Below are positions 1 to 64,000 of a stretch of 64,000 nucleotides of DNA, one piece after another (position 1 is the first letter of the stretch; every line of letters starts with the position of its first letter). A program made the position numbers and the translations under genes. The stretch is from an uncultured Acetatifactor sp. (GTDB taxonomy: Bacteria > Bacillota > Clostridia > Lachnospirales > Lachnospiraceae). The stretch lies in contig CAZGVI010000013.1 in the NCBI GenBank assembly GCA_964529395.1, positions 5,147-69,146 of the forward strand. The letters are read 5' to 3'. The notes under the pieces are model-generated. The model worked only from the letters and a program-made list of their open reading frames with translations, was not told the DNA's origin and did no database searches.

Positions 1-32
1 TCAATATCCAGCACCAACACTTTCTTCTCCAT
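1..32 (-). CDS. 5' fragment of a probable HAD-superfamily (Cof-type) hydrolase, runs off the window edge
   Basis: ATG at 32 preceded by GGGAG; translates MEKKVLVLDI, resembling the start of HAD motif I (hhhDxDGT). Only 10 codons visible. Confidence 0.55.
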   Translation of the reverse strand, partial: MEKKVLVLDI

Positions 33-155
33 GCATTTCTCCCGTATGCTATAAACCGGTTTCAGCGACAGAAGGAAATCCCCGCTGCCGCTGATCCTAT
101 TGTCATCCTGACTGATCGTTCTGCCGGGAATCCCTTCCCGCAGGATTGATTATTA

Positions 156-1727
156 TTAACCCACATCCTCTGTGGATTCCTCCGTACTGTCCTCACTCTG
201 CTGCGCCGTACTTTCCTGCTGTTCCTGCGCTGCCTCAGACGCCGCCTCTATCTTCAGATAGTTCAGATTGCCCTTGGGGTCGTCTACCGTCACGTTTTCA
301 CTGATTCCGTCCAGATATTCCGTCATAGTCTGGTTCAGCAGCAGATCATGGATACTGAGTTTCCAGGCCGGATCGTTGGTGCCCACATAGTACAGTATAT
401 AATCGTAGCCGTTCTCCTCCGTAAAAACAGCCGTATCTCCCGCCTGACGGCCGGCGTCCGCCATCCATGCGTTCATGTCCTCACTCATACTGTCGGTTCC
501 CACGCCCTCATACAGGCCGCCCTCTACCCCGTTCTCGTCATACCGGGCGCACAGCTCAATAAAACTTTCCTCCGTGGCGGGCCCATTCTGCCATTCCTCC
601 AGAATGCTCTGGGTGCCGACACCCGAACCCGAGGTATCTGCGGAAGTCCTGACGATGGCCCGAATATCCACGGTGGGAGTCTCCACGCGATATCTCCGGT
701 CATAGCCCGCTACCAGATACCGATGGCCTGTGGTGTCTTCCACCACAGTGGTATCACCCGATGTTCTGGACTCGTCAAACAACCAGTCCCTGAGCAGATA
801 GTTGGTGTAGGTATAACTCTGGGCCTCATAGGCATCACCGCCCGCCATGATGGTAATCTCCGCTGTATCCGCGTCCTTTTTGGCCTTTTCCATAGCGGCG
901 GCGATCTCCTCCTCAGTGGGCTCGTAAGGCACTTCGTTGCCTTCCTCGTCTAGCGTCACACTGCCGTCCGGCGCGGCGGTGGGCAACTCGGCGGCAACGA
1001 TGGTCATACGGTAGTCCGCCACGTCATAATCGTTCTTATTTTGTTCATAGTAGCTGTCTATCTCCGCGTCGGCAGGGGCAGAGGACTCAGAGATCTGTTC
1101 ATAGTAAGCCGTGGTCAGGATACCCTCCCGGATCACTTTTTCCAGACGGGACTCGGTGGCATATCCGCCAAACATGCTCTTCATATATTTGTTTAGAGTA
1201 GTGCCGCTCTCATCAGCTCCGTCCTGAATGTCCTGCATCATCTCCGCGTATTCTTCATCCGTGTCATATACAAAGCCCTCCGCCTGGGCCTGCGCTTTCA
1301 GAGCCTTTGTCTGGCGGATGTTCTCTACCGCCAACTGTTCAAAATAGTCCTTAAAAGTCATATCCTCAGAATACATTTGATTGTCGATATTGCTGGCGTC
1401 CATGCCCGTCATGGACAGATAATTGCTGTACTGCGCAATAAATCCAGTTCGGGCCATAGCGTAATGGTAGTCAAACTCCACTTTGGTCACTTTCTCGCCG
1501 CCCACATTGATATATGTGCCATTCACCGCCATATAGTTGCGAATGGGAAAAGATAACACTAATGCTGCCACGGCCAACACTATGACAACGCCGATCATAT
1601 TGCCGAGATTTTTATGGACTTTGGCTTTTTTCTCCTGCTCCGCATATGCCTGCATCTTGCGGTCATACTTGGTCATTGTCCGGGCCTCCTGCTTAGGAGC
1701 CTCCTGTTGATTGTTCTTTTTAGACAT
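156..1727 (-). CDS. Membrane-anchored SurA/PrsA-like peptidyl-prolyl isomerase/foldase-type protein
   Basis: 523 aa; charged N-terminus, one TM helix (GVVIVLAVAALVLSFPI), SurA-N-like region (GGEKVTKVEFDYHY), acidic tail. Confidence 0.65.
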   Translation of the reverse strand: MSKKNNQQEAPKQEARTMTKYDRKMQAYAEQEKKAKVHKNLGNMIGVVIVLAVAALVLSFPIRNYMAVNGTYINVGGEKVTKVEFDYHYAMARTGFIAQYSNYLSMTGMDASNIDNQMYSEDMTFKDYFEQLAVENIRQTKALKAQAQAEGFVYDTDEEYAEMMQDIQDGADESGTTLNKYMKSMFGGYATESRLEKVIREGILTTAYYEQISESSAPADAEIDSYYEQNKNDYDVADYRMTIVAAELPTAAPDGSVTLDEEGNEVPYEPTEEEIAAAMEKAKKDADTAEITIMAGGDAYEAQSYTYTNYLLRDWLFDESRTSGDTTVVEDTTGHRYLVAGYDRRYRVETPTVDIRAIVRTSADTSGSGVGTQSILEEWQNGPATEESFIELCARYDENGVEGGLYEGVGTDSMSEDMNAWMADAGRQAGDTAVFTEENGYDYILYYVGTNDPAWKLSIHDLLLNQTMTEYLDGISENVTVDDPKGNLNYLKIEAASEAAQEQQESTAQQSEDSTEESTEDVG

Positions 1728-1739
1728 TTCTTTCCTGTC

Positions 1740-1774
1740 CTTTCTATCTACCTTTCTATCTACCTTTCTATCTA
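1740..1774 (+). repeat. 12-bp tandem repeat x3 (ctttctatctac) in the pepF-surA intergenic region
   Basis: 1740-1751, 1752-1763 and 1764-1774 (last copy 11 bp), read directly. Confidence 0.9.
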
Positions 1775-1789
1775 TTGCTTTTTAGCGGA

Positions 1790-3460
1790 TCAAACTGATG
1801 CCTCCAGGCTTTCCACCAGGGATCGGATACTGCCATCCTCAAAGGGATTCTTAAGTCCCACGGCAGGAATCATCCGTGTAAAGAAATCACTGGCGGACAG
1901 CCTGCACAGCTTTATATAAGACGCCCATGCCGCCTTAAAGTCCTTATCCTTCCATATCTTGTACTGCAACGCACAGGTCTGGGCCAGACAGTAGTCAATA
2001 TAATACAGGGGCGCGTTATAGATATGGAGCTGCTGCTGCCACAGACCGCCCTTGCCAAAGAAAGGATTGTCCCCATAGTCCATATGAGGCCTATACTCCG
2101 CCTCCAACTGCAGCCAGGCCGTATGGCGCTGGGCCGGGGTCATATCCGGATTCTCATATACAATGTGCTGGAACTCGTCCACCATACAGCCATAGGGGAT
2201 AAAGATGGCGGAATCCTCCAGATGCATGTCAATATAGTCCTGCTTTCTGTCACCAAAGAACAGCCCCATCCAATTCTCCGTCATAAATTCCATGGACATG
2301 GAGTGAATCTCCGCCGTCTCCATGGTGATGTCCGCATGTTCACGAATGGGGTCCTGTCCGGACAGATAGCCCTGGAATGCATGTCCGCACTCATGAGTGA
2401 CCACGTCCACATCACCGCTGGTCCCGTTAAAGTTGGCGAAAATAAAGGGGGAGTGGTAATCCGGCATGTAGGTCATATAGCCGCCCGCTCTTTTATTTTT
2501 CCGGCCCAGCACATCAAAAAGCTGGTTCTCCATCATAAAGTCAAAAAACTCTCCCGTCTCCGAAGAAAGCTCCCTGTACATCTTCTGGCCTGCTGCCATG
2601 ATCTCTTCCGGGGTGCCGGTGGGAGCGGGATTGCCCTGCTTAAAGTACACTGCCTGGTCTATATAGCTCAATTTGTCAAGCCCCAGACGCTGTCTGCGAC
2701 GCTCATGCAGCTTTTCCGCAAAGGGCACGAAGTACTGCTTGATCTGTCTGCGGAAACTCTCCACTTCTTTCTGTCCGTAACAGTTGCGGCCCATGCGGTA
2801 GTAGCCCAGCTCCAGGTAATTCTCATAGCCCATGGCTTTGGCCTGCGCTGTGCGGTTCCCCACCAGCTTGTCGTAGATCTCATCCAGTTTGTCCGCATTT
2901 ACCAAAAAAAATTCCGTCTTTTTCTGCCATGCCTGCCTGCGGACTTCTCTGTCCGGGCTTACCAGATAGGGACGCAGCAGGGACAGGTTCAGTTCCTTGC
3001 CGTCAAAAGGTATCTTGGCGCTGGCGATCAGCTGGTCATACTCTGTGGTCAGCGCGTTTTCTTTCTGAGACAGGGTGATGACTCTCTCGTCAAAGGCTTT
3101 CATAGCCACTTCCATATTCTTGAACGCCACGGGGCCTATCTTGCTCTCCAAATAGTCCCGGTAAGGAGATTCATACAATTTCTGCATGTACTCCAACACC
3201 TGGTTCTGAAATATAGGTCCCATCTCGTCGTAATATTTGCGTTCTTTTTCATAGAACTCGTCCACCGTATTGATATCATGGCGGATATGGCCGATGGTCA
3301 TCAGGGTATTCACATGGTCGGTAAGTTTATAGTACCGCTGATGTATGGCAAACTGCTCCTCGCCGCTCTTTGCGGCCTCCAGTTCGCTTATCAGGCCGGA
3401 AAGTTCTTTCCCCACTTGCTCGAAATCCACCCGTTCATAAGGCATGTCACTGAATTTCAT
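1790..3460 (-). CDS. pepF: M3 family oligoendopeptidase F
   Basis: 556 aa; HECGH zinc motif followed by ETAEIHSMSME; MKFSDMPYERVD N-terminus typical of Firmicutes M3B peptidases. Confidence 0.92.
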   Translation of the reverse strand: MKFSDMPYERVDFEQVGKELSGLISELEAAKSGEEQFAIHQRYYKLTDHVNTLMTIGHIRHDINTVDEFYEKERKYYDEMGPIFQNQVLEYMQKLYESPYRDYLESKIGPVAFKNMEVAMKAFDERVITLSQKENALTTEYDQLIASAKIPFDGKELNLSLLRPYLVSPDREVRRQAWQKKTEFFLVNADKLDEIYDKLVGNRTAQAKAMGYENYLELGYYRMGRNCYGQKEVESFRRQIKQYFVPFAEKLHERRRQRLGLDKLSYIDQAVYFKQGNPAPTGTPEEIMAAGQKMYRELSSETGEFFDFMMENQLFDVLGRKNKRAGGYMTYMPDYHSPFIFANFNGTSGDVDVVTHECGHAFQGYLSGQDPIREHADITMETAEIHSMSMEFMTENWMGLFFGDRKQDYIDMHLEDSAIFIPYGCMVDEFQHIVYENPDMTPAQRHTAWLQLEAEYRPHMDYGDNPFFGKGGLWQQQLHIYNAPLYYIDYCLAQTCALQYKIWKDKDFKAAWASYIKLCRLSASDFFTRMIPAVGLKNPFEDGSIRSLVESLEASV

Positions 3461-3514
3461 ATGGTTTCTCCTCTCATGGCCCGCCGATCTGTACGCAGGC
3501 CGCTCTAACTCAGT

Positions 3515-3543
3515 ATCATACCTTTTTTTACGGAGATTGTAAA
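3515..3543 (-). promoter_or_regulatory. sigma-A promoter of pepF
   Basis: TTTACA (3538-3543) - 17 bp - TATGAT (3515-3520) on the minus strand. Confidence 0.6.
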
Positions 3544-3579
3544 CCTTTTCACAGAAAATTCATGCTCTGCAATGTATTT

Positions 3580-3804
3580 TTATCTTCCTGCCGCGGCAAG
3601 TTCTTCCCTGGTGCAATTCGTTATCCTGCTGATAGAAGTGTCATCCAGTCCTGCCTTGGCCATCTGTCGGATGATTCGAAGCCTTTCCTCCCGCTTTCCT
3701 TCTTGTCTTCCCTCTCGCTTGCCTTCACGTTTTCCCTCTCGTTTTCCCTCACGTCTCCCCTCTCGCCGTTCTTCTCTCATCAGATCGTCAAAGGCTTTAC
3801 ACAT
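3580..3804 (-). CDS. Putative internally initiated small protein (RpnS-type intragenic antitoxin), copy A, 74 aa
   Basis: In-frame ATG at 3804 (MCKAFDDL..) preceded by AAGGAGG (3813-3819). Confidence 0.6.
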   Translation of the reverse strand: MCKAFDDLMREERREGRREGKREGKREGKREGRQEGKREERLRIIRQMAKAGLDDTSISRITNCTREELAAAGR

Positions 3805-4533
3805 GGGCAGTTCCTCCTTTTCTATCTTTTTCAACAATCTGGCTATATGCAGATGCCTTGCGATCACGCGCTCCGTCTCGGGACAGAGATGCCGGAACTC
3901 TTCGGTTTGAAACAGGGCCTTCAGCTTTCCTCTGTCCCTCCGGCATTGCATGGCCTTAAAAAACTCCTTCAGATCCGTATTATAATTGTCGGGATTGACA
4001 AAATCCGCCTCTATCAAGGGGAAATCATAGTCTCGAAGATTATCCCCCAACAATATTTGGGATTCCGCCGACATCCGAAACATCTGCGACAGTTTGCGTC
4101 TGCCTTCCCAGCGCCCCTCCTTCAAAAACAAAACCACCGTGACCATAGGAAAAAGGTACTCACTTTCTTTTATCCTGCTCTTCTTTTCACGATAATTTTT
4201 ATAATTCTTTTGATCCTTATGCTTTTGGCCGATCTCCCGCATCTGATATTCATACTCGCAGGCGTCGTATGTCATGATCCGCTCAGGCATCCCATAATCT
4301 GATTCCGTCTCAATCTCAATACCGTAACAAATATTTTGCCGCATATCTACCATCAGCACATCCCTCTCCATCTCGCTGTACGCATTGGAGAGTGCCGGAT
4401 ATTTCCTGTTCTGTAGCACAAGATCCCCCGGCCTGAGTACTTTTTCCCCGTGATAGAGCGCAATGTTCACAAGCTCCGCAAACCTTTCGCAATCGGAAAA
4501 ATACGGCCTGTCCGCAATATCTATTTTTCCCAT
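3580..4533 (-). CDS. Rpn/YhgA-like recombination-promoting nuclease (PD-(D/E)XK 'putative transposase'), copy A
   Basis: 317 aa; ERDVLM..GIEIET..D.GMPERIMTYD nuclease core, PMVTVVLF strand, C-terminal MCKAFDDL + (REGK)n + helical tail typical of Rpn family. Confidence 0.85.
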   Translation of the reverse strand: MGKIDIADRPYFSDCERFAELVNIALYHGEKVLRPGDLVLQNRKYPALSNAYSEMERDVLMVDMRQNICYGIEIETESDYGMPERIMTYDACEYEYQMREIGQKHKDQKNYKNYREKKSRIKESEYLFPMVTVVLFLKEGRWEGRRKLSQMFRMSAESQILLGDNLRDYDFPLIEADFVNPDNYNTDLKEFFKAMQCRRDRGKLKALFQTEEFRHLCPETERVIARHLHIARLLKKIEKEELPMCKAFDDLMREERREGRREGKREGKREGKREGRQEGKREERLRIIRQMAKAGLDDTSISRITNCTREELAAAGR

Positions 4534-4718
4534 ATACCCCTTTCCGGCCGTAAGGATACCGCATATGCATACTTTGCCACGGAACCGCTTTCAACCATAT
4601 TTGTATTGTCTGTGTGAAATATGGCTGATAACGCCGGAATCAGGGCGAGGCCGCTCCTGATAGGTCACCCTGGTCTGAGCAGGGTACAGAATTTCACAGA
4701 GAAGATTTTCTTCTATTT
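4534..4718 (-). ncRNA. Conserved structured 5' leader of Rpn copy A (candidate cis-regulatory or ncRNA element)
   Basis: About 185 nt between promoter and ATG, nearly identical to the copy B leader; multibranch stem-loop can be drawn by hand. Confidence 0.4.
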
Positions 4719-4724
4719 GAGGTT

Positions 4725-4753
4725 ATTATAAGAACTCTGATAAATATTGTCAA
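4725..4753 (-). promoter_or_regulatory. Perfect-consensus sigma-A promoter of Rpn copy A
   Basis: TTGACA (4748-4753) - 17 bp - TATAAT (4725-4730). Confidence 0.85.
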
Positions 4754-4796
4754 TTAAAAAATATGATTTCCTATATTCTTTATTCATTAAATACAC

Positions 4797-4825
4797 TTGT
4801 ATTTCGCTCCCCCTTTCCCTATAAT
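4797..4825 (+). promoter_or_regulatory. sigma-A promoter of the ORF at 4876
   Basis: TTGTAT - 17 bp - TATAAT. Confidence 0.6.
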
Positions 4826-4875
4826 TATCCATTATAAGATAGTCCATTATTGATTATAGAAAGAGGGAAAAGATT

Positions 4876-5304
4876 ATGACGGAAAAGCCTGAATATCTAT
4901 ACCATGGAAGTCAATATAAACTGGATATACTCATACCGCAGCAGGCCGCCGGTGAACAGAATATAGATTCTCTGAAAGCAATCTACGCTGCCGGAACCAT
5001 GGATGAAGTGATACCGTTCGCCCTGCCAATCCGCTGGTATCCGGATACCCCGGAGGGAAAGAGGAATTTCGAGTGCAGCAACGGAAAGGTTCTGTTAAAG
5101 TATGGTTCTTTAGACCCTGACGGCGTGGGATATGTATATAAGGTTCGTGCGGATTCCTTTGAAAAAATAGACGGATGGCAGTGGGTTTCACAGGAGAAAT
5201 GCTTGCCTGTAGAAATAATGGAAATAAAAGTGGCGGATTACCTTGACCGAGTGGAGTTTTCAGAAGAGGCGCAAAAAATCCAACAGCATTTGTTTCCTGA
5301 TTAA
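4876..5304 (+). CDS. Hypothetical protein, possible ADP-ribosyltransferase-like (Arr-type) fold
   Basis: 142 aa with RBS GAGGG; YLYHGS, AIYAA, GYVYKV and WQWVS motifs in the spacing of H-Y-E/Q clade ART proteins. Confidence 0.6.
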   Translation: MTEKPEYLYHGSQYKLDILIPQQAAGEQNIDSLKAIYAAGTMDEVIPFALPIRWYPDTPEGKRNFECSNGKVLLKYGSLDPDGVGYVYKVRADSFEKIDGWQWVSQEKCLPVEIMEIKVADYLDRVEFSEEAQKIQQHLFPD

Positions 5305-5317
5305 CAAAACAACTCGA

Positions 5318-5363
5318 AATAAGCCGGGAAACATCGCAAAAATGCGTCGTTCCCCGGCTTATT
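5318..5363. terminator. Stem-loop between convergent genes (probable bidirectional terminator)
   Basis: aataagccggg ... cccggcttatt inverted repeat. Confidence 0.6.
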
Positions 5364-5389
5364 ATACAGTACTACAGCCACTTCATAAA

Positions 5390-7723
5390 TCAGCAGTTTA
5401 CCACCATATGGGCAGCTTTGGGCGTTACCAGCGTGTCATTGCCTTCTATGCGGATATCCGCGCCGTCAGCGGACACGGCCTGCACATTTACCAGACGCAC
5501 CGTATAGGGCTTAACCGCCTCCACATCCAGAGTGACGGCTCCTGCATGGCGGGACGCCTTGATCGTCAGCGCCGCCTGCCTGTCCATGCCATAGACGGTC
5601 CGCTCCGTACTGGCTCCATTATGCAGCTCGTAGATCCGCAGTTCCACTCCGTCGGCGTAATCATAATCCGGCCTGTCGTCCCTGGCGCCCAGGGCGATAA
5701 TGGAACATTCCTTCACCATCATGGGCAGGCTGAAATAGTCATACTCAGCGCTGTACCACTTGCCGCCCTCCTGCACCTGACCGGTAAGAAAATCCGTCCA
5801 TGTGCCCTCGGGCAGATAGTACTCGCCGATCCCCTCCTCGTTGAAGATGGGAGCCACCAACAGGCTGTCGCCCAACATGTACTGCTTGTCCAGATAACTG
5901 CAGTTCTTATCAGAGGTATATTCCAACACCATGCTGCGCATGGTGGGGATGCCGGTGCGGTTGGTATAGATGGAAGTCTCATATAAATAAGGCATCAGCC
6001 GGGCTTTTTGCCGGGTGAAGAACCGGCACACATCCACCGCCTCCTCGTCATAGACCCAGGGCACCCGGTAAGAAGTGCTGCCATGGAGACGGCTGTGGGA
6101 GGACAGCAGGCCAAACGCCACCCACCTCTTGTATACATCCGGCGTGGAAGTGTGCTCAAAGCCGCCGATATCATGAGCCCAGAAACCAAAGCCGCTCATC
6201 AGCAGACTAAGACCTCCTCTGAGACTCTCCTCCATGGACTCATAATCGGACCAGCAATCGCCGCCCCAGTGTACCGGGAATTTCTGGCCTCCCACGGTGG
6301 CGGAACGGGCAAACAATACCGCCTCTCCCTTGCCCCGCTTTCTCTCCAGCAGCTCATAAACGCATTTATTGTACAGGTAAGTATAGTAATTGTGCATCTT
6401 CTTGGGGTCAGAGCCGTCAAAATATGCCGCGTCGGTGGGAATCCTCTCGCCGAAATCGGTCTTAAAGCAATCCACGCCCATGTCCAGCAGCACTTCCAGC
6501 TTGTCCTGGAACCATTTCCAGGCTTCCGGGTTGGTAAAGTCTACGATCGCCATGCCCGGCTGCCACATATCCCACTGATAGACCTGACCGTTAGGCCGCT
6601 TGATGAAATACCCTTTCTCCATGCCCTCCCTGAACAGATAGGACTCCTGGCCGATGTAGGAGTTGATCCACACGCAGATATTCAACCCTTTTTCCTTGAT
6701 GCGCCGCAGCAGTCCCTCCGGGTCGGGGAATATCCTCTCATCCCACAGAAAATCGGACCAATGAAATTCCTTCATCCAGCAGCAGTCAAAATGAAAGGTG
6801 CGCAGAGGAATGCCCCGGTCCAGCATACCGTCGATAAAGCTCATGACCGTATTCTCGTCGTAACTGGTGGTGAAGGAGGTGGACAGCCACAGTCCGAATG
6901 TCCAGGGCGCAGGCAGGGAAGGCTTGCCCGTGATATCCGTATAGGCTACCAGCACATCCTTCATGGCAGGCCCGTCAAACAGCATATAATCCAGATATCC
7001 GCCCTCCACGGAGAATTCCGCCCGGGTCACCATCTCCGTGCCAAGCTCCATAGATACGTTCTCCGGGTGGTTGATCAGCACGCCATACCCCTTATTGGAG
7101 ATATAAAAAGGAATGTTTTTGTATGCCTGCTCGGTGCTGGTGCCTCCGTCCGCATTCCAGATATCAATGCTCTGGCCGTTCTTGACAAAGGGAGTGAAAT
7201 GCTCGCCTGTGCCGTAAAGCAGTTCTCCCACGCCCAGAGACAACTGCTGGCGGATATAGGTGTCCGTGTTGTCCCCCCGGTCATAGTACTCGCCCTTCCA
7301 GTCGGTCTTCATCAGCGCCAGGTCTTTTCCGGTGCTGCGGGTCAGCAGCCTGCCGTCTCTCTTATAAGTCATAGACCAGGGTTTTTTTGTGATCTCCAGG
7401 GACAGATTGCCGCTCTTAACGGCGATCAGTTCGTCCGTCTCGGTCACATCCAGCGGGCACTCCTGCAGATTCAGTTCAAAGGCGGGCTCACATGTCACCG
7501 CGCCCAGATGATGATAGGTCTGCACCCGCAGTACATTCACTCTGGGGGAGGTGATCCTGACCGTCAGATTGATGCCGCCCAAAGTAGCTCCCTTGCTGTT
7601 AATATGGCCTGTGGGAGCGCAGATGCTTACCTCCGTATCCGTCTTTTTGATAAAATAGGCCTCCGTAGGCGCAAAACACCCGCAGCCCTCCTTTTGTAAC
7701 CAACATCCGTTACTGAATTTCAT
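5390..7723 (-). CDS. yicI: GH31 alpha-xylosidase
   Basis: 777 aa; MKFSNGCWL start, FKTDFGE nucleophile motif, WAHDIGGF acid/base motif. Confidence 0.93.
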   Translation of the reverse strand: MKFSNGCWLQKEGCGCFAPTEAYFIKKTDTEVSICAPTGHINSKGATLGGINLTVRITSPRVNVLRVQTYHHLGAVTCEPAFELNLQECPLDVTETDELIAVKSGNLSLEITKKPWSMTYKRDGRLLTRSTGKDLALMKTDWKGEYYDRGDNTDTYIRQQLSLGVGELLYGTGEHFTPFVKNGQSIDIWNADGGTSTEQAYKNIPFYISNKGYGVLINHPENVSMELGTEMVTRAEFSVEGGYLDYMLFDGPAMKDVLVAYTDITGKPSLPAPWTFGLWLSTSFTTSYDENTVMSFIDGMLDRGIPLRTFHFDCCWMKEFHWSDFLWDERIFPDPEGLLRRIKEKGLNICVWINSYIGQESYLFREGMEKGYFIKRPNGQVYQWDMWQPGMAIVDFTNPEAWKWFQDKLEVLLDMGVDCFKTDFGERIPTDAAYFDGSDPKKMHNYYTYLYNKCVYELLERKRGKGEAVLFARSATVGGQKFPVHWGGDCWSDYESMEESLRGGLSLLMSGFGFWAHDIGGFEHTSTPDVYKRWVAFGLLSSHSRLHGSTSYRVPWVYDEEAVDVCRFFTRQKARLMPYLYETSIYTNRTGIPTMRSMVLEYTSDKNCSYLDKQYMLGDSLLVAPIFNEEGIGEYYLPEGTWTDFLTGQVQEGGKWYSAEYDYFSLPMMVKECSIIALGARDDRPDYDYADGVELRIYELHNGASTERTVYGMDRQAALTIKASRHAGAVTLDVEAVKPYTVRLVNVQAVSADGADIRIEGNDTLVTPKAAHMVVNC

Positions 7724-7821
7724 CGCATATCCTCCATTCCTATATATTTACCCGCCGATGCAGATCCGCAGGTACTTTTTCATATACCTTTAGCATACCA
7801 GAGAAACGCATAAATTGCACG

Positions 7822-7866
7822 AAAAAAATAAATAAAAAGGAATAGACCCCATAGAATCTATTCCTT
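7822..7866 (-). terminator. Rho-independent terminator after the GH43 gene
   Basis: aaggaataga/tctattcctt stem followed by a U-rich tract on the minus strand. Confidence 0.7.
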
Positions 7867-7905
7867 CCGATATCCGATGATTTTGCAGGCAGAAATCCGC
7901 CTGTG

Positions 7906-8880
7906 TCAAACCTGTTTCCGATAGGCAAATATCGGCCTGTCGTTTTCGTCCCACTCCACTTTCATCAGCATGGCGTGACGGTTTGGATCCGCCAGAGAAT
8001 CGCCGATGATCTCCTCATAAGTGCGGGCATGGTAGACGCAGATATCGTTGCCCTCCCTGTCCTTGGTAAAACTGTTGTGGCCGGGGCCGTATATACCCTT
8101 TTCCGCATCCGTAGCCAGCACAGGGTAACGCTCCTTGGTCCAGCTCCTGGGGTCTAACAGATCCGCGTCCTCCGTGGTGCTGAGCATGCCCATGCAATAG
8201 CAGGCGCCGGTGGCGCTGGCGGAATACGTCAGATAGATATGCCCGTTATGTTTTACCGCCGCAGGCCCCTCATTGACCCAAAAGCCGATCCGCTCCCAGT
8301 CATAGTCAGGCGTGGTCAGCAGCACCTGCACCGTAGCCAGCTTTGTACCCGATTCCATCCGGGCGATATACAGGTTGGATATCTGGTCTCCCACGCTGAC
8401 CTTCTCCGCCCAAATAAAATAATACGCACCCTTATTTTCCAGAACCGTGGCATCCAGGGAAAACGCGCGAAAAGAAAATCTGTCCTCGTCGACGCACTGC
8501 ATCTGGCCTCTCTCTATCCAGGCGTCCGTCATGGGATCCTGGCCGCCGCACTCCAATACATAGGGACGGATATGCCACCAATTGTCTTTGTCATCCCCGG
8601 CAAAATAAATATACCACTTTCCAAACAGATAATGTATCTCCGGCGCCCATATGTGATCGCTCATAGGGCCGCTCTCATGGCGGGTCCACACTGTGATCTC
8701 CTCCGCTTGGGCCAGTCCTTCTATAGTATCCGCATGGCGCAGGATGATCCTGTCATAGGCCGGAACGGAGGCGGTAAAATAATAGCTGCCGTCCGGCGCC
8801 TGGCCTACAAACGGATCTGCCCGCTGGAGGATAAAGGGCTTATTGTATTCCGTAATGGGTCCGTTGATTTTCTGTTCCAT
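7906..8880 (-). CDS. GH43 alpha-L-arabinofuranosidase
   Basis: QRADP, WAPEIH, SLDATV and VNEGP motifs; likely start MEQKING at 8880 (track start 8904). Confidence 0.9.
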   Translation of the reverse strand: MEQKINGPITEYNKPFILQRADPFVGQAPDGSYYFTASVPAYDRIILRHADTIEGLAQAEEITVWTRHESGPMSDHIWAPEIHYLFGKWYIYFAGDDKDNWWHIRPYVLECGGQDPMTDAWIERGQMQCVDEDRFSFRAFSLDATVLENKGAYYFIWAEKVSVGDQISNLYIARMESGTKLATVQVLLTTPDYDWERIGFWVNEGPAAVKHNGHIYLTYSASATGACYCMGMLSTTEDADLLDPRSWTKERYPVLATDAEKGIYGPGHNSFTKDREGNDICVYHARTYEEIIGDSLADPNRHAMLMKVEWDENDRPIFAYRKQV

Positions 8881-8951
8881 ACATTCCTCTCTCCTACATA
8901 TCACAGGCTATGCCTTCAGGCTTAATTTGACTCTACGCATTCACATTGCGG

Positions 8952-10454
8952 TCATATCTCCACCGCCAAATGCAGCACACTGCATGCCGGGATCGTAAAC
9001 TTCAGGTTCTGTCCCGCGATCTCCACCCGGTCAAACCGCTCTGTGTGTACCGCGTCAGGGTCTTCAAAGGTATTGTGCGCGTGCATCTCTCCGGTAAGGA
9101 TCGTGCCCTCCACTCCTTTGATGGCGGTTTCGGTGAATACCGCGTCTATATCATAACTCTCTGTCACGGACAGATTGTTCAAAGTCACATGGATCCTGCC
9201 GTCCTTGCCCAGAGTCACAGACTCGTGAAGGTTGGGCACTTTCCCGTCCTCGCCGCCGATCTCCTGAGTCTCCACATAACTCTCCAACAGCTCCGCGTCC
9301 TGATGGTACTTGTACATGTTGAACACATGATAAGTGGGCGTCTTGATCATCTTCTCGCCCTCGGTCAGGATCACGGACTGCAGCACATTCACCAGCTGGG
9401 CAATATTGGCCATCTTCACACGGTCGCAATGTTTGTTGAAAATATTCAGGTTGATGCCTGCCACCAGCGCGTCTCTCATGGTGTTCTGCTGATACAGGAA
9501 ACCGGGGTTTGTACCGGGCTCCACATCGTACCAGGTACCCCACTCGTCTATGATAAGTCCGATCTTTTTCTCGGGATCATACCTGTCCATGATCGCGCCG
9601 TGGCCCTTGATCAGATCCTCCATGTGCAGAGTCTTCCTCAATGTCCTGTAATAGCTCTTCTCGTCAAAATCCAGCGCGCTGCCCTTATGGCTCCAGTCGT
9701 CATTGGGAAGCGTATAATAGTGCAGGGACAGGCCGTTCATAAATCCATGGGCATGCTCCGCATGGTCGTGGGTAGTCTTCAATACGCCCTCGGTCCAATA
9801 GTAGTCGCCCGCATTGGCGCCGCAGCACACCTTGAATATCTCCTCGCCCTTCTTATAGTTCCGCACATATGTCTGATATCTGCGGTACAGGTTTCCGTAA
9901 TACTCAGGGGTCATATTACCGCCGCAGCCCCAGTTCTCGTTGCCCACGCCGAAATAGTCCACCTTCCAGCTCTCGGGATGGCCGTTTTTTGCCCGCAGAT
10001 CCGCCATGGGGGAGACGCCCTCAAAAGTCATATACTCCACCCACTCGCTCATCTCCTGCACCGTCCCGCTGCCCACATTGCCGTTGATATATGTCTTACA
10101 GCCCAACTGGCGGCACAGTTCCATGAACTCATGCGTACCGAAACTGTTGTCCTCCACCACTCCACCCCAATGGGTGTTGATCATCTTTTTGCGGCTCTCC
10201 TTGGGGCCGATGCCGTCCATCCAATGATACTCGTCGGCAAAGCAGCCACCCGGCCAGCGCAGTACCGGAATCTGCATTTCTTTAAGGGCCTCCACCACGT
10301 CGTTGCGGATACCGCCCGTATTTGGGATGTCGGAATCTTCGCCCACATATAGCCCCTCATAAATGCATCTTCCCAGATGCTCGGAAAAGTGTCCCTGTAA
10401 CTCCGGATTAACATGACCTAGCGGATGCTTGGGGTTTACGTACAATTTTGCCAT
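8952..10454 (-). CDS. abfA: GH51 alpha-L-arabinofuranosidase (cytoplasmic)
   Basis: 500 aa; [42 protein letters not shown]. Confidence 0.93.
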
Positions 10455-10519
10455 AGTTTAGTCCTCGCTTTATGTTTTATTTTTTACTAAAATAGTATAC
10501 TTTCCCCTTAACTTCTTTA

Positions 10520-10548
10520 ATAGTAGTATGAAATACAATCAATGTCAA
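10520..10548 (-). promoter_or_regulatory. sigma-A promoter of the abfA-GH43 operon
   Basis: TTGACA (10543-10548) - 17 bp - TACTAT (10520-10525). Confidence 0.7.
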
Positions 10549-10663
10549 CACAATCCGTAAAATAAGTTTCACAGTTTTTAGAATTATTTTTTAGGCATAT
10601 TTACCTTGTGTATAAATGGTCCAAATTTTTGTAAAATCTACATCATTTTGAACTGCTATAGCA

Positions 10664-10691
10664 TTGACTTTACTTTATGAAATGTTATAAT
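10664..10691 (+). promoter_or_regulatory. sigma-A promoter of the ArsR-family regulator
   Basis: TTGACT - 16 bp - TATAAT. Confidence 0.6.
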
Positions 10692-10743
10692 AAAAATAGA
10701 AATTGAGCAAAAGAAGTCTGGATTTTTGAGAAAGAGGGTTTTT

Positions 10744-11670
10744 ATGTTATATTTTCAATCTATCGGGGAAGCAGAAACAGTTTTTAAGGCCTTGAGCACT
10801 CCCATGCGCCTGAAGATCATGGAGATGATCTATAAAGACGATAAGCTGAGCATGAATGATCTGGCGGAAGCTCTGGGGCTGACCAACGGTGCCATCTCCA
10901 TGCACGTGAGCAAACTGGAGGAGGCCGGTCTGGTAAAGATCCGCACCACCTCCGGCAAGAGAGGGACCATGAAGATCATTCGTCCCCGATACGACCGTCT
11001 GATAATCGATCTTGCGCCTATAAAGGATGTACGGCACTGCTATACGGACGATATCCAGGTCGGTTACTACACCACCTGCAGCGTATCTCCCACCTGCGGA
11101 CTGGCTACCAGCAAGGAGATCATCGGTTCCCTGGACGACGCCCGGGTATTCTCTTTTCCGGAAAGATTTAAAGCGGGCATCCTGTGGTTTGGCAGCGGCT
11201 ATGTGGAGTACAATCTGCCCAATCACCTACAGGCCGGCCAAACCCTGACAGAACTGCAGATATCCTTTGAGATCTCTTCGGAATGTCCGGAATACAATGA
11301 GGACTACCCCTCGGATATCCATTTTTCCATCAATGGGATCAGTCTGGGCATGTGGGTAAGCCCCGGCGATTTCGGCGCACGCAAGGGATATCTCTGCCCC
11401 GCCTGGTGGCCCGAGCTGCTGAATCAATACGGTCTGTTAAAAACTCTGATCATCAATAACGAAGGCTGCTTTATCGACGGAACCAACAAGATCTCTGACG
11501 TGACGATTCAGGATCTTGACCTCAATTATAACAGCTATATCAGTTTCCGTTTTGAAGTGCCCAAGGACACTGCCAACGTGGGAGGATGCACTTTGTTTGG
11601 GGAAGATTTCGGAGACTATAACCAGGCTATCAAGGTGAAAGCCTATTACGAAGAAGAGAATGAAGGGTAG
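10744..11670 (+). CDS. ArsR-family HTH transcriptional regulator (probable arabinan-locus regulator)
   Basis: N-terminal wHTH (VFKALSTPMRLKIM..LAEALGLTNGAISMHVSKLEEAGLV) plus long C-terminal domain; divergent from abfA; ATG at 10744 after GAGG. Confidence 0.85.
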   Translation: MLYFQSIGEAETVFKALSTPMRLKIMEMIYKDDKLSMNDLAEALGLTNGAISMHVSKLEEAGLVKIRTTSGKRGTMKIIRPRYDRLIIDLAPIKDVRHCYTDDIQVGYYTTCSVSPTCGLATSKEIIGSLDDARVFSFPERFKAGILWFGSGYVEYNLPNHLQAGQTLTELQISFEISSECPEYNEDYPSDIHFSINGISLGMWVSPGDFGARKGYLCPAWWPELLNQYGLLKTLIINNEGCFIDGTNKISDVTIQDLDLNYNSYISFRFEVPKDTANVGGCTLFGEDFGDYNQAIKVKAYYEEENEG

Positions 11671-11713
11671 ACGCCCTTTTTATGGACGTTTCTGTATATA
11701 CGTATGACATGCA

Positions 11714-13249
11714 TTATTTCACTTCGTATATTGCATCCTTCATATACCAATTCGCAACCAATCCGCTTATCATCCCCGAATCGTCGTAGGACATTTCTGT
11801 ATCGCTGTTTATCCACAGGGGATAGGGATGATTGCTATACGGCTGCACATAGACCACCTTTTCTTCATTTCTGTACAATTGCAGACGCTGTAGATATTCA
11901 TGCCAATATAAATTTCCCTCGCCATCCGCGATCAGCCTGTATGCCCCATAATTTACAAAAGTAGCCTTTTTACTCACATCATCCAATCTGATGAAACTGA
12001 TGATGCCTGTCAGCAAAGCTATTAACAATACCACTGTCCATCTCATGACATTTTTTCCGTATCTGGGAATCATCGCCCTGGCCGCTTTTACTCTGTGAAC
12101 CAGCCATCCACACCAATAGGCCTCCAGCAGCACCAAACACAGCAGTAAAAACATTTTGCAGATGTTTTGATTTCTTGACAAAGGTTCTTCGCCCAAAGCA
12201 TAAAATCCCGGCGCAAACATAGATGCATAGAGGCAATATGTCGCCCCCGTCACCAGCAGCGGGCAGCGAAAGGAGTATTTGCTGTTATCAGCAGCTCTCA
12301 AAAACATGGGCAGCAGCAAGATCAATATCACGATCACATATATGTTGATCCAGGCAGTCATCTGTGAGAACGAATAAGCAAAACTCTTCCCTATCGTGCC
12401 TATAATACTTCCCCGCTGAAAATTTGCCTGTCTCACCGCATTGCCCGGGGCTAATACATTTACCAGGAATCCTGACTCCCCGATCAAAAAAGGAATCGCA
12501 AACCATAGATAGGTCTTCCTTCCCTGAACTTTCCATAATATTACTGCCAGAATCCCCAATAACACCAATATCTCCGCCGTTAACAGCGTCGTTGAAAAAT
12601 TACCTCCGGCCGCCATGAACGCCGCCCCTGTACATATTGCCAGTTCAATACACCACCAAATACTCTTACCCCGGTTGTGAAATATTCTCTCAAAGCTTAA
12701 CAGGGCAAACCCCGCCATCAAATTGACGAAACCCTGCATAAACACATAGTGGACAGCGCCATTATACCAATATAGACCAGAGGCCGGTGTATACATAAAC
12801 GCGCACTGCATAACGCATGACGCCATCACTGCGGACATACAGGTGTAGCCATCCAGCTCCATCCATCTCTTTAAAAGTGCATGCATAAAAACCATTGTGG
12901 AAATACATGTCATACCGATCATCATATAAGGTACGGCATGTGCATATTGTTCTCCAAACGCCATGGGTGAAATTGAAAAAAAGAAAACAGAGCTATATGT
13001 TCCCTGCCAGCTTTTATAGAATTCCGCGACTTTAGAAAACGCCGTCTTTATAACCTCTATCAGATTATGAGTGTTCAGCCATGTACAATGTACATGAAAC
13101 GCAAACCAGTAGTCGTCTCCTGCCCCATGATTGTATCGCCCTATATACAGCAGAGGTACTATGAACCACAAAAAGCCTAATACAGCAAAACAACAGAATA
13201 CTTTTCGAGTTAAGAATTTCCTCTCCAATTTGTCAATCCAATTCTTCAT
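11714..13249 (-). CDS. Multi-pass membrane protein, DUF6056/GT-C glycosyltransferase-like
   Basis: 511 aa, many hydrophobic segments, DDY motif in the loop after TM1, APGN motif; visibly more AT-rich than neighbours. Confidence 0.6.
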   Translation of the reverse strand: MKNWIDKLERKFLTRKVFCCFAVLGFLWFIVPLLYIGRYNHGAGDDYWFAFHVHCTWLNTHNLIEVIKTAFSKVAEFYKSWQGTYSSVFFFSISPMAFGEQYAHAVPYMMIGMTCISTMVFMHALLKRWMELDGYTCMSAVMASCVMQCAFMYTPASGLYWYNGAVHYVFMQGFVNLMAGFALLSFERIFHNRGKSIWWCIELAICTGAAFMAAGGNFSTTLLTAEILVLLGILAVILWKVQGRKTYLWFAIPFLIGESGFLVNVLAPGNAVRQANFQRGSIIGTIGKSFAYSFSQMTAWINIYVIVILILLLPMFLRAADNSKYSFRCPLLVTGATYCLYASMFAPGFYALGEEPLSRNQNICKMFLLLCLVLLEAYWCGWLVHRVKAARAMIPRYGKNVMRWTVVLLIALLTGIISFIRLDDVSKKATFVNYGAYRLIADGEGNLYWHEYLQRLQLYRNEEKVVYVQPYSNHPYPLWINSDTEMSYDDSGMISGLVANWYMKDAIYEVK

Positions 13250-13392
13250 AAAAATATGATCGTTTCACAAAGCACAAAATAAATATGAAACGGCTCCCTT
13301 CGCATTATAGTCCATCATTTGTACTATTATATCCGCTTTGTTTCTTTGTGTCTACCTCTCACCCCAAATTTTACTTTTTTTACATTTTTTAG

Positions 13393-13421
13393 TTGACAAT
13401 ATTTATCGGAGTTCCTATAAT
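13393..13421 (+). promoter_or_regulatory. Perfect-consensus sigma-A promoter of Rpn copy B
   Basis: TTGACA (13393-13398) - 17 bp - TATAAT (13416-13421). Confidence 0.85.
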
Positions 13422-13427
13422 GATTTC

Positions 13428-13612
13428 AAATAGATGAAAATCTTCTCTGTGAAATTCTGTACCCTGCTCAGACCAGGGTAACCTATCAGGAGCGGCCTCG
13501 CCCTGATTCCGGCGTTATCAGCCATATTTCACACAGACAATACAAATATGGTTGAAAGCGGTTCCGTGGCAAAGTATGCATATGCGGTATCCTTACGGCC
13601 GGAAAGGGGTAT
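13428..13612 (+). ncRNA. Conserved structured 5' leader of Rpn copy B
   Basis: Outer stem 13448-13455/13526-13533 enclosing hairpins 13460-13480, 13485-13507 and 13511-13523. Confidence 0.4.
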
Positions 13613-14542
13613 ATGGGAAAAATAGATATTGCGGACAGGCCGTATTTTTCCGATTGCGAAAGGTTTGCGGAGCTTGTGAACATTGCGCTCTATCACGGGG
13701 AAAAAGTACTCAGGCCGGGGGATCTTGTGCTACAGAACAGGAAATATCCGGCACTCTCCAATGCGTACAGCGAGATGGAGAGGGATGTGCTGATGGTAGA
13801 TATGCGGCAAAATATTTGTTACGGTATTGAGATTGAGACGGAATCAGATTATGGGATGCCTGAGCGGATCATGACATACGACGCCTGCGAGTATGAATAT
13901 CAGATGCGGGAGATCGGCCAAAAGCATAAGGATCAAAAGAATTATAAAAATTATCGTGAAAAGAAGAGCAGGATAAAAGAAAGTGAGTACCTTTTTCCTA
14001 TGGTCACGGTGGTTTTGTTTTTGAAGGAGGGGCGCTGGGAAGGCAGACGCAAACTGTCGCAGATGTTTCGGATGTCGGCGGAATCCCAAATATTGTTGGG
14101 GGATAATCTGCGAGACTATGATTTCCCCTTGATAGAGGCGGATTTTGTCAATCCTGACAACTATGATACGGATCTGAAGGAGTTTTTTAAGGCCATGCAA
14201 TGCCGGAGGGACAGAGAAAAGCTGAAGACCTTGTTTCAAACCGAAGAGTTTCGGCATCTCTGTCCCGAGACGGAGCGCGTGATCGCAAGGCATCTGCATG
14301 TAGCCAGATTGTTAAAAAAGATAGAAAAGGAGGAACTGCCCATGTGTAAAGCTTTTGACGATCTGATGAGAGAAGAACGACGAGAAGGAAGACGTGAGGG
14401 AAAACGAGAGGGAAGACAAGAGGGAAAGCGGGAGGAAAGACTTCGGATCATCCGACAGATGGCCAAGGCAGGACTGGATGACACTTCTATCAGCAGAATA
14501 ACCAATTGCACCAGGGAGGAACTTGCCGCGGCGGGAAGGTAA
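13613..14542 (+). CDS. Rpn/YhgA-like recombination-promoting nuclease, copy B
   Basis: 309 aa; differs from copy A by 4 substitutions and two fewer REGK repeats. Confidence 0.85.
   Translation: MGKIDIADRPYFSDCERFAELVNIALYHGEKVLRPGDLVLQNRKYPALSNAYSEMERDVLMVDMRQNICYGIEIETESDYGMPERIMTYDACEYEYQMREIGQKHKDQKNYKNYREKKSRIKESEYLFPMVTVVLFLKEGRWEGRRKLSQMFRMSAESQILLGDNLRDYDFPLIEADFVNPDNYDTDLKEFFKAMQCRRDREKLKTLFQTEEFRHLCPETERVIARHLHVARLLKKIEKEELPMCKAFDDLMREERREGRREGKREGRQEGKREERLRIIRQMAKAGLDDTSISRITNCTREELAAAGR
14342..14542 (+). CDS. Putative internally initiated small protein (RpnS-type intragenic antitoxin), copy B, 66 aa
   Basis: AAGGAGG at 14327-14333, in-frame ATG at 14342 (MCKAFDDL..). Confidence 0.6.
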   Translation: MCKAFDDLMREERREGRREGKREGRQEGKREERLRIIRQMAKAGLDDTSISRITNCTREELAAAGR

Positions 14543-14581
14543 AAATACATTGCCTGTTAGCCCCTCTGAAATAAATCTATT

Positions 14582-14614
14582 AAAAAAGGAACTGCCATCG
14601 CGACAGTTCCTTTT
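14582..14614. terminator. Bidirectional terminator between Rpn copy B and the LamG lipoprotein gene
   Basis: aaaaggaactg ... cagttcctttt with A/T tracts on both sides. Confidence 0.75.
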
Positions 14615-14633
14615 ACAATTTACTCTCAAGATC

Positions 14634-16205
14634 TTACTGGATATCCAGGAAAGCGTTCTCCACTGTCAGGCAGTAGTACAGATCGCCGTCCACGGCTACG
14701 CCAGTGTAAGACTGATTGTGTACCGTGCCGTCAGCGAGAGTTACTTTCGCCACCACATCGGCAGTGTCCCCATTGTTGGTAATGGTCAGCTCCACATTTG
14801 CACCGTCCATATCTGTCATAAAGGTATCCCAGTTCCAATCGCACTCAGCCGTGGCGATACCCTCATATCCCGCACCCCAGCCAAAATTGTCGGCACGCAT
14901 TACACCGTATTCCTTGTAATCGGCGTTGGCGTCTGCGGAATGTACATCCGCCACGTTCTGCAGTACTACCAGGAAGTTGTGCCAGTTGGCCAGACCGTCC
15001 GTATAGTTTACAAAGTTTACAGTTACAGACTCACCGGAGGGAACGGCTACAACATCCGAAAACTCGCTCCAGAAACCGGTACTGCAATCTGTGGCGCCCA
15101 CTACTGTGCCGGAAGTGGTCACTGCGCTGTGATCAATGGCCACAGGCTCCGCCTCAACCTCCGCGGGAGCTTCCGCCACGGATTCAACGCTGGCGTCGCC
15201 CTCCAGATACAGGCTTGCAACCTGACCGTCCGTCAGAGCCTTATCAAAGAAATACATCTCATCCACAAATCCCTTGTAAATGCTGTCCCAATAGTTGATA
15301 CCGAAGAAACACTCAAAATTGTCATCGGCAGTCAATACATCCGGAGCCAGACCGCCGTAGGTTCCCTCGGCTGCGTCAAACACCAGCTCGCCGTTCAGAT
15401 ACAGCTTGGCCGCTACTCTGTCCAGACCGTCATCCGCAAAATTATATATATCTCCGGTAGCCACCAGCGTTACCAGAACCCATTCCTTCTTGCCGTGAAT
15501 GGAGTCATCTGCCGCATATACCCAGGGCCATACGCCGGTCTCCGAATTTCTGTCCCATACTACAGGGAAGATCTTGGCATTGCCGGTTCCCCATTCGGAC
15601 TGGGTAACATTGATCCACTTAACGGCAACACCCTCATCCGTGTCCGCCATACCCATATCGCTGCCGATCTGCAGGGTAGGTCCGTAGTTGGAGAGTCTGT
15701 CGGCGTTGAGCCAGAAAGAGATGGTATACTCATTGGTATTCAAGGCTTCCACCGGAAGTTTCAGGCCGAAATTGCCGTCAATATAAGTACATTTTCCCAC
15801 AGGGCCGTCCGCATACTGTACAACGATGGGCTGCTCCGCGCCCTCCTTATCCAAATAGGTAGAACTCTCCACCACGCCGTAGGTTGCGCCGGTATTAGCG
15901 CCCTTATCCTCAGACTGGATCATGGTCAGAATGCCCTCGTCCGATCCGTCCATGGCAAAGTGATACAGTGCCTCGGGCAGGGGCTCCGCCTCGGCCAGAC
16001 CACCGGTGGGCTCCTCTGTGCTCTCCTCAGGAGTGCTACTCTCCTCAGAACTTTCTACCGGAGCGCTGCTCTCCTCAGAGCTGGACTCCACTGTAGACTG
16101 CTCTGTGGAATCATTTACCTGCTGTTCGGGAGTGCTGCCGCATGCGGTTAACATGGACATTACCATGGCTGCGCTTAAAAGCGCTGCAAAAACTTTCTTT
16201 TTCAT
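14634..16205 (-). CDS. Lipoprotein with LamG/ConA-like jellyroll domain and C-terminal beta domain (candidate surface glycan-binding protein)
   Basis: Lipobox MLTAC; S/E-rich linker; YTISFWLN, WVLVTLV, KLYLNGE and KGFVDEMYFFDKALT LamG motifs. Confidence 0.7.
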   Translation of the reverse strand: MKKKVFAALLSAAMVMSMLTACGSTPEQQVNDSTEQSTVESSSEESSAPVESSEESSTPEESTEEPTGGLAEAEPLPEALYHFAMDGSDEGILTMIQSEDKGANTGATYGVVESSTYLDKEGAEQPIVVQYADGPVGKCTYIDGNFGLKLPVEALNTNEYTISFWLNADRLSNYGPTLQIGSDMGMADTDEGVAVKWINVTQSEWGTGNAKIFPVVWDRNSETGVWPWVYAADDSIHGKKEWVLVTLVATGDIYNFADDGLDRVAAKLYLNGELVFDAAEGTYGGLAPDVLTADDNFECFFGINYWDSIYKGFVDEMYFFDKALTDGQVASLYLEGDASVESVAEAPAEVEAEPVAIDHSAVTTSGTVVGATDCSTGFWSEFSDVVAVPSGESVTVNFVNYTDGLANWHNFLVVLQNVADVHSADANADYKEYGVMRADNFGWGAGYEGIATAECDWNWDTFMTDMDGANVELTITNNGDTADVVAKVTLADGTVHNQSYTGVAVDGDLYYCLTVENAFLDIQ

Positions 16206-16275
16206 ATCTATTACTCCTCCTATTCTCGCCTTTTACATGGCCTTATATCAAAGGGCGCGAGCAGCGCCCTCCTCA

Positions 16276-17853
16276 TTATGAATTGTCAGCGATCTGTTGT
16301 TCGTATGCGGCGATCTCCTCATCGGACAGCACATTGTAGCCGTTCGGGCCAAAGTAGTCGATCATGGCCTGCGCGTGGTACAGATTCGCTTTCTCCGTAG
16401 CCTCGGTGGCAAAGTCCGCCGCCTTGGAAGTTCCCTTATCTACCAGATCATGAATGCCAATCTTGTTAAAATATTCATCGCAGTAGTTCCAGTAACCGGC
16501 TATGGAAGTCCATCCGAAAGGAATAGGCTGCATACAGCTTGCAAAATAATTCTTCCAATGTGCCACATGCTCCTCATCCATACCCTTGGTGTACATGGCG
16601 ATATAGCTGTCCCAGATCTCTGCGTCCTTGGTGATGGGAGCGGGCATAACGTCATATTTCAGAGCCAGGCCGGTGGCGTTCACGATGGACTCGTCATTAT
16701 AGGCCTCAAGCCTTGTCTTCCAGCCATCCAGTCCGAAACTCATAAACTTTAACAGTTCATATGCCTCCCGGGGATACTTTGTACCCGTAGTCACACCGCC
16801 GAAGTCGATGGTAGCGATGGAATGATGATCCGCAGAGGCATCCTGCTCGGATACCGCCGGTACCACATAGGGGATAACATCCAGATTATATTGCTCAAAT
16901 CCTTCCGTAGCCCAGGTTCCCTGATAGGTCCAGAATGCCTCAGAGAACATTGCCACATGACCGGTCGCGCCAAACCATGCCTCCCAGTCGCCTGCCCAGT
17001 CTTCCATCTCCTGCGTCTCGGTGACAGGCGCCACATAGCCGCCCAGTTTCAGATCCGCGAAGTCCTGCTCGCCCACGGCCCACACACTCAGGTCAAAGGT
17101 CTTGCCGTTATATCCGAACTCTCCGATGATATCCTGACTGGCCGCTATGCCGTAATAGGAATCCAGCCTGTTGTACACGCCCAGTCCGTAATAAGCCATA
17201 CCGTCCGGGGAATCCAGCACCGTACAATCCTTGATCAGCTGGATCATCTCGCTCCAGGTCCAGTCCATGCCGGGTACGTCTACGTTCAGCGTCTCCAGCA
17301 CATTGCGGTCCACATACATCACGCCGGGGAAGAACTTGACCGGCACGCCGTATCTGCCGCTTGTCTGGAAAGTGCCGAGACCGGCGCTGTTCACGGTATC
17401 CGCCAGATTCTGGGTCTCGGGATCCGCGTTCCAATACTCGGAAATATCCAGCAGCAGCATATTGGACAGGGCAAAATCCGCGTCGGAATACATGATACAA
17501 TCCGGAGCGTTGCCGTTGCTCACCAGCGTATTCAGCGTCGTGTTGTATGTAGCCACGTTCTCATATACGGGGTTGACTTTGATGTTGGGATACAGCTCCA
17601 TAAATCTGTCCGCCAGATATTTTACCGTCTCATCCTGATCAAAGTGGAAATAGGTCAGTTCAATGTTGTCATGGGTCAGATCAGCCGCCGGATGATATGT
17701 GATCCCATTGATCACGACCTCCTCCGCTCTCTCTGCTCCGCCGCCTTCGTTTCCCGCCTCTCCGGCATTACCGCTCTCGTTGCCGCACCCAGCTATGCCG
17801 GTCACCATGGCAGCAGACAGCAGCAAGGCCAAAAACCTGTTTCTCTTTTTCAT
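16276..17853 (-). CDS. Sugar ABC transporter solute-binding lipoprotein
   Basis: Lipobox GIAGC; SBP_bac_1-like motifs (FMELYPNIKV, YPREAYELLKFM). Confidence 0.88.
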   Translation of the reverse strand: MKKRNRFLALLLSAAMVTGIAGCGNESGNAGEAGNEGGGAERAEEVVINGITYHPAADLTHDNIELTYFHFDQDETVKYLADRFMELYPNIKVNPVYENVATYNTTLNTLVSNGNAPDCIMYSDADFALSNMLLLDISEYWNADPETQNLADTVNSAGLGTFQTSGRYGVPVKFFPGVMYVDRNVLETLNVDVPGMDWTWSEMIQLIKDCTVLDSPDGMAYYGLGVYNRLDSYYGIAASQDIIGEFGYNGKTFDLSVWAVGEQDFADLKLGGYVAPVTETQEMEDWAGDWEAWFGATGHVAMFSEAFWTYQGTWATEGFEQYNLDVIPYVVPAVSEQDASADHHSIATIDFGGVTTGTKYPREAYELLKFMSFGLDGWKTRLEAYNDESIVNATGLALKYDVMPAPITKDAEIWDSYIAMYTKGMDEEHVAHWKNYFASCMQPIPFGWTSIAGYWNYCDEYFNKIGIHDLVDKGTSKAADFATEATEKANLYHAQAMIDYFGPNGYNVLSDEEIAAYEQQIADNS

Positions 17854-17995
17854 TCTTCTCCTCCTTTTTTGCCATGAAAGCGTCCTAATCTTTTCTATAC
17901 AACATTTATATCATACTCCGCAAAAAAAATCCATATCTTTTATATAAAAAACTTAACTTTTTTAGTCAAAAATAAAATTTTATGAAAAACCAACT

Positions 17996-18034
17996 AAAAA
18001 AAGGTGCTGAAATTGTGAAATATTTCAGCACCTT
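17996..18034 (-). terminator. Terminator after permease 18082-19224
   Basis: aaggtgctgaaat/atttcagcacctt 13-bp stem with U tract on the minus strand. Confidence 0.75.
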
Positions 18035-18081
18035 CTCCAGTAAACAAATATATGGCTAAACTTATTAAACGTTTTCGGGCA

Positions 18082-19224
18082 TTACTCTCCTGTGATACCC
18101 ACCCGGTCGATACTCTCCACGAAGTATCTCTGCAATACAAAATACATGAGCAGAATGGGCAGGATACTGAGCATGGTTCCCGCCATGCTGATGGACTCGT
18201 TTAACGTGACCGCCCCGCTGGCCTCCGTCTGGGCATAGCTGTTATAGTTTGCCGCGAACTTCTGCAGCTGTACCACCAATGTAGTCCATTTGGACTGGGT
18301 CATGACGCCGGACACATACATCCGGGTCAGATAAGAGTTGTTCCAGTACCACACAAAGGAGAACAGGAACACTGTAAGTATCGCCGGGGCCGCGGAGGGC
18401 AGAGAGATCCGCACAAAGGACTTAAAATATCCCGCGCCGTCGATCTGGGCCGCCTCTATCAGCACCTTGGGTACCTGTTTGAAGAACTGATAAAAGATCA
18501 GGATAAATATGGAGGCGTTGATACCCTGAGCCAGCAGCGAGGGCACCACAAATGCCCATAGCGTACTGAGTATCTTCAGGTTCGAGTACAGCACATAGGT
18601 GGGGATCATCGTTACCTGGCTGGGCAGGATAAAGGTGAAAATGATAATGCCCATCATGATCTTTTTGCCGGGAAACTCAAATCTCGCCAGTCCGTAACCC
18701 ACGATGGAGCAGGACAGCACGTTCAGCAGCGTGGGAACGCCCGCTATGATGATGCTCAGGCCCAATACCGGCCAGAAGTTCATGCTGGAACCAGCCTGGG
18801 CATAGTTTTTGAAGTTAAGGCTGCTGGGGATCCAGTTAATGGAGGAATCCAGCAGATCGTCCAGCGTCATCAGGGAGCTGCTGAGCATATACAGGATCGG
18901 ATACAGATAGATGAATCCGATACAGATCAGCAGAGCATACACCACGAACTGTTTCAGGAAACCCTCTTTTTCTCTGGAACCCATAAAGAACTTTTTGATC
19001 CGGTCCTTCTCCACATCTGTCAGCTTGTGAGGTTTCCAGTTCCATTTTTCCTTAGCCACGGCTTTGTTTCCGGTACCCTTGGATCCGCTCTCAGCAGCCC
19101 CGGAAACTGTTTTCGTAGTATTGGAGACTGTTTTAGTAGTCTCGGAGACTGTTTTAATAGTCTCCACTGCCGTCGTAGGTTGAGTATTTGCGCTTTTTCC
19201 TTGCTTTTTCAATCTTCCTGGCAT
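18082..19224 (-). CDS. Carbohydrate ABC transporter permease (MalG-like) with repeat-containing N-terminal extension
   Basis: EAA loop EAAQIDGAG; 6 TM segments; start uncertain (overlaps upstream gene by 71 nt). Confidence 0.88.
   Translation of the reverse strand: MPGRLKKQGKSANTQPTTAVETIKTVSETTKTVSNTTKTVSGAAESGSKGTGNKAVAKEKWNWKPHKLTDVEKDRIKKFFMGSREKEGFLKQFVVYALLICIGFIYLYPILYMLSSSLMTLDDLLDSSINWIPSSLNFKNYAQAGSSMNFWPVLGLSIIIAGVPTLLNVLSCSIVGYGLARFEFPGKKIMMGIIIFTFILPSQVTMIPTYVLYSNLKILSTLWAFVVPSLLAQGINASIFILIFYQFFKQVPKVLIEAAQIDGAGYFKSFVRISLPSAAPAILTVFLFSFVWYWNNSYLTRMYVSGVMTQSKWTTLVVQLQKFAANYNSYAQTEASGAVTLNESISMAGTMLSILPILLMYFVLQRYFVESIDRVGITGE
19106..19168 (-). repeat. 21-bp imperfect tandem repeat x3 encoding ETIKTVS/ETTKTVS/NTTKTVS
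   Basis: actgttttcgtagtattggag / actgttttagtagtctcggag / actgttttaatagtctcc. Confidence 0.85.
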
Positions 19225-20221
19225 TGCGGATTCCCCTCCTTTCGATACGCTTTACGGTTCTCGCCTCTTTCTTTCTCTCCCGTTTCGCGCGTTTCACCTG
19301 TCGTTCATATACGTCCTTGCGAGCCATCAACAGCACCGCGAATACCACCACGATCAGCACTACCACCAGAGAGTAAAGCCATGCCATGGCGGATGCGTAG
19401 CCGTAGCCCTTCTCCTTGGTTCCCGAGAACATGGAATCCTGGATCAGAGTGATGATGGCATTCTGCTCATTGCCGGAGATAAACACCACCGTATACACCA
19501 CGTTCAGCAGGATCATGGGTTTGATGGTGGGCAGTGTGATCTTCCAGAAACACTCCCACCCGGAACCGCCGTCGATCTGCGCCGCCTCATACATGGAACT
19601 GTCTATCTTTTGCAGGGCGGACAGGAAGATCAGGATCTGAACGCCGGAGTACCACAGGATCGTTATCATATTGCTGAACAGCTCCGTGATACTGCTGGCC
19701 AGCGACCTGGGCAAAAAACCCGAGATCGCGTTGCCGATGGCCTGGGTGTCAATGGTGGAGATAGTGGCCGCGCCCTGGTCCGCCAACATCCCCATCACAG
19801 GACCGCTGACCACGATCACCGGCAGGAAGAAGATCAGCCGGAAGAATCCTTTGCACCGGATATTGCCGTTGAGCAAAATAGCGATGATCAGCGCGAACAC
19901 TACGATCACCGGCACCGATATAATGGTGCTGAACAGGTACTGCATCAGTTGGGGGGTAAAATCCGTATCCACCAACAGGATCTGCGTGTAATTGCCCAGT
20001 CCCACAAAATTAAAGTTCTTGCCCATGGGAGTGATACGGATATTGTTAAGGCCGTACCAGAAAGAGCTGCCCATGGTGTAGATCAGGAAGACAGCCGCGC
20101 CGATGATCCAGGGAGTCACGAAGATCAATCCGGTGATGGCTTCCCGCCGGGCCAGACGCCCGGGCTTGATTTTAACTTTCGCCTTTTTTTCTTTTCTGCT
20201 CTCTTTACTCATCGCCATCAC
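19154..20221 (-). CDS. Sugar ABC transporter permease (MalF-like)
   Basis: MYEAAQIDGGSGWECFWKITLP EAA motif; basic C-terminal tail. Confidence 0.9.
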   Translation of the reverse strand: MMAMSKESRKEKKAKVKIKPGRLARREAITGLIFVTPWIIGAAVFLIYTMGSSFWYGLNNIRITPMGKNFNFVGLGNYTQILLVDTDFTPQLMQYLFSTIISVPVIVVFALIIAILLNGNIRCKGFFRLIFFLPVIVVSGPVMGMLADQGAATISTIDTQAIGNAISGFLPRSLASSITELFSNMITILWYSGVQILIFLSALQKIDSSMYEAAQIDGGSGWECFWKITLPTIKPMILLNVVYTVVFISGNEQNAIITLIQDSMFSGTKEKGYGYASAMAWLYSLVVVLIVVVFAVLLMARKDVYERQVKRAKRERKKEARTVKRIERRGIRNARKIEKARKKRKYSTYDGSGDY

Positions 20222-22407
20222 TCACCTGCCTTATAGGACAAACCTTCAATGGTCACGCCGTCCACTGTCACTGCGTCCTGGTTGTAGTTGATATAGAATA
20301 CTACGCCGTTGTCATAGGTTACTTTGTTTACGCCCTCCGCCAGTTTCTCATGTCTGACGATCATGGCGTCCCCGGTCAACGCCGCTACCTGCCTGAAGTC
20401 CGCGTCATACTCTATGATGGTATCCTTGTAGGAAGAATACTTGGTGCTGTACAGGTCGGCGGAATTGGTATAGATCAGATCCGCCGAATCCTCATAGGTC
20501 ACATAGAAGGAAGGATATACCCCGGACTCTATCATCTGCAGCCTGAACTCCTGCTTGTTGGCCTCAAAGTTCACATACTCCGAGTACATGGGGACGATCC
20601 CTTTGAGCACGATGGAGAAGAAAGGAACCTCCTCGTCCTCATACATGAAATCGGAAGTGCCCAGCGGCATATCGATCATGGCCTCCGTGTAGTTCCACAG
20701 ATAGGCAAAGGGCTTTTCCAGGATCAGGCTGGTCTGTTTGGATATGTCAGCAATACTGCTCTCATAGGCATCCGCCGTGAACAACCGGTCATAATAACTG
20801 CCGCTGTAGCTGTAGGAAAACAGATTGCCCGTGATGCCCGCCACCGCCAGATTATCCACGCCCTTTGCGGTATAGCTCTTAACAAACTTATCCAGATTGT
20901 AATCGCTTCTGTTGGGCAGCAGATAGTTGAAGGTATCGTACACATAATCTCTGGTCTGGATCTCCAGCCTTCTCTTATTCACTTTTTTCACGATATTAAA
21001 GGTGGTATTGCTCTCCGCGGGGTTGGCCCGCAGCGCGTCGTTGTACAGGTAAACGTCATAGCCTGCGGATTCCGAATCCTGGATCAGATCCGTCAGCGCT
21101 CCTGTTCCGCCGATCTTACCGTCCGCTTTGTATTTGCTGATGGGGATCTGGTACATGCCGCCCTTCTGCCAGCCCTTGTAAATGCTCAGCAGCGTGTTCA
21201 CACCCGCGCTTTGCAGTTCCCCGAAGATCTCCCGCACCTGGTCCACATCCGTCATGACCACCGCCCTGGTGGAGATCAGGAACTCCTCTCTGTCTGTCCC
21301 CAGGAAATCCACCCGGGTCTTGTAGCTGTTGTCCCGGCGCTGTATCAGGTTATTGTCCAGCAGGTAATTGCGGTAAGCCACCGCCATGCCCGAATATCCC
21401 GCATCCTCTCCGGAGAGCAGTATGTAGCGGACTTTCAGATTGCCGTGAGTCCTGTCCGCCTCCACGCTGGTCATGGTTCCGGAGTTGGAATTGTTCAGGG
21501 GCTGAATATAGGTCCGGCGCAGTAAAAACCGCGCGTAACATCTGTTGTAATCCACCATGACGCCGTTGGGCTGGGCCTCAATGCTTGCCCTTTTTTCCCC
21601 CTCCTCCACGATGGCCAGATAGGCCAGCCCATCGTCGGTGTGGGCCATGCCGAACACAGGCGCCAGTACTTTCTCCGATTCGTTGACCGTCTGGTATCTG
21701 CCCCACAGCAGAGTCTCGGTGGTGGATTCCGTAAAGCCCGCGTCCGCGCCGTAGATCATCTGGGAGTAACCGCTGGCGTAGCGCCCGTCCTTATCGTCCA
21801 GATAGATCAGCGCGCCGTTGCCGTCCGGAATGAACATGTAACCCGCCTGATTGTCCAGATAGCTGTAACCAAACATGGGGAAGAGGCTTACCGTTCCGAT
21901 ATAGGAGTCGGTTCCGTTCTCCACGATGGAGTCCTCCGGCACCTCCGCCACCAGTTCGTCCCCCTCCAGAGTCACCCTCACCGTAAGGCCGAAATCATAT
22001 TCCTTCCAGTAGATCCTGGCTGCAAAACCATTGTCCTCATAGCTGTAGTCGATGGTGTTGGCGCAGCTCACCAGATCCACCTGATAGGTGTCGTTGGCAT
22101 TTTTGATGGCGCTGAGCACCACGCCGGACTGCATGTAGGCCGTCCATGTCTTGTTGTTGGCTCCGTTGTCGTCCTCCTCGGAAAGGGTGGATAAAAGGAG
22201 CGCTCCCGTAGCCTTATTTTTCAATATAATGGACAGCGTAGGCTCATAGAGGTACAGTTCATAGCTATCGCTCTCCGCCACCTTGCTGTAATCGGCCGGA
22301 ATATCCCCGGCCGCCCGGGCTGTCATACTGAATTGCGGGATCGACAGCACCAGCAGAAAAGCCGCCACAAGGATACAGATACTTTTTTTCAATCCTTTAA
22401 TTGCCAA
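20218..22407 (-). CDS. Secreted DUF5696-like protein
   Basis: Signal peptide ending ARA; GYMFIPDGNGALI and PVFG motifs; probable TTG start at 22407 after GAGGTGG (track start 22470). Confidence 0.7.
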   Translation of the reverse strand: MAIKGLKKSICILVAAFLLVLSIPQFSMTARAAGDIPADYSKVAESDSYELYLYEPTLSIILKNKATGALLLSTLSEEDDNGANNKTWTAYMQSGVVLSAIKNANDTYQVDLVSCANTIDYSYEDNGFAARIYWKEYDFGLTVRVTLEGDELVAEVPEDSIVENGTDSYIGTVSLFPMFGYSYLDNQAGYMFIPDGNGALIYLDDKDGRYASGYSQMIYGADAGFTESTTETLLWGRYQTVNESEKVLAPVFGMAHTDDGLAYLAIVEEGEKRASIEAQPNGVMVDYNRCYARFLLRRTYIQPLNNSNSGTMTSVEADRTHGNLKVRYILLSGEDAGYSGMAVAYRNYLLDNNLIQRRDNSYKTRVDFLGTDREEFLISTRAVVMTDVDQVREIFGELQSAGVNTLLSIYKGWQKGGMYQIPISKYKADGKIGGTGALTDLIQDSESAGYDVYLYNDALRANPAESNTTFNIVKKVNKRRLEIQTRDYVYDTFNYLLPNRSDYNLDKFVKSYTAKGVDNLAVAGITGNLFSYSYSGSYYDRLFTADAYESSIADISKQTSLILEKPFAYLWNYTEAMIDMPLGTSDFMYEDEEVPFFSIVLKGIVPMYSEYVNFEANKQEFRLQMIESGVYPSFYVTYEDSADLIYTNSADLYSTKYSSYKDTIIEYDADFRQVAALTGDAMIVRHEKLAEGVNKVTYDNGVVFYINYNQDAVTVDGVTIEGLSYKAGE

Positions 22408-24448
22408 TTCGATACACCACCTCTCCGCCGATGGCGCTGATAAATTCAAATACCTGCGCCCATAGTACATAGATGATAAAGAGTAACAGTGCCATGATCA
22501 ATATGGTAAACGCCGTCAGACACAGGACCTTGAAAGTCTCCTTGGCCGTGTAGTTATTGACTTCCTTGACCGCCAGTACAAACAGCACCGTCACCCAGGC
22601 ATAGATGGCGCAGTAGCCAAAACTGATCAGGAACTGCTCGTTGATCGTCACCACATGGGACAGCAGGAATATCACCGGGATCAAAGTCACATAGGGGGTC
22701 AGGCAGTACGTAAAGGAACAATAGATCTTCTTTACCGTGCCCTCACCGTCATTGATGGTACACACCAGATAGTTACAGGCGGTCAATGCCAACAGCACCA
22801 CCACCACCATGCCGATATCGGAAAAGATCTCATAGCGCCCTTCCCGCACGGTCTTTTGCAGGAAACCGCACAGATACTTGTTGATCATGTATTCCACGGT
22901 GAACAGCACCACCAAAAGGTTGGCTGTAAGCAGGGACGCCCTGCCCTCCCTGGCAATGCCGTAGCAGCCGTCTATAGGATGTCTCATAAAGTACCAGGCA
23001 TATTTAAAGTCCCTGACGCGCCTGTTCTTGCTCAGATTCTCTGAGACCTTCCGCAGGGGCGCGAGGATACCCTTTTTCTTATCCAGCGCTTTCACCGCCT
23101 TGCAGACAGCCCAGAAGATCACGATCGCCCAGATAATGGGAACGATCCATTTTTTCAGCCAGAGGTTACGCACCTCCCAGGTGGCGTCGGAATAACCCTG
23201 ATAGTCCTTGGCCAGCTTGGCGTAATACCGGGCCATCTCGTAGTTCTCCTCCTGGAAATAGGCCCTGCCCATAGCCATGTTGGCATAGTCAAACATGCTG
23301 TTCATCTTCAGCACTTCCTGAAGCGGCGCCTTGCTCTCCGTATAACGCCCCGTGGAATAAAGGTTCAGCGCCTCATGCAGCAGGTCGGTGAACTCGGTGG
23401 GTTCATAGACCTGTATCTGCGCCTTGTCGGAGTCCAAGATATACAGCCGGTCCTGCAGGTCCACGTCAATGGCGCTGACCACGGTACACAGACCCACGCG
23501 CTGGGTCCCGTCGTCGGAACCGCCAAACACAAAGAGCGCCTCGCCCTCGCTGTTGAACTCATACACAAAACCCTGCTGAGATACCATGAATACATTGTCG
23601 TGATTGCCCGCAGCCACAGCCGCCGGTATATCGTCGTAGGTATCCGGCTCGATCACATTCTTACCGGCGATGTTCAGCCGCTTTAAAGTATTCTCCTCCT
23701 CCCCTCTGGTCACCGTGTAGATCAGGCCCTTGCCGTCGATACAGAGGTTGTCGGGTGTGGAGGGAATATTGGAGACCATCTTTGCCCTCTGGGCCTTGGT
23801 TGCCAATGCCCTGCGGATAATGATCATGGGAGAATTGGAGGCCATATTGGTGCCGAAGTACCCCAGGAAAGTTCCGCCGTCTATGGGAGAGATCTCCACG
23901 ATGCCGTTGGTGTTGGACTCACAGATCACATACATGATCCCCGCGTCGTTGACCACCAGCTTGATGGGCAAAAAGCTCAGTGCCTCGCCGTACAGGGGAG
24001 AATCCGGTTTGCCGTAGCGGTTTAACATCTGTCCCTCCGGATCAAACTCAAACACCGCCTCCGCGTCCCGGTCGGCCACATACACATGCCCGTTCTCCGT
24101 CACATACACGCCCCGGGGGGATACCAGCGTTCCCTCGCCGATGGTCTGCAGCAGATTGCCCTCCAGATCGCCCACCACAATACGGGCGTTGCCTGTATCC
24201 GCCACATAGACCCTGCCCTCGTCCGTCACATGCAGATCGCTGGGACCGCTCAGCGCCTCGTCGTCAAACTTAGTGATGGTCTCGTAGGGCAGGTACGCCG
24301 TCTGTGTCTGGATCATATAGCCGTAGCCGTCAAAAGTAAAGGTCTTGTAAGGCGCGTCCGCTCCCGCGGAAATCATGCTGCCAAGCAGCAGCACCGCCGC
24401 AAAAAGGCTTAAGGCTATTCGTTTGAAATGTTTTTTCATCTTTTTCAT
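22397..24448 (-). CDS. NHL beta-propeller / TPR / Yip1-domain membrane protein
   Basis: Signal peptide; NHL repeats (PSDLHVTDEGRVYVADTGNARIVV, PRGVYVTENGHVYVAD); TPR-like helices; C-terminal multi-TM Yip1-like region. Confidence 0.75.
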   Translation of the reverse strand: MKKMKKHFKRIALSLFAAVLLLGSMISAGADAPYKTFTFDGYGYMIQTQTAYLPYETITKFDDEALSGPSDLHVTDEGRVYVADTGNARIVVGDLEGNLLQTIGEGTLVSPRGVYVTENGHVYVADRDAEAVFEFDPEGQMLNRYGKPDSPLYGEALSFLPIKLVVNDAGIMYVICESNTNGIVEISPIDGGTFLGYFGTNMASNSPMIIIRRALATKAQRAKMVSNIPSTPDNLCIDGKGLIYTVTRGEEENTLKRLNIAGKNVIEPDTYDDIPAAVAAGNHDNVFMVSQQGFVYEFNSEGEALFVFGGSDDGTQRVGLCTVVSAIDVDLQDRLYILDSDKAQIQVYEPTEFTDLLHEALNLYSTGRYTESKAPLQEVLKMNSMFDYANMAMGRAYFQEENYEMARYYAKLAKDYQGYSDATWEVRNLWLKKWIVPIIWAIVIFWAVCKAVKALDKKKGILAPLRKVSENLSKNRRVRDFKYAWYFMRHPIDGCYGIAREGRASLLTANLLVVLFTVEYMINKYLCGFLQKTVREGRYEIFSDIGMVVVVLLALTACNYLVCTINDGEGTVKKIYCSFTYCLTPYVTLIPVIFLLSHVVTINEQFLISFGYCAIYAWVTVLFVLAVKEVNNYTAKETFKVLCLTAFTILIMALLLFIIYVLWAQVFEFISAIGGEVVYRIGN

Positions 24449-24469
24449 TTCTCTTTCTCACCTTTTCCT

Positions 24470-25339
24470 TTACTTGATGCCGGAGTGTGCCATGGTGTTC
24501 ATGACATTCTTCTGCAATATGATAAACAGTACCAGATTGGGGATAAACATGATCAGGGACGCAGCAGCAGCCATACCCTGTCCGGCCACGGTGTTGTTGG
24601 CGTTGGCCAGGGTGTTCATGTAGAAGGTCAGCGTCTTCATGCTGTCGTCGTTCACAAAATAGTTGGAAGTCTCCATATTGGTCCAAACCTGCTGGAACAC
24701 CAGAATGGAGGCCGTGGCGATGGCGGGCTTTATCATGGGGATGATGATCTTCAGATACACCTGCCAGTCTGTGGCGCCGTCCATATAGGCCGCCTCCATC
24801 AGGGAGTCCGGCACCTGGTCCACAAACTGTTTCACCAAAAACAGTGCTACCGGCATCGCCACCAGAGGCAGTATATGCGCCAGGTAGCTGTCCACCATAC
24901 CGGTCTTGCTGATGACCAGATACCTGGGGATCAACACGGCGGTAGCCACGAACATGATGGCGGTCTGGTTGATGTTCAGCAGCGTGTTCTTGGCTCTGAA
25001 CTTGATCTTGGACAGCGCGAAGGCCGCGCAGGTGGTCAGCAGCAGGGACAGAAAGATGGTCACCAGCGTCACGATCAGACTGTTGAACACATAACGGCTC
25101 ATGGGGATGCCCGAGGTGCGGCTGGCCTTGATCAGGCTTTCAAAATTCTCCAGCGTGGCGTTTCTAACAAAAAAGGTAGGAGGAAACGCGAACAGCTCTT
25201 CCATGGGCTTAAACGCATGGTTGATGATGAATACGATGGGTAAGGCCATGAAGATGACCAGAGGCAGCAGGATCACGATGATCTTGATCTGGCTCTTCTC
25301 AAATCTGGTCGGATTGATGCGATGTCCTTTATATGCCAT
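24470..25339 (-). CDS. Carbohydrate ABC transporter permease (MalG-like)
   Basis: LMEAAYMDGATDW EAA motif. Confidence 0.9.
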   Translation of the reverse strand: MAYKGHRINPTRFEKSQIKIIVILLPLVIFMALPIVFIINHAFKPMEELFAFPPTFFVRNATLENFESLIKASRTSGIPMSRYVFNSLIVTLVTIFLSLLLTTCAAFALSKIKFRAKNTLLNINQTAIMFVATAVLIPRYLVISKTGMVDSYLAHILPLVAMPVALFLVKQFVDQVPDSLMEAAYMDGATDWQVYLKIIIPMIKPAIATASILVFQQVWTNMETSNYFVNDDSMKTLTFYMNTLANANNTVAGQGMAAAASLIMFIPNLVLFIILQKNVMNTMAHSGIK

Positions 25340-25357
25340 ATCTTATTTTCCTCCTTT

Positions 25358-26281
25358 CTAAAAATCGTCTCTCTCTCCAAAGAGCCTGTCGGCCACCTTG
25401 GAGAACAACTGTACAATGAGCAGCAGCACTACGGATACCGCCGCCGCGTAGCCCATCTCATAGCGCAGGAACCCGTAATCCTCGATATGGTTCACGATGA
25501 GCTGGGAGACATAGCCCGGCGAAGGGTTGCCCGTCAGCAGCGTAAAGATCGTACCCGCCTGAAAAGCGTTGACGATGGCCATGACCGCCGCGAACAGCAT
25601 CTGCGGTTTCATGCTGGGAATGACTATGTAGATCATCTCCTGGAACCTGTTTTTGATACCGTCGATGGCTCCCGCCTCATACAGGGATTCATCCGTATTC
25701 AGAATACCGGCGATCAGGGATAAAAAGCCGATACCCATGCTGGACCAAAGGCCGATGACAATGACGATGGGCAACAGATAATTGGCATTGATCAACCAGA
25801 TCACCGGCTCGTTCAATACACCCAGACTCATGAGCCAGCTATTCAGAAGGCCGGTCTGGTCGCCGGAAAAGATCACCTTCCACACCACCGTCATGGCTAC
25901 GCCCGCCGTCATGCTGGGGGAGTACAGGATCAGCGCGAATACCGTCCTGAAACCCTTGGTCAGATTGCACAGCGCCCAGGCCAGGACAAAGGACAGTACA
26001 TAGCCGCCCACGCCCACGATCAACGCGTATACCACGGTGTTGGGCAGGACATGCTGCATAAATACCTCGTCGTTGGTCAGCACGGTTATGTAATTCAGAA
26101 AGCCTACCCAGGACGGGAACTCGATGGCGTTAAAGTTGGTGAAGGATAATACCACCGCCAGCAGCACCGGTACCAGGATGAATACGGTAAAGGCCAGACC
26201 GTAGGGCGCGATGAACAGATATCCGTTTTTGTTGTTGCTGCGCCTGCTTATTTTATTCTTTTTTACTTTGCTATCAGCCAT
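25358..26281 (-). CDS. Sugar ABC transporter permease (MalF-like)
   Basis: [16 protein letters not shown] motif; likely start MADSK at 26281 (track start 26293). Confidence 0.9.
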
Positions 26282-26296
26282 AAATATCCTCACCTC

Positions 26297-29263
26297 CTAT
26301 TCCCTTCCCAATATCTCACGTATGGTCTCTATCGTGGGTATATTGTAATCTGTAATGGTATTGCCCTCGCTGTCTATGAACTCAAACTCCTCCAGCTTGC
26401 GGTTAAACTCACGGTTGATGGTCTTTACCGCCTTGTCGATGCGGGTCTGGGCTGTCATACGGTTGACCACGATATCGTTGAAGGCGTTGCTCATCTCACG
26501 CTCCAGCAGATAGGTGCCGGGCACTCTGGCCACATCCACCACATAACTCATCTGCTCCGCTATGATCTGCTTGTCACCGGTGTCCCAGGGCAGCTGCATG
26601 AAAGCGTCCATATTGGCCGTGGTCCACATATATTCCTTGCCGTAAGTGATCTGCAGGGTCTGCCCGAACTCGGCCTGCACTTCTGTGGAAGACCACCATT
26701 TCACAAATTCCCAGGCTTTAGCCTCCCGCTCGCTGTCGGACTTGAAGATCACGCTGCTCTCCGCGCAGCCGCAGACGGTGCGGTCGATGCTGCCGTCCTC
26801 CTGCTCCATGCCGGGCACCAGGGCGATGCTCCAGGAGTTCTTCAGCTCCGGCGCCGCGTTGGACAGCAGGTTGTAGGCGGCGTAATCCGCCACGCCGATA
26901 GGCATGTCGCCGTTGCGAAAATGCTGGTAAAAATTGTCGATATTGATGGGCATATTATAAATGGTAAACAACTCTGTCAGATATGTAAAACCGTCCACAG
27001 ACTCCGCGCTGCCCAGCGCCGTGCCCTCCTGGGCGGTAGCTCCGTACAGAGAGCCGCCAAACTGATGGATCAGCGGGGTCGTACCGTGGAAGTTCCGCAT
27101 CAGCAGCATACCGGACACAGGCTGGTAATAATTCAATCCCCTCATCTGCAACTCCGGCAGCATGTCGATCACATCCTGCATGGTATCGGGAACCTCCAGC
27201 CCCAACTTTTCCAGAATATCGCTGCGGTAGTACAACACCCAGAAATTCATGGTCTCCGGCATGGCATATATGCCGCCGTTAATACAGGATGTCAAAAAGA
27301 ACCCGTCCTCATAGGGAGCCGCGACTTCCCTGAAATCCTCAAACTGCGTCATCTCCACCAGCGCACCGCGGATAGCCAGCTCGTAGGGGATGGTATAGTT
27401 AATGCCCGTGGCCACGTCCGGCGCCTTGCCGGAAGTGTTGGCCAGCACCAGTTTATATTGGTCGGGCATAATGGAAATATCCACCTCTATGCCTGTCTGG
27501 GGGGTAAAATATTCGTCGATCATCTTCTGCATGATCTGCACATACTGGCTGGAACGGTTTACCCATACCTGTAAGTGTTCCGGATCCGTGTTGCCCGTGG
27601 AGTACGCCTGGTCGGTAAAGGAGGTCACAAACCGCTTGATATTCATGCCCGCAGACGCAAAGATATTGGGCTTTTTCGGGAGCTGCGCATCCTCCTGATA
27701 TATGTAGATCCTGTCGATAGCTATCTTGTTTTTGATCAGGGTGTCCACCGTGTTTGCCAGATGCCTGTTGGCGCTGGAGGGGCTGGTACACAGCTCCGCC
27801 ACGCGGAAAGGTATCTCGTCCGGCTCCTCCGCCAGAGAGATCAACTGCTGGGCGGCAATACTCATGGAGGACAGAACGGCCACCGTTCCTTTTTTGCCTG
27901 CGTATTCTTTCACCGTATCCTGCAGGGCATATAGCTGATCCGCATACCCGTACAGCTGCTCCTCGATATCCGGAATATAACGGGATAATTTCAGGTCGCG
28001 GTATTTGTCCGCATTGTTGCCCGCCACCTTGGTGATCTCCAGAGACAGGTCATTGATGGCCGACATGATCTCGTCCAATCCTTCCAGTATCTCCCGGATC
28101 TCATCAATGCTGATGGTGAAGGATATGGTGTGGGTACCTTTCTCCAGATACACGCTTATATTCTCACCGCTCTCATCTGTGAGGGTGGCCGTCTTATATT
28201 TGGTGGTATAAGCCATGGGATAGGATTCCAACAGACTGTTAGGAATCTCCCCGTCTATCTCCACGTTAAGAAATACCGGAAAATCATTTTTATCAGACTG
28301 CCGGTAATTCATCCCTATGTAATAGTACCCGTCCCGGTACACATCAAATTGATAGGTCACTTTCTGTCCCGCGGAGACAAAGGAATCGGAATCAATGGTG
28401 TTGAGGACCGTGTCCTTGACTTCGTAGGGATACAGGCTGGTATCATACTCCGCCACGCCGTGAATAGCGGAATCGTTTCTGTAGGTGAAGTCTTCTCCCT
28501 GAATCTCGATCAGCTCCTCGCCCGCCGCCTTTTGACTGCCGGTGTACTCCGGGATCTGCTCCGGCGCGGCCAGCACCAGCCCTCCCAGCAAGAAGTTGCC
28601 TTCGTTTACTGCCAGCCGGATCTCGTGGCTGCCTGCCTCCAGCTCCAGCGTCAAAGGACGGCTGCGCCGGTAACTGCCGTCGCTTAAGAATTTGCGTTCC
28701 CACTGGATCAGTTTATCCGGCACTGTCACGATCTCATTGCCGTAGCGGTCTACGGATTTCTCGCCGTCCCCTATCCAGGTGGTCTCAAACTCCAGATTAC
28801 GGCACTCATAATAGGGATACTCCCCGTCCACAGTCATGGCCAGACCTATGGGCAGTACGGATTCGTCATAAGACAGGTAATCAAAGCCCAGCCAGTACTG
28901 CGCTGTCTCAGGTACGTCCACCTGCACAGTGACCGCATCCCCTATGTGGAGATCCACCACGGCGTCCGCCAGCTCATAACCTCTGGTCTCGGAAGTGATA
29001 TTGCCGGACTCTGCACCGGTTATTTGCTCTGCCGCTCTCATGACCACATCGTCACCGGTATATACGGGCGCCTTATAACCGGCGCTCACCTTGGTGTAGT
29101 TGTTGGTGATCATCTCATTGACATACCCGCCGTCAGAGGTGTAGGTGGACGCGGCACTCCCGTCATCTGTCTCAGCCCACAGCTCCCGGCAGGGAACGGC
29201 AGCCAGAAGCATGGTGACAGCAAGCACTGTGGCCGTCAATTTTGCACCGCTTTTCCGCTTCAT
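26297..29263 (-). CDS. Very large extracellular solute-binding protein (N-terminal beta-sandwich/CBM-like domains + C-terminal SBP)
   Basis: 988 aa; signal peptide; C-terminal SBP_bac_1-like region (SGKAPDVA, AWEFVKWWSSTEVQ). Confidence 0.8.
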   Translation of the reverse strand: MKRKSGAKLTATVLAVTMLLAAVPCRELWAETDDGSAASTYTSDGGYVNEMITNNYTKVSAGYKAPVYTGDDVVMRAAEQITGAESGNITSETRGYELADAVVDLHIGDAVTVQVDVPETAQYWLGFDYLSYDESVLPIGLAMTVDGEYPYYECRNLEFETTWIGDGEKSVDRYGNEIVTVPDKLIQWERKFLSDGSYRRSRPLTLELEAGSHEIRLAVNEGNFLLGGLVLAAPEQIPEYTGSQKAAGEELIEIQGEDFTYRNDSAIHGVAEYDTSLYPYEVKDTVLNTIDSDSFVSAGQKVTYQFDVYRDGYYYIGMNYRQSDKNDFPVFLNVEIDGEIPNSLLESYPMAYTTKYKTATLTDESGENISVYLEKGTHTISFTISIDEIREILEGLDEIMSAINDLSLEITKVAGNNADKYRDLKLSRYIPDIEEQLYGYADQLYALQDTVKEYAGKKGTVAVLSSMSIAAQQLISLAEEPDEIPFRVAELCTSPSSANRHLANTVDTLIKNKIAIDRIYIYQEDAQLPKKPNIFASAGMNIKRFVTSFTDQAYSTGNTDPEHLQVWVNRSSQYVQIMQKMIDEYFTPQTGIEVDISIMPDQYKLVLANTSGKAPDVATGINYTIPYELAIRGALVEMTQFEDFREVAAPYEDGFFLTSCINGGIYAMPETMNFWVLYYRSDILEKLGLEVPDTMQDVIDMLPELQMRGLNYYQPVSGMLLMRNFHGTTPLIHQFGGSLYGATAQEGTALGSAESVDGFTYLTELFTIYNMPINIDNFYQHFRNGDMPIGVADYAAYNLLSNAAPELKNSWSIALVPGMEQEDGSIDRTVCGCAESSVIFKSDSEREAKAWEFVKWWSSTEVQAEFGQTLQITYGKEYMWTTANMDAFMQLPWDTGDKQIIAEQMSYVVDVARVPGTYLLEREMSNAFNDIVVNRMTAQTRIDKAVKTINREFNRKLEEFEFIDSEGNTITDYNIPTIETIREILGRE

Positions 29264-29334
29264 AATGATAACCTTTCCTTTCCTTGTTTATTTTATTAAA
29301 TCCTTAAATGTTTTAGTAAACCCTATACAATTCT

Positions 29335-29363
29335 AAGTTACTATGTTTTGGGCAAAAAGTCAA
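29335..29363 (-). promoter_or_regulatory. Candidate sigma-A promoter of the ABC/NHL-Yip1/DUF5696 operon
   Basis: TTGACT (29358-29363) - 17 bp - TAACTT (29335-29340). Confidence 0.45.
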
Positions 29364-29580
29364 TGCTGGAAATATATTTTTTTTGTGATATTTTATATGT
29401 AGGAGGGGCTGGGATATTCGTGGTTTGGGCACTGTTGGGAAAATAGACAAAAAATCGCGCGGATGTTTGGTAAAATTGAACGAATCAGGGCGTATCAGTG
29501 TCGCCGGGGAGAGGAAATAATCCTTCTGTCCCCGTGCAAGCAAAATTAATTATAGCAATATAGTAGGAAGGAGACGGACT

Positions 29581-32319
29581 ATGTTCCAGAGAAATCAGAA
29601 CTTTAAAGTCGCAGGTTGTCTGGTCACGGCGGCCTGTCTGCTCGCCTCCTGCGGGGCTCCGACGGGAGAGGCGCAGGAGGGCGGGGCAGCAGCCAGCCAG
29701 GTGACAGAGGTACATACGGGGGTGACAGCCAGCGAAGAGACGGGAGGTGTGACGGTTCCAATGGCTGATTATGTGATTCATACGAATACCTTGGCTCTGG
29801 ACGCATCCCATGGAATCAGCGATACGCTCTATGGGATCTTTCTGGAAGATATCAATCATGCGCTGGACGGAGGATTGTACGCGGAGCTGGTAAAGAACCG
29901 CTCCTTTGAATACGGCGGTCTCGCCGGGAATCAGGGCAAACACGGGTGGAGCGTCTGGCCCGGAACCGGAGACTCCTTCGACTTTTCCGTCATAGACGGC
30001 TCCGGGGACGGCAGCTGCCTACACGAGAATAATCCCCACTATGCCCGACTGACCAACAGGGACGAGACAGAGCGCCTTTACCTCTCCAACAGGGGATATC
30101 TGTCCGGCATGAATATTAGGGGCCAGGAGGATTATACCTTCTCGGTCTACCTGAAAAGCGCCGAAGGATATGACGGCACCGTTTCCGTGGAATTAAACCG
30201 CCAGGGGGCGACGCTGGCCAGGGGTGAAATTACCGACATAACCGAAAAATGGGCAAAATATGAGTTGACACTGTCGGCAGAGGAACAGACTGCCGGCGCC
30301 GATCTGGCAGATTCCGCGCTGACACTGGATCTGGGAATCAGCAGGGGCAGCGTGGACGTGGATATGGTGAGCCTGATGCCTGTGGATACTTATAAGAATC
30401 TGCCCATCCGCAGGGATCTGGGAGAGATGCTGGAAACTTTACATCCCGCTTTTCTGCGATTTCCCGGCGGCTGCGTCATTGAGGGACGAGACGAGGAATC
30501 CATGTACAGTTGGAAAGACTCTATCGGAAACGGCGCACGGCTGACCGTTGGAGACGTGACCACCACCGGCGGCATTGAGGTGCGGCCCCAGAGCTATTCC
30601 ATATGGAAAGGCACCCAGGGTCATCCCTACTATACCACTTACGGTATCGGATTCTATGAATTTTTTGAGCTTTGCGAGGCGCTGGACTGTATGCCCGTGC
30701 CGGTGCTGAACGCCGGTATGACCTGCCAGGTACAGAGTCCGAAATATATCGTCTATGACATAAACAGCGAGGAATTCCGCCAGTGCGTGCAGGACGCCTT
30801 GGATCTGGTGGAGTTCTGCCGGGGTGACGGTTCCACCCGCTGGGGCAGCGTGCGTATCGCCATGGGACATGAAGAGCCTTTTGCTCTGCGATATATAGGC
30901 ATCGGCAACGAGCAGTGGCAGTCCGAGTACTTCCAGCATTACCGCTATTTCGTTGATGCCTTTAACGACGCAGCAGAGAAAAATCCCGATCTTTACGGAG
31001 ATATCCGGCTGATCGTGGCCAACAGCACTTCCTCCGGAGATCGGGTGGGCTGGAACTATGTGGAGGACTGCGCAGACTGGGGGGATGAGATCACCGCTTT
31101 GGTGGACGAACACTATTACGAACCGCCCTCTTTCTTTTTCACCAACACCCACCGCTATGACAGCTATGACAGGGACAGCCAGGCGAAAGTATTTCTGGGA
31201 GAGTATGCCGCCCAGTCCAACACTCTGGAGGCGGCGCTGTCCGAGGCCGCTTATATGACAGGTCTGGAGAAAAACGGTGATGTGGTGGAGATGGCCTGCT
31301 ACGCGCCGCTGTTCGGCAACCGTCTACAGAGCCAGTGGAGCCCGGATATGATCTGGTTTGACAACACGACGGCATACGGCTCCGTGAATTACTATGTGCA
31401 GCAGCTGTTCGCAAACAATAAGGGCAGCGTAAATCTGCCCACGGAGCTGACGGTGGACACTGCCGCCTCCGGCGGGCTGTCAGGCAGGGCAGGACTGGGC
31501 AGCTGGCAGACCAGGGTGGCCTATGACAATCTCACCGTCACCGACAATGCCACGAGAGACGTATTGTATCAGGCGGATTTTGAGGACGGGGAGATCCCTT
31601 CGGATATGGATACCTGGGAGGGAGACTGGGCCGTGGAAGACGGCAGACTGATTCAAAGTCATACCGGCGATCCAAATAACAGCAACACCGGGGACAGCCT
31701 GTATTTCGGAGACACTGACTGGAGTGATTACACCCTTACCGTGGAGGCGGAAATCCTTTCCGGCGCCGAGGGATTCCTGATCCCGGTATGCGTACAGGAT
31801 CCCTCTAACAATCTGTTTTGGAATATCGGCGGTTGGGGCAATACGGTGTCCTGTCTGCAGATCGTCTCCGGCGGCAGCAAGAGCGGCCAGGTGTCCGGCA
31901 CCGTGAAAAACCTGAAACTGCAGCAGGGCAAGATCTACACGATCAAAGTGGTAGTGGACGGCAACCACGTGGAAGGATATCTGGATGACACCAAATATCT
32001 GGACTACACCTATCAGGCTCCTCTGGCGCTGTATGAGTCCGCCAGCGTGGACGACAATGGTGACATTATCATCAAGCTGGTCAATCCCACAGATCACGGC
32101 ATCTCAGTGGATACCCGGCTGGAAGATTTCTCCGCCGACGCATACAGCGATACCGCACAGGTGACAGTACTGTCAGGTGATTCTCTGAGCGCTGTAAACA
32201 GTTTTGACGAGCCGGAAAAGATGATCCCTTCCACGTCCGAGATCGACATAGGCGCATCCTTTACCTACGAGGCTCCCGCCTATTCCGTATCCATACTGCG
32301 GATAAGCGCTTCAAGATAG
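29581..32319 (+). CDS. Surface lipoprotein GH51 alpha-L-arabinofuranosidase with extra beta-sandwich domains
   Basis: Lipobox LLASC; FLRFPGGC, IGIGNE, FLGEYAA, ACYAPLF motifs; insertion domain before the C-terminal beta-sandwich. Confidence 0.88.
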   Translation: MFQRNQNFKVAGCLVTAACLLASCGAPTGEAQEGGAAASQVTEVHTGVTASEETGGVTVPMADYVIHTNTLALDASHGISDTLYGIFLEDINHALDGGLYAELVKNRSFEYGGLAGNQGKHGWSVWPGTGDSFDFSVIDGSGDGSCLHENNPHYARLTNRDETERLYLSNRGYLSGMNIRGQEDYTFSVYLKSAEGYDGTVSVELNRQGATLARGEITDITEKWAKYELTLSAEEQTAGADLADSALTLDLGISRGSVDVDMVSLMPVDTYKNLPIRRDLGEMLETLHPAFLRFPGGCVIEGRDEESMYSWKDSIGNGARLTVGDVTTTGGIEVRPQSYSIWKGTQGHPYYTTYGIGFYEFFELCEALDCMPVPVLNAGMTCQVQSPKYIVYDINSEEFRQCVQDALDLVEFCRGDGSTRWGSVRIAMGHEEPFALRYIGIGNEQWQSEYFQHYRYFVDAFNDAAEKNPDLYGDIRLIVANSTSSGDRVGWNYVEDCADWGDEITALVDEHYYEPPSFFFTNTHRYDSYDRDSQAKVFLGEYAAQSNTLEAALSEAAYMTGLEKNGDVVEMACYAPLFGNRLQSQWSPDMIWFDNTTAYGSVNYYVQQLFANNKGSVNLPTELTVDTAASGGLSGRAGLGSWQTRVAYDNLTVTDNATRDVLYQADFEDGEIPSDMDTWEGDWAVEDGRLIQSHTGDPNNSNTGDSLYFGDTDWSDYTLTVEAEILSGAEGFLIPVCVQDPSNNLFWNIGGWGNTVSCLQIVSGGSKSGQVSGTVKNLKLQQGKIYTIKVVVDGNHVEGYLDDTKYLDYTYQAPLALYESASVDDNGDIIIKLVNPTDHGISVDTRLEDFSADAYSDTAQVTVLSGDSLSAVNSFDEPEKMIPSTSEIDIGASFTYEAPAYSVSILRISASR

Positions 32320-32326
32320 CGCCCGC

Positions 32327-32375
32327 AAAAAAGAGTACGGGGCAGTTCATAGCTGTCCCCGTACTCTATATTTTT
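32327..32375. terminator. Bidirectional terminator between GH51 and the diguanylate cyclase gene
   Basis: agagtacgggg ... ccccgtactct with flanking A/T tracts. Confidence 0.75.
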
Positions 32376-32391
32376 ATTCTCCTATCGCGTC

Positions 32392-34170
32392 CTACAGGAC
32401 GTGCGCCATAAGCTTACTGGCCGTCAGCAGGAAATTCTTGTCCGACTCCGACCAACGGAAATGATCGTTAAACGCCTCATAAAAGAAATAGAGATTTGAA
32501 CCGTTTTGATCCTGATAGTTGAAACAGACCATCCCCTCCACCCTGCTGCCCCGCAGCAGCTCGAAGAGTTCCCTGTTTACTCCCTCCAGATTGGTCACAT
32601 GGCTCGCCATCAGATAATGGGGATGATCCATCAGTTTTTTCATCTCGTCGTCAATGATAAAGCGGTGCATTTCCGGCGCGGACTGGTAATCTCCGCTGAG
32701 GTACAGGGGCTCCTCCCGCCCCGCCCGGTATATTCTCACGCCGTCGATCTCAAATGCGGCCCGGATCTGATCCAATATCTCCTCCATTGGCCCCGTGCCT
32801 TCCGAAAACAGACGTATGCCTATATCCGCCACCACGTCCGCCAGATATTCCGCTTTCTCCAGGGGATCCATGGTATGTCGGATGGACTGCTGTGTAGCCG
32901 CCATGCCTCCGTGTTTATCCTCCTCATAGATCACGAAACGGTTCTTCCCTTTGAATTTCGCGAGGTACAGGCATTTATCCGCCTTTTTGAACAACTCGTC
33001 GTAGGTGGAACCGTCCGTAGGCGCCTTGCTTACACCGATGGACAGCGTGACCTTACAGTTCTGTTTTTGCATTTCAAAAGTGTTCTGTACTCTTTTTCTG
33101 ATAGAAGTCAAAAACGCCCGCAACTGCATCTCAGAGGTGATCCAGTTGGTAAAGATGAAGAACTCGTCCCCGCCGAAACGCCCTACGATCCCCCGCCCGT
33201 TCAGACTGCTGTTGATAATGGAGGCGACCTGGCTTATGACCACATCCCCATACATATGACCAAAGGTATCATTGACATTTTTAAAATTATCAATATCCAC
33301 CATGGCCATATAATGTATTTCGTTGTCAGAGGCCAGTATCTCTGTGGCATATTCGGCACAGGCCCGTTTGTTCAACAGACCAGTAAAAGAGTCCTTGCCC
33401 TCCGCTGTGGCATAATAGGGGATCGCATCCTCCTCGCGCTGATCCAGCATTCTGAGAATACCCAGCACCACCTTCTCGTTGTTGTGCTTATAGATCACCT
33501 TTCCGTCGATATGGAACAGACCCATCACCGTTTTCCGTCCCGGGACCGGCCCCCGCAGATCACAGCTGAAATTCTCCTGAGCGCTGAGCAGATGCTGGCA
33601 AAACTCTTCCAGTTCCTCCTGAAAACTGCTCCGGGGGTACATCTGTTTTACGCGCTGCTGAAACTGCTCCAGACTGCACTTCAGCAGCACTGTGGATCGG
33701 ATTCCCACATAGCGGAACACGGCAATGCAGTCCTGCTCCACGTCATAGTCAAAGAGATAATCCTGGTACATGGACAGAAACGCCCTGTATCTGTTGGCAT
33801 CGTTAGATGCCTGCAGGTATTTTTCCTCGATGGTAAAAAGATTGTAGATCATCAGTTCCCACACCGGTTCGCCGTTTACCGTATGTCCCAGATCGCTGAT
33901 GGTCATATCCACTTGCTGATATGCCTCTTCCGTTCCCCGCATGGCCGTCAGAATACGCACCGACTGTCCTTTTTTCAGGCTTTTACAGGTCTCACAAAAC
34001 TCCTCCCGAAGATCCGGGTGGACATAGTCAGCCATACATATGCCCACGGTCTTGCCCAGAAACTGATAAAAATACTCGTCCCCCATCAGGACCATATATT
34101 CTCTGTTTATGGACGTGCTGCAATGTATCATGTCCGCTGGTTTCTCTGATACATAATCTGCGATCTTCAT
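32392..34170 (-). CDS. Diguanylate cyclase (GGDEF domain) with N-terminal sensory and C-terminal GAF-like regions
   Basis: DSFTGLLNKR, DIDNFKNVNDTFGHMYGD, RFGGDEF, ADKCLYLAK. Confidence 0.9.
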   Translation of the reverse strand: MKIADYVSEKPADMIHCSTSINREYMVLMGDEYFYQFLGKTVGICMADYVHPDLREEFCETCKSLKKGQSVRILTAMRGTEEAYQQVDMTISDLGHTVNGEPVWELMIYNLFTIEEKYLQASNDANRYRAFLSMYQDYLFDYDVEQDCIAVFRYVGIRSTVLLKCSLEQFQQRVKQMYPRSSFQEELEEFCQHLLSAQENFSCDLRGPVPGRKTVMGLFHIDGKVIYKHNNEKVVLGILRMLDQREEDAIPYYATAEGKDSFTGLLNKRACAEYATEILASDNEIHYMAMVDIDNFKNVNDTFGHMYGDVVISQVASIINSSLNGRGIVGRFGGDEFFIFTNWITSEMQLRAFLTSIRKRVQNTFEMQKQNCKVTLSIGVSKAPTDGSTYDELFKKADKCLYLAKFKGKNRFVIYEEDKHGGMAATQQSIRHTMDPLEKAEYLADVVADIGIRLFSEGTGPMEEILDQIRAAFEIDGVRIYRAGREEPLYLSGDYQSAPEMHRFIIDDEMKKLMDHPHYLMASHVTNLEGVNRELFELLRGSRVEGMVCFNYQDQNGSNLYFFYEAFNDHFRWSESDKNFLLTASKLMAHVL

Positions 34171-34195
34171 ATCCTTAGCCTTTCTCCACTCACGC

Positions 34196-37100
34196 TCATC
34201 TCTCTTGTTTTAATACCTTATCCAGTTCCTGCATCAAAACCTCAATGTTAATGGGCTTTGCTATATGGCCGTTCATACCGCTCCTTAGAGCCTCCTGCTT
34301 ATCTTCCTCAAAAGCGTTGGCCGTCATGGCCAGAATGGGGATCGTCGCCAATTCACGGTTCTCCAACTTTCGGATGATCCTGGTGGCCTCATAGCCGTTC
34401 ATCACCGGCATCTGCACATCCATAAGTATCATCTGATAGTATCCCGGCTGCGAACGGCTCAGCATATCCACGGCCACCTGCCCGTTCTCCGCAACCTCGA
34501 TGGTAAATCCCGCTCCCTCCAGAATAGCCGTGGCGATCTCCTGGTTAAGCTCGTTGTCCTCTGTCAGCAGGATGCGTCCCTTATCAAGTTCCTGGGGCTC
34601 TTTGTGCTGAACATCGCTCTCCGTTTCCGTACTGAGGACAGAATTCAGACAGCTCCTTAACTCCGACAAAAACAGCGGCTTGCTGCAGAATGCCGTGATG
34701 CCCGCCTCTAAAGCTTCGTCCTCAATCTCGGACCAGTCATAGGCCGTCAGCACTACAATGGGTATATCCCTGCCCGTCTCTTTTCTGATCCTCCTTGCCA
34801 CTTCAATCCCGTTCATATCCGGCAGCGTCCAGTCAATGATATAGACCCGGTAACTGTCTTTTCGCATAACCGCCTGCCGGGTGCGCAGAATGGCTTCCTT
34901 GCCGGACATGGTCCACTCGGCCCGCAGCCCGATCTGCTGCAACATGCTGGATACACTGTCACAGGCGTTAAAGTCGGCATTCACCACCAAAGCTTTAAGA
35001 TCCTTCAGCTCGGGGATTATACCGGGATCCTTTTTCCCCTGATACAGCCGGAACATAAAGGAGACTATACACTCCGTGCCCTCGCCCTGTCTGCTCTTTA
35101 CCTCTATTGTTCCCTTCATCATGTCCACAATATTCTTGGTGATGGACATGCCCAGCCCGGTTCCCTGTATCTTGCTGATGGTGGAGTTGCGCTCCCGCTC
35201 AAAAGGCTCAAAGATATGCTCCAAAAACTCCTCGCTCATACCGATACCGGTATCTATGATATGAAAATCATAACTGGCAAAACCTTCCGGCGCGCCTTCC
35301 TTTTCCACCGCCTTTACGATTACCTTTCCTCCCGGATTGGTGTATTTCACCGCATTGCTCATCAGGTTCAGGAACACCTGGTTGAGCCGCAGTCCGTCGC
35401 AGTAGATATCCTCATTGCGAATGCCCTTGGCGTCCATATACAGTTCCAGTTGTTTAGCATGGATATCCGCCTGCATGATACTGCGGAGATTGTGCAGGAT
35501 ATCCGGCAGACTGCAGGGCTTTTCCTCCAGATGCATCTTGCCGCTCTCTATCCGGCTCATATCCAAAATATCATTTATCAGACTCAGCAGGTGGTTTCCC
35601 GACGTCATGATCTTCTGGAGATACATTTCCACATGTTCCTTGTGGTCAATATGACTGAGCGCCAGCGTGGTAAAACCGATAATGGCATTCATGGGTGTGC
35701 GGATATCATGGGACATGTTGGACAGGAACACGCTCTTGGCCTCATTGGCGCGGTTGGCCTGAGAAAGCGCATCCTCAAGCAGCGCTTTTTTCTCCATCTC
35801 ACTGCGGATCTCCTCATCCACACTGCGGAATCCAAGCACGATCCCCCTGTTTTTATCCCATTCCCCGGCCCGCACGGCGATCATCTGGAAATACCGCATC
35901 TCGCCGCCGCAGGCGGTACGGTAATTGGCAAAACACATCTTCTTTTCCGACAGTTCTCTTTCCAGCCGTTGGCAGGAGACCGCCTGTCTCAATATCTCCC
36001 TGTCATCCGGATAGACGCAGCTTTCTATGTAATCCTCTATACATGTTTCCAGAGACAGTTCTCCCACAAATATATTCTTTAGTACATTCTCCCGACACTC
36101 TCCGGTCCGGAGGGAATTGCCCCTTCCGGTATTCAGGTCGAAATAACATACTAGATTGTATTCAATACTGAGAGCGTGGATCAGCTCGATCTGGTGCTCA
36201 TCCTTCTCTCTCTGTTTGATCTCGTCATGCTGTTTCTGCGCGGTACAGTCCAGGAGAAATCTCTGATAGAGCAGTTCCCCGTTTTCCCGTATAAGCTTAA
36301 AATTGCCCATTACATGCAGGATCTTGCCGTCCGCATGTTGCACCCGATAGGCCACGGTAATACTGTCCCCTTCCTGGCGCAGCGCCTTCAGACTCTGGCG
36401 CAGCTTGGGCCTATCCTCCTCCAGAACGGAGGTCGCTATCATGTCAAACCCCGCCGCCATCAACTCACTCAGGGATTCGTAGCCCAAAATATGCAGCGCC
36501 GCCCCATTGATACGGGTGATCCGCGATCCGTCCAGACTGTGACACATGATTCCGCAGTCCATGGAAGTAAACACTGCCTCCAGTGTCTGTGCCTTGTTGA
36601 GCAGCTCCTGGGCATACTCCTGCTCCTTGGTCACATCGATGCCCACACCTACCGTCCCCATGACGCTGCCGTCCACATCATACAGCGGAGATTTGTAGGT
36701 GGTGAGAAGCCTGGTTCCCTCCTGGGTCTGGATACATTCCCCAGCCACACAGGTCTCCTTTTTCTCCATAACTATACGTTCTGACTCAATACAGGCGGGA
36801 TCGTCCTGCTCCACATCCCAGATATGGGCGTGCCGGTACCCCTCCACCTGCTGCCGTGTCTTGTGGACCATGCTGCAAAAGCAATCGTTCACTTTCTCAT
36901 GAACGCCGTCTTTATCCTTGTACCAGATCAGATTGGGAACACTGTTCACTGTGGTCTCCAGATACTGGCTGGTCTCCCAATAATCCTTCTGCATCTTAAC
37001 GGACTGCTGCCACCGCAAAAAACGGAAACGCAATTCCTCCTCCGACATGGGCAATATCCATATATCCTGTATCTGCGGCAGGTACTCCGTAAGCGCGTCC

Positions 37101-37357
37101 ATCTGCTCCTTTTTTACCAGCAGGATCAGTCCGGTATCCGGCTTTTTACAGGAGATCAGCTCTCCGGCGGCATGAGTCCCATCCATATCCCGCAGATCGG
37201 CAAAAATCATATCCGCCCGTGCAGCCAGCTCTTCCCGAAGACTGTCGCTCTCTGAAAAAGTATGGGTAAACGACTCCAGCGGAGTCATCTCCCTGACTGT
37301 CCTCCATAGATCCGGCTGACGACCTATGAGATAAATTTGCAAATGACAATGATACAT
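34196..37357 (-). CDS. Hybrid sensor histidine kinase/response regulator (PAS-PAS-HisKA-HATPase-REC-REC)
   Basis: H-box FLSNMSHDIRTPMNAI, N-box NLMSNAVKYT, G-box GTGLG, two receivers (IIDWTLPD, LMDVQMP); start 37357 or 37384. Confidence 0.92.
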   Translation of the reverse strand: MYHCHLQIYLIGRQPDLWRTVREMTPLESFTHTFSESDSLREELAARADMIFADLRDMDGTHAAGELISCKKPDTGLILLVKKEQMDALTEYLPQIQDIWILPMSEEELRFRFLRWQQSVKMQKDYWETSQYLETTVNSVPNLIWYKDKDGVHEKVNDCFCSMVHKTRQQVEGYRHAHIWDVEQDDPACIESERIVMEKKETCVAGECIQTQEGTRLLTTYKSPLYDVDGSVMGTVGVGIDVTKEQEYAQELLNKAQTLEAVFTSMDCGIMCHSLDGSRITRINGAALHILGYESLSELMAAGFDMIATSVLEEDRPKLRQSLKALRQEGDSITVAYRVQHADGKILHVMGNFKLIRENGELLYQRFLLDCTAQKQHDEIKQREKDEHQIELIHALSIEYNLVCYFDLNTGRGNSLRTGECRENVLKNIFVGELSLETCIEDYIESCVYPDDREILRQAVSCQRLERELSEKKMCFANYRTACGGEMRYFQMIAVRAGEWDKNRGIVLGFRSVDEEIRSEMEKKALLEDALSQANRANEAKSVFLSNMSHDIRTPMNAIIGFTTLALSHIDHKEHVEMYLQKIMTSGNHLLSLINDILDMSRIESGKMHLEEKPCSLPDILHNLRSIMQADIHAKQLELYMDAKGIRNEDIYCDGLRLNQVFLNLMSNAVKYTNPGGKVIVKAVEKEGAPEGFASYDFHIIDTGIGMSEEFLEHIFEPFERERNSTISKIQGTGLGMSITKNIVDMMKGTIEVKSRQGEGTECIVSFMFRLYQGKKDPGIIPELKDLKALVVNADFNACDSVSSMLQQIGLRAEWTMSGKEAILRTRQAVMRKDSYRVYIIDWTLPDMNGIEVARRIRKETGRDIPIVVLTAYDWSEIEDEALEAGITAFCSKPLFLSELRSCLNSVLSTETESDVQHKEPQELDKGRILLTEDNELNQEIATAILEGAGFTIEVAENGQVAVDMLSRSQPGYYQMILMDVQMPVMNGYEATRIIRKLENRELATIPILAMTANAFEEDKQEALRSGMNGHIAKPINIEVLMQELDKVLKQER

Positions 37358-37455
37358 TGGCTCTTCCCCCGTGCGGCGCAACATTTTATGTAGTACTTTA
37401 ACCCTATACTAATTCTATCAATCCCTCGGCGCTATGTCAATAAAAGAATGCTGAT

Positions 37456-37857
37456 CTAAGGGTTCAGAAGTTCCATTACGTATTGCCCTTCGATCAGTTT
37501 GAAACCGTTATGTTGATAATATTTTATCAGGGGTTCGTTCTCCGCTATCAGAATGATATACAGATAGTCCTTATACTTTTCTTTAATACGTTTTAGCAGT
37601 TCCCTGCCTATGCCCTGCCCCTGATACGCGGGATCCACGCACAGGTAATGCACATAGGCGGTCAGTTCGCTGTCGTCTATGGCGTTGATCAGACCGATCA
37701 GCCTGCCGCCGCACCAGGCAGTGTACACCGTCTCACAGTGATCCAGAGCCTTCTTTAGTCTCCCCGGATAGTCGGCGGAGCGCCAGTCAACAGAACGAAA
37801 CAGCGCCTGCAGCTCCTCCATGGTGTATTCTCTTTTGTCTGTATATATAATGTCCAT
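37456..37857 (-). CDS. GNAT family N-acetyltransferase
   Basis: YVHYLCVDPAYQGQGIGRELL acetyl-CoA motif A; start MDIIY at 37857 after GGAGG. Confidence 0.9.
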   Translation of the reverse strand: MDIIYTDKREYTMEELQALFRSVDWRSADYPGRLKKALDHCETVYTAWCGGRLIGLINAIDDSELTAYVHYLCVDPAYQGQGIGRELLKRIKEKYKDYLYIILIAENEPLIKYYQHNGFKLIEGQYVMELLNP

Positions 37858-38014
37858 ATCCGCCTCCCACATATAATCATTTCTCTTGTATTTTAGCACC
37901 GGCCGCAAAGCTTATCAAGGCTTTCTGAGTCTGAACGCCGCACCTGCTTATTTCAGGCCGTCTTATTATAATCAAAAAAATGGATGTATCTGTGCCGTTT
38001 TTAGTACTTCCATG

Positions 38015-38055
38015 GTGATGTCATCACAGAAACGCGCAACATCCCGGGGTATAAT
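38015..38055 (+). promoter_or_regulatory. Candidate Crp/Fnr-type site plus -10 box upstream of the rhodanese/CoA-disulfide reductase operon
   Basis: Palindrome GTGATG-T-CATCAC (38015-38027) centred about 41 bp upstream of the start site predicted from TATAAT at 38050-38055. Confidence 0.4.
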
Positions 38056-38180
38056 AAGTAAAAAGCTCCGCATTTAACTCTACTGAACAGAATGTGCGCT
38101 GAGGCGCACAAAATCAAGGTATAATGAGGTTAAAAGAACAGGTGTGAAAAATTTTCACAATGATTTAGGAGGTGTCTGAT

Positions 38181-38501
38181 ATGGGTATTTTCAATTCATT
38201 AAAACAGCCGGATATCAATCAGGGTGTGGTCAAATACAAAGCCGCTCCGGGCGCCATTTTGCTGGATGTCCGAACAGCTCAGGAATACCGGCAGGGCCAT
38301 ATCCCCGGCAGCAAAAACCTTCCGCTACAGACCATTGACAAGATCGTATCCCTTGCAGAACGCAAGGATACACCGCTGTATGTGTACTGTTACTCCGGGG
38401 CCAGAAGCAGGCAGGCAGTGAGTATGTTGCAGCGCATGGGATATACCGATGTGACCAATATCGGCGGCATTGCCGCCTATTCCGGAAAGGTGGAACAATA
38501 G
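38181..38501 (+). CDS. Rhodanese-like domain protein
   Basis: LLDVRTAQEYRQGHIPGS, VYCYSGARS; RBS AGGAGG before ATG at 38181. Confidence 0.92.
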   Translation: MGIFNSLKQPDINQGVVKYKAAPGAILLDVRTAQEYRQGHIPGSKNLPLQTIDKIVSLAERKDTPLYVYCYSGARSRQAVSMLQRMGYTDVTNIGGIAAYSGKVEQ

Positions 38502-38502
38502 T

Positions 38503-40194
38503 ATGAAAGTTGTTATCATAGGCGGCGTGGCCGGAGGCGCTACTGCCGCAGCAAGAATCCGAAGACTTGACGAACAGGCTGAGATCGTCGTGTTTGAGCG
38601 CTCGGGCTATATCTCCTATGCCAACTGCGGTCTGCCTTACTATATCGGGGACGTGATCACGGACCCGGAAGATCTGACGCTCCAGACGCCGGAAAGCTTT
38701 TATACCCGGTTTCGGATCGATATGAAAGTGCGGCATGAAGTCACGTCCATACATCCGGACAGGAAGACCGTTTCCGTAAAAAATCTGGAAACGGGGGCGG
38801 AGTTCGAGGAAGAATATGACAAGCTGATTCTATCACCCGGCGCCAAGCCCACACAGCCCCGGATTCCCGGCGTCGGCATTGATAAACTGTTCACCCTGCG
38901 GACGGTGGAGGACACTCTCCGCATCAAAGAATACATCAATGGGAATCGCCCAAAGTCCGCCGTTCTGGCAGGCGGCGGTTTTATCGGACTGGAGCTGGCG
39001 GAGAATCTGCGGGAAATCGGCATGGATGTGACCATTGTTCAGCGCCCCAAACAGCTGATGAATCCCTTTGACAGCGATATGGCATCCTTTATCCACGGCA
39101 CTGTGCGCAGGCATGGGATCAAGCTGGCCCTGGGGCATACCGTGGAGGGGTTTGAGGAAAAAGACGGCGGCGTGGATGTTCTGCTGAAAGGGGAGGCTCC
39201 TCTCCACGCGGACATGGTGGTTCTCGCCATCGGCGTCACCCCGGACACCCGCCTGGCCAAGGATGCGGGCCTTGCGCTGGGCATTAAGAACAGCATCTTG
39301 GTCAACGACCGTATGGAAACTTCCATTTCCGATATCTATGCCGTCGGCGACGCGGTACAGGTAAAGCATTACGTCACCGGAGAAGATGCTCTGATCTCTC
39401 TCGCGGGGCCTGCCAATAAGCAGGGGCGTATCGCCGCGGACAATATCTGCGGCGGAGACAGCCGTTATTCGGGAAGTCAGGGAAGTTCCGTCATTAAAGT
39501 GTTTGAGCTGACCGCGGCCGTTACAGGCGTCAATGAGACCAATGCCAGAAAAGCGGGACTTAATGTGGATACCGTTATCCTGTCTCCCATGAGTCACGCG
39601 GGTTATTACCCCGGCGGCAGGGTTATGACCATGAAAGTGGTGTTCGAGAGGGAAACTTACCGTCTGCTGGGAGCGCAGATCGTGGGATATGAGGGAGTGG
39701 ACAAACGTATCGACGTACTGGCCACCGCCATCCACGCGGGCCTAAAAGCCACGCAACTCAAGGATCTGGATCTGGCCTACGCGCCGCCCTATTCTTCCGC
39801 GAAAGATCCGGTGAACATGGCTGGCTTTATGATCGAGAACATTGCGGAGGGACGGATGAAACAATGGCATCTGAAAGATGTGGGAAAACTCCCCAAGGAC
39901 GGCAGCGCGACGCTGCTGGATGTGAGAACAGTCAGGGAATATGCCGACGGGCATATCGAGAGCTTTCGGAATATTCCGGTGGATGAACTTCGGGAGCGCA
40001 TTCATGAGATCGCTCCCGGCAAGCCGGTATATGTCATCTGTCAGAGCGGTCTGCGCAGCTACATTGCCGCCCGGATCTTGGAGGGAAACGGTTTTGAAAC
40101 CTACAATTTCTCCGGCGGTTTCCGATATTATGACGCGGTGACAAACGACCGGTGCCTGATTGAGAGAGCCGCCGCCTGCGGTATGGATCAGTGA
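38503..40194 (+). CDS. CoA-disulfide reductase-like FAD-dependent pyridine nucleotide-disulfide oxidoreductase with C-terminal rhodanese domain
   Basis: GGVAGG FAD motif, SYANCGLPY redox Cys, GGGFIGLE, YAPPYS, VICQSGLRS. Confidence 0.92.
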   Translation: MKVVIIGGVAGGATAAARIRRLDEQAEIVVFERSGYISYANCGLPYYIGDVITDPEDLTLQTPESFYTRFRIDMKVRHEVTSIHPDRKTVSVKNLETGAEFEEEYDKLILSPGAKPTQPRIPGVGIDKLFTLRTVEDTLRIKEYINGNRPKSAVLAGGGFIGLELAENLREIGMDVTIVQRPKQLMNPFDSDMASFIHGTVRRHGIKLALGHTVEGFEEKDGGVDVLLKGEAPLHADMVVLAIGVTPDTRLAKDAGLALGIKNSILVNDRMETSISDIYAVGDAVQVKHYVTGEDALISLAGPANKQGRIAADNICGGDSRYSGSQGSSVIKVFELTAAVTGVNETNARKAGLNVDTVILSPMSHAGYYPGGRVMTMKVVFERETYRLLGAQIVGYEGVDKRIDVLATAIHAGLKATQLKDLDLAYAPPYSSAKDPVNMAGFMIENIAEGRMKQWHLKDVGKLPKDGSATLLDVRTVREYADGHIESFRNIPVDELRERIHEIAPGKPVYVICQSGLRSYIAARILEGNGFETYNFSGGFRYYDAVTNDRCLIERAAACGMDQ

Positions 40195-40854
40195 TCATGT
40201 GTTTCCGATCTCGCGCAGCTTCGCCTCCTCCAAAATCACCACGGTGCCGCGAGATAATCCGACCATCCCTTCACTCTGAAAATAGCGGAGCATACGGGTA
40301 ATCACCTCCCGGTGGGAACCCAGATGTTTCGCTATGATTTCATGGGTGATCTTCAGTTCGTTTGTTCCCTCAATGGAGGCTTCCTCCAGCAGAAAAGCCG
40401 CGACACGCTTATCCAGACTCTTCCACATGATCTGTTCTATGAGCCACATAACATCAGAAAAACGGGCCGCCATCAGCTCATTGGTATAGTTGGCCAGGGC
40501 TGCGGATTCCTCCATGATCCCCTGATAGACCCCTGTGGGGATGATCCACAGTTCGGTATCCTTCTCTGTCTCAACGGTCACTTCAAATTGAATGGAACGT
40601 ATCATACAGGAGGCCGAAAACAGGCACATATCCCTGTCAAACAGCCGGTAGATCGTGATTTCCCGCCCCTCGTCCGAGAGAAGGTACGCCCTCAGCTGCC
40701 CGGATTTCACCAGCAGCAGTCCCGCACAGTCCGTGCTGTCGCCGTGGATCACTGTGCCCCCGGGAAATCTCTTCGTGACCAGGCCGCCCAACAGCCGTTC
40801 TCTCTGAACCGTGGTCAACTTGTTCCAAACGGGAAAATACTCTTGAAAATCCAT
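40195..40854 (-). CDS. Crp/Fnr family transcriptional regulator
   Basis: cNMP-like domain and HTH ITHEIIAKHLGSHREVITRML; start at 40854 after AAGGA. Confidence 0.92.
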   Translation of the reverse strand: MDFQEYFPVWNKLTTVQRERLLGGLVTKRFPGGTVIHGDSTDCAGLLLVKSGQLRAYLLSDEGREITIYRLFDRDMCLFSASCMIRSIQFEVTVETEKDTELWIIPTGVYQGIMEESAALANYTNELMAARFSDVMWLIEQIMWKSLDKRVAAFLLEEASIEGTNELKITHEIIAKHLGSHREVITRMLRYFQSEGMVGLSRGTVVILEEAKLREIGNT

Positions 40855-40879
40855 GATATTCTCCTTTTCCTTAATACGA

Positions 40880-41572
40880 TTACCCATAAAGGAGCGACTC
40901 ACACACATACTGGGAACATTGCCGCGTTATCTCTTTTGCGGCGGACAGAACAAAGCCGTCAAGTTCCCCGGCGGAGAGATAGGTATCCCGCGCCCTGACA
41001 TTAGCCGCCCCGTCCCGGTAGAACGCTGTGATAAACTCTCTGCGCTTTTCAAAAGCATCCTGCGCAAAAAAGTCCACATACCGATTGCGCAGATCATCCA
41101 TGTTCTCATAGATCCGAAACGCTTCAAAGTCCGGGTTTTCTCTAAGATACATAAAATCCATGTCATACCAGTCCCGCTTTATCTTTTTCCAAAAAGCGTC
41201 CCTGTCTCCGGCAAACAGGTCGGGAAACTTATTTTTGGCTCCATAAGCCATCTCTTTGGCCCACAGCTTATCCGCCAGCAGATGAGTCAGATACCCGAAG
41301 TAAAAAGTATAGGTCCTGCCGTCATAGTCTTTTCGCTGCGCATCGGTAAAAAACCGCTCTATAAAGTCTTCTTCATGTACATCCTTTATGCCGCTCGGAT
41401 CTATCGTACGGAAATGGGAGACTTCCGCATCCGGCAGATAGCCGCTGCCGTCCGCTTTGGGAATGCCGCTGTCCGGCGCGATGTTCCCCAGTATAAACTT
41501 GTCGATATACTTTAAGCCAAGCTGTCGGTAGATTCCCTGCGCCACCCGCAGGTGTATGATCCATATGGCCAT
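40880..41572 (-). CDS. Zinc-dependent phospholipase C-like/metal-binding hydrolase family protein
   Basis: MAIWIIHLRVA, GNIAPDS, SHF and GYLTHLLADKLW metal-ligand pattern; start at 41572 after GGGAG. Confidence 0.65.
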   Translation of the reverse strand: MAIWIIHLRVAQGIYRQLGLKYIDKFILGNIAPDSGIPKADGSGYLPDAEVSHFRTIDPSGIKDVHEEDFIERFFTDAQRKDYDGRTYTFYFGYLTHLLADKLWAKEMAYGAKNKFPDLFAGDRDAFWKKIKRDWYDMDFMYLRENPDFEAFRIYENMDDLRNRYVDFFAQDAFEKRREFITAFYRDGAANVRARDTYLSAGELDGFVLSAAKEITRQCSQYVCESLLYG

Positions 41573-41586
41573 CCTACTTCTCCCCT

Positions 41587-43101
41587 CTAAAATACATGGG
41601 TGCGGAAAGGCGCTACCGGCAGGCCGTTTGCTCCAAAGAGCGTCACTTCCCCGTAATTGGTCCACAGATATCTGGCCATAACCGGCTCCTCTATCTCCCC
41701 ACAGGCCAAAAAGATCTTATTCCCTTCCAAAACCACAACATCCGCCTCCATAAACACGCCGTCCGCGCCGGCAAGTTCAAAGCCGGACACTTTCTTTCCG
41801 CGGCAGACAAAACAGACCCCCACATGATCGAAAGTCAGTTCCATCCCGCCCTTATAGTAGCGGAAATCCCGGTATATGGGGCCAAACGCCTCCTCCTCGG
41901 GGATCACATGGTACACGCCGCACAGTGCCTGTAGGGCCAGCCTTTCCCCCACGGGCTTTTTATTCTTGGGATGGATCTCGTGAAACTGTCCGCAGTCGAT
42001 AGCAACCGCAATACCCGTGTTTCGGATCATATCAAAGGTTCGCATCTGGCTCTCCCGGATGATGCACCAGCTCTTGGTGTCCGGGTCGTGCTGGTATCTA
42101 TGCATGGGGAGCTGCACCATCAGAAATGGCAGTCTGTCGTCGTTCCAGTCCCGTCTCCACTGCTCTATCAGACCCGTAAACAGCTCATAATAATCCTGAG
42201 GCCTGTGGTCGTCACTCTCCCCCTGATAATAGATAAACCCTTTGAGCGTATAAGGCGCTACCCTTTTTAACATGGTTTCATACAGACCTGCCGGTCTGGT
42301 GAAGTTGGCGCAGTTCATAGGGCCGGGATACCGGCAGGGACCAATCAGTTCCTGCACCTTGTCAAATGCCATCATCGGCTCTTTCTCATAGACGGCCGCC
42401 GCCCTTTTGTCCCAATCCTCCTGATATGCCTGATATTCCTGATATTCTTTGATCTGCTCCGGCTCAGACCTCTGCACGGCCTGAGAGTTGTCATAATCTT
42501 CCACATAGCTGCGGGTGGCCTGACGGGACAGCAGGGCCTCACGGCTCATCCAGCAGCTTGCGGAAGTACCGCCCCAATTACAGCCGATGATCCCTATAGG
42601 CACCTGCAGCCGCTCCGCCAGCTCCCGCGCGAAATAAAATCCCACGGCGGACCATTTCGCCGCCTCCTGTTCTCCGAACCGCTCCCAGCAAGAGGCCCTC
42701 TCCACCTCCTCAAAATCCGCGCCTTTATAAGCCTGCTTAGGAGTATAATAAAAGCGCACCAGAGGAAAGTTTCCGACTTGCAGGATCTCTTTTCCGCCCT
42801 CTGCGTCCTTCAGCTCCAGCTCCATGTTGGACTGCCCTCCGGCCAGCCACACCTCGCCCACGGCAACATCCGTAAAGCGAACGGTTTCCTCTCCGTCGCT
42901 GATCTCCATGCACAGATTCTCTCCGGCCTCCCGCTCCGGCAGATAGGCTGTCCATCTTCCATCCCGGCATATGGCGCCGGCACGGTCGTCTCCCAGGGAC
43001 ACACAGATCTGCCTGCCGCTCTCTCCCTGGCCGAATACGCATATCTTTTTGTTTCGCTGCAACACCATATGGTCGCTGAATACCGCTGCCGCTCTTAACA
43101 T
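41587..43101 (-). CDS. Sialate O-acetylesterase / carbohydrate acetylesterase (SGNH)
   Basis: HMVLQR, WLAGGQSNME, IYYQGESD, EIHPKNKKPVGERLA, LPVAPFRT. Confidence 0.9.
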   Translation of the reverse strand: MLRAAAVFSDHMVLQRNKKICVFGQGESGRQICVSLGDDRAGAICRDGRWTAYLPEREAGENLCMEISDGEETVRFTDVAVGEVWLAGGQSNMELELKDAEGGKEILQVGNFPLVRFYYTPKQAYKGADFEEVERASCWERFGEQEAAKWSAVGFYFARELAERLQVPIGIIGCNWGGTSASCWMSREALLSRQATRSYVEDYDNSQAVQRSEPEQIKEYQEYQAYQEDWDKRAAAVYEKEPMMAFDKVQELIGPCRYPGPMNCANFTRPAGLYETMLKRVAPYTLKGFIYYQGESDDHRPQDYYELFTGLIEQWRRDWNDDRLPFLMVQLPMHRYQHDPDTKSWCIIRESQMRTFDMIRNTGIAVAIDCGQFHEIHPKNKKPVGERLALQALCGVYHVIPEEEAFGPIYRDFRYYKGGMELTFDHVGVCFVCRGKKVSGFELAGADGVFMEADVVVLEGNKIFLACGEIEEPVMARYLWTNYGEVTLFGANGLPVAPFRTHVF

Positions 43102-43340
43102 ATTTTTTCTCCTTTTATCGACATATCTTTTTCTCTTTACCCATTATATTTTTCCCCATTTCGTTTCTCTTCTCCTTTCACATGTATCTGTAGTAAAACA
43201 AATTTGCAATCCCGTATACTATACACATTTGTAAATCGCATTGTCTATCTTACTACCCTCTTTTTTGTTTGTCAAATCGAAAACAGCGAAAATTGGCCAG
43301 AAAATCGTGCCACGGATGAGATTAAATTTAAATTATTTTG

Positions 43341-43403
43341 TTTATGTCAATGATATAGATATTTATGTAATTGACATAGATAAACTTATAATTGATATAA
43401 ATT
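43341..43403 (+). repeat. Three phased 21-bp imperfect direct repeats
   Basis: tttatgtcaatgatatagata / tttatgtaattgacatagata / aacttataattgatataaatt; cores at 43349, 43370 and 43391. Confidence 0.75.
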
Positions 43404-43507
43404 TTTCTGGTGAATATTTGTGGATAAAAAAAGTTTTTAGACTTGTATAAGACTTTATATATACTATAAGATGGGGTGATAATCTAATTTATTCAATATG
43501 TATATAC

Positions 43508-43536
43508 TTGCCATATATTAGAAAATATGTTATATT
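43508..43536 (+). promoter_or_regulatory. Promoter of the type I toxin mRNA
   Basis: TTGCCA - 17 bp - TATATT with extended -10 TG. Confidence 0.7.
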
Positions 43537-43630
43537 ACCTGTACGGAAAAGTCATAGAGCCAAGGCGGCTTTACCCTCTGTTTTTTCGGAGGGATGAAAC
43601 CCTCCAGACGAAAGAAAGGAGGGTAATACA

Positions 43631-43726
43631 ATGTTTGTTACATATGAGAATTTAATTCAAATTGGAATATTCATTGTAAGTCTGATCGGATTGTGTTATG
43701 CAATCTTTAAAGATAGAAAAAAATAG
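43631..43726 (+). CDS. Putative holin-like type I toxin, 31 aa (MFVTYENLIQIGIFIVSLIGLCYAIFKDRKK); not in the ORF track
   Basis: Strong RBS AAGGAGGG, single hydrophobic helix, basic C-terminus, long-range 5'/3' UTR pairing. Confidence 0.85.
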   Translation: MFVTYENLIQIGIFIVSLIGLCYAIFKDRKK

Positions 43727-43820
43727 CCGCCACTACCTACAATAGTGACGGCTGATGCTGTAAAGCGTTACGCTATTTACTGTAAAGGGTAGAGCCGCCT
43801 CTATGGCTTTTCCCTTTTCT
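43717..43820 (-). ncRNA. Putative antisense antitoxin sRNA (~105 nt) overlapping the toxin 3' UTR
   Basis: Minus-strand promoter TTGCAT (43850-43855) - 17 bp - TATATT (43827-43832); terminator gccgtcacta/tagtggcggc followed by a U7 tract. Confidence 0.7.
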
Positions 43821-44000
43821 ATGCTTAATATAGCATACTCCGGCAGAAGATGCAAGGTGATTTTATAAATTTTCCCTTTGCCTCACAAAATCGTATACTA
43901 TGTATTTTGCGGGGCATATCTGATCAGATTGTTTAGAGCTAAATACCAGCAAAATGCAGAACTATTTCAATTACACAAACGATGTGATCATTAATATAAA

Positions 44001-44947
44001 TGGTGTTAGTCAGCAAGTGGGGTGGTAAAGCTATATAGCCACCAGTCCGACTGTCCTAATATCTTTACCTCTATGATGATAGTCGATGCCCGTAACCGTC
44101 AGTGCCGCATCAGTCAGCCGCCTGATGATATTTTCGGCATTCCGGTAGGTAGCTGCAAAAAGAGCGTTATACCTGTTGATGTATTTGCTTGCTACTCCAC
44201 GATCAAACACATACCGTTGCTTGATGAAACTGTGCAGCCCATTTACAGTGTTCAGGTTATAAAAACAGGCATCTCTGCACTACGGTTATTGCAATCCTTA
44301 ACGGTACAGTCTGCAATTCCCAGAAATGCGTGGTAACTGCGCAGACCGTCGCAAAGGGCAAGGATCCTGTCTGCGATATGACCATCAAATATACTGATAA
44401 ATTCCGCAGCACTGGGCTTTGCCCTGTTGATGGTGGCACCAATGGCATCCCCATTACGCTGGATGCCTGTGCAGATGCACACATACTCATTAGAAATACC
44501 TCTTTTTTCGGCTTTTGCCCCATGTTTGCGAGGGTTTCCTGGTACAGATCCGTCAAACTCTTTTCCCTTGTAGCAGTCAAGGACAAAGGTTTCGTCAAAT
44601 TCGGACACACCGCCAAGACAGACACTGCTTAATTCAGGGAACTGTTGCAGGGACATAAGTATTTTGTGCCGCATATCAAAGACAGCCTGATGGGAACAGC
44701 CGATTCTCTGCGCGGTGTAATCAATGGCATTGCCATGAAGGGTGTCCCTTATAACTTCACGCCATATCCCTGCCGGGAAATGGGAGTTTGACATAATAGT
44801 ATGGGTAGTCGGGACAAAAGTCCTTGTGCAGATTTACAGAGGAATCTCTGTCAAAGCCAATGTCTGTATTTTGTTAGTACTTAGCTGGGTGCTGTTTACA
44901 AAAATCGAAATTTTCCCAAGGAAAATCCACATATCTGTAAAACACCA
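44001..44947 (-). mobile_element. Degenerate IS1595-family insertion sequence
   Basis: Imperfect terminal inverted repeats TGGTGTTnnnCAG at 44001 and 44947; contains a frameshifted transposase. Confidence 0.6.
44031..44860 (-). pseudogene. Frameshifted IS1595 (ISXO2-like) transposase
   Basis: Fragments in different frames: QRFLCKS / CTRTFVPTTHTIM..EFDETFV..RGIS..CDGLRSY / FYNLNTVNGLHSFIKQRYVFDRGVASKYINRY..; stop at 44031-44033. Confidence 0.85.
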
Positions 44948-44968
44948 ATAAAAATTTGATGCAGGGGG

Positions 44969-44997
44969 TTGACACACCGAAAACTTAATGATAGTGT
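44969..44997 (+). promoter_or_regulatory. Candidate promoter of the 45050-46487 unit
   Basis: TTGACA - 17 bp - TAGTGT, overlapped by an acacac/gtgtgt inverted repeat. Confidence 0.45.
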
Positions 44998-45049
44998 GTT
45001 TAATGTATACCTATTCAAATAATAGTTAAAGTATGTCAGGAGGTTTGAA

Positions 45050-45520
45050 ATGCAAGTGAATATTGCCATGAACGAAGACAGCAAAGAGCAGGCTGCATAT
45101 CTCAGAGCTGCCTATTTTCCCGACAAAACATCTCGTCAGATACGAGATTCCTTTATCTTTGACCAGTGTATTGTGCAATTTAACGATGACATCAAGGTTT
45201 TGCAGACCTATATAACCCGGGAATTACCCTGTACCACGTCCCAGAGAATGTTATCGCTGAAAGCCGAGTCCTATGAGCGTTTAAAGTGCATTGCCGCAGC
45301 GCTGAATGTTTCCGTAGCAGCAACATTCCGCGCGATTATCGCATATAGCGTAGAGCATATTGATGGCAAAACCAATATTACTGGCAATGAAATGAATTCC
45401 GAAACTGCGGAGATTACACAGACATTGACCGTAAAGATAACCGCTTTAGAGAAACAGTTAACAGAGTGTACACAGAGTATCGCAGAAATCAAGGCGTTAA
45501 TGTATTTGCTTCAAAAATAG
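45050..45520 (+). CDS. Hypothetical protein, possible ribbon-helix-helix DNA-binding region plus C-terminal coiled coil
   Basis: RBS AGGAGG; RMLSLKAESYERLKCIAAALNVSVAATFRAII resembles RHH; heptad-rich tail. Confidence 0.65.
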   Translation: MQVNIAMNEDSKEQAAYLRAAYFPDKTSRQIRDSFIFDQCIVQFNDDIKVLQTYITRELPCTTSQRMLSLKAESYERLKCIAAALNVSVAATFRAIIAYSVEHIDGKTNITGNEMNSETAEITQTLTVKITALEKQLTECTQSIAEIKALMYLLQK

Positions 45521-45541
45521 CGCAGGGTAAGGAGAGAGGAA

Positions 45542-45781
45542 ATGACAATACAGGAACTTTACGACGAAATTAAAGAAGATTATGGCCGCAGAATGTGCTG
45601 GATATCAGAACTGGCCGTTTCATTGGGTATATCTTATACGGAGGCTAACCATTTGACTTATGTAATGGGATATCGCCGTGGCCGAGCGCGAACACTGAAT
45701 TCTTCTACAGCTTTCTCCATGGATAAGGAGGTACAGAGGATACATGCGCTCATTTCTTCAAAAAACGGAGGTCGCCCTTGA
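45542..45781 (+). CDS. Small hypothetical protein (79 aa), possible HTH
   Basis: RBS GAGG; ISELAVSLGISYTEANHL; stop abuts next ATG. Confidence 0.6.
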   Translation: MTIQELYDEIKEDYGRRMCWISELAVSLGISYTEANHLTYVMGYRRGRARTLNSSTAFSMDKEVQRIHALISSKNGGRP

Positions 45782-45782
45782 T

Positions 45783-46487
45783 ATGCACTACGTAGTAGGC
45801 GACATTCACAACGAAAATAAAAAACTCCGCCAGCTCCTGAAACAGATCTCTTTTGGAGCGGATGACCATATCTATATCCTGGGGGATCTGTTTGACCGGG
45901 GTGGGGAGGACGCGGATCCGGTGGGGGTATATTTCACGGTACTGGAGCTGGGGGAACGCTGCACGGCCCTGCGGGGCAACCATGACCAATGGCTGGCGAC
46001 CTATATCCGCAATTACTATTCCCTGTCTGAACGGGAGCAGGAGCGCTGCGCGCCCTATACATACAATTCCTTTGATCTGATGCGACAGCGGCTTACCCCT
46101 GTAGATATGCGGCAGCTTGAGGCCTTTATAAACAGTCTCCCCCTGCACACCGGACTGAATCTGGAGCAAAAGGAGTATCTCTTTGCCCATGCCATGACCT
46201 GCGCTCCCGGCAGTTGGAGAAAGGCGGACTATTATCTGATGGGGGATTGGTATTTTGACCTGTTTGTAACAGGGGGTATTCCGGAATATATCTCCTTCTG
46301 CGGCCACCACAATACCGGCGGATTTTCCGGGTTTCCGGGGGCCTACTGCGACGGGGAGGAAATCTCCATCTGGCACAATGAGGCGAACAATGTATACATG
46401 ATGGACTGCGGCTGCGGCTTTGCGCACGGCAGACTGGCCTGTATGTGTCTGGAAACCGGGGAAAGGTTCTATATAGACAGCGAATAA
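45783..46487 (+). CDS. Calcineurin-like metallophosphoesterase (Ser/Thr phosphatase family)
   Basis: GDIH, GDLFDRG, RGNHD, FAHA, GHH, MDCGC motifs. Confidence 0.9.
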   Translation: MHYVVGDIHNENKKLRQLLKQISFGADDHIYILGDLFDRGGEDADPVGVYFTVLELGERCTALRGNHDQWLATYIRNYYSLSEREQERCAPYTYNSFDLMRQRLTPVDMRQLEAFINSLPLHTGLNLEQKEYLFAHAMTCAPGSWRKADYYLMGDWYFDLFVTGGIPEYISFCGHHNTGGFSGFPGAYCDGEEISIWHNEANNVYMMDCGCGFAHGRLACMCLETGERFYIDSE

Positions 46488-46494
46488 ACAGCCT

Positions 46495-46531
46495 CAAAAA
46501 GATGCACCCTGCTATTCAAACAGGGTGCATC
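46495..46531. terminator. Stem-loop at the convergent gene junction, overlapping the 3' end of the small zinc-finger gene
   Basis: gatgcaccctg / cagggtgcatc 11-bp stem. Confidence 0.65.
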
Positions 46532-46715
46532 CCATCTCTTTAAACTCTCGGATCTTTTCTTCCAAAAGTTGTGTGCTGACTCCGAAATATTCCGCATTGC
46601 AGGAAATACACAGAAAAGAATCCGCCGCCCGGTTATAAAGCTTTTTGTGCAGCCCAATCTCATCCTGGGACAACGGTCTGCCACAATTTCTGCACTTTTC
46701 TCCTCGGTCATTCAC
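46512..46715 (-). CDS. Small Cys-rich (CxxC..CxxC) hypothetical protein, translationally coupled to the alpha-galactosidase
   Basis: CRNCG..CISC; GTG at 46715 overlapping the upstream stop. Confidence 0.7.
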   Translation of the reverse strand: MNDRGEKCRNCGRPLSQDEIGLHKKLYNRAADSFLCISCNAEYFGVSTQLLEEKIREFKEMGCTLFE

Positions 46716-47838
46716 AGACCAACTCTCCCACCAGGATCTTGCAGGCGTCGAGATCCACATTACAGCGGTATCCGTCTCTGTAGATTCCTAGATCTTCCCC
46801 TGTCACGGCGTCCGTCAGCTTAAGCGCCACACCGGACTCCGAATGAATGCCCAGGTCGTCAAAAGATACACTCATGATATTCTCCCAGTCATTGGCGGCG
46901 TCCAGATTGAAAAAGCCCATGGCTACACGGTTGCCGCTCATGATCTTAGCCAGGGTGTAGGTCTTTTCTCCGTTATGTCCCAGCAGAAAAGCGGGCCTGT
47001 ACTCCTCGTCCTGGTTGATATCGATAAGTCCCTTGCACAGCAGCGTCTTCTCGTTGGCCTGATCCAGACTGCGCAGATCGGAGCCGATGATCAGGGGCGA
47101 ACCCAAAAAAGCCCACATGGCGAAATGCTGCAGATACTGCTCATCGCTGCAGCCGTTAAGTCCCACATTGCCCTTGCCGTGCATGCCCACGATCAGCATA
47201 TCCATATCGTTGTAGCATCCGGGGCCGTTGTTCTCTATATTTTCCACCTGGCTCTTGAAAATATCCTTATAACTCTTGGGAACGTCAAAAATATCCCCCG
47301 TGGAACGATAGCTGTGCGCTCCTCTGGAACGCATCCAGCCGGAAGGGTTCTCCACGCCCCAGTTACAGGCCGCCAGCAGAATCTCCCTGCCGCTGGCCCG
47401 CAGCGCCATAGCCATGGTCAGATAGGCGTTTTTACCGTTGCCGCTGGAGGGAAAATTGCAGAAATCGTACTTCAGATAATCCACGCCCCACTGGGCAAAC
47501 TGTTTCGCGTCCTCATACTCATGTCCATAGCTGCTGGGATATCCGGCGCAGGTCATAAAACCAGCGCAGGAATACATGCCGAATTTCAACCCTTTGGAAT
47601 GAACATAGTCGGAGAGATACTTCATCCCGTGGGGAAACAGCGCTGGATCCGCCACCAGCTTTCCGTCCACCCTCTCCTTAAGCGACCAGCAATCGTCGAT
47701 GATCACATACTCATATCCCGCGTCCTTATACCCCTTTTCCACGATGACATCCGCCATCTCCATGATCAACTGCTCGTTGATATCCTTTCCAAAGGTATTC
47801 CACGAGTTCCATCCCATAGGCGCTTTCATTGCCAACAT
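46708..47838 (-). CDS. GH27 alpha-galactosidase
   Basis: PMGWNSWN, IDDCW, GLKFGMYS, WGVDYLKYDFC, NDMDML. Confidence 0.92.
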   Translation of the reverse strand: MLAMKAPMGWNSWNTFGKDINEQLIMEMADVIVEKGYKDAGYEYVIIDDCWSLKERVDGKLVADPALFPHGMKYLSDYVHSKGLKFGMYSCAGFMTCAGYPSSYGHEYEDAKQFAQWGVDYLKYDFCNFPSSGNGKNAYLTMAMALRASGREILLAACNWGVENPSGWMRSRGAHSYRSTGDIFDVPKSYKDIFKSQVENIENNGPGCYNDMDMLIVGMHGKGNVGLNGCSDEQYLQHFAMWAFLGSPLIIGSDLRSLDQANEKTLLCKGLIDINQDEEYRPAFLLGHNGEKTYTLAKIMSGNRVAMGFFNLDAANDWENIMSVSFDDLGIHSESGVALKLTDAVTGEDLGIYRDGYRCNVDLDACKILVGELVCE

Positions 47839-47951
47839 AAACCTGTCCTCCTGTATTTATAATTCCCTGCTGCCGCAGTCGTCTATCTCTGTCCATACTA
47901 TCACATAATCTCTTTGTCTGAAAGGAGAATTACAATAATTTTTTTAACCCC

Positions 47952-47990
47952 TTGCGCTATCGCAATCTTTGTGATATGATTTTGATATCA
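47952..47990 (+). promoter_or_regulatory. Promoter of the SPFH-Arc operon with TGATAT(CA) boxes
   Basis: TTGCGC - 17 bp - TATGAT; TGATAT at 47972-47977 and palindrome TGATATCA at 47983-47990. Confidence 0.55.
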
Positions 47991-48025
47991 AAAAAATTCC
48001 TCTAAGGGAAAGGAGCTATATTACA

Positions 48026-49051
48026 ATGGAAGAAAAAATTTTAAAGGGAAAAAAGAATGGAATGAAGGTATTGTTGGCGGTCATTCTGGTCTATGTGTTG
48101 GACATCGCATTATTCGCAGTTTCTGTAGGCCATGTGGAAAGTTCCGCGAATCCACTGTGGATAGCGATGCTGGTAGTGAGTATTCTCCTATTTTTCACCG
48201 CATGGATATTCCTGTGCGGCCTAAAGGTGTTGAAACCTCAGGAAGCACTGGTGCTCACTCTGTTCGGTAAGTATGTGGGCACGCTGAAAGAGAACGGTTT
48301 TTACTACGTGAATCCGTTCTGCACCGGAGTAAACCCGGCGGCGAAAACCCGGCTAAACCAGAGCGGAGACGTGTCTGAGACCGGCAACCTGTCAGCGCTT
48401 ACTGTACAGGGCTCGGGAGTAAATGTTACGACCTACTCCAACAAGCTTTCCTTAAAGATCATGACCCTGAACAACAGCAGACAAAAGATCAACGATTGTC
48501 TGGGCAATCCCATTGAGATCGGGATCGCCGTCACCTGGAGAATCGTGGATACGGCAAAGGCTGTATTCAATGTGGAGAATTATAAGGAATTTCTCTCCCT
48601 GCAATGTGACAGCGCCCTGCGGAACGTGGTTCGCATCTACCCTTACGACGTTTCTCCCAATGTGGACACCACCGGCGACGGCGTAGCGGACGAGGGTAGT
48701 CTGAGAGGCTCCAGCGAAGTGGTGGCCGCCAGGATCCGGGATGAGATTCAGACCCGTGTGCAGGAAGCGGGAATAGAGATCATAGAGGCCAGGATCACCT
48801 ATCTGGCATACGCGTCGGAAATCGCCGCTGTGATGCTCCAGAGGCAGCAGGCATCGGCGATCATAGACGCCCGTAAGATGATCGTGGACGGCGCAGTGGG
48901 CATGGTAGAGATGGCACTGGAGCGCCTGAATGAAAAACATGTGGTGGAGTTGGATGAGGAGCGCAAGGCGGCTATGGTCTCCAATCTTCTGGTGGTTCTG
49001 TGCGGTAACCGGGACGCGCAGCCCATTGTAAATTCGGGGAGCCTGTATTGA
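48026..49051 (+). CDS. SPFH/band 7 domain membrane protein
   Basis: Two N-terminal TMs; [41 protein letters not shown]. Confidence 0.92.
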
Positions 49052-49052
49052 T

Positions 49053-49250
49053 ATGGCCGATAACAAAAAACAGATTCCCCTGCGTCTGTCCCCAAAGCTG
49101 TACAACGCCATTGCCGCCTGGGCGGAGGATGATTTTCGGTCCGTAAACGGACAGATCGAATATCTTTTGACGGAATGCGTCAGACAGCGCAAGAAGAATG
49201 GAAAATATGTATCGGATGAGATAGATATTTCCCCGGAATTGGATATTTAG
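49053..49250 (+). CDS. Arc-family ribbon-helix-helix DNA-binding protein
   Basis: [29 protein letters not shown]. Confidence 0.88.
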
Positions 49251-49305
49251 CACATATCCCGCATATGTGTCACAAACTTGCCGTGCAATATGAGATTGTG
49301 GAGAG

Positions 49306-49336
49306 AGGGCATCGGACTGAAGCCGATGCCCTTTTT
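49306..49336 (+). terminator. Rho-independent terminator after SPFH-Arc
   Basis: agggcatcgg/ccgatgccct stem + T tract. Confidence 0.8.
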
Positions 49337-49461
49337 GTGCATTTTTTAATCTTTTTTCATGCAATTTTATGCATAATATCTAAATTGCATTGACAATTTT
49401 ACTTGAGCGCCTCATAATAATATATAATATCTTTTTGCTCAGAAAAGAGGTGCTCCATTGT

Positions 49462-50040
49462 ATGAATAAAGGTATAGTTAAATCAATCATATTTGTTTTC
49501 CTGATATTAGCAATTTATAATATTTGCTCCGTTCCCGTTTCCGGTAAAACCGCCACGGATTTAGAGAACACGGCATCCGATTCTTATATGATCGATCTTT
49601 ATCCTTATGTTGCGGACTATGATTATGAGTTCTATTTAAAGGGAATATATCTTTCAGCGGATGGGAAAAACGATCAATTATATATCCATCCCATTGATCT
49701 CGTCTTCGGCAGGGAAACAGAAAAACTTGCGGAATATGGCATACAGGATGAGGGGGTAACTTATTATGAATATGAATATACAGACGAATTACTCTCTCTG
49801 CCCCTAAAACCGGAGACACAATTTCATATCATTAACTGGCACCGTAATCCGGAGATGGCAGAGCAGAGCCTCAATCATCCCGACCCGACCCTGGGCTGTA
49901 TCTGTGCCCTGGATGATCCCTTCGCTTTTTTTGAGTTTATGAGTGATGATTATGGTACGCATCTTGCCGTTTATCCGTTATGTCTGTATCTGGATGAAGA
50001 CGGGTATGTGGAAACACTGATTGAATTGTGTCTCCCATAG
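49462..50040 (+). CDS. Secreted hypothetical protein, paralog of 50073-50696
   Basis: Signal peptide; RBS GAGG before ATG at 49462; shared motif blocks with the downstream gene. Confidence 0.75.
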   Translation: MNKGIVKSIIFVFLILAIYNICSVPVSGKTATDLENTASDSYMIDLYPYVADYDYEFYLKGIYLSADGKNDQLYIHPIDLVFGRETEKLAEYGIQDEGVTYYEYEYTDELLSLPLKPETQFHIINWHRNPEMAEQSLNHPDPTLGCICALDDPFAFFEFMSDDYGTHLAVYPLCLYLDEDGYVETLIELCLP

Positions 50041-50072
50041 AGTTTTGCTGAAATCTGTGGAGGAAAATAGAT

Positions 50073-50696
50073 ATGTCTTTGAAAGCAAAAACATCTTTTC
50101 TTGCCTTATGTATACTTCTCACTGCGGCGGCCTGCGGCCCACAACAGGAAAACATTTCCCCGGAAAATCCTCCGTCCTCTACGCCGGTTTCCGCAGCGGA
50201 AACACCCATGCCGTCTTCGGAAGAATCCTCTTTTGCAGAGGATACAAAGTCCGCAGAGCCAGAGCCTACGGGTGCCGTCTCCTATCCGCTGGTGTATCCT
50301 ATGGACGGGGACTATGACTACATCTTTTATCTGAACGGACTCTACCTGTCTTCCGATAAGGTCAGCGACCAACTGTGCATTCAACCCATTCGATTTTCAG
50401 CATCGGAGGACAATACCTACCAGATCGAGGAGTACACAGATGAAATTCTGACCCTGCCCCTCAAACCGGAGACACAGTTCCAGATCATCAACTGGAACCG
50501 GGATCCGCAGATGGCGGAGCAGAGTCTTAACCAGCCCCTCTCTTCCCTGGTTGCCGTCTGTGTGTTTGACAACCCCCGTACTTTTTTCAAATATATGAAA
50601 CAGAACCATGGCGAAAATCTTGCTGCCAGACCTATGGTATTAAACCTGGATCAGGACGGATATGTGGATCTGGTAGTGGAACTGTATGTGCCATAG
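50073..50696 (+). CDS. Hypothetical lipoprotein, paralog of 49462-50040
   Basis: Lipobox LTAAC, P/S/E-rich linker, shared domain. Confidence 0.78.
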   Translation: MSLKAKTSFLALCILLTAAACGPQQENISPENPPSSTPVSAAETPMPSSEESSFAEDTKSAEPEPTGAVSYPLVYPMDGDYDYIFYLNGLYLSSDKVSDQLCIQPIRFSASEDNTYQIEEYTDEILTLPLKPETQFQIINWNRDPQMAEQSLNQPLSSLVAVCVFDNPRTFFKYMKQNHGENLAARPMVLNLDQDGYVDLVVELYVP

Positions 50697-50819
50697 TTCA
50701 ATATGTGCAGGGCTACTGGTGAGCAGAGCAACATGTACTTCTGTTGCTCTGCATTGTTTAACAAACAAAAACAAGGCCATGCTAAAACATATTATGATAT
50801 AAAAGGGGGCACAGAAAAG

Positions 50820-52925
50820 ATGCGGAGAAAAATAATTATCATTTCCAGTATTTTATTTGCTCTTTTTCTAACCGGAGTACTGTCTGCCTGTGGCCAGCAA
50901 AAAAATACAGAAGTTTCCACAAAGACTTTCAGCATGGAATACTCTCAGGAACAGGAACTCCCCTTTATTGCGCAAACTGTCTGCAATGCAGACAACGCAT
51001 GGATCATCAGTACTGTAAAAAAAGACCCAATATATAAATGGTCCTTACAGACTTTGGGAGTCGAGGCAGAGCAGCTTGCGTGGCAGCCGGAAGAAGGCAA
51101 TTATGACCTTATAAACATTGCGGAACACCAGGGAACACTATATGCACAACTAAAAAACCGTGAAAACAATACGTTTGAAATCCGCAAATATAACTTAGGC
51201 GGAAATTGGAGCAATGTCGCATCCATTAAGATAGATAACTGGGCAGATTATACTGTTATAGGAAACGGATTCTTTGTGGACGATGATGAAAATATATACC
51301 TTGTGAATGGAAATGGAGTAACGCGTTTCAGCAAAGACGCGCAGGAAGAAAAAGCCTATAAATTAAAAGGAAATATCTGCCTTTTGCTGAAAAACACCGA
51401 TGGCTATGTAGAATGTGTATCTGCAACCGCAAACGAGATTATCATGTACGAATTAAGGGGAGACAAGGCGGAGGAGAAATGGACACTGCAAGTATCTGCT
51501 CAAGGGGCTCGAAACGTCCAGTGTAGCACTGAAAATATGTTATGTCTGGCAACAGATCAGGGCATCCTGTTTTTGGATAAAGAGTCCGGCGGCCTGTTGG
51601 CAAAGACTGATACAATGGCACTGGGAATTTATTCTGTTATGGCGGGGTATTATGACGAGAGCAGGGAAGAACTGCGACTATATAGTTTGACCGGAACAGA
51701 CACGGAAAAAATACAATATAGTCTATTACAGGAAAGAGACGCGTCAGAACGGCAAAGAACAGAAATTGTCTACGGAATGATATGTGGAGTAAACAGAGGA
51801 GAAACTTCCAGTATATGGAAAGCTATCGCCACATTTAACCAAACCAGTGACGAATATTATATAACTATACGGGACTACGACAACAATTTGGATCGACTAC
51901 ATGCGGATATGGCGACCGGGAACGGCCCGGATATAATAGACATGACATATGATTATTACGAATCTTATGTGAAAAACGGTTATCTGGAAGATCTGTCGCC
52001 CTATCTGGAACAGTCAAAGTACAAGGACGACATAATATGGAATATTCTGGATACCTTTAAAATAGAGAACGGATTGTACGTTTTTACTCCACAGGTTTCA
52101 TTGTCGGGAGTGGCAATTCATCCAAAATACGAAACCGCCATAAAGGAATGGAATATGGCAAGCTTTCTGAATATAGTAGAGCAAAATCAATGGGAGCTGG
52201 CTCCGGTGGGAGGACAAGCCGGATCTCCAACCACATTGCTGTCTTTTCTTTTGAGCGGCAGACAGGAAGAATTTATTGACTGGGAGCAGAAAACCGCCTC
52301 CTTTGAGACGGACGAATTTGTCAATATACTGAAACTGTGCAGAGAATACGCGGAAAAGAACTGGTCTTATATGGAGCAGCAGACTTATGAGGAGCGGAAA
52401 TATAATATATTATGTCAGGAAATTTATTTGGGCGGAGATTTTACCACCTATTTGAGTCACGCAGACGTATACGGAAGGGAATATCCCCTTTACGGATATC
52501 CCACGCTCTCCGGACAAATCTACAAAATTTCCACCTGCCCCGACAGTTGCGCCATCTACTCCGGAAGCAGACAAAAAGAAGCAGCCTGGAGCTTTATAGA
52601 GAGCCTGCTATGGGACTCAAATCAAAAATATTATGGTGTAGTTAATCCCGGATTACCGATTCGAGGTTCCATGCTAAAAGAAGTGGCGGAAGAGTCAAAG
52701 GAAATGCCCGTTCGATCCAATGGAGAAATGCTGACCATAACGGATGCGGAAATAGAAATAGTGATGGATATCCTCTACCATGGGAAACTGTGCAATGGTA
52801 CGCTGGACCGTGATATATGGGCAGTAATTTGGGAAGAAACCGCTCCTTATTTTGCCGGTGACAAAAACGCGGAGGACGTGGCGCATATCATACAGAGTAA
52901 GGTAAATATTATCTTACAAGAATAA
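50820..52925 (+). CDS. Large lipoprotein with C-terminal extracellular solute-binding domain
   Basis: Lipobox VLSAC; GNGPDIIDM, GYLEDLSPYL, AAWSFIESLL, IQSKVNIIL. Confidence 0.8.
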   Translation: MRRKIIIISSILFALFLTGVLSACGQQKNTEVSTKTFSMEYSQEQELPFIAQTVCNADNAWIISTVKKDPIYKWSLQTLGVEAEQLAWQPEEGNYDLINIAEHQGTLYAQLKNRENNTFEIRKYNLGGNWSNVASIKIDNWADYTVIGNGFFVDDDENIYLVNGNGVTRFSKDAQEEKAYKLKGNICLLLKNTDGYVECVSATANEIIMYELRGDKAEEKWTLQVSAQGARNVQCSTENMLCLATDQGILFLDKESGGLLAKTDTMALGIYSVMAGYYDESREELRLYSLTGTDTEKIQYSLLQERDASERQRTEIVYGMICGVNRGETSSIWKAIATFNQTSDEYYITIRDYDNNLDRLHADMATGNGPDIIDMTYDYYESYVKNGYLEDLSPYLEQSKYKDDIIWNILDTFKIENGLYVFTPQVSLSGVAIHPKYETAIKEWNMASFLNIVEQNQWELAPVGGQAGSPTTLLSFLLSGRQEEFIDWEQKTASFETDEFVNILKLCREYAEKNWSYMEQQTYEERKYNILCQEIYLGGDFTTYLSHADVYGREYPLYGYPTLSGQIYKISTCPDSCAIYSGSRQKEAAWSFIESLLWDSNQKYYGVVNPGLPIRGSMLKEVAEESKEMPVRSNGEMLTITDAEIEIVMDILYHGKLCNGTLDRDIWAVIWEETAPYFAGDKNAEDVAHIIQSKVNIILQE

Positions 52926-52963
52926 AAATACAAAATTGGAGAAATTTTGTTCTGCTAACCTTA

Positions 52964-52992
52964 TTGACAACCCGGCCAAACTCTGATAATCT
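52964..52992 (+). promoter_or_regulatory. sigma-A promoter of the thrS leader
   Basis: TTGACA - 17 bp - TAATCT with extended TG. Confidence 0.6.
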
Positions 52993-52999
52993 AACCTCA

Positions 53000-53260
53000 A
53001 TAACATAAGAAAAGCCATGACGGAAAAAAGTAGTTCGCAACGAATCATCCAGAGAGAGCAGCATATTGGTGAGAGCCGCTTATGAGGACTGCCTACGAAA
53101 ACCATTCCCGAGCCGCAGCGCCGAAATCAGATGTAAGCGCCGCCGTACGCCTGCGTTAAAGGATAGGATTTATTGGAATCTGAAGTGAAAAGTTAAGGTG
53201 GAACCGTGCAGACGCACCCTTAAGACTGTATACAATGGTCTTATGGGTGCTTTTCTTATG
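53000..53260 (+). ncRNA. T-box riboswitch (Thr specifier ACC)
   Basis: AGTA and AGAGA/GAG stem I motifs, GAAA-ACC specifier at 53101-53103, T-box AAGGTGGAACCGTG at 53195-53208, terminator gcaccc..gggtgc-tttt. Confidence 0.9.
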
Positions 53261-53303
53261 TTGTTGCAACCCAATAACTCTGATTCAGAAAGGAGCAACA
53301 AAC

Positions 53304-55079
53304 ATGAAGATTCTACACAAAAACGGAGAGATCACAGTCTCGGACTTCAGCAGTCCGGAGGGAAAAAAGGCTTTCTGGCATACCAGCGCCCATGTGCTGG
53401 CCCAGGCGGTAAAGCGTCTGTACCCGGATACAAAATGCGCCATCGGCCCAGCGACAGACAACGGATTTTATTATGATTTCGCTTTTTCCTTCCCCTTTAC
53501 GGAGGAACATCTGCGGGCCGTGGAAGCTGAGATGCAAATACTGGCCCGGGAATCCCTGTCTCTGCAGGTTCGGACGGTATCCCGGCAGGAGGCGCTGTCT
53601 CATATGGAAAAGGAAGGGGAGGACTTCAAGCAGGAGCTGATCCGGGAATTGCCGGAGGACGAAGAGATCACTTTTTACAGGCAGGGAGATTACACGGAGC
53701 TCTGCGCTGGCCCCCATCTGTCCAATACCAGCCCCATCAAGGCCGTGAAACTGTTGTCCGTCGCCGGGGCCTACTGGCGGGGAAACGAAAAAAACCGGAT
53801 GCTGACCAGAATATACGGCATCTCCTTTCCCAAAGCCGCCGATCTGGAGGAATATCTGCGCCGACTGGAGGAGGCCAGAGCCCGGGATCACCGCCGACTG
53901 GGAAAAGAGCTGGAGCTTTTCGCCCTGCTGGACGAAGGGCCGGGATTCCCTTTTCTCCTTCCAAGGGGGTTGATCCTCAAAAATCTGTTGATCGACTACT
54001 GGCGAAAACTCCACACAAGGGAGGGATATGTGGAAATCTCCACCCCTATGATCTTAAACCGCGAACTATGGGAGACCTCCGGCCACTGGGAACATTACCG
54101 GGATAAAATGTACACCACCGTGATCGACGGAACGGACTTTGCCATAAAGCCCATGAGCTGCCCCGGCGGTATGCTGGTCTACAATCTGCGGCCCCGCTCC
54201 TACAGGGATCTGCCTATGAGAATGGGGGAGCTGGGGCTGGTGCACCGGAACGAAAAATCGGGAACGCTCCACGGCCTGATGCGGGTGCGCTGCCTGACCC
54301 AGGACGACGCCCATATTTTTATGACAGAGCAACAGGTGCAGGAGGAGATCCGGGGCATTATGCGGATGATCGACGAGGTATACGCCCGGTTTGGATTTTC
54401 CTATGAGATCGAACTGTCCACCCGGCCTGAAGACTCCATCGGCAGCGACGAGGAGTGGGAGCTTGCCACAAAGGCCCTGACGGACGCAGTAAACGGTATG
54501 GGAAAGACTTTCGTGGTAAATGAAGGAGACGGAGCCTTTTACGGGCCCAAACTGGATTTTCACCTGAAAGACTCTATAGGCAGGACCTGGCAGTGCGGAA
54601 CGATCCAACTGGACTTTCAGTTGCCGCAAAGATTCCATATAGAATATATGGGGGCAGACGGCGAAAAACACCGCCCGGTCATGATCCACCGGGTGATATT
54701 CGGCTCCATCGAGCGTTTCATCGGCATCTTGATCGAACATTATGCCGGAAAATTTCCTCTGTGGCTCTCTCCGGTGCAGGTTAAGGTACTGCCTGTTTCC
54801 GACAAGTATACGGACTACGTGGAAGAAGTGTCGAAATGGCTGCAAGGACAGGGAATCCGCACGGAAATCGACCGGAGGGATGAAAAACTGGGCTACAAGA
54901 TCCGGGAGGCCCAGATGGACAAAGTGCCCTGCATGATCATCATCGGGGAAAAAGAGCAGAAGAACCGCTCCGTGTCTGTCAGATGGAGAGACGCTCCGAA
55001 AGAGGGCCAGGATCTGGGGGAAATGTCCCCGGAGCGGCTGCTGGAACTATTGGCGCAGACAGGCTATAAAATCCCGTAA
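53304..55079 (+). CDS. thrS: Threonyl-tRNA synthetase
   Basis: FWHTSAHVLAQA, RDHRRLG, KPMSCP, HRNEKSGTLHGLMRVR, QCGTIQLDF, MIHR; start at 53304 after AGGAG. Confidence 0.96.
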   Translation: MKILHKNGEITVSDFSSPEGKKAFWHTSAHVLAQAVKRLYPDTKCAIGPATDNGFYYDFAFSFPFTEEHLRAVEAEMQILARESLSLQVRTVSRQEALSHMEKEGEDFKQELIRELPEDEEITFYRQGDYTELCAGPHLSNTSPIKAVKLLSVAGAYWRGNEKNRMLTRIYGISFPKAADLEEYLRRLEEARARDHRRLGKELELFALLDEGPGFPFLLPRGLILKNLLIDYWRKLHTREGYVEISTPMILNRELWETSGHWEHYRDKMYTTVIDGTDFAIKPMSCPGGMLVYNLRPRSYRDLPMRMGELGLVHRNEKSGTLHGLMRVRCLTQDDAHIFMTEQQVQEEIRGIMRMIDEVYARFGFSYEIELSTRPEDSIGSDEEWELATKALTDAVNGMGKTFVVNEGDGAFYGPKLDFHLKDSIGRTWQCGTIQLDFQLPQRFHIEYMGADGEKHRPVMIHRVIFGSIERFIGILIEHYAGKFPLWLSPVQVKVLPVSDKYTDYVEEVSKWLQGQGIRTEIDRRDEKLGYKIREAQMDKVPCMIIIGEKEQKNRSVSVRWRDAPKEGQDLGEMSPERLLELLAQTGYKIP

Positions 55080-55086
55080 TATTAAT

Positions 55087-55120
55087 ATCGGGCGGAGACG
55101 TTATCCTGTCTCCGCCCGAT
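55087..55120. terminator. Stem-loop terminator after thrS
   Basis: atcgggcggagac/gtctccgcccgat 13-bp stem. Confidence 0.75.
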
Positions 55121-55252
55121 TTCTCCGCACAGCCAAAATATTGCAGCCCATTTTCCATACGGTCAAAGTCACTCTGCACGATTTTTATACATAACGAAAA
55201 CTTCCGCGTTCGGACTTCAGCAAAAACCACCTGGCCAGCCACCCGCTCCATA

Positions 55253-56092
55253 TTACCTGGCGATTCCCTGGCGGATCCGCTCAAAGCAGCGGTTCAGCAT
55301 CTCCACATCCACACGGCCGCTCTCGTCAAAGGCCGTAGCCTCCACGGTAAAACTGCCATCGTATTCCGTCCGCCGTATAAACTCAAAAAACGCGTCAAAA
55401 TCCACATGCCCCGCCCCGATGGGCAAAACGGCCCTGCCGATGGTGCTGCCCCAGTCCATATAGCCCCCGCCGTAGTCGTTCACATGGTAGTGACGGATAT
55501 GGCCCTGCTGCCAGAGCCAGGCATATTCCTGCCGATACAGCTGGGTTTCCTCCCGATGGAACGCCGCCATCTTGGTATCCCACACAAAATGGATATCCGG
55601 GTATTCCTTCGCCAGCTGACAGAGGTGTTTCAGCGGATTTTCCCGGTTGCACACCACATTTTCCACCAGCAGGTCCAGCCCATATCCGGCCGCAACGTCC
55701 CACAATATGGGATAGGCCTTCAGATGGTTTTCAAAATGCTGGTCCGAGGCCATGCCGCCCCACAGATGGATCACCAGCGATCTGGCGCCGATCCGGCGGG
55801 CAAGCTCGCAGTTGATCCGAAATTTTTCCGCGGCCCCGCTGTCCGCCTGGGCTATATCTTCTCCCTGGCTTACACTCTCCCCGATGCGCTTGTCGCAGTG
55901 GACTACCGGCATATACAGACCCAGACCGGCCAGATAGTCCGCCAATACCTCCCACTCTTCATACCAGGAACTGTACACCATAAATTCATATCCGTCGCAC
56001 TTAAGCTCACCCGCCAGTTTCTGTATTATATGGTAGTCCCTGTTGTTCGCCTTACCGATCAATGCCCCTGTGGAACACAAAATCTCAGCCAT
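55253..56092 (-). CDS. Sugar-phosphate isomerase/epimerase family (AP endonuclease 2 TIM barrel) protein
   Basis: LLVEN, WDTK, HYHVND, GHVDF, FTVE metal-ligand pattern; start MAEIL at 56092. Confidence 0.8.
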   Translation of the reverse strand: MAEILCSTGALIGKANNRDYHIIQKLAGELKCDGYEFMVYSSWYEEWEVLADYLAGLGLYMPVVHCDKRIGESVSQGEDIAQADSGAAEKFRINCELARRIGARSLVIHLWGGMASDQHFENHLKAYPILWDVAAGYGLDLLVENVVCNRENPLKHLCQLAKEYPDIHFVWDTKMAAFHREETQLYRQEYAWLWQQGHIRHYHVNDYGGGYMDWGSTIGRAVLPIGAGHVDFDAFFEFIRRTEYDGSFTVEATAFDESGRVDVEMLNRCFERIRQGIAR

Positions 56093-56101
56093 CTTCTCTC
56101 T

Positions 56102-56200
56102 CCCTTTCCTGTGCCCGTCTTCTTCTCTGCGCCCGTTTTTTCTCTGCACTTGCTTTCCTCTCTGCGCCTGTTTTCTTCTCTGTGCCTATTTTTCCTCTGT
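56102..56200 (-). repeat. Degenerate ~18-bp purine-rich tandem repeat (5 units plus a partial)
   Basis: acagaggaaaaatagg / cacagagaagaaaacagg / cgcagagaggaaagcaag / tgcagagaaaaaacggg / cgcagagaagaagacggg. Confidence 0.75.
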
Positions 56201-56258
56201 TTCGCGCATCGCCGTCTTCACCTGGTTTCAGCCCCTTTTAGAACCCTTGGGAGTGCGG

Positions 56259-56909
56259 CTATCTGTCCGCGCGCCCGGACTTCCCCCACAGCAGGATTTC
56301 CCACAACTCCTGAAAATCCTTTACCTGACGGCCCTCATACTCCTCGCCGTCCCGGTTAAAATGCACCGTATCTATCCCCAGCTCCCGCGCGGCTCGCAGA
56401 TTGGCCGCAGAATTGTCCACAAAGATACACCTCCCGGCGGCGCAGCCCAGACGTTCCAGCGTATATTGAAAAATACCCCTCTGGGGCTTTGTCATATGTA
56501 CCCGCCCGCTGACCACCGCATCTTCAAAATACCTGTCTAATCCGTGCAGTTCCATCAGATAAGCATTCCACTGTGCCACATCATTGGACAGCAGCACAAG
56601 ACTGTCCTGGGGATACGTTTTTTTCCACCCCTCCGCAAAGGGCTTGAATCCTTCATCCAGGGTGAGCCAATGTTCCAGATAATCCGCCATGGCCTGTGCC
56701 GGGTCCACGTAGCCCAGCCGCGCCAAAAACTCCTCTGAGCTGATCTCTCCGTTTTGTGCCTGATCAAACAGTTTTTCCTCTCGGATCGCCCGGAGCAGCC
56801 GCCCGTGCTCCGCCGCCGGAAAGTGCGCCAGAGTATAGGGGATGAAATTCCCCCTGCTCTCTTTGAGGATCACACCGTACATGTCAATCAGCAACACTCT
56901 TTTTTCCAT
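56259..56909 (-). CDS. HAD-superfamily phosphatase
   Basis: LLIDMYGVI motif I, LLSND, MTKP, IFVDNS. Confidence 0.88.
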   Translation of the reverse strand: MEKRVLLIDMYGVILKESRGNFIPYTLAHFPAAEHGRLLRAIREEKLFDQAQNGEISSEEFLARLGYVDPAQAMADYLEHWLTLDEGFKPFAEGWKKTYPQDSLVLLSNDVAQWNAYLMELHGLDRYFEDAVVSGRVHMTKPQRGIFQYTLERLGCAAGRCIFVDNSAANLRAARELGIDTVHFNRDGEEYEGRQVKDFQELWEILLWGKSGRADR

Positions 56910-58011
56910 AGGTGATCATATGTCCTTTCACAAAGCTGTAACCCGCCGTCTCATGTTCTCGGAAAAACCCGGTGATGATCCGGTTGCGGTCGCAGTACTG
57001 CTGGGCCTCCCGCCGATCCAGGCCGTGGGACAGCAGATGGAGGATCACCTGTTCCCTCTCCCGGTCAGTCAATCCTGTGTTCCAGTCATTGTAATCCAGA
57101 AAATCCCTCTTTTTTTCCTCATACTCCGGCATATCCGGCGTCACCAGCTCCACCCGGTCATTCATCCGCACATTCACGTCCCGCAGGCCCAGCCGTCTCA
57201 TGATATGAGCCGTGCGCATGGCGATCGCGTAATCTCTGCCCTGCTTTTCCAGCTCCATGGCCCACTTTTTCTCCAGACCGTCATGTCTGCAAAGCGCCTG
57301 GTAATCCATGCCGTCTATATACAGGCCGTCACACTCAAACTCCCGGTTGGCGTCGATACAGATCACCATACCGCCGGGGTTCGTAAACCGTATCATCCGA
57401 CGGATAAAGCCCTCCGGATCGTCCAGATGCCGCAGCACGGCCTGACAGATCACCACATCGTACTGCCGCCTGCTCTTCCAGGCGAGAACATCTTCCTGGA
57501 TAAACTCGGCCGCCATCCCCCGTTCCCGAAAGATCTCCCGCCCTGTGGCGATCAGATCCCCGGCAAAATCAATGCCGGTATAGGTACTGCCCGGCGCCAG
57601 GCAGGGGAGCAGCAACAGGCCCAGATACCCATACCCGCAGCCGCAGTCCAACAGAGATACCGGCTCTGTGAGTCTCCATACTTTTTTTACCAGAAAATCC
57701 ACATAGTCCTCATTGTAGTAGCCCTTTCGGGTGCGCAGCAGATACTCCCGTTTATGATTCCAGAAATCTCCCGTGCCTGTCCGTTCCGGCACATAGGCCT
57801 CCCCCTCCAGAGGAGTCAGACCCAGCAACTGGTCCACAGACACCTGAAAATATTCCGCCAATACCGCCAGCAGGGACAGCTCCGGTTCCCCCGCTCCCGT
57901 CTCCCACCGGCTCACCGTCTGGTAGGACACTCCCACCTGGTCGGCCAACTCCTGCTGGGTGATCTTTTTCTGCCGCCGCAGATCCCCGATCCGTAAATGT
58001 ATCTGCGTCAT
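56884..58011 (-). CDS. XRE-family HTH fused to a class I SAM-dependent methyltransferase
   Basis: ITQQELADQVGVSYQTVSRWETG; LLDCGCGYG; YDVVICQAVLRHL; start at 58011 after GGGAGG. Confidence 0.85.
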   Translation of the reverse strand: MTQIHLRIGDLRRQKKITQQELADQVGVSYQTVSRWETGAGEPELSLLAVLAEYFQVSVDQLLGLTPLEGEAYVPERTGTGDFWNHKREYLLRTRKGYYNEDYVDFLVKKVWRLTEPVSLLDCGCGYGYLGLLLLPCLAPGSTYTGIDFAGDLIATGREIFRERGMAAEFIQEDVLAWKSRRQYDVVICQAVLRHLDDPEGFIRRMIRFTNPGGMVICIDANREFECDGLYIDGMDYQALCRHDGLEKKWAMELEKQGRDYAIAMRTAHIMRRLGLRDVNVRMNDRVELVTPDMPEYEEKKRDFLDYNDWNTGLTDREREQVILHLLSHGLDRREAQQYCDRNRIITGFFREHETAGYSFVKGHMITYGKKSVAD

Positions 58012-58188
58012 CGCCCGTTCCTCCCATCGGATCTTATATTTTATTCTCATAAACAACCGGTCAGACAGATCGGTTTGTTCCGGAGTATTTCCCTTATTAT
58101 ATCAAAAACGGGCAATCCTGTATTGCGCAAATATTCAGAATGCTTTCTAATGTTTTAAGAATCCTGCCTGCCACTGCCTTCTTTCATT

Positions 58189-60048
58189 TCAGTGCTCAGG
58201 ATAATGGTCATACGGTCCGTAGAGACTCATACCTTTGCCGATCGTATCCGACACGGTATACTCATAATATGTACCCTGATCTGTCCGAAGGACACAATCT
58301 CCCTCCCAGGGCCAGACGATCTCTTCCACCTTACTGCCCCGGGCAGCTTCCGAGCGCTCAAAATACCATATCAGAATTTCCTCCATGGTCATCTTATCGT
58401 ATCCCGGCGGTGTGACATACTGTTTTACAGGAGAAAACCATACGTCCATATCCGTGGAATAGCCTATATGTTCAATGACGCCGGTACCCCCGAACAACTG
58501 ATTGTAATATCTGTCAAAGAATATCCTGTCATGCTCCAGATCCTCCGGTGTCAACGCAAAGGAATATCCCCCCAGCTCTGACACGCTGTAGCAGACTTCC
58601 CCGATCTCGGTCCCCGTCCACTGCTCCAGCTCTCGCAGGGCCTGGCAGGCCCAGTACAGGATCTCCCGGGAATAGGGCTGCTCCTGGGCGGAAAGGGACC
58701 AGGAAGTTTCCACAAAGGTCAGCTTCCTCTCTGTATCTCCCTCCCATATCTCCGCCACCGGACGGTGATCCTCGTCAAAATACCACAGGATCTTAGCGTC
58801 CCAACTGTCATATATGGATTCCGACTCCAGGGACAGCGTCTGCCCCTCTGTATTCTCCCGATCCACCGGAAACTCACCGGGAGTCTCCATCTGCCGCCCG
58901 GAACCGGTTCTGTCATATCCGACCCGCGCTTTGCCCAAACCGTTCGTCCTGTCTGTCTCCGGGGAATCCCCGCCGCTGTAAGCATTGCTGGTAAAAGCGA
59001 CCAGCGCCATTGCGGTAAACAACAATATTACCGACACTGCCGTACCAGCCGCCATCCTGGGCACAGCCGTCAATGCGGATAATCGCTCTCGCAACTGTCT
59101 CTTTGTAGCCGACATGGAGGTGGCCAGACTCATGGCCCGGGGCATTGCCGGCCTTATCCCCGCCGACAATGCCAGCAGAGCCTCTCCATACTCGCCGCGG
59201 TTCTCCACACCCATTCTTCGGAGTACCCCCTCGTCACAGGCCAGCTCCCCGTCCTGCCGGGACAGATTTACCGCCGCCCATACCAGCGGATTGTACCAAT
59301 GGATACACAGGCAGAGCGAACGAATCACCGACCAGATATGATCCCTCTGCCGGTAATGCGTCTGCTCATGGCACAGCACCGTGGCAAACAGCCTGGGGTC
59401 TTCCGCCACCGAAGGCGTTATATAGACAGCGGGAAAAAACAGACCGTACATGCAGGGCGAGCCGATCTGATCGGTCACATATACCGGCAGCATCTTCTTT
59501 TCGTCCCATTTGCCCGGCGTTTCCACAGGCCGCCTGCTCCTGCGCACCTTACAGCGGAATACCCCATTGACTACGGCCAGCCAGAGCGCCAGTACGCAGG
59601 TCCCCGTTATCCATATATATCCGGCAGCGGCCCTTATTCCCAATTTCGCCCTGTGGGCGCTTTCTTCCTCTCCGCCTGTGATGTTTTTACGCCCAGCCCG
59701 GCAATGACCCTGTGCATCCACCGCCTGCGCATTTGAATCAGCCGCCCCATATGTATGTTCTCCGGCAGCGGACGTCTGACGGGAATCCTCCTCCAAGCGC
59801 ACGTTTACCGGCAAGGCTATATCGCTCAGATCCACCATATTTTCCCCATCACGCTCCGTGTGGATCTCCGGTAACAGGTCGCCCACGCCCAGAGGACTTT
59901 GAATCGGCGATACCGGTATCAGCAGACGCATCGCTGCCAGCAGCCACAGACCGTACTGTAACCGGCGGCTTACCCGCCCCTTGAGAAAATATCTGCTCAC
60001 TATAATTGCCGCTATAAGTATGCTTGACGATACGATCCATTTAAGCAT
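58189..60048 (-). CDS. BlaR1/MecR1-like M56 peptidase with unrecognised C-terminal extracellular domain
   Basis: 4 TM, SPCMYGLFFPAVY, HEQTH zinc motif, HWYNPLVW, DGELACDE; no penicillin-binding SxxK domain recognised. Confidence 0.88.
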   Translation of the reverse strand: MLKWIVSSSILIAAIIVSRYFLKGRVSRRLQYGLWLLAAMRLLIPVSPIQSPLGVGDLLPEIHTERDGENMVDLSDIALPVNVRLEEDSRQTSAAGEHTYGAADSNAQAVDAQGHCRAGRKNITGGEEESAHRAKLGIRAAAGYIWITGTCVLALWLAVVNGVFRCKVRRSRRPVETPGKWDEKKMLPVYVTDQIGSPCMYGLFFPAVYITPSVAEDPRLFATVLCHEQTHYRQRDHIWSVIRSLCLCIHWYNPLVWAAVNLSRQDGELACDEGVLRRMGVENRGEYGEALLALSAGIRPAMPRAMSLATSMSATKRQLRERLSALTAVPRMAAGTAVSVILLFTAMALVAFTSNAYSGGDSPETDRTNGLGKARVGYDRTGSGRQMETPGEFPVDRENTEGQTLSLESESIYDSWDAKILWYFDEDHRPVAEIWEGDTERKLTFVETSWSLSAQEQPYSREILYWACQALRELEQWTGTEIGEVCYSVSELGGYSFALTPEDLEHDRIFFDRYYNQLFGGTGVIEHIGYSTDMDVWFSPVKQYVTPPGYDKMTMEEILIWYFERSEAARGSKVEEIVWPWEGDCVLRTDQGTYYEYTVSDTIGKGMSLYGPYDHYPEH

Positions 60049-60079
60049 CCTGCTACTCCTCTTTTCCTAAATACGTGTA

Positions 60080-60448
60080 TTACTTTTCCTCCGCCCGGTC
60101 CAGGATCCTGCGCAGTTCATCGATCTCCTCCCGGCTCAGGGACTCTTTTTCCACAAAATGATTCACCAGCATACTCAGACTTCCGTGATATACCCGCTCC
60201 AGAAAACTTTGCGTCTCCTTCCCTGCCGCCTCCCGGCGCTCCAGCAGCGGCCGGTAAGTCTTCATATCCTCTCCTTCTTCGCAGAGGATCAGCCCTTTGT
60301 CCGTCATGCGCCGGAGCATGGTCAGAGTGGTGCTGCGGCTCCAACCCACACTTTTCTTTAGATCGGCCACGATCCGGCTACCCACTTTAGGACTGCCCTC
60401 CCACAGACTTTCCATCACATGCCATTCGGCTGTACTCAACTCTCTCAT
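60080..60448 (-). CDS. blaI: BlaI/MecI/CopY family repressor
   Basis: LSTAEWHVMESLW..WSRSTTLTMLRRMTDKG..YHGSLSMLVNHF..LSREEIDELRRIL. Confidence 0.92.
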   Translation of the reverse strand: MRELSTAEWHVMESLWEGSPKVGSRIVADLKKSVGWSRSTTLTMLRRMTDKGLILCEEGEDMKTYRPLLERREAAGKETQSFLERVYHGSLSMLVNHFVEKESLSREEIDELRRILDRAEEK

Positions 60449-60614
60449 GTTTTCCCCATTCCCGCGGATCGCCTGCCCTGTCAGTGATATCGCGTTTTCG
60501 GTATTTTCGGATAAATTGTTTCTAAGTTATACCACGATTTTGTGCGCTTTAGCGCACTCTTCATTCAGAAGAGTTAAATGCGGAGCATTTTACTCATTGT
60601 AACATACCATAAAA

Positions 60615-60631
60615 TGTTTACTATGTAAACA
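60615..60631. promoter_or_regulatory. Probable BlaI operator overlapping the blaI -35 box
   Basis: Palindrome TGTTTAC-TAT-GTAAACA; minus-strand TTTACA - 17 bp - TATGTT. Confidence 0.6.
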
Positions 60632-60728
60632 ATAAATTTCTTTCTCATTGCGTTTTCATACTTACGGCGGTATAATAAAGACAAGAAACTGAGGTTTATC
60701 TGCCCCGGATTTTAGGAAAGGTGTAAAT

Positions 60729-61397
60729 ATGATGTATCGAGTTATGATAGTTGAAGACGACGACGTCATACGGGACGAGCTGACACTGCTGTTGGAGAAT
60801 GAGGGATACTGCCCTCTGCCGGTAAAGGATTTCACGGATGTTGTCAGGCAGGCGATCGCAAATTCCCCGGATCTCATATTGTTGGATATCAACCTGCCCA
60901 AGCGGGATGGGTTTTCCCTGTGCGCCGCTCTCCGCAGAAAGGTGAACGCACCTATTATCTTTGTCACCAGCCGGGATTCCAGTCTGGATGAAATACAGGC
61001 GCTGAGCCTGGGTGGGGACGATTATATCACAAAGCCTTACAATATACCCGTATTGCTGGCCAGGATCAAAACCGCTCTGCGCAGAAAGAGTAAAAGTTTG
61101 GATGCGGAGATCATTGAGACTGGCGGACTGACGCTGAACCTTGTGAAAGGAACCCTATCCAACGGACAGGATACCCTCCAGCTGACTCGAAATGAACTGC
61201 GGATCCTGGCCTGCCTGATGAGCCGTCCGGGAGAGATCGTTTCCCGCGCGGAATTGATCGAAACACTGTGGGATAATCAGGTCTACATAGAGGACAATAC
61301 CCTAAGTGTAAATGTGAACCGCCTTCGAGACAAACTGAAGAGTCTTGGACTGCAGGATCTGATCAAGGTCCGCAGGGGAATGGGGTATCAGATATGA
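60729..61397 (+). CDS. OmpR-family response regulator (BceR/GraR-like)
   Basis: IVEDD, LLDINLP, DDYITKP, C-terminal wHTH (NTLSVNVNRLR..RRGMGY). Confidence 0.92.
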   Translation: MMYRVMIVEDDDVIRDELTLLLENEGYCPLPVKDFTDVVRQAIANSPDLILLDINLPKRDGFSLCAALRRKVNAPIIFVTSRDSSLDEIQALSLGGDDYITKPYNIPVLLARIKTALRRKSKSLDAEIIETGGLTLNLVKGTLSNGQDTLQLTRNELRILACLMSRPGEIVSRAELIETLWDNQVYIEDNTLSVNVNRLRDKLKSLGLQDLIKVRRGMGYQI

Positions 61398-62368
61398 CGT
61401 TACGGGGATTTGTACTTCATACTGTTTTTGCAGCCGCGGCAGCGGTGTTCCTGTTGGCTACCGGAACGAGGGCAGGAATCGTAGCGCTATTGCTGATCGT
61501 CTGGGCCGCAGTCTTTTTATGCGCCTGGATGGCGGCTTATCTTCGCCGCCGCAACAGGCTTCGGGAACTGGAAAACATAATGAACGGACTGGACAAAAAA
61601 TACCTGTTTTTTGAGTGTATCCCTCCTGCTCCTGACGCCTATGAGCGCAGGCTGCTGGCCCTGTTTCACAGAGCGGGAAAGTCCATGATCGAGACGGTGT
61701 CCGACGCGCAGGAGGCCGGGCGGGAATACCGGGAGTATGTGGAAAGCTGGGTACATGAGATCAAGACGCCTATCACGGCGGCAAGGCTGATCTGCCGTAA
61801 CGCCGAGCCAGCCCTGGGGCAAAAACTTACACGGGAGCTGGCGCAGATCGAGGCCCACGTGGAAAGGGCGCTGTATTATGCCCGGGCGGAGAGCCCGGAA
61901 AAAGATTTTATCATTCGGCAGACAGATCTTGCGGATATTGTGTCCCAGGCGCTCAGCCAGCACAAAACTCTTCTCATAGCAAGCGGTGTGCGGGTGGAGA
62001 CAAAGGATCTGGAACATACCGTATATACCGACGGCAAATGGGCTGTCTTTATTTTGGGACAACTGCTGCAAAATGCCGCCCGCTATCATGGAGACGAGCC
62101 TGTGATCACATTGTCCGCCCGGTTGCTTGGACAGCAGGTACAGCTTGCCGTCCACGACAATGGGATCGGGATCCCTGCCCATGAACTGGCCCGTGTTTTT
62201 GACCGGGGATTTACCGGCAGCAACGGACGCAGCCGGGGCGGCTCCACAGGAATGGGGCTGTATCTGTGCCGCAAATTGGCGGACAGCCTGGGGATGGATC
62301 TGCGGATTGTTTCTGTGAAGGGCGCGGAAACCACTGCGCTGCTCACTTTTCCTGCAAAATCTCTATAA
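61394..62368 (+). CDS. Intramembrane-sensing histidine kinase (BceS/GraS-like)
   Basis: Two adjacent TMs, WVHEIKTPI H-box, QLLQNAARY, STGMGLYL; 4-bp overlap with the regulator. Confidence 0.9.
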   Translation: MTLRGFVLHTVFAAAAAVFLLATGTRAGIVALLLIVWAAVFLCAWMAAYLRRRNRLRELENIMNGLDKKYLFFECIPPAPDAYERRLLALFHRAGKSMIETVSDAQEAGREYREYVESWVHEIKTPITAARLICRNAEPALGQKLTRELAQIEAHVERALYYARAESPEKDFIIRQTDLADIVSQALSQHKTLLIASGVRVETKDLEHTVYTDGKWAVFILGQLLQNAARYHGDEPVITLSARLLGQQVQLAVHDNGIGIPAHELARVFDRGFTGSNGRSRGGSTGMGLYLCRKLADSLGMDLRIVSVKGAETTALLTFPAKSL

Positions 62369-63254
62369 AACGGTTAAACTGAATCCGGCTATATACATAT
62401 TTTCCCTCGATCTCTTCGACTTCCTCCCACTCGATCTCCCTGTATGCCATGCTTTCGTTTTCTTCGACATAATAGCCGGGATAGTCATTTTCTGTAGAAT
62501 AATAAATACTGCCATTATAAAAATGGACGGCCTCTATCAACTTCATCTCTGTTCCCTCATAAGTATAATAGATATCCACCGAGTCCGCCGCTCCGTCAGA
62601 GCCCTCGTTGGCTATACTGCCGTCTTCACAGAGATAATAACGGTTGCGCTCTCCCCCCGAAAATACATGTACCAGCTCTCCGTCCGCAATGGTATAAAGG
62701 TCATATATTACACCATTCCATGCGCCGCTGCCGTTTTCTCCAAAGATCAGCTCTTCTATTCCATTCCCGTCCAGATCAAGAAGAGTATATCCCGCTGATT
62801 CATAAATTTTATAGAATGCATATATATAACACAAGGAAAAATTGAAATTATCCTCTATTTCATCTTCAAAATAGTCTTCACGGCCAATTAACGCATTCTG
62901 CGCTTTCTCGATCAGCGCATCATATTCTGAATATCCAGTGCTGATCTCGGGAATCACTATATTCTCCGGTTCAGAACTGTCTGCACTCTCCGGCTCGGAA
63001 CTGTCCGCACTCTCCGGCTCTGCGTCGTCTGTACCTTCCGGCTCAGAACTGTCTGCACTCTCCGGCTCTGCGTCGTCTGTGCTTTCCGGTTCGGAACTGT
63101 CTGCACTCTCCGCTGCGGCGCTGTCTGTACTCTCAGCTGCGGCATCCTGCCTGTCCGCGTTAGAGCAAGCGCTCAATGCCGCGCAGGCGACGACAGTTAT
63201 TGCCGCCGCCAGAAACATGGCTTTTTTTAAAAATGCAGATATAGATCTATTCAT
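62343..63254 (-). CDS. Hypothetical lipoprotein with 8-aa tandem-repeat stalk
   Basis: Lipobox ALSAC; (ESADSSEP)-type repeats; DLDGNGIEEL Ca-binding-like motif; start at 63254 after GGAG. Confidence 0.8.
   Translation of the reverse strand: MNRSISAFLKKAMFLAAAITVVACAALSACSNADRQDAAAESTDSAAAESADSSEPESTDDAEPESADSSEPEGTDDAEPESADSSEPESADSSEPENIVIPEISTGYSEYDALIEKAQNALIGREDYFEDEIEDNFNFSLCYIYAFYKIYESAGYTLLDLDGNGIEELIFGENGSGAWNGVIYDLYTIADGELVHVFSGGERNRYYLCEDGSIANEGSDGAADSVDIYYTYEGTEMKLIEAVHFYNGSIYYSTENDYPGYYVEENESMAYREIEWEEVEEIEGKYVYSRIQFNRFIEILQEK
62967..63134 (-). repeat. 24-bp coding tandem repeat x7
   Basis: ESTDSAAA ESADSSEP ESTDDAEP ESADSSEP EGTDDAEP ESADSSEP ESADSSEP. Confidence 0.9.
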
Positions 63255-63314
63255 ATTCCAATCTCCTTGCATATATATAGACTGCAATATGCAAATCTAA
63301 ATGTCAAGGATTTT

Positions 63315-64000
63315 TTATTGTCTCACAACAGGGATCCAGAGCTCGCAGACCAGGCCTTCCTCACCCTTTTCATAGTAGACCTCATAGTCGGTATCATCTG
63401 TCTGCACATACCCTGTCTGGGGCACAAACTCCTTATAAAATTTGCTCCAAGTCTCGCCGATACAGTCACCGTCCTCTCCAATGCATTTAAATACGGCATA
63501 GTCCATAGGTTTCGTTTCCCAGAGAGTATAACCCTGGGCTAAAAGCGCATCCAGTCCGGAAACATCCGTCTCCCCGTCAATGAGAATGCCTATACCGTAA
63601 TCGAAATGCGTCTCATTTTTTACTGCGGGACTGCACAGCCCGTACAGGTCCTTTTTTCCCTGGGGGCGCAAGGACAGCATGGGTTCTATCAGATTTTTCC
63701 CATAACATTCTCCCCAGAAATCCGGAACGCTGTGATCGTTCTCATCATTGACGATCTCGTTGGGAAACGCTTTCACCATGGCGATAAATTTTTGACTGCT
63801 TTGACTTTCAATTCTGTAATCCATAATGCTACCACCTTCCACTGTTATTTTGATCACAAGAGGGTTGAACAAATGCAGTTGTGTGCCTTTACGCTTAGCC
63901 TGCCTCGGGCTGACTCCATGAAAACGCGAGAAAGCCTTGGAAAAACTTTCAGGCGTATCATAGCCATATTTATATGCCGCATCGATCACCGAGATATCCG
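63315..64000 (-). CDS. AraC-family regulator with GyrI-like effector domain (5' end beyond the window)
   Basis: DAAYKYGYDTPESFSKAFSRFHGVSP AraC signature followed by a GyrI-like domain; frame open to the window edge. Confidence 0.9.
   Translation of the reverse strand, partial: DISVIDAAYKYGYDTPESFSKAFSRFHGVSPRQAKRKGTQLHLFNPLVIKITVEGGSIMDYRIESQSSQKFIAMVKAFPNEIVNDENDHSVPDFWGECYGKNLIEPMLSLRPQGKKDLYGLCSPAVKNETHFDYGIGILIDGETDVSGLDALLAQGYTLWETKPMDYAVFKCIGEDGDCIGETWSKFYKEFVPQTGYVQTDDTDYEVYYEKGEEGLVCELWIPVVRQ

Follow-up and report, generated by a model that had tools for sequence, protein, structure and literature searches.

The 64-kb window, the whole stretch of DNA that we analysed, carries two inverted copies of one cassette, unit A (3569–4762, minus strand) and unit B (13384–14553, plus strand), which bracket 8.6 kb of a sugar-utilisation locus. 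We consider it likely that both are divergent Rpn toxin–antitoxin cassettes with a gene-within-a-gene design and control by a leader, that unit B arose from an old local duplication, and that the block between the units is not cargo. The initial annotation had taken the same arrangement for a candidate invertible segment or a new composite mobile element.

A repeat search of the whole 64-kb window recovered inverted arms of 1058 nt (3705–4762/13384–14441, 97% identity) and a further arm pair (3569–3742/14380–14553), the two pairs being divided only by a 24-bp indel, and returned no third copy of the unit. In the alignment, identity between A and B runs from approximately 9 nt upstream of TTGACA to 11 nt after the stop codon (TAAAAATACATTGC), and the flanks of the two units are unrelated to each other. 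Each unit (1.17–1.19 kb) spans a perfect sigma-70 promoter, a leader, the Rpn-like CDS and the 11 bp past its stop. The promoter, TTGACA-N17-TATAAT, lies at 4725–4753 (minus strand) in unit A and at 13393–13421 (plus strand) in unit B, where 12/12 positions match the consensus, and the same architecture was found in nearly all aligned family members (exceptions, L006 and L010). These results confirm that there are two outward-facing inverted units with sharp common ends, one end having a perfect –35 box and the other falling 11 bp after the stop, as the initial annotation had described. Its term near-identical needs one correction, in that identity is not uniform: the promoters are 86.8% identical and the leaders 99.4%, the first 497 nt of the CDS 100%, the central 670 bp approximately 100% and the 3′ third approximately 95%, and a perfect run spans 629 bp. 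When the unit ends were compared, no terminal inverted repeats were found, the best local inverted match being 7–8 AT-rich nt, and neither a target duplication nor a direct repeat was present around either unit, again as previously described.

The RpnL-like CDS of unit A (3580–4533, minus strand) encodes 317 aa, with a predicted PD-(D/E)XK-like N-domain and a helical C-domain, and that of unit B (13613–14542, plus strand) encodes 309 aa, differing from A by N185D, G202E, A206T, I230V and two fewer four-residue repeats. TIGR01784 (Rpn family) was matched with E = 2.1e-9 (protein residues 37–313 versus profile positions 35–271 of 273), with scores of 37.6 and 32.4 bits that are under the curated NCBIfam cutoff of 52.1, and no Pfam family matched either copy at E ≤ 0.001. 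Because the scores are under the curated thresholds, we file the proteins as a divergent branch and not as canonical Rpn members, and in that form the Rpn assignment made earlier is borne out. Among 43 homologs, 34 matched TIGR01784 (best, 1e-11) and 18 matched PF04754 Transposase_31 (best, 2e-4), and the N-domain (residues 5–251) matched a Selenomonas plasmid gene with an Rpn family annotation (E = 4e-7, tblastn). Four residues, D58, D63, E73 and E75, are invariant across the 43 homologs and lie on predicted β-strands (59–63 and 68–75), from which D58/E73/E75 would form a putative catalytic triad whose third residue is E75, not Q/K as in RpnA. Foldseek with the AF2 model of the Rpn-like protein (pLDDT 86.7) gave weak matches, among which nucleases of the PD-(D/E)XK type were frequent but reached E ≥ 0.1 only, and hhalign did not align the N-domain to E. 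coli RpnA. The long protein is thus nuclease-like in predicted sequence and fold features and is called here a putative nuclease only. The other end of the protein gave clearer matches. Its sole PDB sequence match was RpnA-S (7TH0), to which Foldseek aligned it with prob 0.95, TMt 0.69, rmsd 1.4 Å and 39% identity, and hhalign aligned its last 40 residues to E. coli RpnA (40% identity, prob 84%, E = 7.6e-6). PADLOC returned no defence-family match, and exact-protein look-ups of both Rpn proteins and the M3 peptidase gave no matches.

This C-terminal part coincides with a candidate antitoxin gene. In unit B, a candidate RpnS ORF of 66 aa (14342–14542, plus strand) starts from Met244, and its ATG is preceded by GGAGG (14329–14333) at a distance of 8 nt; in unit A, the candidate RpnS ORF has 74 aa (3580–3804, minus strand) and is preceded by GGAGG at 3813–3817. 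Met244 is nearly invariant among the homologs, and the internal SD–ATG pair at this position or its equivalent is kept in 11 members (a motif search located 11 of 15). Repeats of the form xxxG begin 12 residues after Met244, with six units in A (RREG RREG KREG KREG KREG RQEG, 3697–3768, minus strand, the extra 24 bp lying at 3718–3741) and four in B (RREG RREG KREG RQEG, 14378–14425, plus strand); their number varies from 1 to 8 among 94 relatives and is 3 in the L048 remnant. An internal RpnS start and variable four-residue repeats 8–20 residues after the RpnS Met are the published hallmarks of rpn genes (PMC10400941). No consensus-like internal promoter was detected inside the CDS. Taken together, these features suggest that each unit is a divergent Rpn-family gene within a gene, encoding a long nuclease-like protein and a candidate small antitoxin.

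The leader of unit B (13424–13612, plus strand) is predicted to form hairpins P0, P2, P3 and P4 and contains an invariant 28-nt core, GATTCCGGCGTTATCAGCCATATTTCAC, at 13505–13532. The anti-SD TTCCGGC (13507–13513) is complementary to GCCGGAA (13598–13604), which overlaps the SD GGAAAGGGG; in the leader of unit A (4534–4722, minus strand), the core lies at 4614–4641, the anti-SD at 4633–4639 and the SD-side strand at 4542–4548. The anti-SD helix was predicted by both RNAalifold and RNAfold. The ~190-nt leader was conserved in 18 of 18 distinct family members examined, and in 520 kb its only matches were those upstream of the Rpn-like genes, one for each gene. In the leader model, 90.6% of cells were paired, compared to at most 49% when the partners were slid. 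Fourteen pairs changed on both sides and the covariation score was reached by 0 of 500 shuffles, in a set of only ~7–8 independent lineages and with a counting alignment that was fitted to the leader model and misaligns P2 in short-form leaders. Both-side changes were found in P0, P2 and P3; P1, P4 and P6 are without any variation, so covariation cannot confirm these three helices. The leader had no match among the 4227 families of Rfam 15 at gathering score or at E ≤ 10, and its core was found in no viral contigs. In the RNA-labelled run X14, genes and spacers were covered alike, with no TSS signal. These results point to a previously uncatalogued conserved structured RNA, which probably keeps toxin translation switched off.

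Two other roles for the leader were considered and rejected. A conserved upstream ORF from the invariant ATGGCTG is not compatible with its distance to the main ATG, for which relatives show all three frames, nor does an SD lie ahead of it; a transcription attenuator would call for a U-tract terminator after the variable hairpin, and there is none.

To place the units in their context, we compared the locus with relatives. The order M3–Rpn–GH31–GH43–GH51–ArsR–LamG is kept in relatives with one Rpn copy or a broken one. The resident core block (5390–11670), which is syntenic and colinear in all relatives examined, holds GH31 (5390–7723, minus strand), GH43 (7906–8904, minus strand), a GH51-type arabinofuranosidase (Alpha-L-AF_C; 8952–10454, minus strand) and an ArsR-type regulator (10726–11670, plus strand). 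At the site of unit A, upstream of the M3 peptidase gene, an ortholog was found in L001, L011 and L048–L054, with a single Rpn copy in L001 and L011 and a remnant only in L048–L054; unit B was absent from L001, L011, L048, L050 and L051. These comparisons indicate that unit A most plausibly occupies the ancestral, orthologous site.

The accessory-gene neighbours named in the initial annotation are present as stated. Beside unit A, a presence/absence segment (4785–5308, plus strand), in place of which other strains have TTTAAAT, carries a 142-aa ORF (4876–5304) whose top fold match was a rifampin ADP-ribosyltransferase (prob 0.87, TM 0.38); the predicted fold is thus weakly Arr-like, and the earlier ART-like label stands to that extent. 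Unit B lies in a variable islet that runs from the ArsR stop to the LamG stop (11671–14633), together with the gene of a 511-aa membrane protein (11714–13249, minus strand; promoter-like site 13326–13354, minus strand), which belongs to DUF6056/GT_STM0557_N and justifies its description as GT-C-like. Among relatives, the islet was empty, held the DUF6056 gene only, held this gene and unit B, or had a HicB module replacing unit B. Empty sites, which the initial annotation had suggested seeking in related strains, were found in L050 and L051: both keep the 511-aa gene and lack 13361–14568, which corresponds to unit B with 23 bp and 15 bp of its flanks, and have 72 unrelated bp instead. In L042, the boundaries fall at 13272 and 14569. 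The arrival of unit B and the 511-aa gene as one module was rejected, since the gene occurs without unit B in L050/L051 and a DUF6056 gene adjoins none of the other Rpn homologs. The islet may represent a defence/toxin–antitoxin slot where Rpn and HicB modules swap, next to a GtrC-like surface-modification gene.

In all same-species data, units A and B occupied these two sites; the data came solely from the search for contigs encoding the proteins, and no same-species locus turned up when metagenomes and genomes were scanned for close relatives. The 5% divergence of the 3′ thirds indicates that the duplication is old. The two copies recombine, as seen from their mosaic identity and conversion patches, and other strains show mosaic patches between A- and B-type sites. 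These results collectively argue that the two units are an old local duplication still exchanging sequence and not a transposon.

An old duplication is compatible with natural inversion of 4763–13383, in which a crossover in the inverted repeats would flip the sugar-utilisation block and both orientations would coexist in populations. That such inversion really occurs and matters is a possibility that we regard as somewhat doubtful. The 629 bp of perfect identity are ample substrate for RecA, L014 and L015 have an A-type patch in the promoter of unit B, and L016, a 1.6-kb MEGAHIT contig from another sample, carries the junction that inversion would give: it matches the upstream flank of B (100% over 83 nt), has B-type sites up to 14446 and A-type sites from 3625, and runs on into the downstream flank of A and the M3 gene (99.5%). 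The change from B-type to A-type sites is confined to 51 bp, less than the assembler's final k of 99. However, L016 is one short contig, and a gene-conversion tract together with a mis-join in the repeat would look alike; the four other contigs spanning unit B (L012–L015) are all in the reference arrangement. Logan contigs break within the 1.2-kb repeat and do not join the flanks across it. Furthermore, no recombinase gene was found in or beside 3569–14553 and there are no short specific sites, the repeats being whole genes, and inversion would rewire no promoter because each recombinant copy keeps the full cassette. With no dedicated invertase and no promoter switching, the locus is not a programmed phase-variation switch.

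We consider it improbable that the cassette represents a new type of autonomous mobile element whose defined ends are recognised by the Rpn nuclease itself. Such an element would account for the sharp ends common to A and B, for the presence or absence of unit B alone between close strains and for the multicopy state of the family in some genomes (L001 and L003 are from one MAG), and the nucleotide homology of distant paralogs in other genomes also starts at the –35 region. However, the homology of any conserved cassette would begin at its promoter, the L050/L051 indel exceeds the unit on both sides and is filled by unrelated sequence, and the L042 boundaries differ from it, which shows that the unit ends vary. 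In addition, only two copies are present in 64 kb, their sites do not change between strains, and the divergence of the 3′ thirds marks them as old. Of the self-contained unit without IS ends proposed in the initial annotation, gain or loss of the unit alone is upheld by L050/L051, but recent or autonomous mobility is not. Gain and loss of single units is already published behaviour for rpn genes, which lack terminal repeats and target duplications and have imprecise ends (PMC10400941).

Even less can be said for a composite transposon or new composite mobile element that has the units as its arms and moves the GH31/GH43/GH51/ArsR block, which we consider very improbable. The geometry of two inverted near-identical copies around 8.6 kb invites this reading, and the bracketing gene is often annotated as 'putative transposase', but published work concluded that Rpn proteins are not transposases (PMC10400941), and the units have neither terminal repeats nor target duplication. 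The position and orientation of the block are unchanged in genomes with one copy (L001, L011/L031) and in those that have a truncated copy but lack unit B (L048, L050, L051), and every relative examined has it between the M3 peptidase and LamG genes; it is therefore resident chromosome, and the ideas that it is an 8.6-kb cargo or is mobilised by the paired units are abandoned. Moreover, the locus extends into the flanking ABC-transporter and CAZyme genes, and the unit was found on no plasmid or phage at the DNA level. The chance that the repeat is an assembly artefact, collapsed or duplicated, is negligible, as A and B differ at ≥ 30 diagnostic sites plus the 24-bp indel and the four flank junctions, two per copy, were all seen again in independent public runs and assemblies, which excludes assembly collapse.

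In our preferred explanation, each unit would be a self-contained expression cassette and, by analogy, an Rpn-type toxin–antitoxin module as shown in E. coli phage defence. The consensus sigma-70 promoter would drive an mRNA with the ~190-nt structured leader, whose invariant anti-SD UUCCGGC would pair with the start of the ribosome-binding site, so that RpnL translation may stay low until some signal remodels the leader. The internal, unsequestered GGAGG-N8-AUG at Met244 may allow separate RpnS synthesis, as the sequence and the E. coli precedent suggest. RpnS and RpnL would have in common the helix of four-residue repeats, six in A and four in B, and on the same precedent the A and B toxin–antitoxin pairs should not cross-neutralise. 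Copy A would have remained at the ancestral site, and copy B would have arisen by a local, non-transposase duplication into the nearby variable islet, inverted, before the strains of the species diverged. Homologous recombination between the 1.2-kb inverted repeats may have homogenised the 5′ two-thirds and left the mosaic patches, and could, in principle, also invert the 8.6-kb resident block of sugar-utilisation genes as a side effect.

If so, the tempting picture of a nuclease-bracketed mobile or invertible sugar locus reduces to two paralogs of a known kind of defence gene, the outcome of an old and ordinary duplication, and the case warns against over-annotating Rpn pairs as transposons. 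It would also extend the 'antitoxin within a toxin' design of E. coli Rpn to a very divergent subfamily of gut Lachnospiraceae (Acetatifactor-like). The three natural repeat-number alleles in one species (6, 4 and 3) offer material for studying repeat-number specificity, and a natural allele that has the toxin deleted and the antitoxin retained is likewise material for specificity tests. The conserved leader offers a handle on a question raised by the authors of the Rpn work, namely by what means RpnL expression or activity is kept under control and then released. We regard as rather unlikely the bolder proposal that the leader is a new class of sensory RNA that sequesters the RpnL ribosome-binding site and frees it upon infection or stress, its 28-nt core perhaps also being a recombination hotspot for the shuffling of leaders and genes among paralogs, as the leader of L019 hints; such an RNA could be riboswitch-like or responsive to a protein or phage factor. 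If true, a sensory leader would supply the missing trigger step of Rpn toxin–antitoxin defence.

Compared with known systems, the locus resembles composite transposons of the Tn10 and Tn5 type in having two inverted near-identical ~1.2-kb copies around metabolic genes, but it differs in the absence of a transposase, terminal inverted repeats and target duplication, and its enclosed genes are a syntenic core that is in place where the second copy is absent. Unlike programmed invertible segments of the invertase type, it has no recombinase or short sites, and L016 only suggests the other orientation. It resembles the inversions that homologous recombination produces between IS elements, rRNA operons or duplicated genes in its long inverted repeat (629 bp perfect), its mosaic or conversion tracts and its one recombinant-junction contig, and differs in that its second orientation is putative. 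The leader shares with translational riboswitches and SD-sequestering leaders a long 5′ UTR, an invariant core, several compensated hairpins and a conserved segment complementary to the ribosome-binding region, whereas it has no Rfam match and no assigned ligand or partner, precedes a toxin/defence gene and not a metabolic gene, and has its three most conserved helices beyond covariation testing. From the antiphage LS toxin–antitoxin systems RpnA–E of E. coli and plasmid RpnP2 (Kingston 2017, PMC5350276; Zhong et al. 2023, PMC10400941), the units differ in their very distant sequence, which is under the NCBIfam cutoff and has no Pfam match alone, in the putative triad D58/E73/E75, which compares with the catalytic residues D63, E82 and Q84 of RpnA (PMC5350276), in that the search for a consensus-like internal promoter found none, and in the ~190-nt structured anti-SD leader, none being described for E. 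coli rpn (PMC5350276, PMC10400941). They share with them a predicted N-terminal PD-(D/E)XK-type, Transposase_31-like domain, C-terminal ~40 residues homologous to RpnA-S including the EELAAA tail, a candidate internal start followed 8–20 residues on by a variable number of four-residue repeats, paralogs within one genome, and single-gene gain and loss with variable ends and without terminal repeats or target duplications.

By a repeat search of the whole window, we found that a sequence of ~1.2 kb is present exactly twice and in inverted orientation, as unit A (3569-4762, minus strand) and unit B (13384-14553, plus strand). In the alignment, identity starts ~9 nt 5' of the TTGACA box and stops 11 nt past the stop codon, and the flanks are unrelated; this confirmed the initial annotation of inverted, near-identical Rpn units with sharp ends. 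The unit promoter matches the sigma-70 consensus at 12/12 positions, which predicts transcription starts at ~13428 (B) and ~4718 (A). No terminal inverted repeats were found at the unit ends (the best match was 7-8 AT-rich nt), and no direct repeats were found flanking the units. Since all four unit/flank junctions were seen again in independent public assemblies and runs, the A/B repeat is real.

The encoded proteins have 317 aa (A) and 309 aa (B). Neither matched Pfam when searched on its own, and the NCBIfam Rpn model TIGR01784 matched them nearly end to end (E=2e-9) with a score that falls short of its curated cutoff. Among 43 homologs, 34 matched TIGR01784 and 18 matched PF04754 (YhgA-like Transposase_31), and residues 5-251 matched a plasmid gene annotated as Rpn (E=4e-7). 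The AlphaFold model (pLDDT 86.7) has only weak fold neighbours, many of which are PD-(D/E)XK-type nucleases. Its C-terminus superposes on the E. coli RpnA-S crystal structure (7TH0; prob 0.95, 39% identity), which was also the sole PDB sequence match, and hhalign to E. coli RpnA aligned the RpnA-S-like region only (40 residues, 40% identity). The invariant acidic residues of the family are D58/E73/E75, whereas RpnA uses D63/E82/Q84 (PMC5350276). Previous work showed that Rpn genes are genes-within-genes, which encode the toxic nuclease RpnL and, from an internal start, the small antitoxin RpnS; both share a helix of four-residue repeats that begin 8-20 residues past the RpnS start, and the number of repeats differs between strains and decides which RpnS neutralises which RpnL (PMC10400941). 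Here, GGAGG-N8-ATG was found at Met244 in both A and B, and the same SD-ATG was present in all 11 sequences (of 15) for which a motif search could place the internal start. Twelve residues past Met244 the xxxG repeats begin, with six units in A, four in B, three in a strain remnant and one to eight among 94 relatives. Because these sequence-level hallmarks (an internal SD-ATG and repeats of variable number) are all present, as described in PMC10400941, and are joined by the family evidence, we classed the unit gene among the Rpn-type LS modules, as a divergent one with predicted nuclease activity and toxicity.

A leader of ~190 nt separates the promoter from the start codon, and it is conserved in all the family members that we examined, 18 distinct sequences whose proteins range down to ~48% identity. 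The leader contains an invariant 28-nt core, GATTCCGGCGTTATCAGCCATATTTCAC, and three hairpins (P0, P2 and P3) whose stems differ wholly between lineages while pairing is always kept. The loop strand ATTTCAC of the invariant hairpin P4 (CAGCCAT/ATGGCTG) can pair with an upstream GTGAAAT, which would form a possible pseudoknot, and an invariant UUCCGGC has its complement, GCCGGAA, at the 5' edge of the Shine-Dalgarno sequence. A covariance model found one leader upstream of each Rpn-like gene and none elsewhere in 520 kb. When pairs were counted on an alignment fitted to the leader model, 90.6% of cells were paired compared to at most 49% with the partners slid, 14 pairs were altered on both sides, and the covariation score was reached by 0 of 500 shuffles, with only ~7-8 independent lineages behind this covariation. 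P1, P4 and P6 (the anti-SD/SD pairing) show no variation at all and are thus beyond the reach of covariation. Rfam 15 gave no leader match, even at E<=10, and we found no published description of the leader in the literature. Such a leader would allow constitutive transcription, repress translation of the toxin and leave the internal RpnS start accessible. In addition, one leader (L019:190-367) is chimeric, with a 5' half identical to the L007 type, a 3' half identical to the L004 type and the junction at the 28-nt invariant core, which reflects either an assembly chimera or paralog recombination at this point. Strains differ in the leader's 5' end (P0 region), since the A-site copy of L012 (L012:1-60) differs directly 3' of the -10 box (TATAATCTCGAGTTTGACACTTGTGAAAG...). 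Among homologs with the same leader (L035, L036, L041 and L038-L040), several head polysaccharide-biosynthesis clusters, where they follow LytR_cpsA_psr and precede FdtA/DegT/Bac_transf or Bac_transf/GT8, and others are flanked by an AraC regulator and lacto-N-biose phosphorylase, a repeated association with carbohydrate and surface loci.

In sister species (L001 and L011/L031; ~86% identity), the order M3 peptidase-Rpn-GH31-GH43-GH51-ArsR-LamG is colinear with the window. These relatives carry the A-site gene only, with an internal deletion in L011 (L011:10001-10513, equivalent to window 4084-4509), and their counterpart of window 11671-14633 is a 150-bp spacer that contains two terminator-like hairpins. 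The L048-L054 clade (95-97% identity) lacks window 3897-4531, so that the start codon and RpnL residues 1-212 are gone; the promoter, the leader, the internal SD-ATG and the C-terminus with a 3-repeat RpnS are retained, and this allele looks like an orphan antitoxin. The B site is empty in L048, and L050/L051 lack unit B but carry the 511-aa DUF6056/GT_STM0557_N gene, with 72 unrelated bp instead of window 13361-14568. The more distant L042 (~85% identity) has four extra genes after the DUF6056 gene and a HicB-like antitoxin module where unit B sits (L042:261-1516, the slot of window 13273-14568). The unit B slot looks like a swappable TA/defence slot adjoining a GtrC-like surface-modification gene. 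Both the 511-aa gene and unit B are present in the same-species contigs L012 and L013, matching the window. As judged from the comparative genomics of these relatives, the sugar genes between A and B belong to the resident core, and the proposal of a composite mobile element is refuted. Unit B itself is the gain of a single gene in a variable islet; its ends are imprecise, and the target is not duplicated. The A/B duplication predates strain divergence, since A and B have diverged by 5% over their 3' thirds and same-species contigs, by contrast, share ~98.6% identity with the window. In another family member (L010:10001-13399), an interruption of ~2.4 kb lies between residues ~229 and ~205; from the decayed members L010 and L011, toxin inactivation appears frequent.

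Unit A is adjoined by a 142-aa ORF (4876-5304) within a presence/absence segment (4785-5308) that L001 lacks and that TTTAAAT replaces in the rat-gut strains X9 and X17 and in L012. The protein is a member of a well-conserved family of Clostridia whose N-terminal HGS is invariant, and the only distinct fold match of the protein model (pLDDT 90) was the rifampin ADP-ribosyltransferase Arr (2HW2; prob 0.87, TM 0.38). In run X9 (one rat-gut metagenome), contigs have a 24-nt stretch at 11669-11692 in common and diverge to either side of it, and the divergent sequence has inverted termini (AGACTGTAGACAA... / ...TTGTCTACAGTCT), which suggests that a small element has inserted, in a strain-specific manner, directly 3' of the ArsR-type gene. 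Elsewhere, the window contains a T-box leader (RF00230; 53008-53224, plus strand; 96.1 bits, E=7.6e-20), a 24-nt unit repeated seven times in tandem (family of 72-nt repeats) at 62941-63156 in an apparently repetitive Ser/Gly/Glu-rich coding region, and an inverted repeat of 75 nt (83% complementary) whose arms lie 22.4 kb apart at 38050-38124 and 60527-60601.

The identity between A and B is a mosaic along the unit: 86.8% in the promoter, 99.4% in the leader, 100% in the first 497 nt of the CDS and ~95% in the 3' third, which also has a 24-bp indel. Recent gene conversion between A and B is indicated, because the centre is perfectly identical while the 3' third has diverged. Furthermore, L014 and L015, from other samples, carry an A-type patch in unit B at 13415-13435. 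One contig, L016, runs from the upstream flank of B through B-type sequence to 14446, then A-type sequence from 3625, into the downstream flank of A and the M3 gene. This junction is the one that inversion of the enclosed block would create; however, L016 is a single 1.6-kb metagenome contig, a conversion tract combined with an assembly mis-join would look alike, and four other contigs across unit B have the reference arrangement, and we regard a real inversion polymorphism as doubtful. A programmed inversion switch is unlikely, since a recombinase is absent and inversion would rewire no promoter. In run X2, a contig joint of low depth (7.8 vs ~35) connects position 14828 in the LamG gene with 4508, where the CDS of unit A starts, and includes an additional T.

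Building on what was directly observed (the layout of the cassette, its resemblance to the Rpn family, alleles that differ in repeat number, a conserved leader with covariation, synteny, empty sites and mosaicism), we propose that RpnL may be a toxic nuclease that is doubly restrained, by sequestration of the Shine-Dalgarno sequence in the leader and by RpnS. Pairs with six and with four repeats would be mutually orthogonal, and the duplication would therefore diversify defence specificity. Unit B may have originated by illegitimate local duplication, after which homologous recombination would homogenise A and B and might occasionally invert the block. The divergent Rpn subfamily, its conserved and uncatalogued structured leader, and the natural repeat-number and toxin-deletion alleles are the new content of this analysis. 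The promoter-leader-CDS cassette without IS ends was correctly recognised in the initial annotation but is already known for Rpn genes; gain with imprecise ends and no target duplication has been published for rpn genes (PMC10400941), and the gain of unit B behaves exactly as described there.

Follow-up and report, generated by a model that had tools for sequence, protein, structure and literature searches.

In type I toxin mRNAs (hok, tisB, zorO, and those of the bsrG/fst type), long-range pairing close to the ribosome-binding site keeps the message from being translated. Autogenous leaders, such as those of ribosomal-protein genes, the rne 5' UTR, and T4 gene 32 and regA, act on a single protein family, and restriction to one family is the usual signature of feedback. 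Structured RNA can also be encoded directly 5' of a nuclease ORF, for which HEARO/IscB is a precedent, and classical type II toxin-antitoxin loci are autoregulated at operators.

Among the Rpn proteins of E. coli, RpnL is toxic and RpnS is translated separately. The number of repeats sets RpnS specificity, and RpnL:RpnS ratios vary without a known reason, which to the authors suggests additional regulation (Zhong et al., 2023; PMC10327210). No structured leader is described in that paper. Here, we analyze a structured leader that precedes two copies of an Rpn-like gene in an uncultured Acetatifactor sp. With moderate confidence, we interpret it as a cis-acting 5'-UTR RNA of an uncatalogued family that controls whether ribosomes start on the full-length Rpn-like nuclease, which is presumably toxic.

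Results

Two copies of an Rpn-like gene share a consensus promoter and a leader

The leader spans ~185 nt of the window (the whole 64-kb stretch of DNA that was analyzed), from a promoter to the ATG at 13613, where a plus-strand gene for a 309-aa Rpn-like protein begins (copy A, 13613-14542). A perfect sigma-A promoter had been proposed ahead of it from the sequence alone, and we agree: TTGACA (13393-13398), a 17-nt spacer, and TATAAT (13416-13421) on the plus strand make a SigA/sigma-70-type consensus with a score of 12/12, and transcription is predicted to start near 13428-13429. A 12/12 promoter is found in 69 of 78 distinct homologous upstream regions, and at homologous loci 25-35 nt separate the end of the -10 box from P1, the helix that closes the folded part of the leader. 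Contigs from eight RNA-labelled public runs extend across the promoter and cover its flanks evenly; hence, they are indistinguishable from DNA.

An inverted second copy of the whole unit (copy B) occupies 4762-3569 on the minus strand and is 97% identical to copy A over 1058 nt (position in B = 18146 - position in A). Its leader (4534-4718, minus strand) has the same parts as that of copy A and is matched by the covariance model described below at 4528-4721 with 134.4 bits, while its gene (3580-4533, minus strand) encodes 317 aa. The two leaders differ at two positions in total, of which only one, A13480 versus G, lies within 13448-13533; as had been noted from the sequence alone, the change from U-A to U.G keeps the pair. 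The first 497 nt of the two coding sequences are identical, and all divergence is confined to the last 433 nt, where copy B carries 22 substitutions and an 8-aa insertion in the REGK-type repeat region; the paralogs differ by two extra REGK-type tetrapeptide repeats in the C-terminal part. The sequence-only reading had described the leader as being as conserved as the coding sequence. This is true within the window but is uninformative there, because the two copies do not differ in the first part of the coding sequence either; constraint on the leader is instead evident from ~100 homologous loci of gut Lachnospiraceae. In both copies the unit is sharply bounded: it begins shortly before the -35 box and ends 11 nt after the stop codon, which suggests that it moves or is converted as a block.

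The gene encodes a divergent Rpn-like protein with a candidate internal start

The window protein has no Pfam match. TIGR01784 (Rpn family) aligns to residues 234-305 with E = 8e-8, at 32 bits against a curated cut-off of 52, and PF04754, on the N-terminal nuclease side, gives weak matches in 13 of 26 relatives (best E = 2.7e-4). An AlphaFold model of the protein (pLDDT 82) has top fold matches that are mostly PD-(D/E)XK nucleases, all of them weak (E >= 0.07). The C terminus superposes on E. coli RpnA-S (7th0) with a TM score of 0.75, an rmsd of 1.4 Å, and 36% identity, and a profile match of 7th0 RpnA-S to the window protein has E = 0.085. By these sequence and model comparisons, the C-terminal domain is RpnS-like.

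Inside the copy A coding sequence, a Shine-Dalgarno AAGGAGG (14327-14333, plus strand) precedes an in-frame ATG at 14342, a conserved start from which an RpnS-like small protein of ~66 aa could be made. All 43 complete homologs (43/43) have a GGAGG-type Shine-Dalgarno 7-9 nt before an in-frame start codon. Two homologs have lost the methionine, and in these the codon is TTG or GTG and is therefore still a start codon. At the sequence level, internal translation initiation would thus yield a small RpnS-like protein. The ribosome-binding site of this short form lies 730 nt downstream, so that only the long form has its site at the end of the leader. The family resembles E. coli Rpn (PMC10327210) in its RpnS-like C-terminal domain, its conserved internal start, its hypervariable C terminus, and the tetrapeptide repeat number that differs between paralogs; it differs in an N-terminal nuclease domain that is too divergent for the Pfam and NCBIfam cut-offs.

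The leader is a conserved element specific to the Rpn-like gene family

To place the leader among homologous loci, we compared it with the coding sequence that follows it. The 309-aa protein has 261 relatives at E <= 0.001, and the named ones come from Lachnospiraceae or Acetatifactor. A scan of species-representative genomes yielded 53 loci with proteins that are 43-81% identical, and the leader lies upstream of the gene in nearly all of them. Among homologous loci, the leader is more conserved in nucleotide sequence than the coding sequence. Stretches of 27-29 nt that overlap the core GATTCCGGCGTTATCAGCCATATTTCAC are 100% identical where the proteins are only 50-67% identical. Of 166 leader columns, 33 are invariant and 61 are conserved at >= 0.9. 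The leader has a 15-nt run in which every column is >= 0.9, whereas the longest such run in the coding sequence of the same loci is 6 nt, and third codon positions there have a majority-base frequency of 0.55 on average.

A covariance model (R1), built on a MAFFT alignment of 48 leaders, has exactly 2 matches in the 64-kb window. It also has 100 matches in 607 kb of related loci, one per locus and scoring 54-143 bits, and every match lies just upstream of an Rpn-like ORF or of a decayed remnant. A gene-blind scan of metagenome contigs with a 20-base core pattern returned 53 loci. In the complete ones, 66-94 nt separate the pattern from the start of an Rpn-like ORF downstream. Three loci share nothing else with the leader and are chance matches, and the remaining loci run off the contig end or have truncated, internally deleted, or decayed genes. 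The leader has no matches in viral contigs, phage records, or plasmid records. The element is real, structured, and specific to the Rpn-like gene family.

This gene context argues against a classical metabolite riboswitch: genuine instances precede only the Rpn-like family or its remnants, whereas metabolite riboswitches usually accompany several gene families that metabolize or transport the ligand. Restriction to one family is seen more often where a protein controls its own leader or where a toxin mRNA is silenced by its own folding.

Catalogue searches agree with the sequence-only reading, which could match the leader to no riboswitch, tRNA, or ribozyme: a covariance-model search of Rfam 15 and an ARAGORN search were both negative for the leader. 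At gathering thresholds, no Rfam 15 family falls at the leader in the window. With permissive filters (E <= 10), the sole match in 13300-13700 is a chance Lacto-rpoB match on the opposite strand (E = 9.3). None of the known ribozyme models matches the leader, for which self-cleavage had been one suggestion of the sequence-only reading, and a tRNA or tRNA-like element was rejected, as ARAGORN finds none in 13300-13700. The one gathering-level Rfam match in the window is a T-box at 53008-53224.

Other described elements were considered and set aside. The UYCCGG-repeat motif (NAR 2024; PMC11109978) consists of one long stem and recurs dozens of times in a genome; it is therefore not the leader element. 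A ToxI-like type III antitoxin RNA was rejected because the leader is, by eye, a single non-repetitive unit, and the only direct-repeat family in the window at a minimum length of 60 nt lies elsewhere, at 62941-63156. We found no description of such a leader in the motif surveys and other literature that we searched.

A four-way-junction domain is followed by a 3' half that ends in the Shine-Dalgarno sequence

The 5' part of the leader had been folded by hand into a four-way junction, and all of the hairpin coordinates given for it proved correct when checked against the sequence. The outer stem, TGTGAAAT (13448-55) with ATTTCACA (13526-33), encloses the remaining helices. We refer to the domain as P1-P4 (13449-13532, plus strand). 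P1 pairs GUGAAAU (13449-55) with AUUUCAC (13526-32) and is 97.5% paired in the family. P2 pairs TACCCTG (13460-66) with CAGGGTA (13474-80) around a loop that reads RUUC in the family, P3 is formed by ATCAGG-GCG and CGC-CCTGAT (13485-13507), and P4, GGC (13511-13) with GCC (13521-23), has 3 bp that never vary. On its own, the 92-nt core (13445-13536) folds exactly as drawn, with a free energy of -32.2 kcal/mol and z = -4.06 (0/200 shuffles as good). A small 5'-terminal hairpin, P0 (AGAuGAA-AAUC-UUCUCU, 13432-13448, plus strand), precedes the junction in the predicted fold of the full leader. Most homologs, but not all, have a hairpin of unrelated sequence at this position (mean z = -1.2), and P0 may be a 5'-end stabilizer.

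The most conserved part of the leader is a near-invariant 28-nt core, GAUUCCGGCGUUAUCAGCCAUAUUUCAC (13505-13532, plus strand), which in the family takes the near-invariant form UUCCGGCG-N4-5-UCAGCCAU-AUUUCAC. It hardly changes even where protein identity is down to 43-50%, and it contains the 3' strand of P1 and the 5' strands of two further helices, UUCCGGC of S-a (13507-13) and CAGCCAU of S-b (13519-25).

Beyond the core lies a 3' half that was absent from the sequence-only reading and consists of an A/U-rich linker, AUGGCUG, a variable P5 hairpin, and CAGCCGGAA adjoining the Shine-Dalgarno. The single-stranded linker (13533-13547, plus strand) is not conserved in sequence; in homologs, it is 12-17 nt long and 81% A+U, versus 54% in the whole leader. 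It is followed by the candidate switching strand AUGGUUG (13548-13554, plus strand; family consensus AUGGCUG), which has two possible partners: CAGCCAU upstream (S-b) or CGGCCG downstream (P5ext). AUGGCUG is not the start of an upstream ORF, because neither frame nor length is conserved: the frame relative to the main AUG is 0, 1, or 2, the ORF stops inside some copies, and the start reads UUG in two loci. The CGGCCGGAAAGGGG segment (13596-13609, plus strand) holds the 3' strand of P5ext (13596-13601), the 3' strand of S-a, GCCGGAA (13598-13604), and the Shine-Dalgarno GAAAGGGG of the long form (13602-13609). The family leader ends with (A/G)CAGCCGGAAAGGAG, then 3-5 nt, then AUG, and GAAAGGAG within this end is an 8-nt complement of the 16S 3' end.

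Between the switching strand and this segment, the P5 interior (13555-13595, plus strand) is a hairpin that varies in both sequence and length. In homologs, it measures 15-59 nt, with a mean z of -1.9 and z < -1 in 78%. A variable hairpin of this kind bears on the earlier proposal of a guide or partner RNA, in which the leader would be a trans-acting scaffold or guide for the nuclease, as are the omega RNAs of IscB/TnpB or the IS110 bridge RNAs. That the structured RNA immediately precedes a nuclease ORF, and that the two are inherited together, is in keeping with that proposal, and the fold matches of the protein include RNA-cleaving PD-(D/E)XK enzymes, at weak E-values only. However, the P5 interior, the only segment compared, matches its own flanks no better than it matches those of other loci (mean longest exact match, 9.2 nt at its own locus versus 9.0 nt at others). 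The core also remains invariant where protein identity falls to 43%, contrary to what co-evolving ribonucleoproteins usually show; moreover, the 3' end of the element is built around a Shine-Dalgarno, and there are no viral, phage, or plasmid matches. We consider a trans-acting partner very doubtful.

P2 and P3 covary, and a G.U excess points to folding of the sense strand

The fold drawn for P2 and P3 was borne out by a covariance model of homologous leaders and a covariation test, in which both stems covary strongly. In a structure-blind MAFFT alignment (n = 48), a nested model made of P1-P4 and UGGCUG/CAGCCG was 94.7% paired, versus 29-46% when slid. Taking this alignment together with a model-based alignment of 81 distinct leader sequences, 94.7-95.6% of cells were paired, versus 27-49% with the partners slid by 1-3 columns. 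The covariation score was reached by 0 of 500 shuffles. Among the 81 sequences, changes on both sides occur in all four P2 pairs and in three P3 pairs; for example, the P2 pair 43:69 is UA in 46, CG in 22, and UG in 7, and the P3 pair 79:161 is UA in 46 and CG in 30. The top-ranked pairs by mutual information belong to P2 and P3. The same measure gave nothing convincing in the way of tertiary contacts, with one unexplained pair (alignment A3 columns 34 and 164). Covariation of P2 and P3, together with conservation of P1, supports a conserved, structured, putatively aptamer-like part.

In paired columns, G.U cells (185) are far commoner than A.C cells (6), and therefore it is the sense strand of the gene that folds. 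This bias weighs against a role for the element as DNA, in which TTCCGGC...GCCGGAA and CAGCCAT...ATGGCTG would serve as repressor operators or as single-stranded hairpins for mobility. The sharp unit boundaries common to both window copies would suit a mobile element, but no terminal inverted repeats or target duplications were seen at those boundaries, and phage, plasmid, and viral collections held no matches. Nor does pairing-preserving covariation in P2, P3, and P5 have a role in duplex DNA, and the element lies downstream of the promoter, with a Shine-Dalgarno embedded in it that, like the G.U excess, argues for RNA. The mobility structure raised by the sequence-only reading thus found no support, and we regard any DNA-level function as exceedingly improbable.

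The other helices vary far less. In P1, the first six pairs depart through G.U only, and the seventh is unpaired in 13 sequences. Across the 81 distinct leaders, S-a (UUCCGGC/GCCGGAA) is 98.9% paired, with variants that are mostly G.U-compatible (29 variant cells one-sided and compatible, one changed on both sides, and 6 unpaired), and for S-b (CAGCCAU/AUGGCUG) the paired share is 97.8%. Because P1, P4, S-a, and S-b scarcely vary, none of them has true compensatory support; the G.U pattern of these invariant helices may be phylogenetic inertia. P5ext (UGGCUG/CAGCCG) was proposed independently by RNAalifold. In one leader, L016, two adjacent P5ext pairs are changed on both sides, and S-a and S-b have gained mismatches. 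The strands are too invariant for covariation to discriminate between P5ext and S-b/S-a: only L016 favors P5ext, and two leaders (L050 and L068) favor the opposite.

Alternative pairings may control access to the Shine-Dalgarno sequence

The minimum-energy fold of the full leader (z = -2.75) differs from the junction and has long-range pairing to the Shine-Dalgarno region: P3 is kept, P2 is disrupted, and UUCCGGC/GCCGGAA and CAGCCAU/AUGGUUG are paired. P4 is invariant, and its nucleotides are also part of two longer alternative helices; therefore, the four-way junction probably represents just one of two states in competition, not the complete structure. The leader contains CAGCC twice, GGCUG once, and CCGG three times, so that AUGGCUG, GGC...CAGCC, and CAGCCGG each have two possible partners. 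We defined fold 1 as P1-P4 plus P5ext (UGGCUG/CAGCCG), which leaves the Shine-Dalgarno free, and fold 2 as S-a plus S-b, in which P2, P3, and the P5 interior also remain and the Shine-Dalgarno is occluded. Both pairing schemes are 96-99% paired, and most variants are G.U-compatible.

We then compared the two folds by constrained folding of 67 distinct leaders. Fold 2 was favored, with a median difference of 2.8 kcal/mol in minimum energy and 5.4 kcal/mol in ensemble free energy, and fold 1 was lower in energy in 17 of the 67. The predicted unpaired probability of the 8-nt Shine-Dalgarno in these leaders was 0.82 in fold 1, 0.30 in fold 2, and 0.43 without constraint (0.84, 0.14, and 0.20, respectively, for 13602-13609 in the window copy), but the folds differ directly at only 3 of the 8 Shine-Dalgarno nucleotides, and the larger gap in access reflects nearest-neighbor models that ignore pseudoknots. 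We noted that the nucleotides that never vary are those with two partners, and that the single-role P2, P3, and P5 interior covary freely. This is exactly what a switch predicts.

The same helices could also form a single structure. The P1 and S-b strands are adjacent and non-overlapping in most homologs; therefore, the helices of fold 2 and P1 could coexist in an H-type pseudoknot, with no switching at all, a structure that is not representable in the energy model used. The leader would then be a static repressor or a processing substrate, in which a single pseudoknotted structure, made of S-a, S-b, P2, P3, and P5 and with P1 stacking on S-b, constitutively throttles translation from a very strong promoter, much as in type I toxin mRNAs, and activation, if any, would come from RNase cleavage in the A/U-rich linker that frees an mRNA with an open ribosome-binding site. 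The CAGCCAU-AUUUCAC strand is continuous and its two partners together make a perfect 14-nt complement, so that P1 and S-b can stack. In length and composition, the linker would suit either a pseudoknot loop or a site of the RNase Y/E type, the ground state is predicted to be the occluded fold, and a consensus promoter calls for a strong damper. Yet a static fold leaves unexplained both the CAGCC duplication beside the Shine-Dalgarno and the compensatory P5ext changes in L016, and the S-b helix of the window copy and of some relatives reaches into AUUU, so that P1 cannot form alongside it. We think a static repressor unlikely.

Discussion

Structured 5' UTRs that can pair in alternative ways around the ribosome-binding site are well known; the leader family itself and its link to an Rpn-type gene-within-gene toxin-antitoxin system are new. 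That the leader may damp toxin translation had been among the suggestions of the sequence-only reading, and it is the one that best fits the anatomy. The leader is conserved, structured, uncatalogued, and folded on the sense strand; the switching itself we infer. A consensus promoter stands before a presumably toxic nuclease, and control is therefore expected to be post-transcriptional; the leader has no terminator, and therefore control would act on translation. The promoter and the conserved internal RpnS start together suggest that the leader gates only the long, toxic form. RpnS has a separate internal ribosome-binding site on the same mRNA, and the leader would therefore set the toxin-to-antitoxin ratio. 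We suggest that a cis-acting translational gate of this kind is the most economical reading.

In the gate that we propose, the consensus promoter would drive strong transcription, and the first ~105 nt of the transcript would form the 5' hairpin and the four-way junction P1-P4. In the ON state, AUGGCUG would pair with CAGCCG beside the Shine-Dalgarno and close P5, leaving the ribosome-binding site free. In the OFF state, AUGGCUG would invade the junction and pair with CAGCCAU, and UUCCGGC/GCCGGAA would bury the 5' part of the ribosome-binding site. The OFF fold is predicted to be the more stable and would be the ground state; in the direction proposed here, the permissive state would be the junction fold. 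The balance would be set by a factor that stabilizes or destroys the junction. A small molecule or the Rpn proteins might act in this way, as might cleavage of the A/U-rich linker by an RNase. RpnS would meanwhile be made from its own internal ribosome-binding site on the same mRNA.

A more specific version of this gate would make the leader an orphan RNA sensor. The junction would bind a signal of phage infection or DNA damage (candidates include a small molecule, a nucleotide messenger, or a phage factor), the mRNA would flip open, and RpnL would outrun RpnS. To our knowledge, an RNA-level trigger for an abortive-infection toxin is undescribed for Rpn or for any protein toxin with an intragenic antitoxin. 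We offer this version as speculative and quite unlikely.

The translational gate shares features with several known systems. Like translational riboswitches, the leader has a multi-helix 5'-UTR junction with covarying stems and highly conserved nucleotides, and downstream of it lie candidate pairings that would exclude each other, one of them masking part of the ribosome-binding site. It differs from riboswitches in having no Rfam 15 match of its own even at E <= 10, in serving a single gene family and not a metabolic regulon, and in the placement of its conserved nucleotides, which are mostly in two-partner helices and not in junction loops. With hok, it shares competing upstream and downstream complementary boxes, and activation by processing would be plausible here too. 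Unlike type I toxins, however, the toxin is a 309-aa nuclease and not a small membrane peptide, and translation inside the same ORF supplies a protein antitoxin; we saw neither an antisense RNA nor a conserved antisense promoter. Like autogenous leaders, this one is structured and stands before one protein family only. It differs from them in a core that is invariant while the Rpn-like protein diverges, and Rpn proteins are not known to bind RNA.

As a candidate RNA motif, the leader is new to current catalogues and well populated: ~80 distinct sequences are known here, two of its stems covary, and 28 nt of its core are nearly invariant. Its covariance model is of use in annotation, since it marks the genes and their frequent truncated remnants in Lachnospiraceae where the protein escapes Pfam. 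The target gene is unusual for such an element, being a nuclease of the toxin-antitoxin or defense type and not a metabolic gene. For the Rpn family, the leader offers a testable mechanism of control: one mRNA, made by strong constitutive transcription, would have two ribosome entry sites, of which only that of the toxin lies behind a conserved candidate switch.

An internal start signal and a variable C-terminal domain

Within the Rpn-like gene of copy A (13613-14542, plus strand), we found an internal Shine-Dalgarno sequence, AAGGAGG, with an in-frame ATG at Met244 (14327-14344); its paralog, copy B (4533-3580), has an equivalent site on the minus strand. Initiation at Met244 would yield an RpnS-like protein of ~66 aa, i.e., a short antitoxin-like product encoded inside the longer ORF. 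When homologous sequences were compared, this internal start signal was kept in 43 of 43, and homologs in which the methionine is replaced carry TTG or GTG, so that a start codon is retained.

The coding sequences of copies A and B are identical over their first 497 nt. All 22 substitutions between them fall in the last 433 nt, as does a 24-nt insertion representing two additional REGK-type tetrapeptide repeats. The pattern resembles diversifying change, or else gene conversion, limited to the antitoxin-like C-terminal domain.

Internal deletions recur among the homologous loci (L066, L067, L071, L074, L078, L085, L093, and L106). The nuclease core is missing from these copies, but the leader is still present, as is the C-terminal part encoding RpnS. 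One deletion variant, in which position 13629 is fused to 14166 with ACA between them, was found in five public runs. We suggest that the internally deleted copies may be orphan antitoxin remnants.

Signals in and around the leader

In A3, our alignment of 81 distinct leaders, columns 34 and 164 (positions 13458 and 13509) co-vary, being U/C in 54 sequences and A/U in 12. This pair, which joins a nucleotide of J1/2 (the junction strand between helices P1 and P2) to the third base of UUCCGGC, ranks second by mutual information and lies outside every modelled helix. A tertiary contact could account for this covariation, as could a clade signal.

Just downstream of the leader, a terminator-like hairpin with a T-run (13630-13654, plus strand) falls within codons 6-14 of the copy A coding sequence. 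It may be coincidental because it overlaps the conserved peptide motif RPYFSD.

Many homologous loci (L011-L046) share a conserved motif, AACG-N6-AACGTT(T)ATAAA, about 10-35 nt 5' of the -35 box. This motif, which could be an UP element or operator, is absent from both copies in the window.

Arrangement of the two units

Elsewhere in the window, we noted a T-box leader (RF00230; 53008-53224, plus strand; 96.1 bits) and a 24-nt tandem repeat at 62941-63156 (seven 72-nt copies in register, spaced 24 nt; unit TCCGGCTC.GAACTGTC.GCACTC-like) that probably codes for a repetitive protein segment.

The two Rpn units form divergently oriented inverted repeats (3569-14553). The 8.6-kb segment between them carries genes for GH31, GH43, and GH51-type glycoside hydrolases, together with an ArsR/MarR-like regulator and a membrane protein. 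Recombination between the inverted units could invert this 8.6-kb segment.

Follow-up and report, generated by a model that had tools for sequence, protein, structure and literature searches.

An arabinan-linked gene array of an uncultured Acetatifactor is probably one version of a glycan import cassette found across Bacillota

The array at positions 14634-29263 of the window (the whole 64,000-nucleotide stretch that was analysed) is, in our judgement, probably an arabinan-specialised version of a generic, Bacillota-wide cassette for glycan capture and import. An ORF check found nine co-oriented minus-strand ORFs spanning this region (Table 1), and the gene content given in the initial annotation was borne out, the claimed domains being seen in Pfam. 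Seven genes form a core with the order giant SBP, permease pair 1, NHL/TPR/Yip1 membrane protein, DUF5696 protein and permease pair 2, and in this window they are tightly packed, with intergenic gaps of at most 21 nt or overlaps. The flanking enzymes that had been named, two GH51 and one GH43, were found as well, and a GH31 gene lies there in addition.

Table 1. Features of the array and of its flanks in the 64-kb window.
Feature	Position	Strand	Characteristics
Giant SBP	26297-29263	-	988 aa; Pfam SBP_bac_1/SBP_bac_8
Permease 1A, MalF/UgpA type	25358-26293	-	Pfam BPD_transp_1; EAA at residue 206
Permease 1B, MalG/UgpE type	24470-25339	-	BPD_transp_1, 7.7e-15; EAA at residue 182
NHL/TPR/Yip1 membrane protein, 683 aa	22397-24448	-	NHL 1.9e-12, TPR_16 weak, Yip1 1.1e-8
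DUF5696 protein	20218-22407 (ORF to 22470)	-	Pfam DUF5696 6e-175, full length
Permease 2A, MalF/UgpA type	19154-20221	-	BPD_transp_1; EAA at residue 212
Permease 2B, MalG/UgpE type	18082-19224	-	BPD_transp_1, 5e-16; EAA at residue 257
Terminator-like hairpin and T-run	17997-18038	-	17-bp stem; MFE -23.7 kcal/mol
SBP2 lipoprotein	16276-17853	-	Pfam SBP_bac_1; lipobox IAGC
LamG lipoprotein	14634-16205	-	Pfam Laminin_G_3; lipobox LTAC
GH51 with CBM4_9, divergent, lipoprotein	29581-32319	+	Pfam ASD1_dom, Alpha-L-AF_C, CBM_4_9
GH51, cytoplasmic	8952-10454	-	Pfam; without signal peptide
GH43, cytoplasmic	7906-8904	-	Pfam; without signal peptide
GH31, additional flank gene	5390-7723		Pfam
Winged-helix regulator, ArsR/MarR-like	10726-11670	+	Pfam HTH_24, HTH_5, MarR_2

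The gene-neighbourhood analysis that had been proposed as a check of the array gave a strongly positive result. Of 80 related species genomes, 67 showed one and the same core order and another 12 had colinear fragments ending at contig ends; all ten distant loci sampled kept the order too, at DUF5696 identities of 23-30% and with different glycosidase neighbours. These distant loci cover several Bacillota families and include Jeotgalibacillus and Caldicellulosiruptoraceae. The Yip1 gene lay directly upstream of the DUF5696 gene in all loci examined, and its stop overlaps the DUF5696 start in nine of the ten distant loci. The small lipoprotein SBP always adjoins the core and is, together with the nearby glycosidases, the substrate-dependent part. 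Distant cargo includes a sialidase with GH84, or GH2, and in another type it consists of beta-1,2-glucan genes, i.e., GH94, a PF10091 protein that we take to be GH144-like, an IaSGT-like GH35, and GH3; the comparison for the IaSGT-like GH35 and the beta-1,2-glucan genes is PMC8861115. Identity in the distant modules is 53-59% for both permeases of pair 1 (1A is among the most conserved components), 35-50% for permease pair 2 (35-43% for permease 2A), 38-47% for the SBP domain of the giant SBP, 32-38% for the Yip1 protein, and lowest for DUF5696 (25-29%) and the small SBP (21-26%). Regardless of cargo, conservation is highest in permease pair 1 and in the giant SBP's SBP domain. Neither this seven-gene sugar-import cassette nor a Gram-positive PUL with two permease pairs, a Yip1 protein and DUF5696 is described in the literature searched.

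The giant SBP begins with a signal peptide without lipobox. Two CBM6/35-like beta-sandwiches follow (about residues 70-232 and 250-385), then a helical bundle at about 387-510 and, at about 561-960, an SBP domain of the CUT1 type, in which the Pfam match is confined to residues 576-870. In the AF2 model, which is of modest confidence (pLDDT 52.6) and poor in its SBP half, both sandwiches have pLDDT values of 80-90, and Foldseek matched them to CBM35/CBM6 with a target-normalised TM of about 0.70, while the top PDB sequence match of the SBP domain was Lin1841 (3.7e-15). Between cargo types, the SBP domain shares the above-mentioned 38-47% identity, the N-terminal parts 19-35%. An anchorless SBP is unusual in Gram-positives, and the lipobox was absent in all nine giant-SBP copies checked. 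The assignment of non-lipidated secreted subunits thus held, as the NHL/Yip1 protein and DUF5696 likewise carry a signal peptide and no lipobox. The former continues with an ectodomain of about 400 aa and six transmembrane helices predicted by hydropathy (about residues 433-455, 504-522, 545-563, 580-600, 607-625 and 641-659), and its PDB sequence matches are the NHL propellers of TRIM2/3 and PknD.

The DUF5696 start is most likely a TTG at 22407, which gives 729 aa, matches all homologues, and overlaps the Yip1 gene stop by 11 nt. Its AF2 model (pTM 0.74, with a modest pLDDT of 65.5) consists of an N-terminal beta-sandwich, a (beta/alpha)8 barrel and a C-terminal beta-sandwich; the best Foldseek match was GH129 (5opq, 3.7e-25; NagBb), followed by GH101, GH36 and GH31, and a profile from 82 diverse members matched ZgGH129 at 1.1e-7 and NagBb at 1.6e-4. 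By fold and profile, DUF5696 is a remote GH129 homologue. The column aligned to D486 of ZgGH129, a residue that we take to be catalytic from a PDB entry title (D486N), is Gly/Asn here and variable across the family, a placement that comes from the weakly aligned end of a distant HMM match. The column at the end of beta4 is acidic in only 36 of the 82 members, and conservation peaks away from the strands that usually carry catalytic residues. Acidic conservation is complete at D195 and E627 (100% D/E) and reaches 98% at D372 and 93% at D367; about 72% of the family, this protein included, also carry D457 and D579, which leaves room for a non-canonical active site. Lipobox-like motifs occur in about 14 of the 82 members. 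The family comprises 4870 clusters at 50% identity and was unmentioned in the literature searched. We lean slightly towards a non-catalytic or non-canonical binding role; that DUF5696 may be catalytic as a true glycosidase has, in our estimate, a little less than an even chance. Of the suggestion that the complex binds and trims arabinan, the trimming is doubtful, as the GH129-like fold speaks for it and the unconserved position aligned to D486 against it.

The EAA coupling motif is retained in all four permeases. Permease 2A shares only about 25% identity with permease 1A and has a basic C-terminal tail, and the start of permease 2B is uncertain; its low-complexity N-terminal extension is polymorphic, with public contigs differing by indels at 19066-19152. 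No ABC_tran domain was present in the ORFs scanned in the 64-kb window and no Walker A motif in any of its frames, and neither of two ABC signature-motif matches lies inside an ABC ATPase ORF. The missing ATPase gene noted in the initial annotation is thus confirmed across the whole window, and the idea of an ATPase acting in trans gains support from three orthologous loci (L060, L061 and L064) in which a MalK/MsmX-type gene is appended to the module. The best reading is that the module is powered by an MsmX-type ATPase encoded elsewhere.

The array had been regarded as a single one, a view that had to be modified, as there are probably two transcription units here: the hairpin, which resembles an intrinsic terminator, lies 44 nt 3' of permease 2B, splits the core from SBP2 and LamG, and is followed by an AT-rich promoter-like stretch. 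Only 12 of 67 orthologous loci have a similar hairpin, and some relatives have unrelated genes inserted between core and SBP2. Given the hairpin and these insertions, co-transcription of SBP2 with the core is not obligatory. Coverage of metatranscriptome contigs was low and even, indistinguishable from DNA carry-over.

The top PDB match of SBP2 is 6rjy, 'Arabino-oligosaccharids-binding protein' (3.7e-13, residues 62-453), and in sequence SBP2 resembles the arabino-oligosaccharide-binding AbnE. The LamG lipoprotein, encoded in 46 of the 80 orthologous loci, matches residues 607-843 of 5hon and 5ho0, 'Extracellular arabinanase' (4.4e-15), and is by homology to the C-terminal arabinanase domain probably a surface arabinan-binding protein. 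The divergent GH51 has an N-terminal lipobox and, as a lipoprotein, should be surface-exposed; among the 80 loci, 27 have GH51 with CBM4_9 upstream of the module. Syntenic are also GH43 (46/80), the cytoplasmic GH51 (36/80) and the winged-helix regulator (33/80). No secreted endo-arabinanase was recognised in the 64-kb window. The proposed arabinan uptake is thus supported at this locus by the AbnE-like SBP2 and the AbnA-domain-like LamG protein but does not extend to the module in general, which is generic with swappable cargo.

We infer that the subunits may assemble physically. Arabinan would be held at the surface, for which the candidates are the LamG lipoprotein, the giant SBP through its CBM6/35-like domains, and the lipoprotein GH51 (with CBM4_9), which would also debranch or shorten the polymer. 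Permease pair 1 and the NHL/TPR ectodomain of the Yip1 protein would serve as docking sites that keep the anchorless giant SBP and DUF5696 at the membrane. DUF5696 itself may be a GH129-derived, cargo-facing glycan-handling subunit, with a rate of evolution like that of the small SBP. Arabino-oligosaccharides would pass to the AbnE-like SBP2 and enter through the permease pairs, with energy from a MalK/MsmX-type ATPase whose gene lies elsewhere, and the cytoplasmic GH43 and GH51 would complete degradation.

DUF5696 could instead be a genuine extracellular hydrolase or transglycosylase with non-canonical residues that supplies the endo- or exo-activity missing from the locus, with the Yip1 protein merely its membrane anchor and the two ABC systems otherwise conventional importers, serving products of two size classes. 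The glycosidase folds, the GH129 profile match, the family-conserved acids together with D457 and D579, and the lipobox-like motifs of some members, which would fit surface enzymes, all agree with this, as do the lack of a recognised secreted endo-arabinanase and a GH43 without signal peptide. We nevertheless consider it rather unlikely, as the position aligned to D486 is Gly/Asn here and variable in the family, the beta4 end is acidic in a minority of members, conservation is strongest off the usual catalytic strands, and a cargo-specific enzyme is not expected at a fixed operon position across arabinan, beta-1,2-glucan and sialoglycan loci. The same constancy makes it very improbable that there is no complex at all, and that two independent CUT1 importers and two unrelated envelope proteins share an operon through co-regulation. 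Both permease pairs do have an SBP of their own and keep their EAA motifs, and SBP2 and LamG resemble a separate transcription unit here; however, gene order and content are constant across several Bacillota families down to the lowest DUF5696 identities, overlaps of start and stop codons are kept, no copy of the giant SBP that was checked has an anchor, and permease pair 1 and the SBP domain of the giant protein stay conserved as the cargo changes.

The arabinan-specialised cassette that we favour can be compared with several known systems. It shares with AbnEFJ of Geobacillus stearothermophilus and AraNPQ-MsmX of Bacillus subtilis, with their AbnA/AbnB/AbfA enzymes, an AbnE homologue (SBP2), a LamG lipoprotein with the AbnA C-terminal domain, MalF/MalG-type permeases, cytoplasmic GH43 and GH51, and an ATPase gene located elsewhere, MsmX being encoded away from its importer genes. 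These systems, which we take to have a single permease pair and a single lipoprotein SBP each, differ from this array, which adds a second permease pair, an anchorless CBM-bearing 988-aa SBP, the NHL/TPR/Yip1 protein and DUF5696, and lacks an AbnA-type secreted endo-arabinanase catalytic domain. Gram-positive PULs, a term reportedly defined by Sheridan et al. in 2016, likewise bring degrading enzymes together with an ABC transporter and a regulator in Lachnospiraceae genomes such as Roseburia and Eubacterium rectale, whereas its two permease pairs, its Yip1 protein and DUF5696 set this array apart from the loci of this kind described in the literature searched. The label 'Sus-like' of the initial annotation stands as a functional analogy only: a fixed transport core, cargo-adapted binding subunits, swappable enzyme cargo, a surface glycan-binding lipoprotein (here LamG) and a surface glycosidase (here the lipoprotein GH51) follow the logic of the Bacteroidota systems, but there is no outer membrane, TonB-dependent (SusC) transporter or SusD homologue, and ABC permeases transport. 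DUF5696 has the three-domain architecture of GH129 enzymes (the alpha-N-acetylgalactosaminidase NagBb and the 3,6-anhydro-D-galactosidase ZgGH129) and detectable sequence homology to them, but it does not keep the position aligned to ZgGH129 D486 and always sits inside a transporter operon. For the Yip1 protein, the comparison is YknWXYZ of Bacillus, in which YknYZ is presumably a MacB-type exporter that acts together with a membrane fusion protein, while an NHL/TPR ectodomain is presumably lacking in YknW. YknW is a Yip1-family membrane protein accessory to an ABC transporter and thus an earlier example of a bacterial protein with a Yip1 domain that serves as an additional subunit of an ABC system, and YknYZ has been termed a non-canonical ABC transporter and is an efflux pump (PMC4887032). 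The partner of the Yip1 protein is an efflux pump there, whereas in this array it is a type I sugar importer.

The seven-gene core of the array, which comprises the giant SBP, permeases 1A and 1B, the NHL/TPR/Yip1 protein, the DUF5696 protein, and permeases 2A and 2B, was found in identical order in 67 of the 80 loci of a scan with one genome per species (DUF5696 identity 52-95%), and 12 further loci are colinear fragments cut by contig ends. The last locus does not count as an exception: its start is also cut off, and the permease pair downstream is unrelated. Synteny was scored by mapping the window proteins onto these loci, whose hosts are Acetatifactor (closest, 94-95%), Roseburia, Butyrivibrio, Agathobacter, Butyribacter, Oscillospiraceae, Ruminiclostridium, and others. 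The DUF5696 family is far larger (4870 clusters at 50% identity in a library of 1.84 billion proteins), and ten distant members with only 23-30% identity to the window's protein were looked up one by one. All ten, which include representatives from Jeotgalibacillus (Bacillales) and Caldicellulosiruptoraceae, are encoded within the same core, with a giant SBP of 962-999 aa and an NHL/Yip1 protein of 663-697 aa, and in nine of them the stop of the Yip1 gene overlaps the DUF5696 start by 8-17 nt. The initial annotation had named gene-neighborhood conservation as a check of its proposal, and the order of the core is thus kept among species as well as in distant relatives.

It is the surroundings of the core that differ. 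In the species scan, SBP2 follows the core in 67 of 80 loci and the LamG protein in 46, and syntenic copies were counted for GH43 (46), GH51 (36), the upstream GH51 (27), and the regulator (33). In the distant loci, a small SBP usually lies just upstream of the core, and the neighbors include a GH94 oligoglucan phosphorylase, a PF10091 protein that we take to be GH144-like, a GH35 resembling IaSGT, and a GH3. By comparison with a published set (PMC8861115), these four most likely represent a beta-1,2-glucan set. Other distant loci have a BNR sialidase with a GH84-type enzyme, or a GH2. As the same core is accompanied by such differing neighbors, the cassette is generic and its cargo swappable. 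The identities between the window's copies and the proteins of the distant modules are included in the table below. The small SBP, DUF5696, and the CBM-like domains vary with the cargo, and permease pair 1 together with the SBP domain of the giant SBP behaves as a cargo-independent unit. The permeases of pair 1 and pair 2 share only about 25% identity, which suggests that both pairs are ancient members of the cassette.

Features of the array and its surroundings, with identities of the window's copies to the proteins of distant modules
Feature	Position	Length	Domains and signals (Pfam unless stated)	Identity
Array of nine co-oriented ORFs	14634-29263, minus strand			
Giant SBP	26297-29263	988 aa	SBP_bac_1/8 at residues 576-870 only	SBP domain 38-47%; CBM-like and helical parts 19-35%
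Permeases 1A and 1B			BPD_transp_1 in both; NCBIfam best matches UgpA/MalF-like and UgpE/MalG-like	53-59%
NHL/Yip1 protein		683 aa	NHL repeats, weak TPR match, C-terminal Yip1	32-38%
DUF5696 protein	start TTG at 22407	729 aa	full-length match, 6e-175	25-29%
Permeases 2A and 2B			BPD_transp_1 in both; NCBIfam best matches UgpA/MalF-like and UgpE/MalG-like	35-50%
N-terminal extension of permease 2B	19066-19152		low-complexity, TKTVS-like repeats	
SBP2 (small SBP)	16276-17853	525 aa	SBP_bac_1; lipobox	21-26%
LamG protein	14634-16205	523 aa	Laminin_G_3; lipobox	
ORFs between LamG gene and winged-helix regulator	11714-14542	511 and 309 aa	multi-pass membrane protein with weak DUF6056 match; no family; GC low, 0.43-0.46	
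Stretch skipped by some public contigs	13629-14166			
Signaling genes beside the surface GH51	32392-37384	1062 aa (kinase)	GGDEF diguanylate cyclase; hybrid histidine kinase with PAS domains and two receiver domains	
Acetylesterase and alpha-galactosidase	41587-43101 and 46708-47838		SASA-type; GH27-like (Melibiase_2)	
Oversized SBP	49390-52925	740 aa	lipoprotein, long N-terminal extension, SBP domain at residues 373-659 only; preceded by two small family-less ORFs, one a lipoprotein; no adjoining permease genes	
ATPase ORF of orthologous locus L060	18579-19751 of L060		ABC_tran, OB_MalK, TOBE_2	

In the window itself, the cargo points to arabinan. The best solved relative of SBP2 is the arabino-oligosaccharide-binding protein AbnE (6rjy, 3.7e-13, residues 62-453), so that SBP2 is, on homology, a predicted AbnE-type SBP, and for the LamG lipoprotein the match is to AbnA, an extracellular arabinanase, in its C-terminal domain (4.4e-15). 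The flanking genes code for one GH43, one GH51, and one GH31, all without a signal peptide, and for a divergently transcribed 912-aa GH51 with CBM4_9, which is a lipoprotein; arabinan-active enzymes are thus represented by the GH43 and the two GH51. Because of the AbnE-like SBP2, the AbnA-type LamG domain, the GH43, and the two GH51, the substrate is most likely arabinan or arabino-oligosaccharides. The acetylesterase and the GH27-like enzyme may belong to the same plant-glycan program. The ORFs between the LamG gene and the winged-helix regulator look like a strain-specific insertion, as the two closest genomes (L001 and L002) have only a 147-nt gap at this position.

All nine ORFs of the array carry the domains that had been named for them, and the transport parts are complete with the exception of the ATPase. 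SBPs of the SBP_bac_1 family, as in CUT1 importers, are present twice, with sugar-SBP matches in the PDB supporting both assignments, and MalF-type and MalG-type permeases form two complete pairs with four EAA coupling motifs. The absence of an ATPase gene, already pointed out in the initial annotation, extends to the whole 64-kb window, in which neither a MalK/MsmX-type nor any other ABC ATPase is encoded. In an uncultured Clostridia genome (L060), an ATPase ORF lies directly after the GH43 gene and ends the orthologous operon, and motif-matching ORFs occupy the same position in two further such genomes (L061 and L064), the domains being confirmed in L060 only; in all three, a GntR/LacI-type regulator follows. 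This appended MalK/MsmX-type gene supports the view that the importer is driven by ATP, with its ATPase gene normally located elsewhere, and in the window the ATPase is likely supplied in trans.

The array had been regarded as one unit, but in the window genome it probably forms two transcription units. The core genes, giant SBP through permease 2B, overlap or are spaced by 21 nt at most. Before SBP2 there is then a gap of 228 nt, which contains a strong hairpin with a T-run (-23.7 kcal/mol); a second hairpin lies 3' of the LamG gene. A conserved terminator between permease 2B and SBP2 is not supported, since a crude test detected a hairpin there in only 12 of 67 orthologous loci. As the gap also varies in size, from 57 to 7259 nt in these 67 loci, the split after permease 2B appears to be lineage-specific. 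In four loci (L019, L020, L025, and L027), insertions of 4-7 kb are found exactly after permease 2B, which marks this boundary as a tolerated break point. Those of L020 and L025 carry an S41 peptidase, a two-component system, AAA-ATPase/PDDEXK pairs, and an ABC exporter, unrelated genes none of which is informative as a substrate clue. Four rodent gut metatranscriptome contigs (X5, X9, X10, and X13) span the whole region at low, even depth, and their cover extends over the divergent promoter region, which is compatible with DNA carry-over and is not evidence of co-transcription. The N-terminal extension of permease 2B is polymorphic, with contigs from three runs having 17-31 other bases in place of about 85 nt, and the predicted start codon of this permease is uncertain.

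The signal peptide is plain, with no lipobox, in three secreted or membrane-exposed components, namely the giant SBP, the NHL/Yip1 protein, and DUF5696. For the giant SBP, a lipobox was found in none of nine copies, and for DUF5696 in about 14 of 82 proteins. The structural model of the giant SBP shows two beta-sandwiches (pLDDT 80-90), a helical bundle, and a poorly modeled SBP half. Pfam, searched up to E = 10, has no family for the N-terminal half; in structure, the two sandwiches resemble CBM35 and CBM6 (target-normalized TM about 0.70), and some homologues have a precomputed CBM_35 Pfam match. By hydropathy, the NHL/TPR protein has an extracellular part of about 400 residues and then six membrane helices; the Yip1 domain is matched at 1.1e-8, and the gene neighborhood of this protein is invariant.

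DUF5696, whose start at the TTG at 22407 is indicated by homologues and for which Pfam yields no second family at E up to 10, has an AF2 model (pTM 0.74, pLDDT 65.5) with an N-terminal beta-sandwich, a (beta/alpha)8 barrel, and a C-terminal beta-sandwich. Foldseek places GH129 enzymes at the top (ZgGH129 3.7e-25, query-normalized TM 0.62; NagBb about 1e-22), followed by GH101, GH36, and GH31. A PDB sequence search with close orthologues only gave noise, and GH129 was reached with a profile of 82 diverse members, which by sequence alone matches ZgGH129 (1.1e-7) and NagBb (1.6e-4), pointing to remote homology beyond a common fold. DUF5696 thus shares both the three-domain architecture and detectable homology with GH129. 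In the remote profile alignment, however, neither the catalytic Asp that GH129 has where barrel strand 4 ends nor its acid/base partner has a conserved counterpart: opposite residue 486 of ZgGH129, which we take to be catalytic from the PDB entry title (D486N), the window protein has G/N, the column is variable among the 82 members, and the neighboring strand-end column is acidic in only 36 of them. The alignment to GH129 does not extend over the second half of the barrel, and as it is remote, the absence of the catalytic residues is a moderately firm prediction. The residues conserved throughout the family are at other positions (E163, D195 in an IPDGxGA motif, R297, Y338, R541, N613, E627, and N707), and D457 and D579 are shared by the window protein and about 72% of members. 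A working GH129-type glycosidase is a serious rival, since no recognized secreted endo-arabinanase is encoded within the 64-kb window. The fixed operon place whatever the cargo, the unconserved residue-486 position, and the fast evolution lead us to lean slightly toward a cargo-adapted, glycosidase-derived binding subunit.

The cassette can be read as one proposed surface machine, a reading supported by the strict synteny, the translationally coupled genes, the conservation pattern, and the lack of anchors. Capture of the glycan would fall to the CBM-like domains, the LamG lipoprotein, and the lipoprotein GH51, the anchorless giant SBP and DUF5696 would be retained by docking on permease pair 1 and the NHL/TPR ectodomain, and the glycan would be handed over to the AbnE-like SBP2 and imported via the permeases, powered by a shared MsmX-type ATPase. 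In a bolder version, which we consider improbable, pair 1 and the SBP domain, being kept whatever the glycan cargo, would not be a substrate-specific importer, and pair 1 and the giant SBP would be an ATP-driven engine and a Gram-positive functional counterpart of SusCD: a type I ABC importer would serve as a mechanotransducer, in which pair 1 and the SBP domain hold and move the CBM-like domains, DUF5696, and the NHL/Yip1 protein, and this extracellular assembly would capture, feed, or thread polysaccharide chains to the second, cargo-specific importer.

Among the major Gram-positive fiber degraders of the gut are the Lachnospiraceae (with Roseburia and Butyrivibrio) and the Oscillospiraceae, and glycan uptake by Gram-positive gut bacteria is usually drawn as one SBP with one permease pair. 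The fixed cassette is much larger than this picture, and its predicted cargo includes arabinan, beta-1,2-glucan, and sialoglycan, among others. If it is one machine, it would provide a function for DUF5696 and the bacterial NHL-Yip1 proteins, explain how anchorless SBPs stay on a Gram-positive surface, and offer a genomic marker for glycan utilization loci in Bacillota. Cultured carriers exist with Butyribacter intestini TF01-11, Eubacterium sp. MSJ-13, and Jeotgalibacillus sp. S-D1.

As for known systems, the term "Sus-like" holds as a functional analogy only, as the array genes and flanks are devoid of SusC (the TonB-dependent transporter) and SusD domains of the Bacteroidota Sus. As a Yip1 precedent, we found only YknW, from the YknWXYZ efflux pump (PMC4887032). 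There, as in the cassette, a Yip1-domain membrane protein is encoded with ABC transporter genes, but the partners in the cassette are BPD_transp_1 importer permeases rather than a MacB-type exporter with a membrane fusion protein. The literature searched (subscription-only papers and CAZy lie outside it) makes no mention of the seven-gene core, of DUF5696, or of sugar-transporter-linked NHL/Yip1 proteins. In its cargo, the locus is ordinary and similar to the AbnEFJ/AraNPQ-MsmX arabinan systems, and with GH43/GH51 enzymes, ABC permeases and SBPs, and a winged-helix regulator in one place, as in a Gram-positive PUL, the overall type is that of a known Gram-positive ABC-based glycan utilization locus.
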